Positions 1 to 64,000 of a stretch of DNA of 64,000 bases are shown piece after piece; position 1 is the stretch's first letter, and each line of letters begins with the position of its first letter. This DNA comes from Macrostomum lignano. Lineage: Eukaryota. The notes below the pieces were generated by a model. The model saw only the letters and a list, made by a program, of their open reading frames with translations, was not told the origin of the DNA and did not search any database. The DNA lies in the NCBI GenBank assembly GCA_002269645.1, contig NIVC01002117.1, positions 61,886-125,885 on the forward strand, given 5' to 3'. The position numbers were made by a program, and so were the translations under genes.

Positions 1-1230
1 CATAGAAGCGCCATGTAAAAAATCATAGAAGCGTCATGTAAACAATCATAGAAGCGTCATGTAAAAAATCATAGAAGCGTCATGTAAACAATCATAGAAG
101 CGTCATGTAAAAAATCGTAGAAGCGTCATGTAAACAATCATAGAAGCGTCATGTAAACAATCATAGAAGCGTCATGTAAACAATCATAGAAGCGTCATGT
201 AAAAATCATAGAAGCGTCATGTAAACAATCATAGAAGCGTCATGTAAAAAATCATAGAAGCGTCATGTAAACAATCATAGAAGCGTCATGTAAAAAATCG
301 TAGAGCGTCATGTAAACAATCATAGAAGCGTCATGTAAACAATCATAGAAGCGTCATGTAAACAATCATAGAAGCGTCATGTAAAAAATCATAGAAGCGT
401 CATGTAAAAAATCATAGAAGCGTCATGTAAACAATCATAGAAGCGTCATGTAAAAAATCGTAGAGGCGTCATGTAAACAATCATAGAAGCGTCATGTAAA
501 CAATCATAGAAGCGTCATGTAAACAATCATAGAAGCGTCATGTAAAAAATCATAGAAGCGTCATGTAAACAATCATAGAAGCGTCATGTAAAAAATCGTA
601 GAGGCGTCATGTAAACAATCATAGAAGCGTCATGTAAACAATCATAGAAGCGTCATGAAAACAATCATAGAAGCGTCATTTAAAAAATCATAGAAGCGTC
701 ATGTAAAAAATCTTAGAAGCGTCATGTAAACAATCATAGAAGCGTCATGTAAACAATCATAGAAGCGTCATGTAAAAAATCTTAGAAGCGTCATGTAAAC
801 AATCATAGAAGCGTCATGTAAACAATCATAGAAGCGCCATGTAAAAAATCATAGAAGCGTCATGTAAACAATCATAGAAGCGTCATGTAAAAAATCATAG
901 AAGCGTCATGTAAACAATCATAGAAGCGTCATGTAAAAAATCGTAGAAGCGTCATGTAAACAATCATAGAAGCGTCATGTAAACAATCATAGAAGCGTCA
1001 TGTAAAAAATCGTAGAGGCGTCATGTCAACAATCATAGAAGCGTCATGTAAACAATCATAGAAGCGTCATGTAAACAATCATAGAAGCGTCATGTAAAAA
1101 ATCATAGAAGCGTCATGTAAAAAATCATAGAAGCGTCATGTAAACAATCATAGAAGCGTCATGTAAACAATCATAGAAGCGTCATGTAAAAAATCATAGA
1201 AGCGTCATGTAAAAATCATAGAAGCATCAA
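1..1230 (+). repeat. 23-bp satellite (CATAGAAGCGTCATGTAAACAAT) inside Helitron-like element
   Basis: Tandem 22-23-bp units read directly. Confidence 0.97.
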
Positions 1231-2152
1231 GAAAAAATCATAGAAACCTCATTTAAAAACTAATGAAAGTGTCATTTAAAAAATTAAGAAGCGTCACGGT
1301 AGAATAAAAGAAACGTCATGTCAGACATGAAGGGTTCATGTAAAAATTAAATGCAACTATAATGCTGTGCTGGGGAGAAAAACTGAGACGTCAAGGCTCT
1401 CAGAGAATAACTGAGATTACGGGGGGGGGGTTTCTGAGATGTCAAAGCAAAAGTCAGAAGCTACTTCAAAGTTCATGTACTTTACTCCATTTTTTTATTG
1501 CATTCTTTGTTGGCTCGTCACGGGGGGGGCGCTGATAGAAGAAAAGTCATGTAAAAAATAAAAGTAGCACTATGTATACATAAAAGAAAAGTCATGTCGA
1601 AGTTAAAAGATTCATTTGGGAATTGCTACGATGTCAAAGCTTGGTGGAAATCGTTATAGTGCTGTGATTCTTAAAGAAAGAATCACTAAAATGTCAAGCC
1701 TTAGGGGAGAAGAATTGCTGAGATTTCAAGGCTTTAGGTTGGGTTAAAGTTAGGTTTAGGTCAGGTGTGGGTTGAGGGTTATATTTTATCGGGTTTCAAG
1801 GTTAACAGGGGATTTTTTAGATTTCAAGGTTTATGGGGCCATTGCTGACATGTCAAGGCTTACGGGGGGAATAGCTGAGATGTCAAGGCTCACGGGGGTA
1901 TAAATGAGATTTCAAGGCTAAAGTCAGAAGCTACATGTAGTTTATTGAAAACTTTTTATTACATTATTTGATGCCTCCTTAGGGGAGGAATCGCTGATAA
2001 AAAAGCGTAATGTAAAAAATAAAAGAAGCTTCATGTCGAAGTTAAGAGATTCATTTGGGAATCCCTACGATGTCGAGGCTTGCAAGGAATCGCTATAATG
2101 CTGTAGTAGTGCTATAATGACTCTTAGGGAGAATTACTGAAATTTCAATGCT

Positions 2153-2202
2153 TTAGGGTTAGGTTAGGGTTAGGGTTAGGGTTAGGCTAGGGTTAGGGTT
2201 AG
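2153..2202 (+). repeat. Interstitial degenerate (TTAGGG)n tract
   Basis: About 8 TTAGGG/variant units; same tract at 8672-8721, 53052-53085 and inverted at about 19223-19267, always in the element's 3' module. Confidence 0.9.
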
Positions 2203-2423
2203 AAGGTTGACAGATATTTTTAGATTTCCAAGGCTTATTGGGGGCATTGCTGAGATGTCAAGGGGGGAAGTTGATATGTTAAAGCTTGTGGGGGGATAAC
2301 TGACATGTCAAGGCTTACAAGGTTTGACAGGAGATTTTTTAAGATTTCAAGGATACATGTAGCTTATTAAAAAAACGTGTATTGCATTTCTTTGGCTCCC
2401 CAACGGGGGGCGTAGATTGCTAG

Positions 2424-3354
2424 TAGAAACTGACTGTGTGGATTCTATTACCACCCCATAGACACTGACTGTGTGGATTCTAGCACCCCATAGACACTGA
2501 CTGTGTGGATTCTACAACACCATAGACACTGACTGTGTGGATTCTACCACCCCATAGACACTGACTGTGTGGATTCTACCACACCATAGAAACTGACTGT
2601 GTGGATTCTACCACCCCATAGACACTGACTGTGTGGATTCTACCACACCATAGACACTGACTGTGTGGATTCTACCACCCCATAGACACTGACTGTGTGG
2701 ATTCTACCACACCATAGAAACTGACTGTGTGGATTCTACCACCCCATAGACACTGACTGTGTGGATTCTACCACCCCATAGACACTGACTGTGTGGATTC
2801 TACCACACCATAGAAACTGACTGTGTGGATTCTACCACCCCATAGACACTGACTGTGTGGATTCTACCACCCCATAGACACTGACTGTGTGGATTCTACC
2901 ACCCCATAGACACTGACTGTGTGGATTCTACCACCCCATAGAAACTGACTGTGTGGATTCTACCACACCATAGACACTGACTGTGTGGATTCTACCACCC
3001 CATAGACACTGACTGTGTGGATTCTACCACACCATAGACACTGACTGTGTGGATTCTACCACCCCATAGAAACTGACTGTGTGGATTCTACCACCCCATA
3101 GACACTGACTGTGTGGATTCTACCACACCATAGACACTGACTGTGTGGATTCTACCACCCCATAGACACTGACTGTGTGAATTCTACCACCCCATAGAAA
3201 CTGACTGTGTGGATTCTACCACCCCATAGACACTGACTGTGTGGATTCTACCACACCATAGACACTGACTGTGTGGATTCTACCACACCATAGACACTGA
3301 CTGTGTGGATTATACCACACCATAGACACTGACTGTGTGAATTCTACCACCCCA
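2424..3354 (+). repeat. 32-bp minisatellite (CATAGACACTGACTGTGTGGATTCTACCACCC)
   Basis: Tandem 32-bp units read directly. Confidence 0.97.
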
Positions 3355-6300
3355 TCCTATATACTAAAAATGTGATGTCTATATATATATATGTGATAGA
3401 TTAGAGAAAAAATGGCTGGACCGATTTTGTTCGAACTTGCACTGTTCGATTAGAAATTTTCCCGTGACGGTACATGCATCGTGGCTAAGAAATTGCTCGA
3501 TGCTAAAGGCATTAAATATTCGAAAAACATGCTTTTTTGCAAAGGTCAAGCAAACTTTTTGACTTGAAATGCATTGTAAGAATGCTAGAGAAAAACTGAC
3601 TGGTTGAATTCTGACTCTGAAATAGATTGCATCATAACTGAATTGTAACTCCGACTTGAATTGAAAATGCAGTTTGGAAGCGTAGCACCAGACTTGATTT
3701 AAATTGCGTAACCATATTGTTAACTGATACTGACTGACTGAGAAACTGATTATGTCATAACTGCTTCGTGTGATTTACTCTATGCTTGGATTTAAAAGTG
3801 TTGAGTTATATAAGTGCAAAAGTTGATGTTATCAAAACGATGAGAGCTAGCCTAAAGGTGAACAAACTGAACTGCTAAATGCAGTGACGATGGTTTGAAT
3901 TTTCGATGGTTTGAATTTGAGTATAATTTTTTTAATTAAAGCTTTTCAACGTCAGGAAAACTAAAAGACTTTTTAAAAAAAAGCGTCATATAAAAATCGT
4001 AGAAGCGTCATGTAAACAATCATAGAAGCGTCATGTCAAAAATCTTAGAAGCGTCATGTAAACAATCATAGAAGCGTCATGTAAACAATCATAGAAGCGT
4101 CATGTAAAAAATCGTAGAAGCGTCATGTAAAAAATCTTAGAAGCGTCATGTAAACAATCATAGAAGCGTCATGTAAACAATCATAGAAGCGTCATGTAAA
4201 AAATCGTAGAAGCGTCATGTAAAAAATCTTAGAAGCGTCATGTAAACAATCATAGAAGCATCATGTAAAAAATCATAGAAGCGTCATGTAAACAATCATA
4301 GAAGCGTCATGTTAACAATCATAGAAGCGTCATGTAAACAATCATAGAAGCGTCATGTAAACAATCATAGAAGCGTCATGTAAAAAATCATAGAAGCGTC
4401 ATATAAAAATCGTAGAAGCGTCATGTAAACAATCATAGAAGTGTCATGTAAAAAATCATAGAAGCGTCATGTAAACAATCATAGAAGCGTCATGTAAACA
4501 ATCATAGAAGCGTCATGTAAAAAATCATAGAAGCGTCATGTAAAAAATCATAGAAGCGTCATGTAAAAAATCATAGAAGCGTCATATAAAAATCGTAGAA
4601 GCGTCATGTAAACAATCATAAAAGCGTCATGTAAAAAATCGTAGAAGCGTCATGTAAAAAATCTTAGAAGCGTCATGTAAACAATCATAGAAGCGTCATG
4701 TAAAAAATCGTAGAAGCGTCATGTAAACAATCATAGAAGCGTCATGTAAACAATCATAGAAGCGTCATGTAAACAATCATAGAAGCGTCATGTAAAAAAT
4801 CATAGAAGCGTCATGTAAAAAATCATAGAAGCGTCATGTAAACAATCATAGAAGCGTCATGTAAACAATCATAGAAGCGTCATGTAAAAAATCATAGAAG
4901 CGTCATGTAAAAAATCATAGAAGCGTCATATAAAAATCGTAGAAGCGTCATGTAAACAATCATAAAAGCGTCATGTAAAAAATCGTAGAAGCGTCATGTA
5001 AAAAATCTTAGAAGCGTCATGTAAACAATCATAGAAGCGTCATGTAAACAATCATAGAAGCGTCATGTAAACAATCATAAAAGCGTCATGTAAACAATCA
5101 TAGAAGCGCCATGTAAAAAATCATAGAAGCGTCATGTAAACAATCATAGAAGCGTCATGTAAAAAATCATAGAAGCGTCATGTAAAAAATCATAGAAGCG
5201 TCATATAAAAATCGTAGAAGCGTCATGTAAACAATCATAAAAGCGTCATGTAAAAAATCGTAGAAGCGTCATGTAAAAAATCATAGAAGCGTCATGTAAA
5301 CAAGCATAGAAGCGTCATGTAAACAATCATAGAAGCGTCATGTAAAAAATCGTAGAAGCGTCATGTAAACAATCATAGAAGCATCATGTAAACAATCATA
5401 GAAGTGTCATGTAAACAATCATAGAAGCGTCATGTAAACAATCATAGAAGCGCCATGTAAAAAATCATAGAAGCGTCATGTAAACAATCATAGAAGCGTC
5501 ATGTAAACAATCATAGAAGCGTCATGCAAACAATCATAGAAGCGTCATGTAAAAAATCATAGAAGCGTCATGTAAAAAATCATAGAAGCGTCATGTAAAC
5601 AATCATAGAAGCGTCATGTAAAAAATCATAGAAGCGTACTGTAAACAATCATAGAAGCGTCATGTAAACAATCATAGAAGCGTCATGTAAACAATCATAG
5701 AAACGTCATATAAAAATCATAGAAGCGTCATGTAAACAATCATAGAAGCGTCATGTAAACAATCATAGAAGCGTCATGTAAAAATCGTAGAAGCGTCATG
5801 TAAACAATCATAGAAGCGTCATGTAAAAAATCATAGAAGCGTCATGTAAACAATCATAGAAGCGTCATGTAAAAAATCATAGAAGCGTCATATAAAAATC
5901 GTAGAAGCGTCATGTAAACAACCATAAAAGCATCATGTAAAAAATCGTAGAAGCGTCATGTAAAAAATCTTAGAAGCGTCATGTAAACAATCATAGAAGC
6001 GTCATGTAAACAATCGTAGAAGCGTCATGTAAAAAATCGTAGAAGCGTCATGTAAAAAATCATAGAAGCGTCATATAAAAATCGTAGAAGCGTCATGTAA
6101 ACAATCATAAAAGCGTCATGTAAAAAATCGTAGAAGCGTCATGTAAAAAATCTTAGAAGCGTCATGTAAACAATCATAGAAGCGTCATATAAAAATCGTA
6201 GAAGCGTCATGTAAACAAACATAGAAGCGTCATGTAAACAATCATAGAAGCGTCATGTAAACAATCATAGAAGCGTCATGTAAAAAATCATAGAAGCGTC

Positions 6301-8942
6301 ATGTAAACAATCATAGAAGCGTCATGTAAAAAATCGTAGAAGCGTCATGTAAAAAATCTTAGAAGCGTCATGTAAACAATCATAGAAGCGTCATGTAAAC
6401 AATCATAAAAGCGTCATGTAAAAAATCGTAGAAGCGTCATGTAAAAAATCATAGAAGCGTCATGTAAACAATCATAGAAGCGTCATGTAAACAATCATAG
6501 AAGCGTCATGTAAACAATCATAGAAGCGCCATGTAAAAAATCATAGAAGCGTCATGTAAAAAATCATAGAAGCGTCATGTAAAAAATCATAGAAGCGTCA
6601 TGTAAACAATCATAGAAGCGTCATGTAAAAAATCGTAGAAGCGTCATGTAAACAATCATAGAAGCGTCATGTAAACAATCATAGAAGCGTCATGTAAACA
6701 ATCATAGAAGCGTCATGTAAAAAATCATAGAAGCGTCATGTAAACAATCATAGAAGCGTCATGTAAAAAATCATAGAAGCGTCATGTAAACAATCATAGA
6801 AGCGTCATGTAAAAAATCGTAGAGCGTCATGTAAACAATCATAGAAGCGTCATGTAAACAATCATAGAAGCGTCATGTAAACAATCATAGAAGCGTCATG
6901 TAAAAAATCATAGAAGCGTCATGTAAAAAATCATAGAAGCGTCATGTAAACAATCATAGAAGCGTCATGTAAAAAATCGTAGAGGCGTCATGTAAACAAT
7001 CATAGAAGCGTCATGTAAACAATCATAGAAGCGTCATGTAAACAATCATAGAAGCGTCATGTAAAAAATCATAGAAGCGTCATGTAAACAATCATAGAAG
7101 CGTCATGTAAAAAATCGTAGAGCGTCATGTAAACAATCATAGAAGCGTCATGTAAACAATCATAGAAGCGTCATGTAAACAATCATAGAAGCGTCATTTA
7201 AAAAATCATAGAAGCGTCATGTAAAAAATCTTAGAAGCGTCATGTAAACAATCATAAAAGCGTCATGTAAACAATCATAGAAGCGTCATGTAAAAATCTT
7301 AGAAGCGTCATGTAAACAATCATAGAAGCGTCATGTAAACAATCATAGAAGCGCCATGTAAAAAATCATAGAAGCGTCATGTAAACAATCATAGAAGCGT
7401 CATGTAAAAAATCATAGAAGCGTCATGTAAACAATCATAGAAGCGTCATGTAAAAAATCGTAGAAGCGTCATGTAAACAATCATAGAAGCGTCATGTAAA
7501 CAATCATAGAAGCGTCATGTAAAAAATCGTAGAGGCGTCATGTCAACAATCATAGAAGCGTCATGTAAACAATCATAGAAGCGTCATGTAAACAATCATA
7601 GAAGCGTCATGTAAAAAATCATAGAAGCGTCATGTAAAAAATCATAGAAGCGTCATGTAAACAATCATAGAAGCGTCATGTAAACAATCATAGAAGCGTC
7701 ATGTAAAAAATCATAGAAGCGTCATGTAAAAATCATAGAAGCATCAAGAAAAAATCATAGAAACCTCATTTAAAAACTAATGAAAGTGTCATTTAAAAAA
7801 TTAAGAAGCGTCACGGTAGAATAAAAGAAACGTCATGTCAGACATGAAGGGTTCATGTAAAAATTAAATGCAACTATAATGCTGTGCTGGGGAGAAAAAC
7901 TGAGACGTCAAGGCTCTCAGAGAATAACTGAGATTACGGGGGGGGGGGGTTTCTGAGATGTCAAAGCAAAAGTCAGAAGCTACTTCAAAGTTCATGTACT
8001 TTACTCCATTTTTTTATTGCATTCTTTGTTGGCTCGTCACGGGGGGGCGCTGATAGAAGAAAAGTCATGTAAAAAATAAAAGTAGCACTATGTATACATA
8101 AAAGAAAAGTCATGTCGAAGTTAAAAGATTCATTTGGGAATTGCTACGATGTCAAAGCTTGGTGGAAATCGTTATAGTGCTGTGATTCTTAAAGAAAGAA
8201 TCACTAAAATGTCAAGCCTTAGGGGAGAAGAATTGCTGAGATTTCAAGGCTTTAGGTTGGGTTAAAGTTAGGTTTAGGTCAGGTGTGGGTTGAGGGTTAT
8301 ATTTTATCGGGTTTCAAGGTTAACAGGGGATTTTTTAGATTTCAAGGTTTATGGGGGCCATTGCTGACATGTCAAGGCTTACGGGGGGAATAGCTGAGAT
8401 GTCAAGGCTCACGGGGGTATAAATGAGATTTCAAGGCTAAAGTCAGAAGCTACATGTAGTTTATTGAAAACTTTTTATTACATTATTTGATGCCTCCTTA
8501 GGGGAGGAATCGCTGATAAAAAAGCGTAATGTAAAAAATAAAAGAAGCTTCATGTCGAAGTTAAGAGATTCATTTGGGAATCCCTACGATGTCGAGGCTT
8601 GCAAGGAATCGCTATAATGCTGTAGTAGTGCTATAATGACTCTTAGGGAGAATTACTGAAATTTCAATGCTTTAGGGTTAGGTTAGGGTTAGGGTTAGGG
8701 TTAGGCTAGGGTTAGGGTTAGAAGGTTGACAGATATTTTTAGATTTCCAAGGCTTATTGGGGGCATTGCTGAGATGTCAAGGGGGGAAGTTGATATGTTA
8801 AAGCTTGTGGGGGGATAACTGACATGTCAAGGCTTACAAGGTTTGACAGGAGATTTTTTAAGATTTCAAGGATACATGTAGCTTATTAAAAAAACGTGTA
8901 TTGCATTTCTTTGGCTCCCCAACGGGGGGCGTAGATTGCTAG
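3355..8942 (+). mobile_element. Complete non-autonomous Helitron-like element (5588 bp) carrying a ~3.7-kb 23-bp satellite
   Basis: 5' TCCTATATACTAAAAATG after an A; 3' hairpin + CTAG before a T; flanks CCCCA|TAGAAAC rejoin into an intact 32-bp unit with no TSD; no Rep/helicase ORF. Confidence 0.85.
3985..7745 (+). repeat. 23-bp satellite array (about 160 units)
   Basis: Same unit as 1-1230. Confidence 0.97.
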
Positions 8943-10984
8943 TAGAAACTGACTGTGTGGATTCTATTACCACCCCATAGACACTGACTGTGTGGATTCT
9001 AGCACCCCATAGACACTGACTGTGTGGATTCTACAACACCATAGACACTGACTGTGTGGATTCTACCACCCCATAGACACTGACTGTGTGGATTCTACCA
9101 CACCATAGAAACTGACTGTGTGGATTCTACCACCCCATAGACACTGACTGTGTGGATTCTACCACACCATAGACACTGACTGTGTGGATTCTACCACCCC
9201 ATAGACACTGACTGTGTGGATTCTACCACACCATAGAAACTGACTGTGTGGATTCTACCACCCCATAGACACTGACTGTGTGGATTCTACCACCCCATAG
9301 ACACTGACTGTGTGGATTCTACCACACCATAGAAACTGACTGTGTGGATTCTACCACCCCATAGACACTGACTGTGTGGATTCTACCACCCCATAGACAC
9401 TGACTGTGTGGATTCTACCACCCCATAGACACTGACTGTGTGGATTCTACCACCCCATAGAAACTGACTGTGTGGATTCTACCACACCATAGACACTGAC
9501 TGTGTGGATTCTACCACCCCATAGACACTGACTGTGTGGATTCTACCACACCATAGACACTGACTGTGTGGATTCTACCACCCCATAGAAACTGACTGTG
9601 TGGATTCTACCACCCCATAGACACTGACTGTGTGGATTCTACCACACCATAGACACTGACTGTGTGGATTCTACCACCCCATAGACACTGACTGTGTGGA
9701 TTCTACCACACCATAGACACTGACTGTGTGGATTCTACCACACCATAGACACTGACTGTGTGGATTATACCACACCATAGACACTGACTGTGTGAATTCT
9801 ACCACCCCATAGAAACTGACTGTGTGGATTCTACCACACCATAGACACTGACTGTGTGGATTCTACCACCCCATAGACACTGACTGTGTGGATTCTACCA
9901 CACCATAGAAACTGACTGTGTGGATTCTACCACCCCATAGACACTGACTGTGTGGATTCTACCACCCCATAGACACTGACTGTGTGGATTCTACCACACC
10001 ATAGAAACTGACTGTGTGGATTCTACCACCCCATAGACACTGACTGTGTGGATTCTACCACCCCATAGACACTGACTGTGTGGATTCTACCACCCCATAG
10101 ACACTGACTGTGTGGATTCTACCACCCCATAGAAACTGACTGTGTGGATTCTACCACACCATAGACACTGACTGTGTGGATTCTACCACCCCATAGACAC
10201 TGACTGTGTGGATTCTACCACACCATAGACACTGACTGTGTGGATTCTACCACCCCATAGAAACTGACTGTGTGGATTCTACCACCCCATAGACACTGAC
10301 TGTGTGGATTCTAACACACCATAGACACTGACTGTGTGGATTCTACCACCCCATAGACACTGACTGTGTGGATTCTACCACACCATAGACACTGACTGTG
10401 TGGATTCTACCACACCATAGACACTGACTGTGTGGATTATACCACACCATAGACACTGACTGTGTGGATTCTACCACCCCATAGAAACTGACTGTGTGGA
10501 TTCTACAACACATAGACACTGACTGTGTGGATTCTACAACACCATAGACACTGATTGTGTGGATTCTACCACACCATAGACACTGACTTTGTGGATTCTA
10601 GCACCCCATAGACACTGACTGTGTGGATTCTACAACACCATAGACACTGACTGTGTGGATTCTACCACACCATAGACACTGACTGTGTGGATTCTACCAC
10701 ACCATAGACACTGACTGTGTGGATTCTACCACACCATAGACACTGACTGTGTGGATTCTACCACACCATAGACACTGACTGTGTGGATTCTACCACACCA
10801 TAGACACTGATTGTGTGGATTCTACCACCCCATAGACACTGACTGTGTGGATTCTACCACACCATAGACACTGACTGTGTGGATTCTACCACCCCATAGA
10901 AACTGACTGTGTGGATTCTACCACCCCATAGACACTGACTGTGTGGTAGCACCATAGACACTGACTGTGTGGATTCTACCACCC
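8943..10984 (+). repeat. 32-bp minisatellite
   Basis: Same unit as 2424-3354. Confidence 0.97.
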
Positions 10985-11108
10985 AGTCATTAATTTAGAG
11001 AAGGGTATTACTCGTAGGACTAGGGATAGAGAGGAGATTGGTAAATCTAAAAACACCAAGCATGGTATGAGATAATTACGCAAACACGACAGTATCCAGT
11101 CCACTTAC

Positions 11109-11273
11109 AAATCGCTTGTCATAGAGGAGTTCCTCGACGCCTTCGGTGACACATCGAAGTCAGAGTCAGACCTGTACAGGAAGGACTCGCGCCGCTGGTG
11201 TGGCAGGTGCTGCAGCACCAGGCCGCTGGTGCCCGGCTGCCCATCGGGCCGATGGCCAGCGTTCTCATCGAAG
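11109..11273 (-). CDS. PDE4: cAMP-specific phosphodiesterase PDE4/dunce, common UCR1 exon (internal, phase 2 to phase 2)
   Basis: Translates [54 protein letters not shown], matching PDE4 UCR1 ([26 protein letters not shown], PKA site RRES). Acceptor CTAAC..CTACTTCAG|C, donor TT|GTAAGT; 165 nt. Missed by the ORF track; downstream exons lie outside the window. Confidence 0.93.
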
Positions 11274-11575
11274 CTGAAGTAGGAATCGTTAGAGATGGCG
11301 AGTGGGAGTGAGTACCGGTGCTTGACCTCATTTGACCCGACCTGAGTTGACCCAATCCGGTCAATCTTGATCGGAAGTTTTCTTTGAATTCAAAGTAGCT
11401 TTCATTAACCCAGCAACGGAAAGTGCACCGGAATTATCTCTGACTATTATTGTGCTTTCTTAGCCCAATTAGAATGCCGTGTTGAATATTATTATTCAGA
11501 ATTCGGCCAGGAAATGAGGTTTATTCGATTATGCAAATAGGCCGGCAGGCAAGCGCTGAATCGAAATGATGGAAC

Positions 11576-12090
11576 TGACTGCATTGCCGCAATCAGCAGC
11601 GGGATTCGGGCTTGTCAACAGTCTATCAGCTGCATTGCCGCAATCAGCAGCGGGATTCGGGCTCGTCAACAGTCTATCAGCTGCATTGCCGCAATCAGCA
11701 GCGGGATTCGGGCTTGTCAACAGTCTATCAGCTGCATTGCCGCAATCAGCAGCGGGATTCGGGCTCGTCAACAGTCTATCAGCTGCATTGCCGCAATCAG
11801 CAGCGGGATTCGGGCTCGTCAACAGTCTATCAGCTGCATTGCCGCAATCAGCAGCGGGATTCGGGCTTGTCAACAGTCTATCAGCTGCATTGCCGCAATC
11901 AGCAGCGGGATTCGGGCTTGTCAACAGTCTATCAGCTGCATTGCCGCAATCAGCAGCGGGATTCGGGCTTGTCAACAGTCTATCAGCTGCATTGCCGCAA
12001 TCAGCAGCGGGATTCGGGCTTGTCAACAGTCTATCAGCGGCATTGCCGCAATCAGCAGCGGGATTCGGGCTTGTCAACAGTCTATCAGCA
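11576..12090 (+). repeat. 51-bp minisatellite (about 10 units)
   Basis: CTGCATTGCCGCAATCAGCAGCGGGATTCGGGCTTGTCAACAGTCTATCAG repeated without spacers. Confidence 0.95.
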
Positions 12091-12244
12091 GCTGAGAACT
12101 GTTCATCAGCCGGGATAAACTGCAAAACAAACCTCCTCGATCATTGGGAGCCGATTCAATATAAGAGATTAAAGTGTGACAGGTGTGCCAAGCTTATGAA
12201 TTTAATTGACTCCAGTTTGGCAGTCTTACATGTAGAGGGTAGAT

Positions 12245-12515
12245 ACGTAGAGAGTAGAGAGGAGAGAGGAGAGAGCAGAGAGCAGAGAGCAGAGAGGAGT
12301 GATAAGAGAGTAGAGAGGAGAGATAAGAGAGTAGAGGAGAGATAAGAGAGTAGAGAGAAGAGACGAGAGAGTAGAGAAGAGAGATAAGAGAGTAGAGAAA
12401 GAGAGTAGAGATGAGAGAGAAGAGAGGGGAGAGGAGAGATAAGAGAGTAGAGATGCGAGAGAAGAGAGTAGAGAGGAGAGAAAAGAAAGGAGAGAGGAAA
12501 GAGAAGAGAGGAGAA
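12245..12515 (+). repeat. Purine-rich low-complexity (GAGA/GTAGA) tract
   Basis: Read directly. Confidence 0.9.
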
Positions 12516-13879
12516 AAGTTTTAAAGGCATCAAATCTTACTTTAACACACATATACTCCAATTTTGTTTACCTATATTCCAACTATTTAGCAAGTCTTTG
12601 TTTGAGAATGACTTCTGATTTAAGAGTGTATGAAAAAAAAATAGTTCCGGGGATTGAAATTCACCGGATTTTAAGTTCATGGGTTTTAACAGCTTGTCGC
12701 AAATATACTCATATTTAGAGATAGCGAATTAGAGAAAGGAAAGGGGTTTCTAGCATTGGTGAGTCAAGAAGGGGGTTGGGGCGATCGATAGCGGTTACAG
12801 TACAGAGCGAAGGAGGGGGGGGGGCGAGGCAGGTAAATTGTATATTAATTTGATAATTGAATATGAGCGTATTGAAAATAGGCAGAAATTGCTTTAAAAG
12901 AGCGACAGCACTTGTCCCTAGCGCAATCCTATGGTATTGTCTATGGCCTTCATCTTTTTGTACGCAAAAGCTTATTTCTGCCTACTTTCAAGGGCTAACG
13001 AATCGGTACCCAGTGCTCGAATCCTGGACAGATAGGAATCACTACACACTAAGAAGCGCTTTGCTAACGAACTCTCGCTCCCTAATTCCCAAGGAACTTC
13101 TACTAGCGACCTTGAAAAGGCGCCGCATCATACAATGGCAGGAGAAATGAGCAAGAAGAGGCATTGGGCATTGTCTTTCCGGTGTTGCGTGTCTGGGAAG
13201 GGGGCCCTTCGCCGGCCGGCCTGGCTGCACGTGTTCGGCCTTAAAGTACGGTCGGAATTCGCTTATTCGACCGACTGGATGCCTGCGCATAGGCAAACCA
13301 TTGCAAAACCAACAGGCGGCGGCACAGCAGGCGGTTACGAAGCCCGAGCCGAAGGAAAAGTGATGGAGAGTGCGCGAAGCTGTTCGCTGGTTTCCCCGTA
13401 ACACAACGAATGTCACTCTGCCGGGAGGAACTGGGCAGCGAAAAGATAGATAGAGTAGGAAAGTGGAAGAGAAAGAAGGGGATGGAGTTGGAAAGGGATG
13501 AAACTCTCGTCTTTTCCGCATTGTGTTTTTATGCAATATTAGTGCAACTGGGCGAGCAGCTGAAGAAGTCTTGAAACTAGAAGCGCTTTAGACAGACTTA
13601 TATTATCCTACATCCAGTTAGCCACTAATATCTACGCTCGTACAATACCGAATCCGAATTTTTGTTCCGAGCCCCTGAAATCTAAAGTTCTAGTTCGAAA
13701 ATCCCTAGATCCAGGCTCCTATATTCGATATCCCGGATGCAAAGCAAAATATTCGGGTAAAAGATTCAATTATGGAGCAGTCAAACAGAATAAGTTGAAG
13801 GTCCAGGATCCAAGGTCGCACAACCAAGGTCCCAAATCGAAGGTCCAGAAACCAAGGTTCCAGACTCAATGTCCCAAAT

Positions 13880-14290
13880 CAGAGGTCCCAGATCCAAGTT
13901 CAGAGATCAAAGATCCCAGTCCCAAGGTCCCAGTTCCAAGGTCCCAGATCCAAGGTCCCAGTTCCAAGGTCCCAGATCCAAGGTCCCAGATCCAAGATCC
14001 CAGATCCAAGGTCCCAGATCCAAGATCCCAGATCCAAGGTCCCAGATCCAAGGTCCCAGATCCAAGGTCCCAGATCCAAGGTCCCAGTTCCAAGGTCCCA
14101 GATCCAAGGTCCCAGATCCAAGGTCCCAGATCCAAGATCCCAGATCCAAGGTCCCAGATCCAAGATCCCAGATCCAAGGTCCCAGATCCAAGGTCCCAGA
14201 TCCAAGGTCCCAGATCCAAGGTCCCAGATCCAAGGTCCCAGATCCAAGATCCCAGATCCAAGGTCCCAGATCCAAGGTCCCAGATCTAAG
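13880..14290 (+). repeat. 14-bp minisatellite (CCAAGGTCCCAGAT)
   Basis: Tandem units read directly. Confidence 0.95.
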
Positions 14291-14312
14291 GTCCTGAGTC
14301 CCAGTCGCGCAC

Positions 14313-14611
14313 CCGAGCATCTGGCGGGTCCGAGTGACTTTCACGGTGCTGCTTGTGAGCACGGAGCCAACAGGTGACGGCGCAGCTGAGGCGGGCACGA
14401 AGCCCTGCTGCATGTTCTTGATTATGCGGACCCGGCGCCGCTTCAAGATCTTCTTAGTGACGGTGATGTCCCCATTCGGCGTTGGGATCACCGAAGTCTC
14501 GTACTGGATCTCCTCCTGCGGCGGCAGCTCCTCAGTCTCCGTCCACTCCTCCAGTGCTGGCTGCTGCGACTCGTCCGGGTGCTCCGGAAGGCTGGCCAAG
14601 AGGCTCTGCAT
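14313..14611 (-). CDS. Candidate PDE4 alternative first coding exon A (99 aa, MQSLLASLPEH...TRQML)
   Basis: Good Kozak CCGACCATG; protein-like GC-rich ORF; phase-2 donor GG|GTGCGC (non-consensus) just before the satellite; 299 nt = 99 codons + 2. Confidence 0.5.
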
Positions 14612-15679
14612 GGTCGGCTGCGGTTTGCTTTGCTTTCTTGCTTGGAAAGCAGCAGTTTTTGTCTCTTTAAGACACGCAGAATTGAGACAGAAAGCAGAGA
14701 TGGCGGGACAGGCGAGGCTAAGCTGGCAGTGGCGGCCCTCTGTTTAGCTAGAGCCATTATGTATAAGGCCTTGTATAGTTCCCCGCCAACAGCCGGCCGA
14801 GCCGTTGGCACATCCCGGACACGCTCGCTGACGCGAAGCCCAGTGGGCCGGCGCCCCGCGGGTCCTCCGGAATCTCATCCCTCTACTGCTGGCCCGCGTG
14901 AAAGAGAGGCCGGGATCGGGGATTCGGGAGGCGGGGAGGGAAGAGGAGAGGGCGGATGCGACGAGAGAGATGGGGGAAAGAAAATGAAAGTGGAGATGGA
15001 GAAACAGCCGGCTGCTGCGGGAGTTCACAGAGATTCGATTTAAAATTTGCTTTGCGCAAAGTTGAGACTCCCCGGGGGCTCATTGGCTCAGGCGGGATCG
15101 GCACTGGTTTATAAACAGGAAGCTGCGATCCGGCTTCAACATCTCTGGATGTCGTCCTTAGTTAAAGCTTGCCTCAGTTTTGTTCCCGAGGGAAGATGAG
15201 CCGCTGGGTCTGGGCGGTGGGCGGTGGGCAGGCAGAGACCCAAAGAGAATTAATGCGGAACTGCCGCCCTGCCAGCCGGTAGCAGAAGAGGTGGGAACCC
15301 TGTGCTTCCCCCCCCCCTTACCCTCGACCCAGTCCGGTCGCGCGTGCATCATTGAAGCGAAGAAATTAAGTCGCATGAATTCCTAGAATACAGGATGAAA
15401 ATGTCGGAGTATCCGCAGATCATGACGAAGGGAATTCGGTCATCGGAGTGTGAGCAAAATTCACCAGGGAGTTGGACAGGCACTTTGGGAACAACTTGGA
15501 TCGGTGTTGAAACGATAATTGATGACCTGAGACTTGGGTCAAATACTGTCCCTTTGACTGCTGCCAATAAACTGGGGAAATGTAGAAATTTAACTAATTA
15601 TTAATGAAGTCGCGTCGTCCGATGATTAGCTACTGCTGAAGCTTATTAGGTTATTTTCTTAGAAAATAATTTCTTAACT

Positions 15680-16050
15680 TGCTCAGGCATTGTGAGTTGG
15701 ATTACCCAGGCATTGTGAGTTGGATTGCTCAGGCATTGTGAGTTGGATTGCTCAGGCATTGTGAGTTGGATTGCTCATGCATTGTGAGTTGGATTGCTCA
15801 GGCATTGTGAGTTGGATTGCTTAGGCATTGTGAGTTGGATTGCTCAGGCATTGTGAGTTGGATTGCTCAGGCATTGTGAGTTGGATTGCTCAGGCATTGT
15901 GAGTTGGATTGCTCAGGCATTGTGAGTTGGATTGCTTAGGCATTGTGAGTTGGATTGCTCAGGCATTGTGAGTTGGATTGCTCAGGCATTGTGAGTTGGA
16001 TTGCTCATGCATTGTGAATTGGACTGCTCATGCATTGTGAGTTGGATTGC
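15680..16050 (+). repeat. 23-bp minisatellite (CAGGCATTGTGAGTTGGATTGCT)
   Basis: Tandem units read directly. Confidence 0.95.
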
Positions 16051-16654
16051 TCTGAAGCTTCATATCATATAAAATGACGGTTTCCAAACGTCTACTAGAG
16101 GATCCTCTTTGACGAATGGGGAAATTTTTCTGCTGGTGGGATGTCCAGAGCTTATTTCCCAATCCATAGTAAAGCTATTTAGCGGGAGCTGAGAACACCG
16201 CACTGGACTGGAGCAAGTAGTGCGCATAGTGGGCCTGTCAGAGCCGCTATATCTAATATCTTCGCGCCAGTCTCTAGGCATTAGCTTCCCCCCTGCCTCG
16301 CACGCACCCGACAGAAGCCCGAGGCCCCATTCGGCACTGGTTCCTCCAAGCTGGGTTGCTAACGAGAGAGAAGGGGAGTCCAGAGAATGGACTGACGCGA
16401 GACCCGGAGCCCCGAGCCAATTTAGTGGACTGGCGCGGCTCATTCCGTCTCACCCCCAGTCTCTCGCCCGCATCTCTACAGCTCCTCTATCTATCAGTCC
16501 GAGCATCTATTCGCCCAAAAGCCCCAAGGCTCGAAGTGACAACAGTGCGTAGCAAGATGCAAATCTGAATTTCCAGCATTTCACTGGCTGCACTCGGGCT
16601 GGGCTAAGGCTAAGGCTGGGCTTGGTTAGCTTCCTCAGCTTAGCTTGCAGCTAC

Positions 16655-16860
16655 CTGGTAGTTCGCTCCCAGACTCTCTGCACCAGCCGGGCGTGAATGA
16701 AGTGCCTTCTAGCGGCGTGCGCTGTACTGTTGGTCCACATCAGCGAGTGCCGCCGCTGGGTCCACCTACCCGAGCGACCTGAGGCGGCGGCGGCGGTTGC
16801 GGCAGCTGCTGAGCCGGCTGTTGCCAGACGCCTTAATTCTCGACGACGTCCGAATTCCAT
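16655..16860 (-). CDS. Candidate PDE4 alternative first coding exon B (68 aa, MEFGRRREL...QRRHSL...WERTT)
   Basis: ATG at 16860; donor AG|GTAGCT phase 2; 206 nt; RRHS motif like the PDE4D3 N-terminus. Confidence 0.6.
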
Positions 16861-17664
16861 TCGGCTCTCTTATCACTAATATAGTTATTATTAGCTAAAG
16901 CCTATAGGCCAAATTTCTGTTGCGCCTTCAACCTGCCGCTTGAATTGCCTCCTCTTTTTTGTCTCACGTTGCTTTTTTATAAGCAGCGTCGGGGCATCGG
17001 ATGAGTTCTCTGCCGTCTCCCCACGGGCCTCTCTTTCCACCCCTGTGGATACTTAATTGGGCCGGCTGAGGATTGAGTTACGCCAGGGAGAGGCTGGAGA
17101 AGGAAATAGACTGACTGAGAGCGACAGGAAGACGGTGCTCCTTCTCGGCGGCGAAAGTGGGGAGGCAGCCGGGTCTGGGCTCGGTCTGCTTTTGCAATTG
17201 GATTGACATCGCTGCCGTGACATCTGCCGCCGAAGTGCGTCACTCGCTCTCTCCAATTCTCCCCTTCCCCTGCGCCCAGCTCTCCCAGATCCCACTAACT
17301 GCCTCTCCGGGGTCTCGGCTCACTTTTATTCACGGAAGCTCAGCCAGAAGCAGAAAAAATAGCCTTCGCGAAATAAACGGAAATTATTGAGGAGGCTCCT
17401 GCGGAATCAACACGAGTTCAATCTCACTTTGAATAGCAGCTGTTTGATAGATTGTCTTGATTAAACTGAATTAAACTCGACTTAATAAAAATTAGTATTT
17501 TGTTCGGTGGGTTGATAAGGATATGTAGGCAATTTATACCTGCTCCGAGTTGATTGAAAATGATTTCTTTCAGTTATCACTCGAAATTTTGACTATCAAA
17601 CAGTTTTGTTGAAAGATTTGAAGTATTTGTGCAATCCGAAAGTAAATTCTAATCGGATTTTAGA

Positions 17665-17962
17665 GTTTGTGAAGTTTAGGGTTTGTTTAGTGTAGAGTCT
17701 GAAGTTTAGGGTTCGTGAAGTTTAGGGTCCGTGAAGTTTAGGGTCCGTCAAGTTTTGGGTTTGTAAAGTTTAGGGTTTGTGTAGTTTAGAGTCTTTAAAG
17801 TTTAGAGTCTGTGAAGTTTAGAGTCTGTAAAGTTTAGAGTCTGTGAAGTTTAAGGTTTGTGAAGTTTAGAGTCTGTGAAGTTTAGAGTCTGTGAAGTTTA
17901 GGGTTTGTGAAGTTTAGAGTCTGTGAAGTTTAGAGTCTGCGTAGTTTAAGGTTTGTGAAGTT
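17665..17962 (+). repeat. ~16-bp minisatellite (GTGAAGTTTAGAGTCT / TTTAGGG variants)
   Basis: Tandem degenerate units read directly. Confidence 0.9.
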
Positions 17963-18016
17963 TCGGCACTGTGACCCCCCCTTCCCCCCAGAGGACAGCT
18001 GACCCAGCGGACAGAC

Positions 18017-18192
18017 CTGGCCAGGGTGCTCAGCGCAGAGAATCGAACGCTGCGGCAGCCGCCTGCGCCTGGAGCGGCATTCGGCGCAGACACGCTCCGC
18101 GAGTGCAAGTACATCGCGGCTGCGGGCTGGCGGAGCCGCACTGGGAGCTGCTGCTGCTGCTGCTGCTGCGGATTGCCAGTCGCTGCTTGCAT
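18017..18192 (-). CDS. Candidate PDE4 alternative first coding exon C (58 aa, MQAATGNPQ7...RSVRFSALSTLA)
   Basis: ATG at 18192; phase-2 donor AG|GTCTGT (weak); 176 nt. Confidence 0.45.
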
Positions 18193-19002
18193 AACTGCTT
18201 AGGCGGAATCAGTTTGTATTGAGCAAATCCTATACTTCTCACACAATCTCCGTCTCCGCTGTCAAACTATATAGGCATGCGACTCTCCCCACCCCTCCTT
18301 GAGCTTCACTGCTGCCCCCCTTCTCCCGTTCTCTTCCCTCCATGGCAAGCGCGGGCTGGTCCCCGGGCAGCTTAGTAGGGCGCAAGGAGAAACGCGAGCA
18401 AGTCTAGAGGCAGCAAGGTTGACTTGTGCGTTGCTTCCGATCGAGGGGGCTTCGGCCCAGCCAGATGACGCGGTGGATGACGCGGCGAGTCCAAATCCCG
18501 ACCTGCAGCCTGACAGCGAAGTGGGCGAAGGAGGAAAAAGGGGAGAACGAAGGAGCTGGGTGAGGTGAAAGAGAGAGACGAAACGGAAAGTGTGAGTTGT
18601 CCACTAGTGGAGTGGGAAGTTTTTAGGGGGGGGGCTGGGGGATCATGAATGCACACAATGGGTGTTGAGAACATCGCTAAGAAAACCTTGCATAGTCGAA
18701 CAAGAGGGCCGTAAGTCACATTGATTTTATTGTTTTGGCTAAGAGAAGGTGCACTGAGAAAATGGAGTTTCCCTATGGAATTTCCCTATGCAAAGTTTTG
18801 TAGGGAAAAATAGTTGATCAAGTTTACTGTTCACGTTCTATGTTACTTAACTAAAGCTTTTAAATTTGGATTGGGGTCTCTTATAAAAGTAATTTCGATG
18901 CTTTTCTGCTAAAATTTTTGTTCCATTTTGTATGTTCAGCCTTATGTGTTCGCTCTTACCAAATTAGTCATGAAAAAATTCATTTAAAAATTATAACTCA
19001 TA

Positions 19003-19420
19003 CTAGCAATCAGCGCCCCCCGTTGGGGAGCCAAAATGCAGTACAAGTTTTCTAATAAACTACATGTAGCGTCTCTTTGAAATATACTTTGTAAGCAGTC
19101 CCTTGTAAGCCTTGACATGTCAGCAATTCCCCCCACAAGCCTTAACATATCAACAATTCCCCTCTTGACATTTCAGCGATGTCCCACATAAGCCTTGAAA
19201 TCTTAAAAAATCTGTCAACCTTCTAACCCTAACCCTAGCCTAACCCTAGCCCTAACCCTAACCCTAAAGTATTAACATTTCAGTAATTCTCCCAAGAGTC
19301 ATTATAGCACTACACCATTATAGCGATTCCCTGCAAGCCACAACAACGTAGGGATTCCCAAATGAATCTCTTAATTTCGACATGACGCTTCTTTTATTTT
19401 TACATGACGCTTTTTCTATC
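19003..19420 (-). mobile_element. Solo 3' module of the Helitron-like family
   Basis: Reverse complement matches about 1990-2423 including the TTAGGG tract, the GGCTCCCCAACGGGGG hairpin and terminal CTAG followed by T. Confidence 0.85.
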
Positions 19421-19935
19421 ATTGGAACTCAAAATTCGAGATCAGGCAACCAGGATTTTCGGGACAAATTAAGCCATCCACAGCGCCAACAAGTCATTAA
19501 AAATGTTTTAAAGTAGAGCCAACTACTTTAAGTAGTTAATTTCTTAATCCTATTGATGGAGTGGGCTAAATCCTTGAAAAATATTATATTGAACTTTTTT
19601 TCCAAAACTTTCTTCCTTCCACAACTTGGGCGTTTTATTGTAAGCCGTATTTTGAAATTTCACGGGGAATTACTACTTCCATTTGGGCGTCTGTTTAGAG
19701 TTTTTCGTATAACTTTGCGCTTGGCTAATAATTTATTGATTAACAAAGTTAACTCTCACTTGTCATTCGTTTTCGCTTTCTGTCTATGGCCAAATTAAGC
19801 TAAGAACTAAATAAACATTTTAAATAGGAGGCTCGTGAAGAGCTTTAGAATGATCTGATCTGTGTAGCTGCTATGCGGATATTCACAGTCTTATAACTCA
19901 ACCACCAACCTGAATGGCCTTCGATCCGGACTCAC

Positions 19936-20084
19936 CAAGTGTTGCAAGAGTGCCGCCTGTACAGCAGCTGCAGGCCCACGCCAAGCCTGCTGTGCCTGTA
20001 GGCACCGGACGGCATCGTGTCAAACCTGACTCGCTGGCAGTTCACATCCGCCACCGGCTCCTGCAGAACAGGCAGTTGCAGCAT
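19936..20084 (-). CDS. Candidate PDE4 alternative first coding exon D (49 aa, MLQLPVLQEP...QRVRF...LYRRHSCNT)
   Basis: First ATG at 20084 (the ORF-track start at 20177 is GTG); consensus donor TG|GTGAGT phase 2; splicing gives RRHSCNTC-FDEN, parallel to human PDE4D3 RRHSWIC-FDVDN. Confidence 0.72.
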
Positions 20085-21759
20085 GGGAATCTGCGACACC
20101 TGCTGCTGCTGCTGCTTCTGCGCCCGTCGTTCCGTCGCTTGTCGACGGGACTCGCCTCGGCCGTTGTTGAAATTCACTTTTTAGCCGAGCGAGCCTTTCA
20201 AGCCTCTGCTACGTCCAAGCTGGAGTTCGGAAGTTTTTTTCTTGCCCGACGCCTTTCTGCTTCTAGTGGACAAGCGGAAAGTATGAAAAATTTTCTGCCT
20301 GGTGCTGCGATATCACTGAAAACCAAGTATGAGTTCTGGTTTCTGGTTCTTCTACTTTCTCTTCGGCATTGCGCTCAGTCGCTTTTTCAGCCGTCCAACT
20401 GAGCGCACCGCTGCCTCTCTCCTTCCCCTGTCTTTTGTACCCTCGCCTCTTCTCAGCGAATTTCCGAGCACGGGCCAGCTGCGAGAAAGGCATCAGGCAT
20501 TGCTGCGGCGACTGTAACAGACTGCTGCACCGTGTTTCTCACCCCATCGTTCGAATTTATTGTCGGCTTCTCGTCCCGCTCGGGACTCAAACGACCCGCG
20601 CCCGACAATGGAGCAGAGTTGCCAGCTCAGGCGGTGGGGGTAGGGCGAACTCGAATACCAAGGCGAGTCAAGTGCTGCTATGCTACTCCATTGTGAGTGG
20701 ACGTGTATTTGCTTTATTTTACCTCCGCGGACCCCGCGATGCGGCACAATAAATATTTGGGTGGGGGGGCAGGGCGTGATAGAGAGACAGCGCAGGTGTG
20801 GTGGCGGCGCCCCAGTTAGCAGAGGCCCGTCCAGGCTCAAAAAGATTCTGAAGTGGCCTTTGGCTGCGGCCGGTATTCCTGTCCCCCCCCATTTGATACT
20901 CAGCGGCCCCGTGACCCCACCGCCTGTAAACCTGCAACCCCCCCAGTTTCTCAAGCGGCCATAAACAGTGCCCTAAAACTGTACCGAATTGGCGCGGAAG
21001 CAAAATCTATTTACGAGCGTAAGATATTAATATTATATTAATTGTGATTATTCCAATTGGGAAGCGATAATAAATTTTTTAAAATTACTAAAATGATGAG
21101 CTTAACGTTTGAGGCGTTAAGAGGATCATGAAGCATGCCTTTGTACTGATAGTAGTTTAGAGTGCATTTCAAAGGTAAAGAATATTCCGCTCTTTACTTT
21201 TGTTCGAACAGAAGTCTTTCCATTCTCTCCACCTGTAATTCACTAACCTACAAAGTTGCGTTCAGAGAAATTCAGGACCTGTGTAAGTGTACGTACACCA
21301 GCGTATGTGTGTTCAGGGGACATTGAGAAAGGCCTTAGTAGGAACTAACTATTGCCAACAGCTCCAAGGGACTCCAAACTCTATTCAATAATGAGTAGAA
21401 AATCCCCAGCAAAGTGTCTTGAAGGGAAAACTTAGAGAGAAGAGTAAGAATCGAAAAGCTCCATAAGTAGGTGCATATGAGTACTAGGGTGGCAAAATGC
21501 AAAAAGAAACGAGTCTGCTTAAGGCCCAAGCCTAGAAGATTTTTGTTTTTTTACAAGCAGTAATGCTAGGCCAAACTACCAGCGCAGAGCCAGCCTTCCT
21601 GCTCCGGGAAACGGAAGTCAGCTGTCCTGATACAAAATCGAATCGCTGCGCAGGTGCGTGACACGTCAAAGGAACGGCTCAAAGGACAAAGAAAGCCGCG
21701 CACATATTGAATAAAGCAAAGAAAACTGCTTCAGCTGAAGCTCCTGACAGGCAACTCAC

Positions 21760-21887
21760 TGCGGCAGGGACCTCCGACCAACCATAGCCAGCATCGTCTG
21801 CCGGCTGCCGCCACCGCTGCCTCGGGCCTCCCGGTGCGGCGGCACCTGCGACCAGTCCACGGAAACTCGCTTGTTCCTGGCTTGCAT
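21760..21887 (-). CDS. Candidate PDE4 alternative first coding exon E (42 aa, MQARNKRVSVDW...GRRSLP)
   Basis: ATG at 21887; consensus donor CA|GTGAGT phase 2; 128 nt. Confidence 0.6.
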
Positions 21888-22984
21888 TTTCACCCGATCC
21901 GGCTGAGACTCTGCTCACCTCCGAGTCCGAGTCTGTCCGACCAATTTATCCTCATCCGGGCGCGTATTCGCCCTCTCGCTTCGCTGCCTCGACCAAATTC
22001 GACGTCACAATGGAGCAGCAAATCGTTTCGGCAAAAGCGTTATTTCTACCTTCCTATTCTCTCTCCCCCTCTCTCTTCTCGACCTTCTCAGACTGCAGTA
22101 GCCGCATCTCGGTCCAGGGGCCACCTGCATCGTTCACTGCGAAATCATTGATTGATTTGGAGGGGACGGTGAGCCTACGCGGCAATAAGTAAACCGCCGA
22201 TGAAGGGGGCCGCAATGGTAATTCGGCGAGCGCACTAGGGCGTGTAAAAAATGATTGCGAGTCTCGGACCTGTAAATGCAATTCCTGAATACGTTTGATT
22301 TATCGGCTAACATTCGACGATTGTGCAAAAACAGACCAGCGAGAGGTCAAAACCAGAAGACATTTTTAATTGAGGAAAGAATTCGGATTCGATTACAAAT
22401 ACGCAAAAACGTCGCAAATATCACTTTACTGACCAGTTTCTCAAAGGGAGCTGGGAAACTTGGGAAGAAGTAAAGCTACCTTCTTTCTCCACGCTAAGAG
22501 GATCTAAAGTGCTCTCGGCACCGAACAAGACTACCGTTGATTGGGCGCAGTTCCCACTCGTTCTGCAGTGCCAGCGTGGAGGGGACCTGGCCGGGGAAGA
22601 GATCAACATCCGACTAAATCGAATTCGCCTTTCTGGCGCGACTTGATTGCACTTTGCGTGCGTGGCACTGTATTCAATCTCATTGCCGCTTCAGCCACAT
22701 CTACCGGCACTAGAATCTATCTTCAGAGATTCTATGAGTGCTCACTCACAGCAATTGACTGGCAACCCCAGGGTGATACTCGAAGACCCTGAACTTTGAT
22801 TTACCTTAGTACTTTCTCTGAAGTCCATGTAGCATAGAAGCTGTAACTGTAGAACTGATGTCAAAATTATTTTGTTCAAGCTATTGAATTTGAGCTTGGT
22901 GTTCTTGTTAAGACGTTACTAGAGCCTTAGTGCTAGTTACTAGGGATAGGTAGCTGAGCGTTAACGCATCCAACGCTAAAGCCC

Positions 22985-23625
22985 TTGGACTGTGGGAGAA
23001 GTGTTTGATGCGCTGGTTTTGTTCAATCCAAGGACTGTGGGAGAAGTGTTTGATGCGCTGGTTTTGTTCAATCCAAGGACTGTGGGAGAAGTGTTTGATG
23101 CGCTGGTTTTGTTCAATCCAAGGACTGTGGGAGAAGTGTTTGATGCGCTGGTGTTGTCCAGCAAAAGGACCGAGCGTGAAGTGTTTGATGCGCTGGTGTT
23201 GTCAAATCCAAGGACTGTTTTTGATGCGCTGGGGTTATCCAACCCAAGGACCGTAGGTGAAGTGTTTGATGCGCTGGGTTGTCCAATCCAAGGACTGTGA
23301 GTGAAATGTTTGATGCGCTGGGTTGTCCAATCCAAGGACTGTGGGAGAAGTGTTTGATGCGCTGGGGTTGTTCAATCCAAGGACTGTGGGAGAAGTGTTT
23401 GATGCGCTGGGGTTGTCCAATCCAAGGACTGTGGGTGAAGTGTTTGATGCACTGGGGTTGTCCAATCCAAGGACTGTGGGTGAAGTGTTTGATGCGCTGG
23501 GTTGTCCAATCCAAGGACTGTGGGTGAAGTGTTTGATGCGCTGGGGTTGTCCAATCCAAGAACTGTGGGTGAAGTGTTTGATGCACTGGGGTTGTCCAAC
23601 CCAAGAACTGTGGGGGAAGTGTTTG
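22985..23625 (+). repeat. ~45-bp minisatellite (AAGGACTGTGGGAGAAGTGTTTGATGCGCTGG...)
   Basis: Tandem 44-45-bp units. Confidence 0.95.
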
Positions 23626-24196
23626 TGCGCTAGCGTCGCAGAAAATAGATTTTAGGTACAAAACAGGCCCTGCGGCACGCGTTGTTCCGCTTACAAACGG
23701 CACCCCTATTTAAGGCTCAGAGAAGCCAACTAGAACAAGTCCGGCACGCGATTGAAATCTGAAGTTTATTTTTTAGCTCTTCCATGATTCCCTTTCCGAT
23801 CAGATTTTCTGCTTGAAAGTGTTGATCCAGTCAAGCCCGCAACACAGAGACGGCGACGCCCGGAGGGGAGAAAATTTGAGTAGCGAAAGAAGCCTAGCAC
23901 GCGATCCGTGAGCACTTGAAAAGAAGCACCATATATGTACTATTACTATCGACAGAAAATAACATGACTGCCTCCATCTGATGGACCCACGGTTTTATGA
24001 CACAATTAGCGAAATTAGCTCGGTGATATGGCTGGGAAACTGCGTAGTTTTTAATCAATCCGGCGATGTAATGTACGAGCTAACAACTAGCAGCGAGATT
24101 CACCTTTTTTAACTGAAAAGCCAGTGCAATCAAAAGGTAGGGTGACAAAGCAATAAATTTTACTGCCCCATTCTCTGACCTAATGCTACATATAGA

Positions 24197-25352
24197 CTAT
24201 CTCACTGACGCTACTACCCTTACCATCGCTGTATCTATGGCCCGTCTCTCACTGACGCTACTACCCTTACCATCGCTGTGTCTATGGCCCGTCTCTCACT
24301 GACGCTACTACCCTTACCATCGCTGTGTCTATGGCCCGACTCTCTCACTGGAGCTACTACCCTTACCATCGCTGTGTCTATGGCCCGACTCTCACTGGGG
24401 CTACTACCCTTACCATCGCTGTGTCTATGGCCCGTCTCTAACTGACGCTACTACCCTTACCATCGCTGTGTCTATGGCCCGTCTCTCACTGACGCTACTA
24501 CCCTTACCATCGCTGTGTCTATGGCCCGACTCTCACTGGGGCTACTACCCTTACCATCGCTGTATCTATGGCCCGTCTCTCACTGACGCTACTACCCTTA
24601 CCATCGCTGTATCTATGGCCCGTCTCTCACTGACGCTACTACCCTTACCATCGCTGTATCTATGGCCCGACTCTCTCACTGGCGCTACTACCCTTCCATC
24701 GCTGTGTCGATGGCCCGTCTCTCACTGACGCTACTACCCTTACCATCGCTGTGTCTATGGCCCGTCTCTCACTGACGCTACTACCCTTACCATCGCTGTG
24801 TCTATGGCCCGTCTCTCACTGACGCTACTACCCTTACCATCGCTGTGTCTATGGCCCGACTCTCACTGACGCTACTACCCTTACCATCGCTGTGTCTATG
24901 GCCCGACTCTCACTGGGGCTACTACCCTTACCATCGCTGTATCTATGGCCCGTCTCTCACTGACGCTACTACCCTTACCATCGCTGTATCTATGGCCCGA
25001 CTCTCACTGACGCTACTACCCTTACCATCGCTGTATCTATGGCCCGACTCTCTCACTGACGCTACTACCTTTACCATCGCTGTGTCTATGGCCCGTCTCT
25101 CACTGACGCTACTACCCTTACCATCGCTGTGTCTATGGCCCGACTCTCACTGACGCTACTACCTTTACCATCGCTGTGTCTATGGCCCGTCTCTCACTGA
25201 CGCTACTACCCTTACCATCGCTGTGTCTATGGCCCGTCTCTCACTGACGCTACTACCTTTACCATCGCTGTGTCTATGGCCCGTCTCTCACTGGAGCCAC
25301 TACCCTTACCATCGCTGTGTCTATGGCCCGTCTCTCACTGACGCTACTACCC
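24197..25352 (+). repeat. 47-bp minisatellite (CACTGACGCTACTACCCTTACCATCGCTGTGTCTATGGCCCGTCTCT)
   Basis: Tandem units read directly. Confidence 0.95.
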
Positions 25353-25462
25353 TCCACAGCTCTGTCCTCCTATTGTTTTGTCTATGGCCCGACTGTCGCT
25401 GATTTCCTTCGTTCCCAAAAACGTTGATGCGTAGCATTTTAAACGAAGCGGCTCGCACTCAC

Positions 25463-25584
25463 ATCGCCAGGGTGTGCCTGCGGCACCGGTGCCTGGCTGA
25501 AAAGTTGCGCAGTTCGCCCAGATCGCCGAAGCTCTCTTCGTCCTGCTGGCTGACTAGCACAGTCGGCACTTGCAAACGGGCCAT
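25463..25584 (-). CDS. Candidate PDE4 alternative first coding exon F (40 aa, MARLQVPTVLVS...CRRHTLA)
   Basis: Strong Kozak GCAGCCATGG; consensus donor AT|GTGAGT phase 2; 122 nt; RRHT motif. Confidence 0.7.
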
Positions 25585-26459
25585 GGCTGCGTTGCTGCGA
25601 CTTTCTCTCTCAATAAAGATCAACCAGCTGGTTTGGGGCCGAGCAAAACAGGAAATAGAAAACAACTGGAGTTGACTGGCGGCGACCCGGGAGCGGAGAT
25701 TATAGACTTAAGCCTCGACGGAACCCATCCTCCGGCGAAAGAGTCTGGCATAAGGGTGGCTGAAAGTTAGTTTTTTTTTAAACTCAGCCGCTTGCCCCAT
25801 TTTCAAGCCTTCGTCACTCTTTGGCCCGCTGCACAAGTGCTTAACGGCATTGGAGCGTGCGGGCAGCCTGGCTGAGCACTGGACGGGCGAATGAGTGGCC
25901 AGCCAAGAGCAGCGGGGGCAGGGAAGAGAGGAGAGAGCCGGGGCGGGAAAGATATCCTGCGACCGCGAGGCCGCTGCCGATTTTTGTGTTTTGTTTTGCC
26001 TGACTGAGCTCACAGCATGGGCTGGGAGCCGCCTTTCGACTCTGCCCCCCCCCCAACTCACCCGCTTGTGAAAGCCGGTGCCGCACCGGCGCTTAGGGGA
26101 TTCCGGCAAAAACGGGAAGAAGAAGAAGGCGGTGGAAAAAATTCCCATCCTCCTGCTCCCCATCATAGCAGCACAAATTCTGCAATAGCTGCGCTATCGA
26201 TGGCCGAACACGCGCGAATTCGAGCATGCGTGGAAAAACTGGCGATGGGGCAGCGAGCTTCTTCTAGGGGATGCTAAAGGAAATAAAAATTCACGACTGT
26301 GGAACAGAGGGCCGAGCTTTGGTCCTGGGGTTGTAAAATGAAACTATTAAATTTATGCAATGTGGAGCTCCCTCAATGGTCATTCTGGGGCGAGTTTAAT
26401 CAAATCTTGGAAGAAGTTTTGATGTTTTGCTTAGAAATCTGGGGTTTAAATTAGTATAA

Positions 26460-27260
26460 ACCCATCTAGAATGAGAACCCATCTGGAATGAGGACCCATC
26501 TGGAATGAGGACCCATATGGAATGAGGACCCATATGGAATGAGGACCTATCTGGAATGAGGACCCATCTGGAATGAGGACCCATCTGGAATGAGGACCCA
26601 TATGGAATGAGGACCCATATGGAATGAGGACCCATCTGGAATGAGGACCCATCTGGAATGAGGACCCATCTGGAATGAGGACCCATCTGGAATGAGGACC
26701 CATCTGGAATGAGGACCCATCTGGAATGAGGACCCATCTGGAATGAGGACCCATCTGAAATGAGGACCCATCTGGAATGAGGACCCATCTGGAATGAGGA
26801 CCCATCTGGAATGAGGACCCATCTGGAATGAGGACCCATCTGGAATGAGGACCCATCTGAAATGAGGACCCATCTGGAATGAGGACCCATCTGGAATGAG
26901 GACCCATCTAGAACGAGGACCCATCTGGAATGAGGACCCATCTGGAATGAGGACCCATCTGGAATGAGGACCCATCTGGAATGAGGACCCATCTGAAATG
27001 AGGACCCATCTGGAATGAGGACCCATCTGGAATGAGGACCCATCTGGAATGAGGACCCATCTGGAATGAGGACCCATCTGGAATGAGGACCCATCTAGAA
27101 CGAGGACCCATCTGGAATGAGGACCCATCTGGAATGAGGACCCATCTGGAATGAGGACCCATCTGGAATGAGGACCCATCTGTAATGAGGACCCATCTGG
27201 AATGAGGACCCATTTGAAATGAGGACCCATCTGGAATGAGGACCCATCTGGAATGAGGAT
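26460..27260 (+). repeat. 17-bp minisatellite (GGACCCATCTGGAATGA), array 1
   Basis: Tandem units read directly. Confidence 0.97.
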
Positions 27261-28065
27261 TCAAGGAGCATGACGCTAGAAGTTGAGCAAGGCGGACGAT
27301 TAAGTCAAATAAAAGTGCACAACGACAAGTACTTATTCAGTGAGTAAAAGCAGGCAGATCGAGGGTCTGCAAATTCTGCCGGCCCTTCATCTCTCTATCC
27401 AGCGCTCTCACTCAGTCTCTCAGAGGTGCAATGTAAGGGAAATATATGAGCAGCAGGAGAGACTCCCTGGTTCCGGAGGCGAGGCAAGGAATCCCCAAGG
27501 TGGTGCCTCATCAATTATCACTGCAGCTGGTCTGTCCGTGAAGCTTGAGCAGGAAAGTTGCGGAGACCTACTGGGAGCACAGAAAATATGGAAACTGACG
27601 CAGCTCGATTCCCCTGGCGCACCGGCGATCCCTGTGAGCAGTAGGCGGATTCCCGGTACCTGCCTACTCCGGAACTCGCAGATTTGAAGCAAACGGAGTC
27701 GCCACCTGTGTTTGCTGTGCGTGATCAGGTGTCGGCCTGCCTCCCTACCTTCTGCGCGGTAACTCTGTAATTTTCCCCGAAATGATATTAAACCAGAGAG
27801 AGGAAGAATAGTCTAACAATTAAGAGTTAAACAAACCCCCATAGCGAACTTCGGTGTGTGTGCTGCAGTTTGTGCTCAGCGTGCTCAACACTCGTGCTCA
27901 AGTACTCAAGTCCGATTCCGTGAGCGGCCACATTTATTTAGAGCTCCAGCACTAAAATGCGCCAGAGGACTGTTGTATCAAGGGCTCAGAAATGCCTGCA
28001 TGCTGTCACCTTGGTTTTTCTGCAGAGGTCACAGCTCCCTAAGCGAAGTAATCGACTATAGTCCA

Positions 28066-29030
28066 TCTAGAATGAAATGAGAACCCATCTGGAATGAGGA
28101 CCCATCTGGAATGAGGACCCATCTGGAATGAGGACCCATCTGGAATGAGGACCCATCTGTAATGAGGACCCATCTGTAATGAGGACCCATCTGGAATGAG
28201 GACCCATCTGGAATGAGGACCCATCTGGTATGAGGACCTATCTGGTATGAGGACCCATCTGGAATGAGGACCCATCTGGAATGAGGACCCATCTGGAATG
28301 AGGACCCATCTGGAATGAGGACCCATATGGAATGAGGACCCATATGGAATGAGGACCCATCTGGAATGAGGACCCATCTGGAATGAGGACCCATCTGGAA
28401 TGAGGACCCATCTGGAATGAGGACCCATCTGGAATGAGGACCCATCTGGAATGAGGACCCATCTGGAATGAGGACCCATCTGGAATGAGGACCCATCTGG
28501 AATGAGGACCCATCTGGAATGAGGACCCATCTGGAATGAGGACCCATCTAGAACGAGGACCCATCTGGAATGAGGACCCATCTGGAATGAGGACCCATCT
28601 GGAATGAGGACCCATCTGGAATGAGGACCCATCTGGAATGAGGACCCATCTGGAATGAGGACCCATCTGGAATGAGGACCCATCTGGAATGAGGACCCAT
28701 CTGGAATGAGGACCCATCTGAAATGAGGACCCATCTGGAATGAGGACCCATCTGGAATGAGGACCCATCTAGAACGAGGACCCATCTGGAATGAGGACCC
28801 ATCTGGAATGAGGACCCATCTGGAATGAGGACCCATCTGTAATGAGGACCCATCTGTAATGAGGACTCATCTGGAATGAGGACCCATCTGGAATGAGGAC
28901 CCATCTGGAATGAGGACCCATCTGGAATGAGGACCCATCTGGAATGAGGACCCATCTGGAGTGAGGACCCATCTGTAATGAGGACTCATCTGGAATGAGG
29001 ACCCATCTGGAATGAGGACCCATCTGAAAT
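28066..29030 (+). repeat. 17-bp minisatellite, array 2
   Basis: Same unit and orientation as array 1. Confidence 0.97.
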
Positions 29031-30485
29031 CGTGAATGAAATGAGGATCTGGAATGAAATGAGGATCTGGAATGGAATGAGGAACTAACCGACTAAAGCT
29101 GCATTCAACCAAAGAGGGGATCAGTTTCGTGAGCAGTTCTCCTGCAATGAGGAAAGTTGTTCTGTCATGCCCTTGTTTGAAATTCGTCATCTCTAATTGG
29201 GTCAGCGCCTTCGCTGCCAGTATCTGAAAGTTAAGTAGCCTTGACCGCGGTTAGTACGTGGCTGAGGCAGGTCAAAGCTTGGCATATTTCTACAGTTTAT
29301 ATCTTCACGGTCAATTGTGAGACAGAGGCTTCAAATCACCTGACCTCTTTGTCAAATTAACTCTGAACCCCACAGTCCCTAATAGTCTAATTGCCCGAGC
29401 TACTCACTAGCTTGAGAATTGACAGCTACAAAACCAGGCGCAGTCGGAGCAGCGGGTCTCCGGTGGAGCCGATCGATTGGAGATTGAATTCCACTGACCG
29501 CGGCTTCAGAGCCAGGCCGGGCAGGCAGCGGCTTGATGGAGGAAGAGATTGAAATTGGATGAGGCAGGCGGGGCTAATGAGACTGCATGCGGGAGGCGCT
29601 AGGAGTGAGCATAAATGGGATTTGTTGAGTTTTCCTTCCCCGGACCAGATGGAGGCGAGAGTCAGTCTGGAGGCAACCTGCTCAAACTGCTCACTTTGTC
29701 CAGCTGCACTTTTATGGAGATCCTAGTTTGACCAGAGCGAGCTCAATAATCATGTTTAGCTGCTTGCCAAAAGAACTCATTAGGAAAAGTGAGAAGTACT
29801 TCCCGAGCTTAAAACACCTGAGAACTGTAGTTTCCGATCCCCTGTTTCTTGGAATCCTCGGCTCATCTCGAACGTTTTCTTGGAAACGAACTTTTCTGAA
29901 GCTTTTTCTGAAAGTAAATTGCTCTCTGCCTCTCTTTTTGCACTCCCAAAGTAACTTTTTCATTCCCTTCCTTTTTCTATTGGCACTGCTAAGCTTGTAG
30001 CTGGAGTGAGTAGTTTAGCTGTACTCTTCTGCTCTCTGCACTTTCAGGCTAATATTTCCAAGACTCTTAGCTTCACAGAGATCTGGTCAAGTTCTCTAAG
30101 CGCCTGTTTTTTTCCTGGTTTCTTAGAAAATTAAAAAAAAAACAGAAATAGAAGAATGGCGCTGCTTTAGAGGCAATTAGGGATGCTGCTCGCTTTTCTA
30201 GGAAGCAGGTGCGATCGATTTTTGGGGTTAACTGAGCTGGGATTTCAATTTCTGCCAGTACCGTCTCTCTGAGCAGTCTAAGGTAGCCAGTTTGCTGTGT
30301 AACTGAGACGAATAAAGAAAAAGCAATTGAGCTTGTAGAAGAAAGCGGAGAAATACTCCATTTATAATATTTAATGCCAAACATGTTCGCTACCCAGAAT
30401 GCTACTTTTAGTAGTACGGTGCGGAAAATTCTATTCTGAAGTGCAGCTGGACACCGGACGGGCGGCCTGGGCCAAGCGGACTCAC

Positions 30486-30844
30486 GCTGAGCTGAAGCTC
30501 TTGGCCGGGCAAGGCCGTCGATGGCTGCTTCTGCCGGCCGGCGCCGCCGATGAGCAGTCCGACTTGGAGATGCGCAGCAGGTTGCGCCGCCGCCTGCGCC
30601 ACACCTCGGCGTCGCCGTGGGAAAAGTGCCGACTGGCGTAGCCGCCGCCACCGCCGCCGCCGCACAGGGCGCACTTTTCGCACAGGCCACAGCTGTCACT
30701 GGCTGCCTCGCTGTCCAGCACAATGGGAGGCACCGGCAGCGGCGGAAGCGAAGTTCGGTGAGACTGCGGCTTGTCAGCATCTGCCGCTTCATCATCCTGC
30801 CTGCTCCACAAGTGCTGCTGCTCCAGCTTGTGATCGACTGGCAT
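30486..30844 (-). CDS. Candidate PDE4 alternative first coding exon G (119 aa, MPVDHKLEQQ...AKSFSS)
   Basis: ATG at 30844; consensus donor GC|GTGAGT phase 2; 359 nt; GC-rich, protein-like sequence. Confidence 0.65.
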
Positions 30845-32017
30845 TTTTGCAATTCGGAATCTTTGGTTTGTTCTTTAGCCGTTCCTAAGTTTCTTTATGG
30901 TTTTTTTCAGACATTTATTAATAAGCTGGCAGCCAATGATTGTTCGGAAAGGAAATCACTCGCTTCCTGGATTTCAGGTCGGCCTTAGCTAGAATTTGGC
31001 TTCTGTACAAGGAGGCCCGCCCATCCACCCAGCTCCACCCGCCGTATCAGCAGGGCGCTCTCAAAGGAGAGAAACTAAAGAGGAACAGGAATAAAAGGGA
31101 GCAGAGGAAGGCGGTCCGGACACTCGATGAATCCGAGCCCTGCTCTGCCCCAGTTTTGCTTGGAGAGTAGGCCGCGAGCACTGAGCACCGCGAAGGGGGC
31201 CGGGGGGAACTCGGCAAGGAAAATGAGGAGTCCAACCCCGCTATAGTCTTCCTCCCGTGACGCATGAAGCGGCCCCCCGCTGCGCTGCGCCTTATCAGCA
31301 GCATAAAATTTCGTTGTAGCCAGCAGCGAGCCAGCGGCCAACTCTCGCTAGACTCAGCCGGTTCGACTATTCTCCGGCTCTGCTGCACTTTTACTTTTCT
31401 TGATGACTAATCTGAGTTGACGGTTGAGTAGAACAGTTTAAAAAGCACAGTTTCTTTTGACGCAGAGTTACAGTTTGTTTACGAAGTAACTAAGGAAAAA
31501 CAAAAACTATTTTCTCGAATGGTTTCTGATAATTACGAGTACGTTGATACTGTATGCGTGGGAGGCTTAAGATTAGGGATTAAAGTTCTGACAGTACTGG
31601 ACTTCGTGTACATGCACTGAAGGCAGTACTGGAGACGGTGTACTGAAGGCAGTACTGGAGTCAGGAAAGGAAAAAGCATCAAAACTTGCCATTTGAGAGG
31701 AAGAAATGATAGAAATTTGGCAAGAAAAAAGCAATGGAAGCAACTGCTCCGATTGTACCTGTTCTCTGCAACTAAGTGTTAATTTTTGCACCTGGTGATG
31801 CTAGTGAATTATGAATCGGCTGGGACAAACACAGCAATCTCTGGCCGATCTTATCGCCAGCTACAGAACCGCTTATTTATGCTACATAGAACTGCCCACA
31901 TCAATAATTCAGATCGGCGGGGTGGCTTTGGGTCCGGAAATTTTGCCAAAATTTGTCTGCATTTCTTTACACGGTCTCTCTCAGTTCTTCAGCTCCCAGT
32001 TCCCTTAAAAAATCCTC

Positions 32018-32552
32018 AGTTCCCCACTCCCTCAGTTCCGCCCTCTCCTCAGTTCCCCACTCCCTCAGTTCCGCCCTCTCCTCAGTTCCCCACTCCCTCA
32101 GTTCCCCACTCCCTCAGTTCCCCACTCGCCTCAGTTCCCCACTCCCTCAGTTCCCCCTTCCCTCAGTTCCCCCTTCCCTCAGTTCCCCACTTCCCTCAGT
32201 TCCCCACTCCCTCAGTTCCGCCCTCTCCTCAGTTCCCCACTCCCTCAGTTCCCCACTCCCTCAGTTCCCCACTCCCTCAGTTCCCCACTCCCTCAGTTCC
32301 CCCCTTCCCTCAGTTACCCCTTCCCTCAGTTCCCCACTTCCCTCAGTTCCCCCCTTCCCTCAGTTCCCCCCTTCCCTCAGTTCCCTACTCCCCTCAGTTC
32401 CCCACTCCACTCAGTTCCCCACTCCCTCAGTTCCCCACTCCCTCAATTCCCCACTCCCTCAGTTCCCCACTCCCCTCAGTTCCCCACTCGCCTCAGTTCC
32501 CTACTCCCCTCAGTTCCCCACTCCCTCAGTTCCCCAGTCCCCTCAGTTCCCC
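32018..32552 (+). repeat. C-rich degenerate minisatellite (CCCTCAGTTCCCCACT)
   Basis: Read directly. Confidence 0.93.
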
Positions 32553-32576
32553 AAGTGGTCCCCAGCTGCAGCTCAC

Positions 32577-32797
32577 CGCTCTCTGCTACGGCTGTACGTG
32601 ATCCTTATCCTGGGCATGCTGGGCGCCTGGTTGCACCTGACCGGCTGCCCTCCCGCCGGCCCGCTGCGGTAGAGGACGTGGTCAGAGTGCCGCCTCTCGT
32701 GCTGCTGGGGCGTTTCGGGTGGCGCCAGAAGGTCCTGCTTGAGATGTCGGAGCGGGTTCTGGTCTGTGCGCGTGTGTGTATAAAGCTGGGACCGCAT
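32577..32797 (-). CDS. Candidate PDE4 alternative first coding exon H (73 aa, MRSQLYTH...ERRHSD...YSRSRE)
   Basis: CACCATG at 32797; donor CG|GTGAGC phase 2; 221 nt; RRHS motif. Confidence 0.65.
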
Positions 32798-33050
32798 GGT
32801 GAAACACAATCTGGAGTCTTGTCAAAAAAGCTGGAGTCTTGTGTATCCCGAGCCGAAATTCGACTCCGTTTGAATTGGCTTTCAAAAGCATTGATTGAGA
32901 GTTTGCCTTGGGCGTCAGTGCTTTAACTTTTAAAGTAAACTTAGACCACCATGATTACACCATACTACTTTTTGAGGCGATTTAGTAGCATATAGAGGGA
33001 TGAAATGGATTTATAGAAAAACTTTTTCAATAATTACACTTATAAAACAT

Positions 33051-33819
<769 letters not shown>

Positions 33820-34693
33820 CACTGCAGCACTGCCAGCAGTTCGTGACTACTTCAAAGCCAGCAGGAAGCACAATATCTCAATTCTTGGCCTGTTTTCAGT
33901 TCGCCATGGCCAGGCAAACAGGACCTCAAAAATTCTACGTGGAAGAATTCGTGATGCCCGTTTCCCTTTCCAGACTGACAGGTCTGTTAGTGCAACAATG
34001 GAACAAAGGCCGGGGGCGGACAGACTCACGTGATTTGAGCTGGCAGCCGCAACCACAAGCAGCTGGTCGGACCGAGACGACAGCATTGTTGATTTCAAGC
34101 TAATGCTCTGACAGGATCCGGAAAAATTGCGTCTCAAATACTCTGGCTATGAGCTCGTGCTGATTTTACTGCCAAGATTTGAGCTGCAATCTGGCGGGGG
34201 TGCTCCGCGGCAGGTCCAATAGGCTGGTAGCTGCAGTGAGCAGCCCCCGAGCTCAAATGCTGAATGGCTGGTCCTTCCGTTTCCGCTCTGGTAGGGCTGC
34301 GTCCCTGGCTTTTGCTTGCTTCCGCTTTCCTCAGGCGCCACAAAGCCTCCTCCCGACTGGCGATTTTGCCATGGCGAGTCGAGAAATTTGAATCTTTTGT
34401 TGACTTCCTCCAAGTCTTCTTACGAATAGCTTCTAATGAGGTATCAATCAGAGCATTCATGCAAGCAGCAGTGTGTGTCATTTTATTCCGTAAACATTTG
34501 TTTCCTATAGTTTATAGAATTCTAATTATCAACGAATATTCAAGGTCGTAGACTAACGGTAACTGACCCTATACGACTGCCAGAGGTCAATCAACCTCAC
34601 AATGGCCACTATTCAAAGAAGCTACGATATTATCAGGACCCCAACACTCGCGATTACAGCTGAAACATCGCGCCAGAAATCCCCTGATTGTGA

Positions 34694-34703
34694 GTGACGT
34701 CAC
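34694..34703. promoter_or_regulatory. Palindromic cAMP-response-element-like motif GTGACGTCAC
   Basis: Exact TGACGTCA core among the PDE4 alternative first exons; function unproven. Confidence 0.3.
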
Positions 34704-35314
34704 ATCCGTGATGAAATCAGAGGGATGAAAGTAATTACCGGTTGAGCTTTTCACCGTATTTAGATTAACCGTGAATTTTGGCTTGTGAAGATATTGCAAA
34801 ATATTCAAGGAATTTTTATGTCTATCTATCCAGCGTTGACTTGTTTGTTAAGGAGGCTTTGCGAGTTGTCTGGCATGACATGCTCACTCCGTCTACTGGG
34901 AGTTTGATTGATTAAAGGCCTGCATAGCCACGAAACTAACTATTTATTAGCTCTTTTGCTTTCGCACTTTAACAATTTTGCTAAGCTAATCAGTTAAAGC
35001 TGTGTGTGAAGAGCTTCTGTGGATGGCAGTTGGCTTGAATTGCCAAGCTTTCGAAGGCTACTCCATCTTCATTGTTCTGCCTGCTGCTGGAGCGAAACTA
35101 CGGAAGGCTAGGAAAAGGCCCATTGTTCCCTATTGAACTGCTTGCCTTTTCCACTTGCATCTACTGGCAAGCGGCCGCGGATTCCGTCCGGTCTCAGGAG
35201 TTTAATTGATTGAGGCACTTTTCTCTTCAGCCGCCAGCAGTGCTCCCGGGCTGCGCTCACGAATCTCGAGACAATACTTGTGACCCCCGGTTGATGACAA
35301 ATCACTAAAGCATT

Positions 35315-35515
35315 GGGTGTCCACTGCCTTAGCTGCAACCCATTGAGTGTCCACTGTCTCAGCTGCAACCCATTGAGTGTCCACTGTCTCAGCTGCAACC
35401 CATTGAGTGTCCACTGTCTCAGCTGTAACTCATTGAGTGTCCACTGCCTCAGCTGTAACTCATTGAGTGTCCACTGTCTCAGCTGTAACTCATTGAGTGT
35501 CCACTGTCTCTGCTG
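35315..35515 (+). repeat. 30-bp minisatellite (CATTGAGTGTCCACTGTCTCAGCTGCAACC)
   Basis: 6-7 tandem units. Confidence 0.93.
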
Positions 35516-36048
35516 TAACGGCTGTAGTCAACATTGGTTTCGAAAAGTCCTAAGTCATAACCGTTTAGGTATTCGCTGTCACAGGATCGACAAAAGTAAA
35601 AGTTAAAAGCCCATTAACCCAAGCTTCGTTCAGTTGTCTCAATATCTGGTGCTGAGTTTTATCTGTTTACCTCGCCTCACCTTTGCTATCAGCTCAAGTC
35701 TGCTTCTATTTTCCTTTCCTATTTTAGGAAGTTTAAAAGCATGCCATCCAAACAGCCCAGCACTAGACACATTGATTAAGAGAGCTTTGCAAGCAACTGT
35801 CTAACCGTCTATGCGAACAATGCAAATAAATATCTGAAACACCATTTATCCGTGCTTTCCACTGCAGAATCTTGCACTTTACGATCCATTAGCAGAAGAA
35901 ATATTCAGTGAATTTTTTTGAATATCGGATTTCTGATATGAAGTTTCCGTTTTTTTCATTGGTCTGCTTGTTAGCAAAACTCGGGCCTGTAGAAGTGTCA
36001 CAATGCAGTATGATTTAAAGCGCAATAGTAACGCATGCAGTCACTCAC

Positions 36049-36068
36049 CTCCGAGCCTCAGATTTCAT
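36049..36068 (-). CDS. Candidate very short PDE4 first coding exon I (MKSEAR + AG)
   Basis: First in-frame ATG after an upstream stop; perfect donor AG|GTGAGT phase 2; only 20 coding nt, so a chance match is possible. Confidence 0.4.
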
Positions 36069-36344
36069 GCCAGAAGAGAACTGCGCGCCCAGATTCTGGC
36101 CGGAAAAGGAGACTTGAGTACAATTGTACAGTCAGCTAAGTTGATAGTTTCAGCCAAGCAAGTGGAGGATTCCCATTTGGCAGCAGTGTAGAGTAGGTTT
36201 CGGCCATAGACATAGGGAGCATACATTACATGACATAGGGCATACGAGTAAACGGAAAAGGGCAAGCTCTAGTTGACATCTAGTTGATACATGTCTAGTT
36301 TGGCCATAGACATCAGCACAAAGAAGGATTCCAGCAGCAACCTC

Positions 36345-36808
<464 letters not shown>

Positions 36809-38550
36809 GTTTTCAACACTGTTATTGCATTCTTGAGCTCATCAAAATCACTGGCTTACCAGAAGCAATACGTGTATCAATAAAACTTTCTGTCTCGCTA
36901 TGCAGGCACAAGCTCGTGAAATACATTACTTCAAGTAGACTATGAGCGCATTTTTATACTAGGGTTTTGGAGGCTATTCAGACCGCCGCTGATGCATATT
37001 GCAGGACATAGCGATCGGCCAGACAGACAGGAGGGCCAGAACATGCAGCTGAGAAATCCTTCACCCCCACCCAAAAAACCAGGATCTCAGAGCGACCTCA
37101 TAAATTTTCTTCCGGAATCCTGCAGGCAAGCCGAAATGAACTCGGAGGAGACGCGAAGAGGGGGGAGGTTGGTGGACAACATCAAGCTAGCAGGGATGCT
37201 GCGTCTCTCTCTCTATCGAAGCGTCTCAGCTGCATCATCTCATCCTCACCACCGCCTTGAGATACCCGTGCACCCCCATCGCGGGACAGCCCGTCTCTGG
37301 CCCAGTTAACCCAATCAATCGATCTAACTAGATCGCGGGGGGGGGGATAGGCCTGAACAAAATCATGCAGGCCATGAGGGTCCTCTCAGTCCAGGCCAGG
37401 CCACTGTGTCCCCTCTGACCAAGCCTCTCAGATTCTCGGCTTTACAGCCACCATGTTTTCCCCGAGTTAATAGCAGCTTATATATGGGTTATAGCTGGGT
37501 GCAACGATATTCTAATAGGGGGCAACACTTTAGCAAGTCGATGAAAATATAAACTTGCTCATCATTCAAGGGCGACAGTGGCGTTGCATTATTGAATCAA
37601 AGTTTCGGGATTCGATTCAGGGACCACAGGCGGCAATAGGATGGAGCACACCGTTATTACTTTATTACTGTTATCAGAGTCGGGGGGACTGTGCGCAACC
37701 TGGAGCACTTTAGGCGACATTGTCTCACAACCGGCGAGAGGCATCGCTGCCCATTCCGCCGACTCCCCTGAGCAGGCACACAAGCGAGCGGATACGTACG
37801 CAGTCATACGCACAGGCACACACTCACAGCGGCCCTGACTTTATTCATGCACAAGCAGAGCCAAGCCGAGATTCCAATTCAGCCCCAGATTATTGTGACT
37901 GCATATCGGAAATCCATATCGGACTCGCATAGCGGTTGGCTAATAAAATGGCGATTATTTATGCTTTACGAGCTATAAAATTGGTCTCTCAATTCGATGT
38001 TCAGTTATCACATTTGAGATTTGTAGCACTACTGATGCTAATCAAATCATTTCATGTTTAGCATTTCAAGCTTGGATGCCCCATGGCCATGGATGAAGGA
38101 ATCCATGGCCATGGCCTTAATTGTATACTTAATGATTCTAAATCCATGCTTGTGATTGTTGCGTTGTTCAAATAAAGTTGCAAACTAAAGAGTAAAGAAA
38201 GATCGTGCATGGGTCTTCTCTAGGCGAGGACCTATACTAAAAAGAAGTCTTGACCATAGACACTTACAACACGACTCTGACGGACCGACCAAATGGACAG
38301 AAATCTATTCTTTCCGTTTCATTGATTCTTTGGTCCAAACCGCTTAGGCTTTGAACTCGATTCCAGGCCTCGGCGAAGTAAAGAAACTGAAAGAACTTAT
38401 ACTTCTATTCCTTCATCCATGCCCATGGCTTGTCTCTCACTCGAGTTTCTCAGTCAGAAATTTGCTTTTGTCTATGGCCCAAACTGTATTTGTTCTGTAG
38501 GCTTTCAACGCTGGATGTCTGTTTTCTACAAAGAATACCCAGCATAAGAC

Positions 38551-38886
38551 AGAATGCCAAATTTTCAGCTGCAGTTGCAACAACAGATTATATTACCTAG
38601 ATGGGCCACTGGCCTGGCTGCAGCGCGAAAACCTCGGGTTTTGACCATAGACAGTTGCTTCTGCTGCTCTCAAGACATTAGCAGCAGCTAGTGTGTGGCC
38701 CTAACCCCTGGGTTTTTGGGGCCTCGGGACGGCCGCTAAAACATTGGCGAATGCTGGAGTGACACATCAAGGTAATTATAGACTCTGTGGTTGCAACTAA
38801 AAATGCAGCTTCCCGAGCATTTGTGTTTTGACCATAGACAGAAGCTGCATTCTTTACTGCAACTGCAGCTGCAAAGTTGACATTCT
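38551..38886. mobile_element. MITE-like element with 29-bp inverted ends
   Basis: AGAATGCCAAATTTTCAGCTGCAGTTGCA vs reverse complement of 38858-38886: 26/29 identical; no clear TSD. Confidence 0.45.
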
Positions 38887-38942
38887 ATCGGGGCGTGTCA
38901 CAAGTACGAAATTTCAAATCGTCAAAAGAGAGAATCTTTTGC

Positions 38943-39280
38943 AAGCTCGAAACATTCACAAACTCGAAACTTCAGAAACTCGAAACTTAACATCGTTGAA
39001 AAGTTAAAATGTCGATTACTTTTACTAAACAATAGCTAAAAACTTCACAATCTCTGGAAGTAGAAAGAAAGTTTCTGGTTTCTATTAGTTGCTTTTCTAA
39101 CAGCCCTTTCTGAGTGCAAGTTATTTCGGCTGGAATTATCGCTCCGAAAACTCAAATTAAAATCAGGTTTGTTAAGCCTATGGATAATTGATTCACATTT
39201 CATGTTTTTTTGAGCTTATAAGTGTGACCGACAGGAATTTCGACGATGTGAAGTTTCGAGCTTGTGAAATTTCGAGCTTG
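38943..39280. mobile_element. Foldback/MITE-like element with internally repeated inverted ends
   Basis: CTCGAAAC(A/T)T subrepeats at 38943-39000 mirrored at about 39239-39280. Confidence 0.45.
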
Positions 39281-40234
39281 AGCTTTTTTTTAAGTTAGCA
39301 CGACAAAGGGAATGCCATACACACAGTGTGTCGACTGGACGTAATTCTTAGAAAAAGATTTCCAACATTTTCAACAAGGAGTTCCTATGTAAGGAAGATT
39401 TTGGCTTGAATAATTTGTTTTTATAAGTAAAGCTTTACAGAATTACATAAAGCAATAAATCAGCCATTCACAATTTAAATTTAAGCGCTATTTTTTGCCG
39501 AAAAATGAAAAGCTCTTATCTTTGTAGTGGAATTTTTGCGCAAAACCAGCCTTCAAATACGGTATTTTCTAAGAAACGAAGTTCCCCGGTCCTACTTAGG
39601 TCGTCCTTGATTGCCTATTCTCGCTGGCTATTATGGCTCAATTGTGGCAGATTTTGAAAGAAGACGAAGCCAAGGTTGACCACAGACCAAATACAAATGG
39701 TAGGAGCAATAGATTTATGTTATAAAGTCAAAGAAAAAGTTGAATTATGTGGACCTGGTGTAATTTGTATTTGCCATTCATAAATCAAAGTGATTTAATA
39801 TGCATTTAGGTGATACAAAATCAATAACAAGCAGCTGTCATAGCCTGCAGATATGAGCAGTTGTTTATATAACAAACTAAACTTCATCAGCAATGGGGAG
39901 GGAGTTTGCAACGATACAAGTAGAAAGCATTAATGAATCCAGTCTAAGAGTAAGCAACGCCTTTGACTCTGTGCTAAACACAGCCCACTCCGAAACAAAA
40001 TTAAACGCAGCGAAAGAGAGCCTTCGAAGAGAGCAGCTAGCGTCGAAGTTGAAACGGTGGTAACTCGAAAATTAAACGCATAACCAAACACAGTTTTCTG
40101 TTTTATCCTGTACAGTAAAACAGCTTAGTAAATGCAAATTCTGAATATATTTGCTGTGAAAAATGATGACTAGAAGAGTTTGCCAAAGTATTAATTGATA
40201 AAACAAGTAAAAAATCACTGTGTTTACATTCCAC

Positions 40235-40675
40235 GGTGTTTAGCTTGGGGAGGGGTGTTTAGCTTGGGGAGGGGTGTTTAGCTTGGGGAGGGGTGTTTAG
40301 CTTGGGGAGGGGTGTTTAGCTTGGGGAAGGGTGTTTAGCTTGGGGAGGGGTGTTTAGCTTGGGGAAGGGTGTTTAGCTTGGGGAGGGGTGTTTAGCGTGG
40401 GGAGGGGTGTTTAGCTTGGGGAGGGGTGTTTAGCTTGGGGAGGGGTGTTTAGCTTGGGGAAGGGTGTTTAGCTTGGGGAAGGGTGTTTAGCTTGGGGAGG
40501 GGTGTTTAGCTTGGGGAGGGGTGTTTAGCTTGGGGAAGGGTGTTTAGCTTGGGGAAGGGTGTTTAGCTTGGGGAGGGGTGTTTAGCTTGGGGAGGGGTGT
40601 TTAGCTTGGGGAGGGGTGTTTAGCTTGGGGAGGGGTGTTTAGCTTGGGGAGGGGTGTTTAGCTTGGGGAGGGGTG
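40235..40675 (+). repeat. 20-bp G-rich minisatellite (GGTGTTTAGCTTGGGGAGGG)
   Basis: About 22 tandem units. Confidence 0.96.
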
Positions 40676-41195
40676 GCGAGTCCCCAATCTCAGTTTGAGG
40701 CTAAGCTAACTATGCAAACTACATAAGGGCCTTGGTTGGATCTGGGCTCTGGCAAAATGAATTGTATACTTAAAGCAGCATAATGGCATCACAATACGCC
40801 AATAAAAGCAAAAAATGAAAAAAGCACAAACAGATATGAAAGCAATGAAGCGTATTATTCCGTATTTTGATAATAAATAAGCTGTCAAAGTAAACTGGGA
40901 AGAAATTCTAGGAAAAAAAGCGTTAGTAAAAAATGGGGATATCGCGTAACACAGTGTTGGGATTTGGGATCAGTTTGTACCACAGTCTGCATGGGATGAG
41001 CATCCGAGGTATTAAATAAACGATAGACTAGAGAACAACAACTCGCCGAGCTGAACTGCTCAGAGTGCAGAAATTTGTTCAGGTGCTAACAAAAGAACTC
41101 ACAACTGTCCGTGACAATTAACAGACAACCTCTATACAGAGGAACAATTTAAGGGCCCTACAAGGATTGCCCTGGTAAAAGGCAACCGTGTTTAC

Positions 41196-41201
41196 TTTAT
41201 T
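41196..41201 (-). terminator. Candidate polyadenylation signal AATAAA of the Src-family gene
   Basis: AATAAA on the minus strand about 95 nt after the stop codon. Confidence 0.45.
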
Positions 41202-41295
41202 TGATAGTTATGCCAATCGTGAGAACGGGGATTGTCACCTGTGAAGCTTGCCCATTTGATTTTCAACAGACCTCTGACAGCTGTAGAAACCGAAC

Positions 41296-42058
41296 TCAGA
41301 GCTTGTCCTGCACGTACTGCGCCTCAGCTGTCACGCTGTAGTTCTCCAGAGCGTCCTTCAGGTAGAAAAATGTCGGCCTGCTTGCCGGGCACTCCGCCCA
41401 GCAGTCGCTCATGATCAGGTAGACGCCCGGGTCGCAGCGAATCCGGCTGCCGTCGTGCGGGTTCGGCATCCGGTAGCCGCCGGCCACCGCCTGCAGCACC
41501 TGCCGGTTGGCCATGCCCGGGTACGGCACCCGGCCGTAGGTGACAATCTCCCACATCAGGACGCCGAACGACCACACGTCCGATTTGACGCTGAACGCCC
41601 GCTGCCAGCCGGCCGCCTCCGGCGCCGTCCATCGGATTGGAAATTTGGCGCCGGCCGTGGCTGACCCGGCCGCGTCCATGATGCGAGCGAGGCCGAAGTC
41701 GGCCACTTTGAGCCAGCGGTTCTGCCCCACCAGAATGTTGGCCGCGCGCAGGTCCCGGTGCACAAAGTTCATGGTCTCCAGGTAGGCCATGCCGTCGGCC
41801 ACCTGGGCCATCATGTCTATTAGCTGGTCAAAGCACAGGCTCGAACCGGCCTCTCGGCGAAGAAAATCAAGCAGAGCGCCCTCCGGCATGAGCTCGGTGA
41901 TGATGTAGAGCGGCTCGCCGTCCGTGCAGACTCCCAGCAGTTGCACAACCCGGGGATGGTTCAGCCGGTGCAGAATCCGCGCCTCCGAGATGAAGCGCTC
42001 GGCGTCTGTGGCGTTCGGCTTCATCGTTTTGACGGCTACGTCAAGACAGTCGTTCCAT
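41296..42058 (-). CDS. Src-family tyrosine kinase, exon 4 (kinase domain and C-tail)
   Basis: Acceptor CCAG|A; WNDCLDVAVK, FISEA, YIITE, HRDLRAAN (Src-type), DFGLAR, KFPIRWTAPE, SDVWSFG, tail AQYVQDKL*; 763 nt. Confidence 0.95.
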
Positions 42059-42149
42059 CTGGTGGCGGGGGAAAGATCAACTAAAAATTCAACTCTCCTA
42101 CGTGTGTTTGGAACTCAAGTCAATCTCATGATTAAGGAGAAGAATAATT

Positions 42150-42760
42150 CGATGCTTGGTGAGCATAAGAATTTCATGATTCGTGAGCAGAGCTCCATGA
42201 TTGGTGAGCAGAAGAACTCCATGATTGGTGAGCAGAAGAACTCCATGATTGGTGAGCAGAAGAATTCAATGATTCGTGAGCAGAAGAACTTCATGATTGG
42301 TGAGCAGAACTCCATGATTGGTGAGCAGAAGAATTCAATGATTCGTGAGCAGAAGAACTTCATGATTGGTGAGCAGAACTCCATGATTGGTGAGCAGAAG
42401 AATTCAATGATTCGTGAGCAGAAGAACTTCATGATTGATGAGCAGAACTCCATGATTGGTGAGCAGAAGAATTCAATGATTCGTGAGCAGAAAAACTTCA
42501 TGATTGGTGAGCAGAACTCCATGATTGGTGAGCAGAAGAATTCAATGATTCGTGAGCAGAAGAATTCAATGATTCGTGAGCAGAAGAACTTCATGATTGG
42601 TGAGCAGAACTCCGTGATTGGTGAGCATAAATCCATAATTGGTGAGCATAAATCCATGATTGGTGAGCAGAAGAACTTCATGATTGGTGAGCAGAAGAAT
42701 TCAGTGATTGGTGAACAGAAGAATTCCATGATGGGTGAGCAGAAGAATACCATGACAGAA
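42150..42760 (+). repeat. 24/21-bp intronic minisatellite (TCCATGATTGGTGAGCAGAAGAAC)
   Basis: Tandem units in Src intron 3. Confidence 0.95.
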
Positions 42761-42799
42761 GAACCCTACGGCTCATGGAGTTGACTCAAAAGCTCCTAC

Positions 42800-43116
42800 C
42801 TGGCCAGATACACCTCGCCAAAGGAGCCTCCGCCCAGCCGGCCGCCCAGCCGGACGCAGGCCCTGTTGACCTCAACGTCGCGGAATTGCACCGGCGGCTT
42901 ATAGGCGCGCGGACAGGGCGCGGTTAGCCGACAGCCGATGCCGCCGATGTCTTCAACCTCCGAGTAGTGGGCGAGCAGGTCGCGCAGTGTCGGGAAGGTG
43001 ACTCGAGGCGCTATGTAATAACCGCCAGCGTCTGTGCACCGGATGCGAAAGTGGCGCACCAGGAAGTTCCGGTCCAGATTGGGGTCCTTGACGCGGACAC
43101 TGAGAGCGTATTGGCC
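42800..43116 (-). CDS. Src-family tyrosine kinase, exon 3 (SH2 C-half, linker, G-loop)
   Basis: Acceptor TACAG|G, donor AG|GTAGGA; GQYALSVR...VRHFRI...GYYI...LLAHYS...LGGGSFGEV; 317 nt. Confidence 0.93.
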
Positions 43117-43299
43117 CTGTAGAAAAGGTAAAACAAGGACTTCTAAAAATGAAGTGGAAGCGAACCACAAAAGTCCTGGTGAACTTTCAATAAAGAACTC
43201 CTTCGAAAAATACCACCGTCTCATATCAAAGAAATTCTTGTCTGTTTTACTTTTCTAAATCGTAAAATTATTCACAAGAGCAACGCCTTCGGTGACATC

Positions 43300-43550
43300 G
43301 TCCAACAACCAACGTCCAACAACCAATGTCCAACAACCAACGTCCAACAACCAATGTCCAACAACCAACGTCCAACAACCAATGTCCAACAACCAACGTC
43401 CAACAACCAATGTCCAACAACCAACGTCCAACAACCAATGTCCAACAACCAACGTCCAACAACCAACGTCCAACAACCAATGTCCGACAACCAATGTCCG
43501 ACAACCAACGTCCAACAACCAACGTCCAACAACCAACGTCCAACAACCAA
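43300..43550 (+). repeat. 14-bp intronic minisatellite (AACGTCCAACAACC)
   Basis: Tandem units in Src intron 2. Confidence 0.95.
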
Positions 43551-43719
43551 GGCCATTTCTCTGACTCCTGAGAACATGCAAACGCGCCAATATTGTACGC
43601 TTCTATAGCGTACTATAGGGTTATGCAGCGACCTTGACTTTATTCTCTCATGGGTGTGAATCGCAGGACAACTCCTGGCCAGTTATTGCGCACAAGCCAA
43701 TAATGAATTTTGACCACAT

Positions 43720-43782
43720 AGGGAATCAAACCAGGAGTCGTGGCGCGAGGGTTGGACACGTTTACCGCTGAGCTGGTCCGCC
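43720..43782 (-). mobile_element. Possible tRNA-derived SINE head
   Basis: Minus strand GGCGGACCAGCTCAGCGG (A-box-like) ... GGTTTGATTCC (B-box-like); weak. Confidence 0.3.
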
Positions 43783-44029
43783 TCCAAACTACGTAAAGCA
43801 ATGCATAGCTTTATAATTATGGTACGGACTAGGAGTTTTAGCCCGTTCAGGGTTTTTTTCAAACCTAATGACAATAATTAATAATTAATTACACCTGCCC
43901 TAATGGGCAGATGCGCAACCGACAGCTTAGACGTATATTGCGGGGCGCGTCTGATGGCTGCGTACGGCTGTTCAATCGAAGGACTGGGGGGTCGCCACAC
44001 GCATCCTCAACTACTCTAGCTAATGCTGG

Positions 44030-44145
44030 CACCCATTTTAATGCAGAGTTGAGTGTCTTACCCAAGGACACAATTTTTTCCCAGCGGGTAGAGAATCGAA
44101 ACCCTGACCTTTCACTCGTGAGTCCAACGCTCAACCATATACTTC
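44030..44145 (+). mobile_element. Possible SINE/LINE 3'-tail fragment
   Basis: GAGTGTCTTACCCAAGGACAC...GAATCGAAACCCTGACCTTTC resembles from memory the 3' tails of L2-type SINEs; not verified by search. Confidence 0.3.
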
Positions 44146-44286
44146 TAAGGTTATGAAATGCCTTCTAAATTGCTGCTCCAATCAATCAGAAGTCTTTTTT
44201 CACGACTGTTTCCGCTACATGAGTACGCGGACCTCCCCAGTGCCACTCCGAGACACCGCCGACAGCTGAGCCTTTCCATCCCTCAC

Positions 44287-44461
44287 CTGCGAGCTGGGCC
44301 GCAATATGTAGGTGCCGCTTGGATTTCCGGGCAGCAGGAGGTGCCGATCAGCGTCCCGACGGCTGACCTCGAACCAGGCGGCCAAGGAACTGGCCCGATC
44401 GTCCGACTCCAATTGCAGGTGATTGCCGGGCACGTAGCCTGTGAGACCGGTAGCCGAGTGC
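44287..44461 (-). CDS. Src-family tyrosine kinase, exon 2 (SH3 C-half, SH2 N-half)
   Basis: Acceptor GCCAG|G, donor CAG|GTGAGG; TGYVPGNH (SH3), WFEVSRRDA...GTYILRPS (SH2); 175 nt. Confidence 0.92.
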
Positions 44462-44882
44462 CTGGCAACAGAGAATTCGAGTGTTCGATTAAAAACCCTC
44501 AACAAGATAGAAGAGATGCTGGCAAGTGAAGGCTTTAAGGAGACAAGGTCTAAGCAGGGAACACTGTAGATAAGAAAGTGACATCCACTAAAAAACGGGG
44601 CAGAAGTGGACGAAACTCAGGTAGTAGCCTGGAGTATAGGCGGAGAAGAGCTAGTAGTACCTTCTTGCTCAGGAAGTCAGCGTTGTTATATGATTCAAAC
44701 CCGCAATAATATTGGTAATAGTAACTGCAGGAGGGCTGTGGGCAGGACATGATTGTAAAACTGTTGTGTTCCTGGGTTGCTCCTTTTGGGCAAAGCAAAC
44801 ATGAGATTCCCATTGGAATAGGATACCTAAGATTGCCCCTCTTCAGTGACACCTACGAGGGCATATACTGAATCAGTTCTAC

Positions 44883-45307
44883 CTAGCGAACCACCAGGGC
44901 TGCCGGGTGCCGCCACTAAGGATCTCCAGTTTGTCGCCGACGCAAAACGCCAGGTCGTCCTGATGTTGCGCCTTGTAGGCGAACAGGGCCCTCGCTACCA
45001 GCTGGCTCTGACGTCTGGCTGGAGGCGGCGGCGGCGGCAGCTGCTCCACCGAGTGCGGCTGCGGCAGGCGGCAACGGATTCTGGTCACCGGGGTGGCGGC
45101 ACCCACCTGCCAGGCAGTTGCCTGATGATGTTGCTGCTGTTGATGCTGTTGGAACTGCTGGTATTTGTAGTGCTGCTGTTCATACTGCATCTGCTGCTGC
45201 TGCTGCTGCTGCTGGTGATATTGCAATAGTTGTTGCTGCTGCTGCTGGTAATAGTCAAGCAGTGGAGGCTTCTCGCCAGTGACAGGCCTAGACAGAAAGC
45301 AGCCCAT
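44883..45307 (-). CDS. Src-family tyrosine kinase, exon 1 (SH4, polyQ unique region, SH3 start)
   Basis: MGCFLS (Gly2/Cys3 acylation motif), ALFAYKAQHQDDLAF...WWFA; donor AG|GTAGAA; 425 nt. The four exons join in frame: 1680 nt, 559 aa. Confidence 0.92.
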
Positions 45308-47644
45308 AGTTACAAGTTACTGGCGAGTCCTGCAACATGGATTTCGGATTGCTTTAGATTCTGCTATGCACTATTAGGACATCTTTGTCAAGATATTATT
45401 TAACATTGAAGAATATAGAATTTATATAAAATTTATAGCCTTAAAACCAATGGATTTTAAGCTTATAATAGATAAAAGTTCAAGAATATTCATGTACTAA
45501 GAAACTAATAGCAACCAATTTAAGTACACTAAAAAAAGTTGATTTACAAAAATTCTATTAAAACACATTCCTAAAGCATGGCTCTAGGTTAAAGATATAA
45601 AAGTAAAATATAGATTAGCAATAAAAAAATAATTTTTTTATAGTAAACAGTAAAGAAAGTTTTTAATTTACATATTATCACTCTTGATGTTGATGTTGAT
45701 ATTAGGCAAAGCCTAATAATGACAATCGCTTAATGTCTCCAAAAAGGTTCTTTAAGACTTTAATTAATACATAAAAAATAATATCATAAAATATTAAAAT
45801 ATACTAAAATGCGTATGGTATATTTTGATAAAAATCCTAGTTAGGTCGGAGCGCAAGCATAGACCGAGATAAGATGCAGTACCCAACCCACCACACATAA
45901 AATGCACAATTTCTGAATTGAAAATGGTGTAGAATAAAAACAGTACGTGCTAGGGACAAACAGTTTGTTAATAACTCATGATTTCTTCCTTCAAAATAGA
46001 AGATCATTACTTAAAATGCTTTACTATCTGGTATCAAGTAGATTGGTTAATACATTATGCCTATCATATAATTAACATATTTGCTTGCTATAAGCAAGAA
46101 TAAGAATATAAGATATAACTATTAGATTAAGAATGGCCTTTTAACAATATTTTAGTGAAATTGATTTGACTTTGATTCCATAAAAAAGGAAATTAACACT
46201 ATAATCTTTGATATGATATGATCAGTATTGTTTTAACTTTCTGAAGTTGTTTAATCTAATAATTTTCTGGCTATTAACTTAATGAGGTCAAACTTTTATA
46301 TAGGCCTAGCAAAAGTTACTACAGTAAAAAGACAAAAACTATTAAATAAATTGATTAACTGTCAGATTTTTCATTAAAGATACTAACAAAATAAAACACT
46401 AAAATATAATATTCAAGCCATCCTGTCTGTTGTACGAAAAACATCATAAATAGACACCGAATCATTAAAAAAATTGCAATGCAGGTGTAAACTCACTACA
46501 GGCGGCTTAGACAAGTACGCGCCTAATTCTGCACTGCAGCACTGTTGCAGAGTTTACTGATAACTTTTCGAGATCTTACGAAATTCAAGTTCCATCCTTA
46601 AATTGAAAGTTTCAAGGATTCACGAAAATAAAAAGAATTGGTTGAATCAAACGATTCAGCTTCGATTATTCGTGAATTAAAACAAAAGCACTCCCACAAT
46701 ATCAGACCGTTGCAAGTAATCATTTTACAGATGCTTTAAATTTCGTTTTTTAGCTGATTGATTCGTTTTTCTCACAGTAAGAAAAGAAAAAATTGTTGAA
46801 TAATAGTGAGTCATTTGGAATAATGCTCAGAAAATCATCATTCGTTCTATTTCTGTCGACAGGGATAAGAATAGCAACTGGGAAATTAAGTGGGGAAACC
46901 CAGAGATAGAAAGTCCATTTAAGGACAAGGGAGAACTGACAAATCGTTAGCTATAGAGAACTCCACACCTTCAGCCTCTTGCACATGGCCCGAGATGCGC
47001 GTCTAGTTGACCTAGTGCCTAAAAATGCACGCTGCTATATTGAATTTTTAGTCGACAAGCAAAATGTGCAGAAAAGTCGAATATCGCGTTATCCAATATA
47101 CTAAATTCTAATATACTAAAAATGAAATGCTTGGTTGCTTGCTTGTAATTGATTTTCTCCCGAACGGCTCAACCGATTTTCTTCAAACTTGCACCATTCG
47201 ATCAGAAATTTTCCCGGGACGGTACATGCATATTGGCTAAGAAATTGCTCAATGTTAAAGGGATTAAATATTCGAAAAACATGATTTTTTGCAAAGGTCA
47301 AGCAGCTCTTTCGACCTGAAATGCATTGTAAGAATGCTAGAGAAAAATCTGACTGGTTGAATTCTGATTCTGAAATAGATTGCATCACAATACACTTTAT
47401 TTATCGTCTGTGTACTGGCTGAATTTGACACTCAATTGAATTGCGTCACAGCTTTGAGGGTGAAAGTATAGTGCAGTACTGAATTTATATTACGTAACCA
47501 TATTGTTAACTTTCATAGACACTGGTACTGACTTGCCTAAGAAATTGATTATGTCATAACTGCTTCGCGTGACTTTTTACTCTACCTGACTTGGTGTGAG
47601 TGTTGAATTATATAAGTGGTACAAATTCACTGATAACTTCGATG

Positions 47645-47703
47645 AGAGCTAGCCTAGAGCTGAGCAGACCAGACTGCTAATGCAGCGACCTGGGTTCGAA
47701 TCT
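47645..47703 (+). other. tRNA-like Pol III A/B-box segment within the Helitron core
   Basis: TAGCCTAGAGC ... GACTGCTAAT ... GGTTCGAATC; related copies at about 3845-3901, 51130-51188, 54222-54280 and 58180-58237; not a full cloverleaf. Confidence 0.55.
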
Positions 47704-47772
47704 AAGTAGTTTAAAAGTAGTAGTGTAAAATTTTTTATTAAAAGCTTTTATTAAAGGACTAAATAAAAACAC

Positions 47773-50700
47773 TTAGATTACTGCACTCGATAAGCTAAGG
47801 ATTATTGCTCTTGGCAAACCAAGGAATACTGCACTCGATAAGCCAAGGATTATTGCTCTTGGCAAACCAAGGATTACTGCACTCGATAAGCCATGGATTA
47901 TTGCTATTAATAAACCAAGGATTACTGCACTCGATAAGCCAAGGATTATTGCTATTAATAAACCATGAATTACTGCACTCGATAAGCCAAGGATTATTGC
48001 TATTAATAAACCAAGGATTACTGCACTCATGAGCCATGGATTATTGCTATTAATAAACCAAGGATTACTGCACTCGATAAGCCAAGGATTATTGCTATTA
48101 ATAAACCAAGGATTACTGCACTCGATAAACCAAGGATTATTGCTATTAATAAACCAAGGATTACTGCACTCGATAAGCCAAGGACTATGGCTATTAATAA
48201 ACCAAGGATTACTGCACTCAATAAACCAAGGACTATTGCTCTTGGCAAACCAAGGATTACTGCACTCGATAAGCCAAGGACTATTGCTCTTGGCAAACCA
48301 AGGATTACTGCACTCGATAAGCCATGGATTATTGCTATTAATAAACCAAGGATTACTGCACTCGATAAGCCAAGGATTATTGCTATTAATAAACTAAGGA
48401 TTACTGCACTCGATAAACCAAGGATTATTGCTATTAATAAACCAAGGATTATGCACTTGGCAAACCAAGGATTACTGCAATCGATAAGCCAAGGATTATT
48501 GCTATTAATAAACCAAGCATTACTGCACTCAATAAACCAAGGACTATTGCTATTAATAAACCAAGGATTACTGCACTCAAAAAACCAAGGACTATTGCTC
48601 TTGGCAAACCAAGGATTACTGCACTCGATAAGCCAAGGATTATTGCTATTAATAAACCAAGGATTACTGCACTCAATAAACCAAGGACTATTGCTATTAA
48701 TAAACCAAGGATTACTGCACTCAATAAACCAAGGACTATTGCTCTTGGCAAACCAAGGATTACTGCACTCGATAAGCCAAGGACTATTGCTCTTGGCAAA
48801 CCAAGGATTACTGCACTCGATAAGCCATGGATTATTGCTATTAATAAACCAAGGATTACTGCACTCGATAAGCCAAGGATTATTGCTATTAATAAACCAA
48901 GGATTACTGCACTCGATAAACCAAGGATTACTGCACTTGGAAAACTAAGGATTACTGCACTCGATAAGCCAAGGATTATTGCTATTAATAAACCAAGGAT
49001 TACTGCACTCAATAAACCAAGGACTATTGCTATTAATAAACCAAGGATTACTGCACTCAATAAACCAAGGACTATTGCTCTTGGCAAACCAAGGATTACT
49101 GCACTCGATAAGCCAAGGACTATTGCTCTTGGCAAACCAAGGATTACTGCACTCGATAAGCCATGGATTATTGCTATTAATAAACCAAGGATTACTGCAC
49201 TCATAAGCCATGGATTATTGCTATTAATAAACCAAGGATTACTGCACTCGATAAGCCAAGGATTATTGCTATTAATAAACCAAGGATTACTGCACTCGAT
49301 AAACCAAGGATTATTGCTATTAATAAACCAAGGATTACTGCACTCGATAAGCCAAGGACTATTGCTATTAATAAACCAAGGATTACTGCACTCAATAAAC
49401 CAAGGACTATTGCTCTTGGCAAACCAAGGATTACTGCACTCGATAAGCCATGGATTATTGCTATTAATAAACCAAGGATTACTGCACTCGATAAGCCAAG
49501 GATTATTGCTATTAATAAACTAAGGATTACTGCACTCGATAAACCAAGGATTATTGCTATTAATAAACCAAGGATTATGCACTTGGCAAACCAAGGATTA
49601 CTGCAATCGATAAGCCAAGGATTATTGCTATTAATAAACCAAGCATTACTGCACTCAATAAACCAAGGACTATTGCTATTAATAAACCAAGGATTACTGC
49701 ACTCAAAAAACCAAGGACTATTGCTCTTGGCAAACCAAGGATTACTGCACTCGATAAGCCAAGGATTATTGCTATTAATAAACCAAGGATTACTGCACTC
49801 AATAAGCCAAGGATTATTGCTATTAATAAACCAAGGATAATTGCACTCGATAAACCAAGGATTATTGCTATTAATAAACCAAGGATTACTGCACTCGATA
49901 AGCCAAGGATTATTGCTATTAATAAACCAAGGATTATGCACTTGGCAAACCAAGGATTACTGCACTCGATAAGCCAAGGACTATTGCTCTTGGCAAACCA
50001 AGGATTACTGCACTCGATAAGCCATGGATTATTGCTATTAATAAACCAAGGATTACTGCACTCGATAAGCCAAGGATTATTGCTATTAATAAACCAAGGA
50101 TTACTGCACTTGATAAGCCAAGGATTATTGCTATTAATAAACCAAGGATTACTGCACTCGATAAACCAAGGATTATGCACTTGGCAAACCAAGGATTACT
50201 GCACTCGATAAGCCAAGGATTATTGCTATTAATAAACCAAGGATTACTGCACTCAATAAACCAAGGACTATTGCTATTAATAAACCAAGGATTACTGCAC
50301 TCAATAAACCAAGGACTATTGCTCTTGGCAAACCAAGGATTACTGCACTCGATAAGCCAAGGACTATTGCTCTTGGCAAACCAAGGATTACTGCACTCGA
50401 TAAGCCATGGATTATTGCTATTAATAAACCAAGGATTACTGCACTCGATAAGCCAAGGATTATTGCTATTAATAAACCAAGGATTACTGCACTCGATAAA
50501 CCAAGGATTATTGCTATTAATAAACCAAGGATTATGCACTTGGCAAACCAAGGATTACTGCACTCGATAAGCCAAGGATTATTGCTATTAATAAACCAAG
50601 GATTACTGCACTCGATAAGGCATGGATTATTGCTATTAATAAACCAAGGATTACTGCACTCGATAAGCCAAGGATTATTGCTATTAATAAACCATGAATT

Positions 50701-50825
50701 ACTGCACTCGATAAGCCAAGGATTATTGCTATTAATAAACCAAGGATTACTGCACTCGATAAGCCATGGATTATTGCTATTAATAAACCAAGGATTACTG
50801 CACTCGATAGCCAAGGATTACTGCG
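47773..50825 (+). repeat. 24-bp satellite, largely alternating CCAAGGATTACTGCACTCGATAAG / CCAAGGATTATTGCTATTAATAAA
   Basis: Read directly. Confidence 0.96.
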
Positions 50826-50859
50826 CTTGATAAGCTTGGCTACATGTATAGGATTATTT

Positions 50860-51085
50860 CTATCCAGGGATGCTTGCTATTTAGGGATTCTTGCTATGTG
50901 CAGGATGCTTGCTATCTGGAAGGATGCTTCTACATTATTTGGGGTATGCTTGCTATCTGCAAGATGCTTGCTATCTGCAAGATGCTTGCTATCTGCAAGA
51001 TGCTTGCTATCTGCAGATGCTTGCTATCTGGGTGGATGCTTGCTAGGAGTATTAGGGGATGCTTGCTACTGGGGGATGCTTGCTG
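50860..51085 (+). repeat. 18-19-bp minisatellite (GATGCTTGCTATCTGGGG family)
   Basis: Also at 57020-57450 and 63325-63885. Confidence 0.9.
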
Positions 51086-51247
51086 TCTTGGGAATATTTT
51101 CTATTTAGGGGTAATGACTAAAATTCATGAGAGCTAGCCTAGAGGTAAACAGACTAAACTGCTAAATGCAGGGACGATGGTTCGAATTTTTAGAGAGTAG
51201 AGTTTTTTTAATTAAAGCCTTTTAACGCCAAGACAAAAAAAATTATG

Positions 51248-52095
51248 GAAGCGTCATGTAAACAATCATACAAGCGTCATGTAAACAATCATAGAAGCGT
51301 CATGTAAAAAATCATAGAAGCGTCATGTAAAAATCATAGAAGCGTCATGTAAAAATCATAGAAGCGTAATGTAAACAATCATAGAAGCGTCATGTTAAAA
51401 TCATAAAAGCGTCATGTAAACAATCTGCAAGCGTCATGTAAACAATCATAGAAGCGTCATGTAAAAAAATCATAGAAGCGTCATGTTAAAATCATAAAAG
51501 CGTCATAAAAAATCATAGAAGCGTCATGCAAGCAATCATAGAAGCGTAATGTAAACAATCATAGAAGCGTCATGTTAAAATCATACAAGCGTCATGTAAA
51601 CAATCATACAAGCGTCATGTAAACAATCATAGAAGCGTCATGTAAACAATCATAGAAGCGTCATGTAAAAATCATAGAAGCGTCATGTAAAAATCATAGA
51701 AGCGTCATGTAAACAATCATAAAAGCGTCATGTAAACAATCATAGAAGCGTCATGTATACAATCATAGAAGCGTCATGTAAACAATCATAGAAGCGTCAT
51801 GTATACAATCATAGAAGCGTCATGTAAACAATCATAGAAGCGTCATGTAAAAATCATAGAAGCGTCATGTAAAAATCATAGAAGCGTCATGTAAAAATCA
51901 TAGAAGCGTCATGTAAAAATCATAGAAGCGTCATGTAAAAAATCATAGAAGCGTCATGTAAAAATCATAAAAGCGTCATGTAAAAAATCATAGAAGCGTC
52001 ATGTAAACAATCATACAAGCGTCATGTAAAAAATCATAGAAGCATCATAGAAGCGTCATGTAAACAAGCATAGAAGCGTCATGAAAAAATTATAG
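51248..52095 (+). repeat. 23-bp satellite (same family as 1-1230)
   Basis: Read directly. Confidence 0.96.
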
Positions 52096-54349
52096 AAGCC
52101 TCATATAAAAACTAATGAAAGTGTGTCATTTAAAAAATTAAGAAGCATCATGGAAGAATGAAAGAAGCGTAACGTAAAAATCAAAAGAAGCGTCATGTCA
52201 GACATGAAAGAAATGTCATATAAAAATTAAATGAAGCTATAGTACAGTGCTGTGCTGGGGAGAATTACTGAGACGTCAAGGCTCACAGAGAATAACTGAG
52301 ATTACAGGGGGGTTTCTGAGATGTTAAAGCAAAAGTCAGAAGCTACTTCAAAGTACATGTACTTTACTTAAGTTTTTTATTGCATTCTTTGTTGGCTTGC
52401 CACGGTGGGGGGGGGCGCTGATAGAAGAAGAGTCATGTAAAAATAAAAGGAGCACTATGTATACATAAAATAAAAGTCATGTCAAAGTTAAAAGATTCAT
52501 TTGGGAATTGCTACGATGTCAAAGCTTGGAGGGAATCGTTATAGTGCTGTGATTCTTAAAGAAGGAATCACTTAAATGCCAAGGCTTAGGGAAGAAGAAT
52601 TGCTGTGATTTCAAGGCTTTAGGTTGGGTGAAAGTTAGGTTTACGTCAGGTTTGGGTTGAGGGTTAGATTTTAGCGCGTTTCAAGGTTAACAGGGGATTT
52701 TTCAGATTTCAAGGTTTATGGGGGGCATCGCTGACATGTCAAGGCTTACGAGGGGAATCTATCTATCTATCTATAGCTGAGATGTCAAGGCTCACGGGGG
52801 AATAAATGAGATGTCAAGGCTAATGTCAGAAGCTACATGTAGTTTATTGGAAAAAAGTTATTACATTATTTGTTGGCTCCTCACGGGAGGGATCGCTGAT
52901 AGAAAAAGCGTAATGTAAAAAAAAAGAAGCTTCATGTCAAAGTTAAGAGATTCATTTGGGAATCCCTACGATGTCGAGGCTTGCAGGGAATCGCTATAAT
53001 GCTGTAGTAGTGCTATAGACTCTTAGAGAGAATTACTGAAATTTCAATGCTTTAGGGTTAAGGTTAGGGTTAGGGTTAGGGTTAGAAAATAGACAGATTT
53101 TTTAAGATTTCAAGGCTTGTGGGAGCATTGCTGAGATGTCAAGGGGGGAGTTGATATGTTAAGGCTTGTGGGGGGGATTGCTGACATGTCAAGGCTTACA
53201 AGGGTACTGGTAGCGTACTGAAGCATACTGGTAGAAGTAGCTCTGAAAGAAGGCAAGTATGGTTGAATTTCAATGTCTGTTATAAAATTCTGCACAAACA
53301 TGTTTTATTGGTACATAAGCCTGGAATTAAAATGAGAATTCGATTCCTAGCCCCCCTCCCTAAGAATTTTTTTTCATTTAAAAGGATTCGTCCCTTGCTT
53401 ATTGGCCACCCGAAGGCCATTTTTTATCAAAAATGATAAAAATAATTTTTATCAAACACGTTGACATATACAGGGCTCTAAACTAAAAACTGTAAAAAGT
53501 TGATAGTTTTGTTTTACATAAAATGCGTTATTAACGATCTCCAAAAATTCCTATTTTAAGCTTAAGCTTAAGAAAAACACTTAAAGTACTCCTGCTAAAA
53601 GGTATATTATATTAGACGAATATTAATTATTTCTGCTCCCCGAAGGGGGGCAAAACTTTAGCTAGTTCCATCCATATACTAAAAATGGTCTGTCGGTATG
53701 TGTGTGTGTGTATGTGTGTGTGTGATCGATTTTAGCAAAAACGGCTCAACCGATTTTCTTCGAACTTGCACTCTTCGATCAGAAATTTTCCCGTGACAGT
53801 ACATGCATCGTGGCTAAGAAATTGCTTGATGCTAAAGGGATTAAATATTCGAAAAACATGCTTTTTTGCAAAGGTCAAGCAGCTCTTTCGACTTGAAATG
53901 CATCGTAAGAATGCTAGCAGAAAAACTGACTGGTTGAATTCTGATTCTGAAATAGATTGCATCACAATACACTTTATTTATCGTCTGTGTACTGGCTGAA
54001 TTTGACACTCAATTGAATTGCGTCACAGCTTTGAGTGTGAAAGCATAGCGCAGTACTGAATTTATATTACGTAACCATATTGTAAACTTTCATAGACACT
54101 GGTACTGACTTGCCTAAGAAATTGATTATGTCATAACTGCTTCGTGAGACTTTTTACTCTACCTGACTTGGTGTGAGTGTTGAATTATATAAGTGGTACA
54201 ACATCACTGATAACTTCGATGAGAGCTAGCCTAGAGCTGAACAGACCAGACTGCTAATGCAGCGACCTAGGTTCGAATCTAAGTAGTTTAAAAGTAGTAG
54301 TGTAAAATTTTTTATTAAAAGGTTTTATTAAAGGACTAAATAAAAACAC

Positions 54350-56900
54350 TTAGATTACTGCACTCGATAAGCCAAGGATTATTGCTATTAATAAACCAAG
54401 GACTACTGCACTCGATAAACCAAGGACTATTGCTCTTGGCAAACCAAGGATTACTGCACTCAAGAAGCCAAGAATTATTGCACTTGGAAAACCAAGGATT
54501 AATGCACTCGATAAACCAAGGACTATTGCTCTTGGCAAACCAAGGATTACTGCACTCAAGAAGCCAAGGATTATTGCTATTAATAAACCAAGGATTACTG
54601 CACTTGGAAAACCAAGGATTACTGCACTCGATAAACCAAGGACTATTGCTCTTGGCAAACCAAGGATTACTGCACTCAAGAAGCCAAGGATTATTGCACT
54701 TGGAAAACCAAGGATTACTGCACTCAATAAACCAAGGACTATTGCACTTGATAGGCCAAAGATTACTGCGCTTGATAAACTAAGGATTATTGCACTTGAT
54801 AAACCAAGGATTATTGCACTTGATAAGCCAAGGATTACTGCGCTTGATAAACCAAGGATTATTGCACTTGATAAACAAAGGATTATTGCACTTGATAAAC
54901 AAAGGATTATTGCACTTGATAAACAAAGGATTATTGCACTTGATAAGCCATGGATTATTGCACTTGATAGTAAAGAATGTTGCACTTGATAAGCCAAGGA
55001 TTAATGCACTGGATTATTCAAGGATTATTGATATTAATAAACCAAGGACTACTGCACTCGATAAACCAAGGATTATTGCTCTTAATAAACCAAAGATTAC
55101 TGCACTTGGAAAAATAAGGATTACTGCACTCGATAAACCAAAGACTATTGCACTTGATAAACCAAGGATTATTGCACTTGATAGGCCAAGGATTACTGCG
55201 CTTGATAAACCAAGGATTATTGCACTTGATAAACAAAGGATTATTGCACTTGATAAACCAAGGATTATTGCACTTGATAAGCCAAGGATTATTGCACTTG
55301 ATAAGCCATGGATTATTGCACTTGATAGTAAAGAATGTTGCACTTGATAAGCCAAGGATTAATGCACTAGATTATTCAAGGATTATTGATATTAATAAAC
55401 CAAGGACTACTGCACTCGATAAACCAAGGATTATTGCTCTTAATAAACCAAGGATTACTGCACTTGGAAAACTAAGGATTACTGCACTCGATAAACCAAA
55501 GACTATTGCACTTGATAAACCAAGGATTATTGCACTTGATAGGCCAAGGATTACTGCACTTGATAAACCAAGGATTATTGCACTTGATAAGCCAAGGATT
55601 ATTGCACTTGATAAGCCAAGGATTATTGCACTTGATAAACCAAGGATTATTGCAGTTGATAAGCCAAGGATTATTGCATCTGATAAACCAAAGATTATTG
55701 CACTTGATAAACCAAGGATTATTGCACTTGATAAACCAAGGATTATTGCACTTGATAGGCCAAAGATTACTGCGCTTGATAAACCAAGGATTATTGCACT
55801 TGATAAACCAAGGATTATTGCAGTTGATAAGCCAAGGATTATTGCATCTGATAAACCAAGGATTATTGCAGTTGATAAGCCAAGGATTATTGCATCTGAT
55901 AAACCAAGGATTATTGCACTTGATAAACCAAGGATTATTGCACTTGATAAACCAAGGATTATTGCACTTGATAAACCAAGGATTATTGCTCTTGGCAAAC
56001 CAAGGATTACTGCACTCGATAAGCCAAGGATTATTGCTCTTAATAAACCAAGGATTACTGCACTTGGAAAACTAAGGATTACTGCACTCGATAAACTAAG
56101 GATTATTGCTCTTGGCAAACCAAGGATTATTGCACTTGATAGGCCAAGGATTACTGCACTTGATAAACCAAGGATTATTGCACTTGATAAACCAAGGATT
56201 ATTGCACTTGATAAGCCAAGGATTATTGCACTTGATAGGCCAAGGATTACTGCGCTTGATAAACCAAGGACTATTGCACTTGATAAACCAAGGATTATTG
56301 CAGTTGATAAGCCAAGGATTATTGCACTTGATAAACCAAGGATTATTGCACTTGATAAACCAAGGATTATTGCACTTGATAAACCAAGGATTATTGCACT
56401 TGATAGGCCAAGGATTACTGCACTTGATAAACCAAGGATTATTGCACTTGATAGGCCAAAGATTACTGCGCTTGATAAACCAAGGATTATTGCAGTTGAT
56501 AAGCCAAGGATTATTGCACTTGATAAACCAAGGATTATTTCACTTGATAAACCAAGGATTATTGCACTTGATAAACAAATATTGCACTTGATAAACCAAG
56601 GATTATTGCACCTGATAAGCCAAGGATTACTGCGCTAGATAAACCAAGGATTATTGCACTTGATAAACCAAGGATTATTGCACTTAATAAACCAAGGATT
56701 ATTGCACTTGATAAACCAAGGATTATTGCACTTGATAAACAAAGGATTATTGCACTTGATAAACCAAGGATTATTGCACTTGATAAGCCAAAGATTACTG
56801 CACTTGATAAACCAAGGATTATTGCACTTGATAAACCAAGGATTATTGCACTTGATTAATCAAGGATTATTGCTATTAATAAACCAAGGATTATTGCACT
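54350..56900 (+). repeat. 24-bp satellite, shifting to monomer CCAAGGATTATTGCACTTGATAAA
   Basis: Read directly; includes a ~360-bp internal duplication (about 54970 and 55330). Confidence 0.96.
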
Positions 56901-57019
56901 AGCTGAGAAGCTGATTACTGCGCTGTCTAAAAAAGAGATTATTGCGCTCGCTGAGACGTGGATTGTTGCACAACCTGAGAAAGCGATTATTGCATTAGCG
57001 GAAGTAACATTTGCACTAG

Positions 57020-57450
57020 CTACTTGCTGTCTCGTGGATGCTTGCTCTCGAGGGGGGATACTTGCTATTTGGGAGAGGGGTACTGGCTACATGCATGGGA
57101 TTCTTTCTATCCAGGGATGCTTGCTATTCAGGGATTCTTGCTATCTGCAGGATGCTTGCTATTTAGGGATTCTTGCTATCTGCAGGATGCTTGCTATCTG
57201 GGTGGATGCTTCTATAATATCTGGGGGGTGCTTGCTATCTGCAGGATGCTTCTATAATATCTGGGGGTGCTTGATATCTGCAGAATGCTTGCTATCTGAG
57301 TGGATGCTTGCTATCTGGGTGGATGCTTCTATAATATCTGGGGGGTGCTTGCTAATCTGCAGATGCTTGCTATCTGTGGTGATTCTTGCTATGAGCATTA
57401 GAGGATGCTTGCTATCTGCGATTGTTCACTTTTGGAGGGGGTTGCTTGCT
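57020..57450 (+). repeat. 18-19-bp GATGCTTGCTATCT minisatellite
   Basis: Read directly. Confidence 0.9.
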
Positions 57451-58304
57451 GTCTTGGGAATATTTTCTATTTAGTGAAACGATATTTTGTTGACTGTTTG
57501 TTAATTTTAGAGAAAAAGTGATTTTTTAATTTTGCAAACATCTTAGTCCGTGACAATTTTACACGAATAAGGTGATTTTTAAAATGTGAAGAAGGAATTA
57601 GTGTTTAAGAAAATGTGTTTTTTTATTGTTTTCCATGAACTATTTTTGCTCCTTTCTTATTGGGCGCCCCGAAGGGGGGCCGCACTAGATTGCTAGTCCT
57701 ATATACTAAAAATGAGTTGTCTGTATGTATGTATGTATATGGGTATGCGATTGATTTCAGAAAAAACGGCTCAACCGATTTTCTTCAAACTTGCATCATT
57801 CGATCAGAAATTTTCCTGGCACAGTACATGCATCTTGGCTAAGAAATTGCTCAATGTTAAAGGGATTAAATATTCGAAAAACACGCTTTTTTGCAAAGGT
57901 CAAGCAAAATTTTCGACTTGAAATGCATTGTAAGAATGCTAGAGAAAAAACTGACTGACTGAATTTCAATTCTGATAAAGATTGCATCACAACAAGTTGA
58001 AAACAGTGCCGAAGAAATGCACACACGACTTGATTGAAATTGCGTAACCATATTGCTAACTCGAAGTGAGACTGATACTGGCTGACTGAGAAATTGATTA
58101 TGTCATAACTTTTTACTCCAATTGACTTGCTGTAAGAATTGAATTATAAGGGCCACAATTCATGTTCTCCAATTGAAAAGAGATAGCCCTGATGCGAACA
58201 GACTGGAATGCTAATGTAGCGACCTGGGTTCGAGTCTTAGAAGCGCAAAATAATTTTTTTATTAAAACACCTTAAAAACTAAAAAACTGCTAAACATAAA
58301 AAAG

Positions 58305-61300
58305 CGCAATAGAAGAGCCACCATGTCAAACCTAAAGGAGCCACCATGTCGAACATTAAAGAACCACCATGTCGAACATAAAAGAGCCACCATATCGAAC
58401 ATAAAAGAGTTACCATGTTAAAAATTAAAGAGCCACCATGTCGAACATAGAAGAGCCACCATGTCGAACATAGAAGAGCCACCATGTCAAACATTAAAGA
58501 GCCACCATATCAAACATAAAAGAGTTACCATGTCAAACATTAAAGAGCCACATTGTCAAGCATTAAAGACCCACCATTTCAAACCTAAAATAGTTACCAT
58601 GTCAAACATTCAATAGCCACCATGTCAAACATTAAAGAGCCACCATGTCGAACATAAAAGAGCCACCATATTAAACATAAAAGAGTTACCATGTCAAACA
58701 TTAAAGAGCCACCATGTCGAACATTAAAGAGCCACCATGTCAAACATTAAAGAGCCACATTGTCAAGCATTAAAGACCCACCATTTCAAACCTAAAAGAG
58801 CCACCATGTCAAACATTAAAGAGCCACCATGTCGAACATTAAAGAGCCACCTTGTCAAATAAAGAGCCACCATTCGAAACCTAAAGAAGCCACCATGTCG
58901 AACATAGAAAGCCACCATGTCAAACATTAAAGAGTCACCATGTCAAACATTAAAGAGCCACCGTTTCAAACCTAAAAGAGCCACCATGTTAAAAATTAAA
59001 GAGCCACCATGTCAAACATAAAACAGACACCATTAAGAACATTAAAGAGCCACCATGTCAAATATAAAACAGCCACCATTTCGAAAATTAAGGAGCCACC
59101 ATTTCAAAAATTTAAGAGCCGCTATGTTAAACATTAAAGGGCCACCTTGTCAAATATTAAAGAGCCACCATTTCAAACCTAAAAGAGCGACCCTGTCGAA
59201 CATACAAGAGCCACCATGTCGAACATAAAAGAGCCACCATGTCGAACATACAAGAGCCACCATGTCGAACATAGAAAAGCCACCATGTCGAACATAGAAA
59301 AGCCACCATGTTAAACATTAAAGAGCCAATATTTCAAACCTAAAGGAGCCACCATGTCAAACATTAAAGAGCCACCGGTTCAAACCTAAAAGAGCCACCA
59401 TGTCGAACATTAAAGAGCCACCATGTCAAACATAAAACAGACACCATGTCAAACATTAAAGAGCCACCATGTCAAACATTAAAGAGCCACCGGTTCAAAC
59501 CTAAAAGAGCCACCATGTCGAACATTAAAAAGCCACCATGTCAAACATTAAAGAGCCACATTGTCAAACATTAAAAAGCCACCATTTCAAACCTAAAAGA
59601 GCCACCATGTCAAACATTAAAGAGCCACCATGTCAAACATTAAAGAGCCACCTTGTCAAATATTAAAGAGCCACCATTTCAAACCTAAAGAAGCCACCAT
59701 GTCGAACATACAAGAGCCACCATGTCAAACATTAAAGAGCCACCATATCAAACATAAAAGAGTTACCATGTCAAACATTAAAGAGCCACCATGTCAAACA
59801 TTAAAGAGCCACCATGTCGAACATAAAAGAGCCACCATATCAAACATAAAAGAGTTACCATGTCAAACATTAAAGAGCCACCATGTCGAACATTAAAGAG
59901 CCACCATGTCAAACATTAAAGAGCCACCTTGTCAAATATTAAAGAGCCACCATGTCGAACATAAAAGAGCCACCATATCAAACATAAAAGAGTTACCATG
60001 TCAAACATTAAAGAGCCACATTGTCAAGCATTAAAGACCCACCATTTCAAACCTAAAATAGTTACCATGTCAAACATTCAATAGCCACCATGTCAAACAT
60101 TAAAGAGCCACCATGTCGAACATTAAAGAGCCACCATGTCAAACATTAAAGAGCCACATTGTCAAGCATTAAAGACCCACCATTTCAAACCTAAAAGAGC
60201 CACCATGTCAAACATTAAAGAGCCACCATGTCGAACATTAAAGAGCCACCTTGTCAAATATTAAAGAGCCACCATTTCAAACCTAAAGAAGCCACCATGT
60301 CGAACATACAAGAGCCACCATGTCGAACATAGAAAAGCCACCATGTCAAACATTAAAGAGTCACCATGTCAAACATTAAAGAGCCACCGTTTCAAACCTA
60401 AAAGAGCCACCATGTTAAAAATTAAAGAGCCACCATGTCAAACATAAAACAGACACCATTAAGAACATTAAAGAGCCACCATGTCAAATATAAAACAGCC
60501 ACCATTTCGAAAATTAAGGAGCCACCATTTCAAAAATTTAAGAGCCGCTATGTTAAACATTAAAGGGCCACCTTGTCAAATATTAAAGAGCCACCATTTC
60601 AAACCTAAAAGAGCGACCCTGTCGAACATACAAGAGCCACCATGTCGAACATAAAAGAGCCACCATGTCGAACATACAAGAGCCACCATGTCGAACATAG
60701 AAAAGCCACCATGTCGAACATAGAAAAGCCACCATGTTAAACATTAAAGAGCCAATATTTCAAACCTAAAGGAGCCACCATGTCGAACATAAAAGAGTCA
60801 CCATGTTAAAAATTAAAGAGCCACCATGTCGAACATTAAAGAGCCACCATTTCAAACATTAAAGAGCCACCATGTCAAACATTAAAGAGCCACCGGTTCA
60901 AACCTAAAAGAGCCACCATGTCGAACATTAAAGAGCCACCATGTCAAACATAAAACAGACACCATGTCAAACATTAAAGAGCCACCATGTCAAACATTAA
61001 AGAGCCACCGGTTCAAACCTAAAAGAGCCACCATGTCGAACATTAAAAAGCCACCATGTCAAACATTAAAGAGCCACATTGTCAAACATTAAAAAGCCAC
61101 CATTTCAAACCTAAAAGAGCCACCATGTCAAACATTAAAGAGCCACCATGTCAAACATTAAAGAGCCACCTTGTCAAATTTAAAGAGCCACCATTTCAAA
61201 CCTAAAGAAGCCACCATGTCGAACATACAAGAGCCACCATGTCGAACATTAAAGAGCCACCATATCAAACATAAAAGAGTTACCATGTCAAACATTAAAG

Positions 61301-63230
61301 AGCCACCATGTCAAACATTAAAGAGCCACCATGTCGAACATAAAAGAGCCACCATATCAAACATAAAAGAGTTACCATGTCAAACATTAAAGAGCCACCA
61401 TGTCGAACATTAAAGAGCCACCATGTCAAACATTAAAGAGCCACCTTGTCAAATATTAAAGAGCCACCATTTCAAACCTAAAAGAGCCACCATGTCGAAC
61501 ATTAAAGAGCCACCTTGTCAAATATTAAAGAGCCACCATTTCAAACCTAAAGAAGCCACCATGTCGAACATACAAGAGCCACCATGTCGAACATAAAAGA
61601 GCCACCATATCAAACATAAAAGAGTTACCATGTTAAAAATTAAAGAGCCACCATGTCGAACATAAAAGAGCAACCATGTCAAACATAAAACAGACACCAT
61701 TAAGAACATTAAAGAGCCACCATGTCAAATATAAAACAGCCACCATTTCGAAAATTTAAGAGCCGCCATGTTAAACATTAAAGGGCCACCTTGTCAAATA
61801 TTAAAGAGCCACCATTTCAAACCTAAAAGAGCGACCCTGTCGAACATACAAGAGCCACAATGTCGAACATAAAAGAGCAGCTATGTAGAACATAAAAGAG
61901 CCACCATGTCAAACATAAAAAAGCCACCATGTCAAACATAAAAGAGCCAACATGAAGAACATTAAAGAGCCACCATGTCGACCATTAAAAGAGCCACCAT
62001 GTCGAACATACAAGAGCCACCATGTCGAACATAGAAAAGCCACCATGTCGAACATAGAAAAGCCACCATGTTAAACATTAAAGAGCCAATATTTCAAACC
62101 TTAAGGAGCCACCATGTCGAACATAAAAGAGTCACCATGTTAAAAATTAAAGAGCCACCATGTCGAACATTAAAGAGCCACCCTGTCGAACATTAAAGAG
62201 CCACCATGTCAAACATAAAACAGACACCATGTCAAACATTAAAGAGCCACCGGTTCAAACCTAAAAGAGCCACCATGTCGAACATTAAAGAGCCACCTTG
62301 TCAAATATTAAAGAGCCACCATTTCAAACCTAAAGGAGCCACCATGTCGAACATTAAAAAGCCACCATGTCGAACATTAAAAAGCCAACATGTCAAACAT
62401 AAAAGAGCCACCATGTCAAACCTAAAAAAGCCACCATGTCAAACATAGAAGAGCCACCATGTCAAACATAATAGAGCCACCATGTCAAACATTAAAGAGC
62501 CACCATGTCAAACATAGAAGAAGCCACTATGTCAACATAAAAGAGCCACCATGTCGAACATAAAAGAGTCACCATGTTAAAAAATTAAAGAGCCACCATG
62601 TCGAACATTAAAAGCCACCATGTCGAACATTAAAGAGCCACCATGTCGAACATTAAAGAGCCACCATATCAAACATAAAAGAGTTACCATGTCAAACATT
62701 AAAGAGCCACCATGTCGAACATTAAAGAGCCACCATATCAAACATAAAACAGACACCATGTCAAACATTAAAGAGCCACCATGTCGAACATTAAAGAGCC
62801 ACCATGTCAAACATAAAACAGCCACCATTTCGAAAATTAAGGAGCCACCATTTCGAAAATTAAAGAGCCGCCATGTTAACCATTAAAGGGCCACCATGTC
62901 AAACATTAAAGAGCCACCATGTCGAACATAAAAGAGCCACCATGTCGAACATTAAAGAGCCACCATGTCAAACATTAAAGAGCCACCGGTTCAAACCTAA
63001 AAGAGCCACCATGTCGAACATTAAAAAGCCACCGTGTCGAACATAAAAAAGTCAACATGTCAAACATAAAAGAGCCACCATGTCAAACCTAAAAAGCCAC
63101 CATGTCAAACATAGAAGAGCCACCATGTCGAACATAAAAGAGCCACTATGTCAAACATAAAAGAGCCACCATGTCAAACATAGAAGAGCCACTATGTCAA
63201 ACATAAAAGAGCCACCATGTCAAACATTCA
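58305..63230 (+). repeat. 23-bp satellite (AAAGAGCCACCATGTCAAACATT) with higher-order structure
   Basis: About 210 diverged units; variant blocks recur at 59025, 60451 and 61692. Confidence 0.96.
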
Positions 63231-63324
63231 GATATCCAATTTCAAATGTAAAGTATAAAGCGCCATGCCAATTTAAAGAGCCACTATAAAGCTAAGGAAA
63301 TTGTCGCTCTAGCTACTTATTGTC

Positions 63325-63885
63325 TGGTGGATGGTTGCTATTTGGGGATGCTATCTATCTTGGGGATGCTTGCTATTTGGAGGATGCTTGCTTTCTGGGG
63401 GATGCTTGCTATCTGGGGAATGCTTGCTATCTGGGGAATGCTTGCTATCTGGGGATGCTTGCTATCTGGGGGATGTTGCTATCTGGGATGCTTGCTATCT
63501 GGTGGATGCTTGCTATCTGAGGATGCTTGCTATCTGAGTGATGCTTGCTATCTGGGGGATGCTTGCTATCTGGGGTATGCTTGCTATCTGAGGGATGCTT
63601 GCTATCTTGGGGTATGCTTGCTATCTGAGGGATGCTTGCTATCTTGGGGATGCTTGCTATCTGGATGCTTGCTATCTGCGGAATGCTTGCTATCTGGGGA
63701 ATGCTTGCTATCTGGGGGATGTTGCTATCTGGGGGATGCTTGCTATCTGGGGGATGCTTGCTATCTGGGGATGCTTGCTATCTGGAGGATGCTTGCTATC
63801 TTGGGGATGCTTGCTATCTGGGAAATGCTTGCTATCTGGGAGAATGCTTGCTATCTGAGGATGCTTGCTATCTGGGGGATGCTTG
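63325..63885 (+). repeat. 18-19-bp GATGCTTGCTATCT minisatellite
   Basis: Read directly. Confidence 0.92.
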
Positions 63886-64000
63886 TGGTCTTGGGAAGAT
63901 TTCTTATTGCAATTCACTTCATTTGAGCAGTTTGTCTGTTGTCTTTGTGAAGGATTTTTTGGCTGTCTTTTTGTTAATTGTAGAGAACAGAGATTCTATC

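What the first reader, a model, noticed from the sequence alone, without database searches (positions are those of the whole stretch)
47092..64000. Head-to-tail train of Helitron-like elements carrying interchangeable satellite cassettes
Seen: three elements in tandem share a ~600-bp 5' core starting TCC(T/A)ATATACTAAAAATG; the first two end in a GC hairpin plus CTAG. At 57696|57697 the junction is exactly CTAG|TC with nothing between; at 53665-53671 about 5 nt intervene. The cargo after the core differs: 24-bp + 18-bp + 23-bp(a) arrays in element 1; 24-bp + 18-bp in element 2; 23-bp(b) + 18-bp in element 3; 23-bp(a) alone in the copy at 3355. Known: TC...CTAG termini, a subterminal hairpin, A|T targets and tandem concatemers are Helitron hallmarks, and some Helitron derivatives (e.g. 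DINE-1) carry central tandem repeats. Inference: this family acts as a rolling-circle vector with a fixed slot that breeds and disperses several kb-scale satellites; simple read-through would give identical units, so the differing cargo implies serial insertion at termini or recombination.
Basis: partly seen in the sequence, partly recalled or inferred. Interest (0 to 1): 0.85.

Follow-up and report, generated by a model that had tools for sequence, protein, structure and literature searches.

The report
Adjoining Helitron transposons carrying minisatellite arrays
Several non-coding rolling-circle transposons (Helitrons) packed with short tandem repeats sit end to end in an animal genome, which is a clear example of things already described for Helitrons rather than a new kind of element.

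Summary
Three same-strand elements lie at 47092/47107-53665, 53671-57696 and 57697 to the window end. They share a TCC(W)ATATACTAAAAATG 5' end, a variable microsatellite and a ~600-bp core. The first two end in a GC hairpin 12-15 nt before CTAG. The junctions are CTAG|TC (exact) and CTAG-TTCCA-TC.

Related copies elsewhere in the window strengthen the Helitron reading. A full copy (3355-8942) interrupts a 32-bp satellite between A and T with no target duplication. A 5'-truncated solo copy (19421-19003, minus strand) ends at the same hairpin-CTAG|T. HINE/Helentron criteria (subTIRs, TT target) are not met.

- **Slot:** elements 2 and 3 share homologous sequence on both sides of a slot that holds unrelated arrays (24-bp versus 23-bp).
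- **Element 1:** it is a fusion of an element-2-like 5' part and a 3355-type 3' part, with several bypassed pseudo-termini.
- **Arrays:** they expanded independently in place.

Abutting Helitrons, chimeric 3' ends, tandem Helitrons and repeat-carrying Helitron/HINE elements are all published. I rate this a new member of a known kind. No autonomous partner or other genomic copies could be examined, so dispersal of the arrays is untested.

The parts
1..2423 (+). Copy E0, cut by the window start: 23a array, three-unit tail, hairpin 2395-2411, terminal CTAG 2420-2423
   Evidence: 1-3354 is 99.4% identical to 6519-9873.
2424..3354 (+). 32-bp satellite (about 29 monomers). This is the target DNA into which the element inserted, not cargo.
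3355..8942 (+). Full copy E0b: 5' TCCTATATACTAAAAATG (3355-3372), (TA)n about 3380-3392, conserved block about 3410-3650, leader about 3842-3940, 23a array 3981-7813, tail units, hairpin 8914-8930, CTAG 8939-8942
   Evidence: The joined flanks TCTACCACCCCA|TAGAAACTGACT recur 10 times exactly within the 32-bp arrays.
8943..10984 (+). 32-bp satellite (about 64 monomers) continuing in phase after E0b
19003..19421 (-). Solo 5'-truncated copy, equal to one tail unit (U3): 23a-like monomers, (TTAGGG)n, hairpin 19031-19015, GATTGCTAG followed by T
47092..47106 (+). 15-nt partial 5' terminus TCCAATATACTAAAT, preceded by A; origin unresolved
47107..51108 (+). Element 1, part a (element-2-like): terminus 47107-47124, (GCTT)-like microsatellite about 47128-47145, core to 47775, 48/24-bp array 47776-50833, 18-bp array 50860-51088, first 38 nt of tail C
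51109..53665 (+). Element 1, part b (E0b-like 3' part): leader fragment 51127-51236, 23a array 51237-52198, tail units to about 53204, unique 460 bp with a possible degenerate terminus about 53396-53425, hairpin 53634-53652, CTAG 53662-53665
53666..53670 (.). TTCCA spacer between elements 1 and 2; read as residual host DNA (T after CTAG, A before TC)
53671..57696 (+). Element 2: terminus TCCATATACTAAAAATG, (GT)n 53696-53724, core to 54352, 24-bp array 54353-56900 with degenerate edge to about 57000, 18-bp array 57097-57419, tail C 57420-57696, hairpin 57663-57681, CTAG 57693-57696
57697..64000 (+). Element 3, cut by the window end: terminus 57697-57714, (GTAT)n about 57723-57746, divergent core to 58308, 23b array 58309-63227, 18-bp array 63323-63885, start of tail C 63886-64000

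Best explanation
These are copies of one family of non-autonomous, canonical-type Helitrons (rolling-circle DNA transposons) in an unidentified animal genome.

Layout of each copy:
- a 5' TCC(W)ATATACTAAAAATG end;
- a hypervariable microsatellite;
- a ~235-bp strongly conserved block inside a ~600-bp core;
- an A/T-rich 'leader';
- one to three arrays of 18-24-bp repeats, which make up about three quarters of the length;
- a tail ending in a 17-19-nt GC hairpin 12-15 nt before CTAG.

Inferred mechanism, from the established Helitron model:
1. A RepHel transposase supplied in trans nicks at A|TC.
2. It unwinds to the hairpin-CTAG terminator.
3. It circularises the strand.
4. It inserts it between A and T of a target.

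Inferred history of the train: three separate insertions landed within 5 bp of each other in the same orientation. One of them, element 2, used the A|T formed by host A plus the first T of element 3. That produced the exact CTAG|TC joint.

Element 1 is a fusion of an element-2-like 5' part with an E0b-like 3' part. It arose either by terminator bypass into an abutting or 5'-truncated neighbour, or by a deletion across such a pair. Its tail and E0's tail carry a chain of decayed former termini.

The arrays themselves grow and homogenise locally by slippage or unequal exchange. Unequal exchange between flanking 32-bp satellite repeats duplicated a whole element near the window start.

Shown: the anatomy, the A|T insertion, the mosaic and chimeric structure, and the independent array expansion. 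Inferred: the transposase, the order of events, and any targeting of resident 5' ends.
For: Termini:
- The 5' motif occurs 4 times against 0.2 expected.
- Hairpin plus CTAG is found at four distinct 3' ends whose upstream tails are otherwise unrelated.
- T follows CTAG at all four independent ends.
- A precedes TC at 3355, 47092 and 53671.

Empty site: E0b's joined flanks reproduce the 32-bp monomer junction. The 24-mer occurs 10 times exactly and 52 times with up to 1 mismatch, always inside the arrays.

The solo 5'-truncated copy ends at the same terminus.

There are no terminal inverted repeats.

Mosaicism:
- The conserved block is 87-91% identical in every pair.
- The rest of the core is 95-98% between elements 1 and 2.
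- Element 3 is closer to distant E0b (89.7%) than to its neighbour element 2 (75.6%) in one block.

Element 1 is collinear with element 2 up to 51108. It then switches to an E0b-type leader, 23a array and tail.

Tail units U1-U3 each end in a hairpin-like pseudo-terminus.

Array independence is shown.

Published precedent, all (PMC4778049):
- precise TC/CTAG circle joints;
- natural bat Helitrons inserted so that one 5' end abuts another's 3' end;
- insertion next to 5'-truncated copies, giving new 3' ends.
Against: - No autonomous RepHel element is in the window.
- No other genomic copies could be retrieved. Mobility, copy number and the true consensus ends are therefore unverified.
- The empty-site argument has a caveat. 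The second 32-bp array also ends within 1-2 nt of the same monomer phase, and the two element copies there are a recent duplication. It counts as one insertion event.
- The 15-nt partial terminus at 47092 and the TCCA before element 2 are not explained by clean A|T insertions.
- The 5' flank of the terminus at 47107 is T, not A.
- Three insertions within 5 bp require a targeting preference that is not demonstrated here.
Confidence: 0.75

Rival explanations
1. The family belongs to the Helentron side (HINE/DINE-1-like elements mobilised by an endonuclease-bearing RepHel) rather than to canonical Helitrons.
For: - A variable microsatellite lies right after the 5' end, with central tandem repeats and a 3' palindrome. 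This is the DINE-1/HINE and Cg_HINE layout.
- Element 1 has a 9-nt inverted match (TCTAATATA) between its 5' end and a site 49-57 nt from its 3' end.
Against: - No inverted match of 8 nt or more links the 5' end to the 3' ends of E0/E0b or element 2.
- The ends are TC...CTAG.
- The demonstrated target is A|T, not TT, and there are no terminal T runs.
- A P. infestans proto-Helentron shows that A|T/CTAG structure can accompany a Helentron-type protein. The protein partner therefore remains open.
Confidence: 0.12
2. The train began as a local tandem multimer, either a rolling-circle concatemer or the product of unequal crossing-over. The units then diverged by array turnover and gene conversion with dispersed copies.
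For: - Exact CTAG|TC is the joint expected from a circle or concatemer.
- Tandem Helitron arrays are known.
- A whole-element tandem duplication does exist at 1-9873.
Against: - Elements 2 and 3 differ by large indels, 40-79% identity over much of the core, and unrelated first arrays.
- Element 3 is closer to E0b, 44 kb away, than to its neighbour.
- The known local duplication left satellite spacer between its copies, not an exact joint.
- Five host-like bases separate elements 1 and 2.
Confidence: 0.1
3. The arrangement is an assembly artefact: repeat-rich reads from dispersed copies were chained together.
For: About 74% of 47-64 kb is tandem repeat, which is difficult to assemble. No reads were available.
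Against: - The junctions are base-precise and biologically sensible (CTAG|T, A|TC).
- The units are clearly different, so a collapse or expansion error would not create them.
- The same family shows coherent structure at two other places in the window.
Confidence: 0.03

Closest known systems
Bat Helitrons (HelibatN subfamilies) and the reconstructed Helraiser (Grabundzija et al. 2016, PMC4778049)
   Same: - 5' TC, 3' CTAG and a subterminal hairpin.
- A|T integration without duplication.
- Precise TC/CTAG joints.
- Natural copies inserted so that one 5' end abuts another's 3' end, or next to 5'-truncated copies.
- Terminator bypass giving chimeric new 3' ends.
   Different: - No sequence relationship was tested or is expected.
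- Bat elements carry gene and promoter fragments rather than kb-scale minisatellite arrays.
- Transposition here is not demonstrated.
Cg_HINE elements of the Pacific oyster and related DINE-1/HINE, pearl and DTC84 elements (PMC7492417, PMC4067079, PMC10048060)
   Same: - Non-autonomous rolling-circle elements with a 5' microsatellite, central tandem repeats in fixed orientation and a 3' palindrome.
- Related flanks combined with unrelated repeats.
- Sometimes two different arrays in a row.
   Different: - Those have subTIRs and TT targets, which were tested here and not met.
- Their monomers are mostly 140-180 bp in arrays of about 2-10 copies, with up to about 90 reported.
- Here monomers are 18-24 bp, or 48 bp for the two-monomer unit, in arrays of 10-214 copies reaching 4.9 kb.
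Tandem Helitron arrays (Myotis, Pritham & Feschotte 2007; Helitron-1_DPe on the D. pseudoobscura Y, bioRxiv 10.1101/2021.06.02.446622)
   Same: Head-to-tail Helitron copies, detected by 3'-end/5'-end junction queries.
   Different: Those are multimers of one element. Here the adjoining units are different family members with different cargo.

Membership tests
Canonical Helitron (non-autonomous) | 5' terminus begins with TC | tested here: met
   TCCTATATAC / TCTAATATAC / TCCATATAC at 3355, 47107, 53671 and 57697.
Canonical Helitron (non-autonomous) | 3' terminus CTRR (CTAG) | tested here: met
   CTAG at 2423, 8942, 53665, 57696 and 19003(-).
Canonical Helitron (non-autonomous) | GC-rich hairpin about 10-15 nt upstream of the 3' end | tested here: met
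   17-19-nt hairpin GCTCCCC-NNN-GGGGGGC lies 12-15 nt before the end. It is conserved at four ends whose tails otherwise differ. Folding z-scores alone are modest (-0.9 to -1.7).
Canonical Helitron (non-autonomous) | Insertion between A and T with no target-site duplication | tested here: met
   E0b's joined flanks equal the intact 32-bp monomer junction, found 10 times exactly. The 3' flank is T at 4 of 4 independent ends. The 5' flank is A at 3 ends. This rests on one event, and there is a phase caveat.
Canonical Helitron (non-autonomous) | No terminal inverted repeats | tested here: met
   No consistent inverted match between the first 60 nt and the last 150 nt.
Canonical Helitron (non-autonomous) | Autonomous RepHel partner sharing the termini | not testable with these tools
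   No Rep/helicase ORF in the window. The host genome is not in any searchable collection.
Helentron-associated elements (HINE / DINE-1 / Cg_HINE) | 11-15-bp subterminal inverted repeats, 2-4 nt from the 5' end and 38-60 nt from the 3' end | tested here: not met
   Only element 1 has a 9-nt match at the right distance. E0/E0b and element 2 have none of 8 nt or more.
Helentron-associated elements (HINE / DINE-1 / Cg_HINE) | TT / T-rich target with T runs at the boundaries | tested here: not met
   5' flanks are A, and the demonstrated target is A|T.
Helentron-associated elements (HINE / DINE-1 / Cg_HINE) | Microsatellite after the 5' end, central tandem repeats, 3' palindrome | tested here: met
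   (TA)n, (GCTT)n, (GT)n and (GTAT)n follow the 18-nt terminus in the four copies. Arrays and hairpin are as described above.
tRNA-derived SINE (considered for the GGTTCGAAT 'leader') | Recognisable tRNA-related head | tested here: not met
   ARAGORN finds 0 genes. Rfam gives no tRNA match even at E up to 10. Only a B-box-like 9-mer plus a T run is conserved.

The most novel reading that the evidence does not exclude
The family's transposase may preferentially use the A|TC 5' junction of resident family members, or the few bases around it, as its integration target. Unlike members would then be joined head to tail systematically. Terminator bypass would fuse them into ever longer multi-array, multi-terminus composites. 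That would be a built-in route from single Helitrons to higher-order 'satellites of satellites'.
Probability: 0.2. Interest if true: 0.55.

Novelty: new member of a known kind. Interest (0 to 1): 0.3.

Why it matters
This is a compact, base-resolved example of how rolling-circle transposons and tandem repeats build on each other. One 64-kb window shows:
- a clean A|T insertion into a satellite;
- whole-element duplication by exchange between the flanking satellite repeats;
- an exact heterologous CTAG|TC joint;
- a fusion element with a chain of bypassed termini;
- two related elements holding unrelated arrays in the same slot.

If the genome-wide pattern showed a real preference for landing at resident 5' ends, it would give a testable mechanism for how Helitron clusters and new long satellites arise. 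As it stands, each component has published precedent. The value is as a well-annotated case and as a guide for repeat annotation of this genome. These elements would otherwise be masked as anonymous satellites.

Tried and rejected
- **Other copies.** I scanned the metagenome, prokaryote-genome and viral collections with a 20-mer invariant in all four cores. The result was 8 loci, all chance matches of 20-34 nt in bacterial contigs.
- **Host identity.** The best protein match to the kinase exon is only 60% identical, so the species is not in the protein collection. Searches for six element or satellite strings in the literature gave nothing.
- **Is the conserved core coding?** Pfam found nothing. 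The word-indexed search found nothing. The exhaustive HMMER search gave three repetitive proteins whose E-values come from summed weak repeats. I rejected these as evidence.
- **Structured RNA in the conserved block.** 53 pairs were predicted with no compensatory change. Rfam found nothing credible.
- **tRNA or SINE origin of the leader.** Negative.
- **HINE subTIRs.** Not found consistently.
- **Helitron-like ends next to the 16 other arrays.** A generic hairpin-CTAG scan recovered family members (three ends, one of them present twice through the duplication; it missed element 2's end) plus 2 hits. Block shuffles give 3.9 on average.
- **Relatedness of monomers.** 23a and 23b are only weakly related (7 of 300 shuffles). 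24-bp and 23-bp are unrelated. 48A and 18-bp are possibly related.


Full report
**What is there**

The window is eukaryotic. It contains a three-exon Src-family kinase gene on the minus strand, with SH3, SH2 and kinase domains. Its best database match is only 60% identical, so the species could not be named.

TRF lists 73 rows, which correspond to about 28 distinct tandem arrays.

- The 18-nt 5' motif occurs four times on the + strand, against 0.2 expected.
- A ~600-bp core follows each occurrence.
- Elements 1 and 2 end in a GC hairpin 13-15 nt before CTAG.
- The 2/3 junction is exactly CTAG|TCC.
- TTCCA separates elements 1 and 2.

**More family members in the window**

- Copy E0b (3355-8942) is complete.
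- E0 (1-2423) is its 99.4%-identical duplicate, cut by the window start.
- A 420-bp solo fragment on the minus strand (19421-19003) ends in the same hairpin plus GATTGCTAG, followed by T.
- A generic scan for 'GC hairpin, 6-18 nt, CTAG' recovers family ends (it misses element 2's because of a stem mismatch) plus two hits. Shuffles give about four hits on average, so the two extra hits are within chance.

**Helitron or Helentron**

The ends are TC...CTAG. The hairpin is 17-19 nt long and lies 12-15 nt from the end.

T follows CTAG at all four independent 3' ends. A precedes TC at 3355, 47092 and 53671.

E0b sits inside a 32-bp satellite. Joining its flanks (12 + 12 nt) gives TCTACCACCCCA|TAGAAACTGACT. 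This string occurs 10 times exactly and 52 times with up to one mismatch, and only inside the 32-bp arrays. That is an A|T insertion without target duplication.

Two caveats apply to this result:
- The two element copies there are a recent duplication, so this counts as one event.
- The second array happens to end within 1-2 nt of the same monomer phase.

The HINE criteria from Thomas et al. and Vojvoda Zeljko et al. fail on two points:
- There are no consistent subTIRs. Only a 9-nt match exists, in element 1.
- There is no TT target.

The 5' microsatellite is HINE/DINE-1-like. It is (TA)n, (GCTT)n, (GT)n or (GTAT)n in the four copies. The central arrays are also HINE/DINE-1-like.

I therefore file the family as a non-autonomous canonical-type Helitron with a DINE-1-like internal layout. 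The nature of its protein partner is open. A proto-Helentron with A|T/CTAG structure is known.

**Modularity**

A 235-bp block is 87-91% identical in every pair of copies. The rest of the core is 95-98% identical between elements 1 and 2, but only 40-79% in other pairs.

In one block, element 3 is closer to distant E0b (89.7%) than to its neighbour, element 2 (75.6%). Elements 2 and 3 are therefore not a local duplicate or a simple concatemer.

Elements 2 and 3 are nevertheless homologous on both sides of the first array. The GCWCTAGCTACTT..GTGGATG junction matches at 28 of 34 positions. The post-18-bp tail scores 42, against a shuffle maximum of 33.

The arrays they hold between these flanks are unrelated: 24-bp versus 23b. 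The 'slot' is therefore real.

**Element 1 is a composite**

Element 1 is collinear with element 2 up to 51108. It then switches to an E0b-type leader fragment, 23a array and tail. After that comes 460 bp found nowhere else in the window, which contains a possible decayed terminus.

The E0 and element 1 tails consist of three tandem units. Each unit ends in a hairpin-like pseudo-terminus. The solo copy at 19 kb equals one such unit.

This pattern matches published observations in bat Helitrons: insertion next to a 5'-truncated or abutting Helitron, followed by terminator bypass.

**The arrays**

- Element 1's 48/24-bp array contains a 404-bp exact internal duplicate.
- The longest exact match between the arrays of elements 1 and 2 is 52 bp.
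- Element 2's dominant monomer is private to it.
- The two 32-bp arrays flanking the 99.4%-identical duplicated segment differ twofold in length.

Much of the array length therefore arose locally.

Sixteen other short-unit arrays lie between 11 and 44 kb. None has a link to the family.

**How the train most likely arose**

All flanks fit three canonical insertions into a host sequence ...GCGTTA|TTCCA|T...:
- Element 3 has A before it.
- Element 1 lies between A (47091) and T (53666).
- Element 2 lies between A (53670) and the first T of element 3, which gives the exact CTAG|TC joint.

This is an inference. The 15-nt partial terminus at 47092-47106 is left unexplained, and clustering within 5 bp needs some targeting preference.

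**Comparison with the literature**

All of the following are published:
- precise TC/CTAG joints in Helitron circles;
- abutting Helitrons and new chimeric 3' ends;
- tandem Helitron arrays;
- Helitron/Helentron derivatives that combine related flanks with unrelated tandem repeats, sometimes two arrays in a row.

Two things differ here. The monomers are very short (18-24 bp, or 48 bp for the two-monomer unit) and the arrays very long (up to 214 copies and 4.9 kb). Canonical Helitron ends are combined with a DINE-1-like interior.

**Negative results**

- No related DNA was found in the searchable collections.
- There was no coding or RNA signal in the conserved block.
- The leader has no tRNA signature.

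**Verdict**

It overreaches on dispersal and on novelty. I rate this a new member of a known kind, with interest 0.3.

Noticed in passing
1-3354 versus 6519-9873: A ~6.5-kb unit (whole Helitron plus 931 bp of the 32-bp satellite) is tandemly duplicated at 99.4% identity. The 32-bp arrays on either side differ twofold in length. This looks like unequal exchange between the satellite repeats flanking the insertion.
   Followed up: partly
2153-2202, 8672-8721, 53052-53085, 19223-19267 (minus strand): Blocks of 5-8 telomere-type TTAGGG repeats sit inside every longer tail unit of the elements. The family therefore carries interstitial telomeric repeats around the genome.
   Followed up: no
3892-3916, 47693-47701, 51179-51187, 54270-54278, 58227-58235: The 'leader' just upstream of each first array keeps a GGTTCGAAT motif (like a Pol III B box), followed 25-45 nt later by a run of 6-7 T. 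ARAGORN and Rfam find no tRNA. A Pol III-type transcription unit is only a guess.
   Followed up: partly
47092-47106 and 53667-53670: Partial copies of the 5' terminus (15 nt TCCAATATACTAAAT; 4 nt TCCA) lie immediately upstream of the full termini of elements 1 and 2. Clean A|T insertion does not explain them.
   Followed up: partly
3410-3650, 47162-47402, 53739-53979, 57764-58004: A 235-bp block is about equally conserved (87-91%) in all copies, while neighbouring core sequence ranges from 40% to 98%. No protein family, homologue or covarying RNA structure was found. It may be a cis-acting transposition or promoter sequence.
   Followed up: partly
11579-43550: Sixteen further short-unit tandem arrays (7-51-bp units, 0.2-1.2 kb) have no Helitron features nearby. 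They include a 100% pure (GATA)192 at 33051-33819 and two 17-bp arrays of the same monomer 0.8 kb apart (26460-27259, 28076-29030).
   Followed up: partly
41296-45307 (minus strand): A Src-family tyrosine kinase gene in only three exons (SH3, SH2, kinase) has a glutamine-rich N-terminal region. 24-bp and 14-bp minisatellites lie in its introns. The closest database protein is 60% identical.
   Followed up: partly
10984: The second 32-bp array ends against unique DNA within 1-2 nt of the same monomer phase at which the Helitron is inserted. This may be coincidence, or a hint that this phase is a natural array boundary.
   Followed up: no
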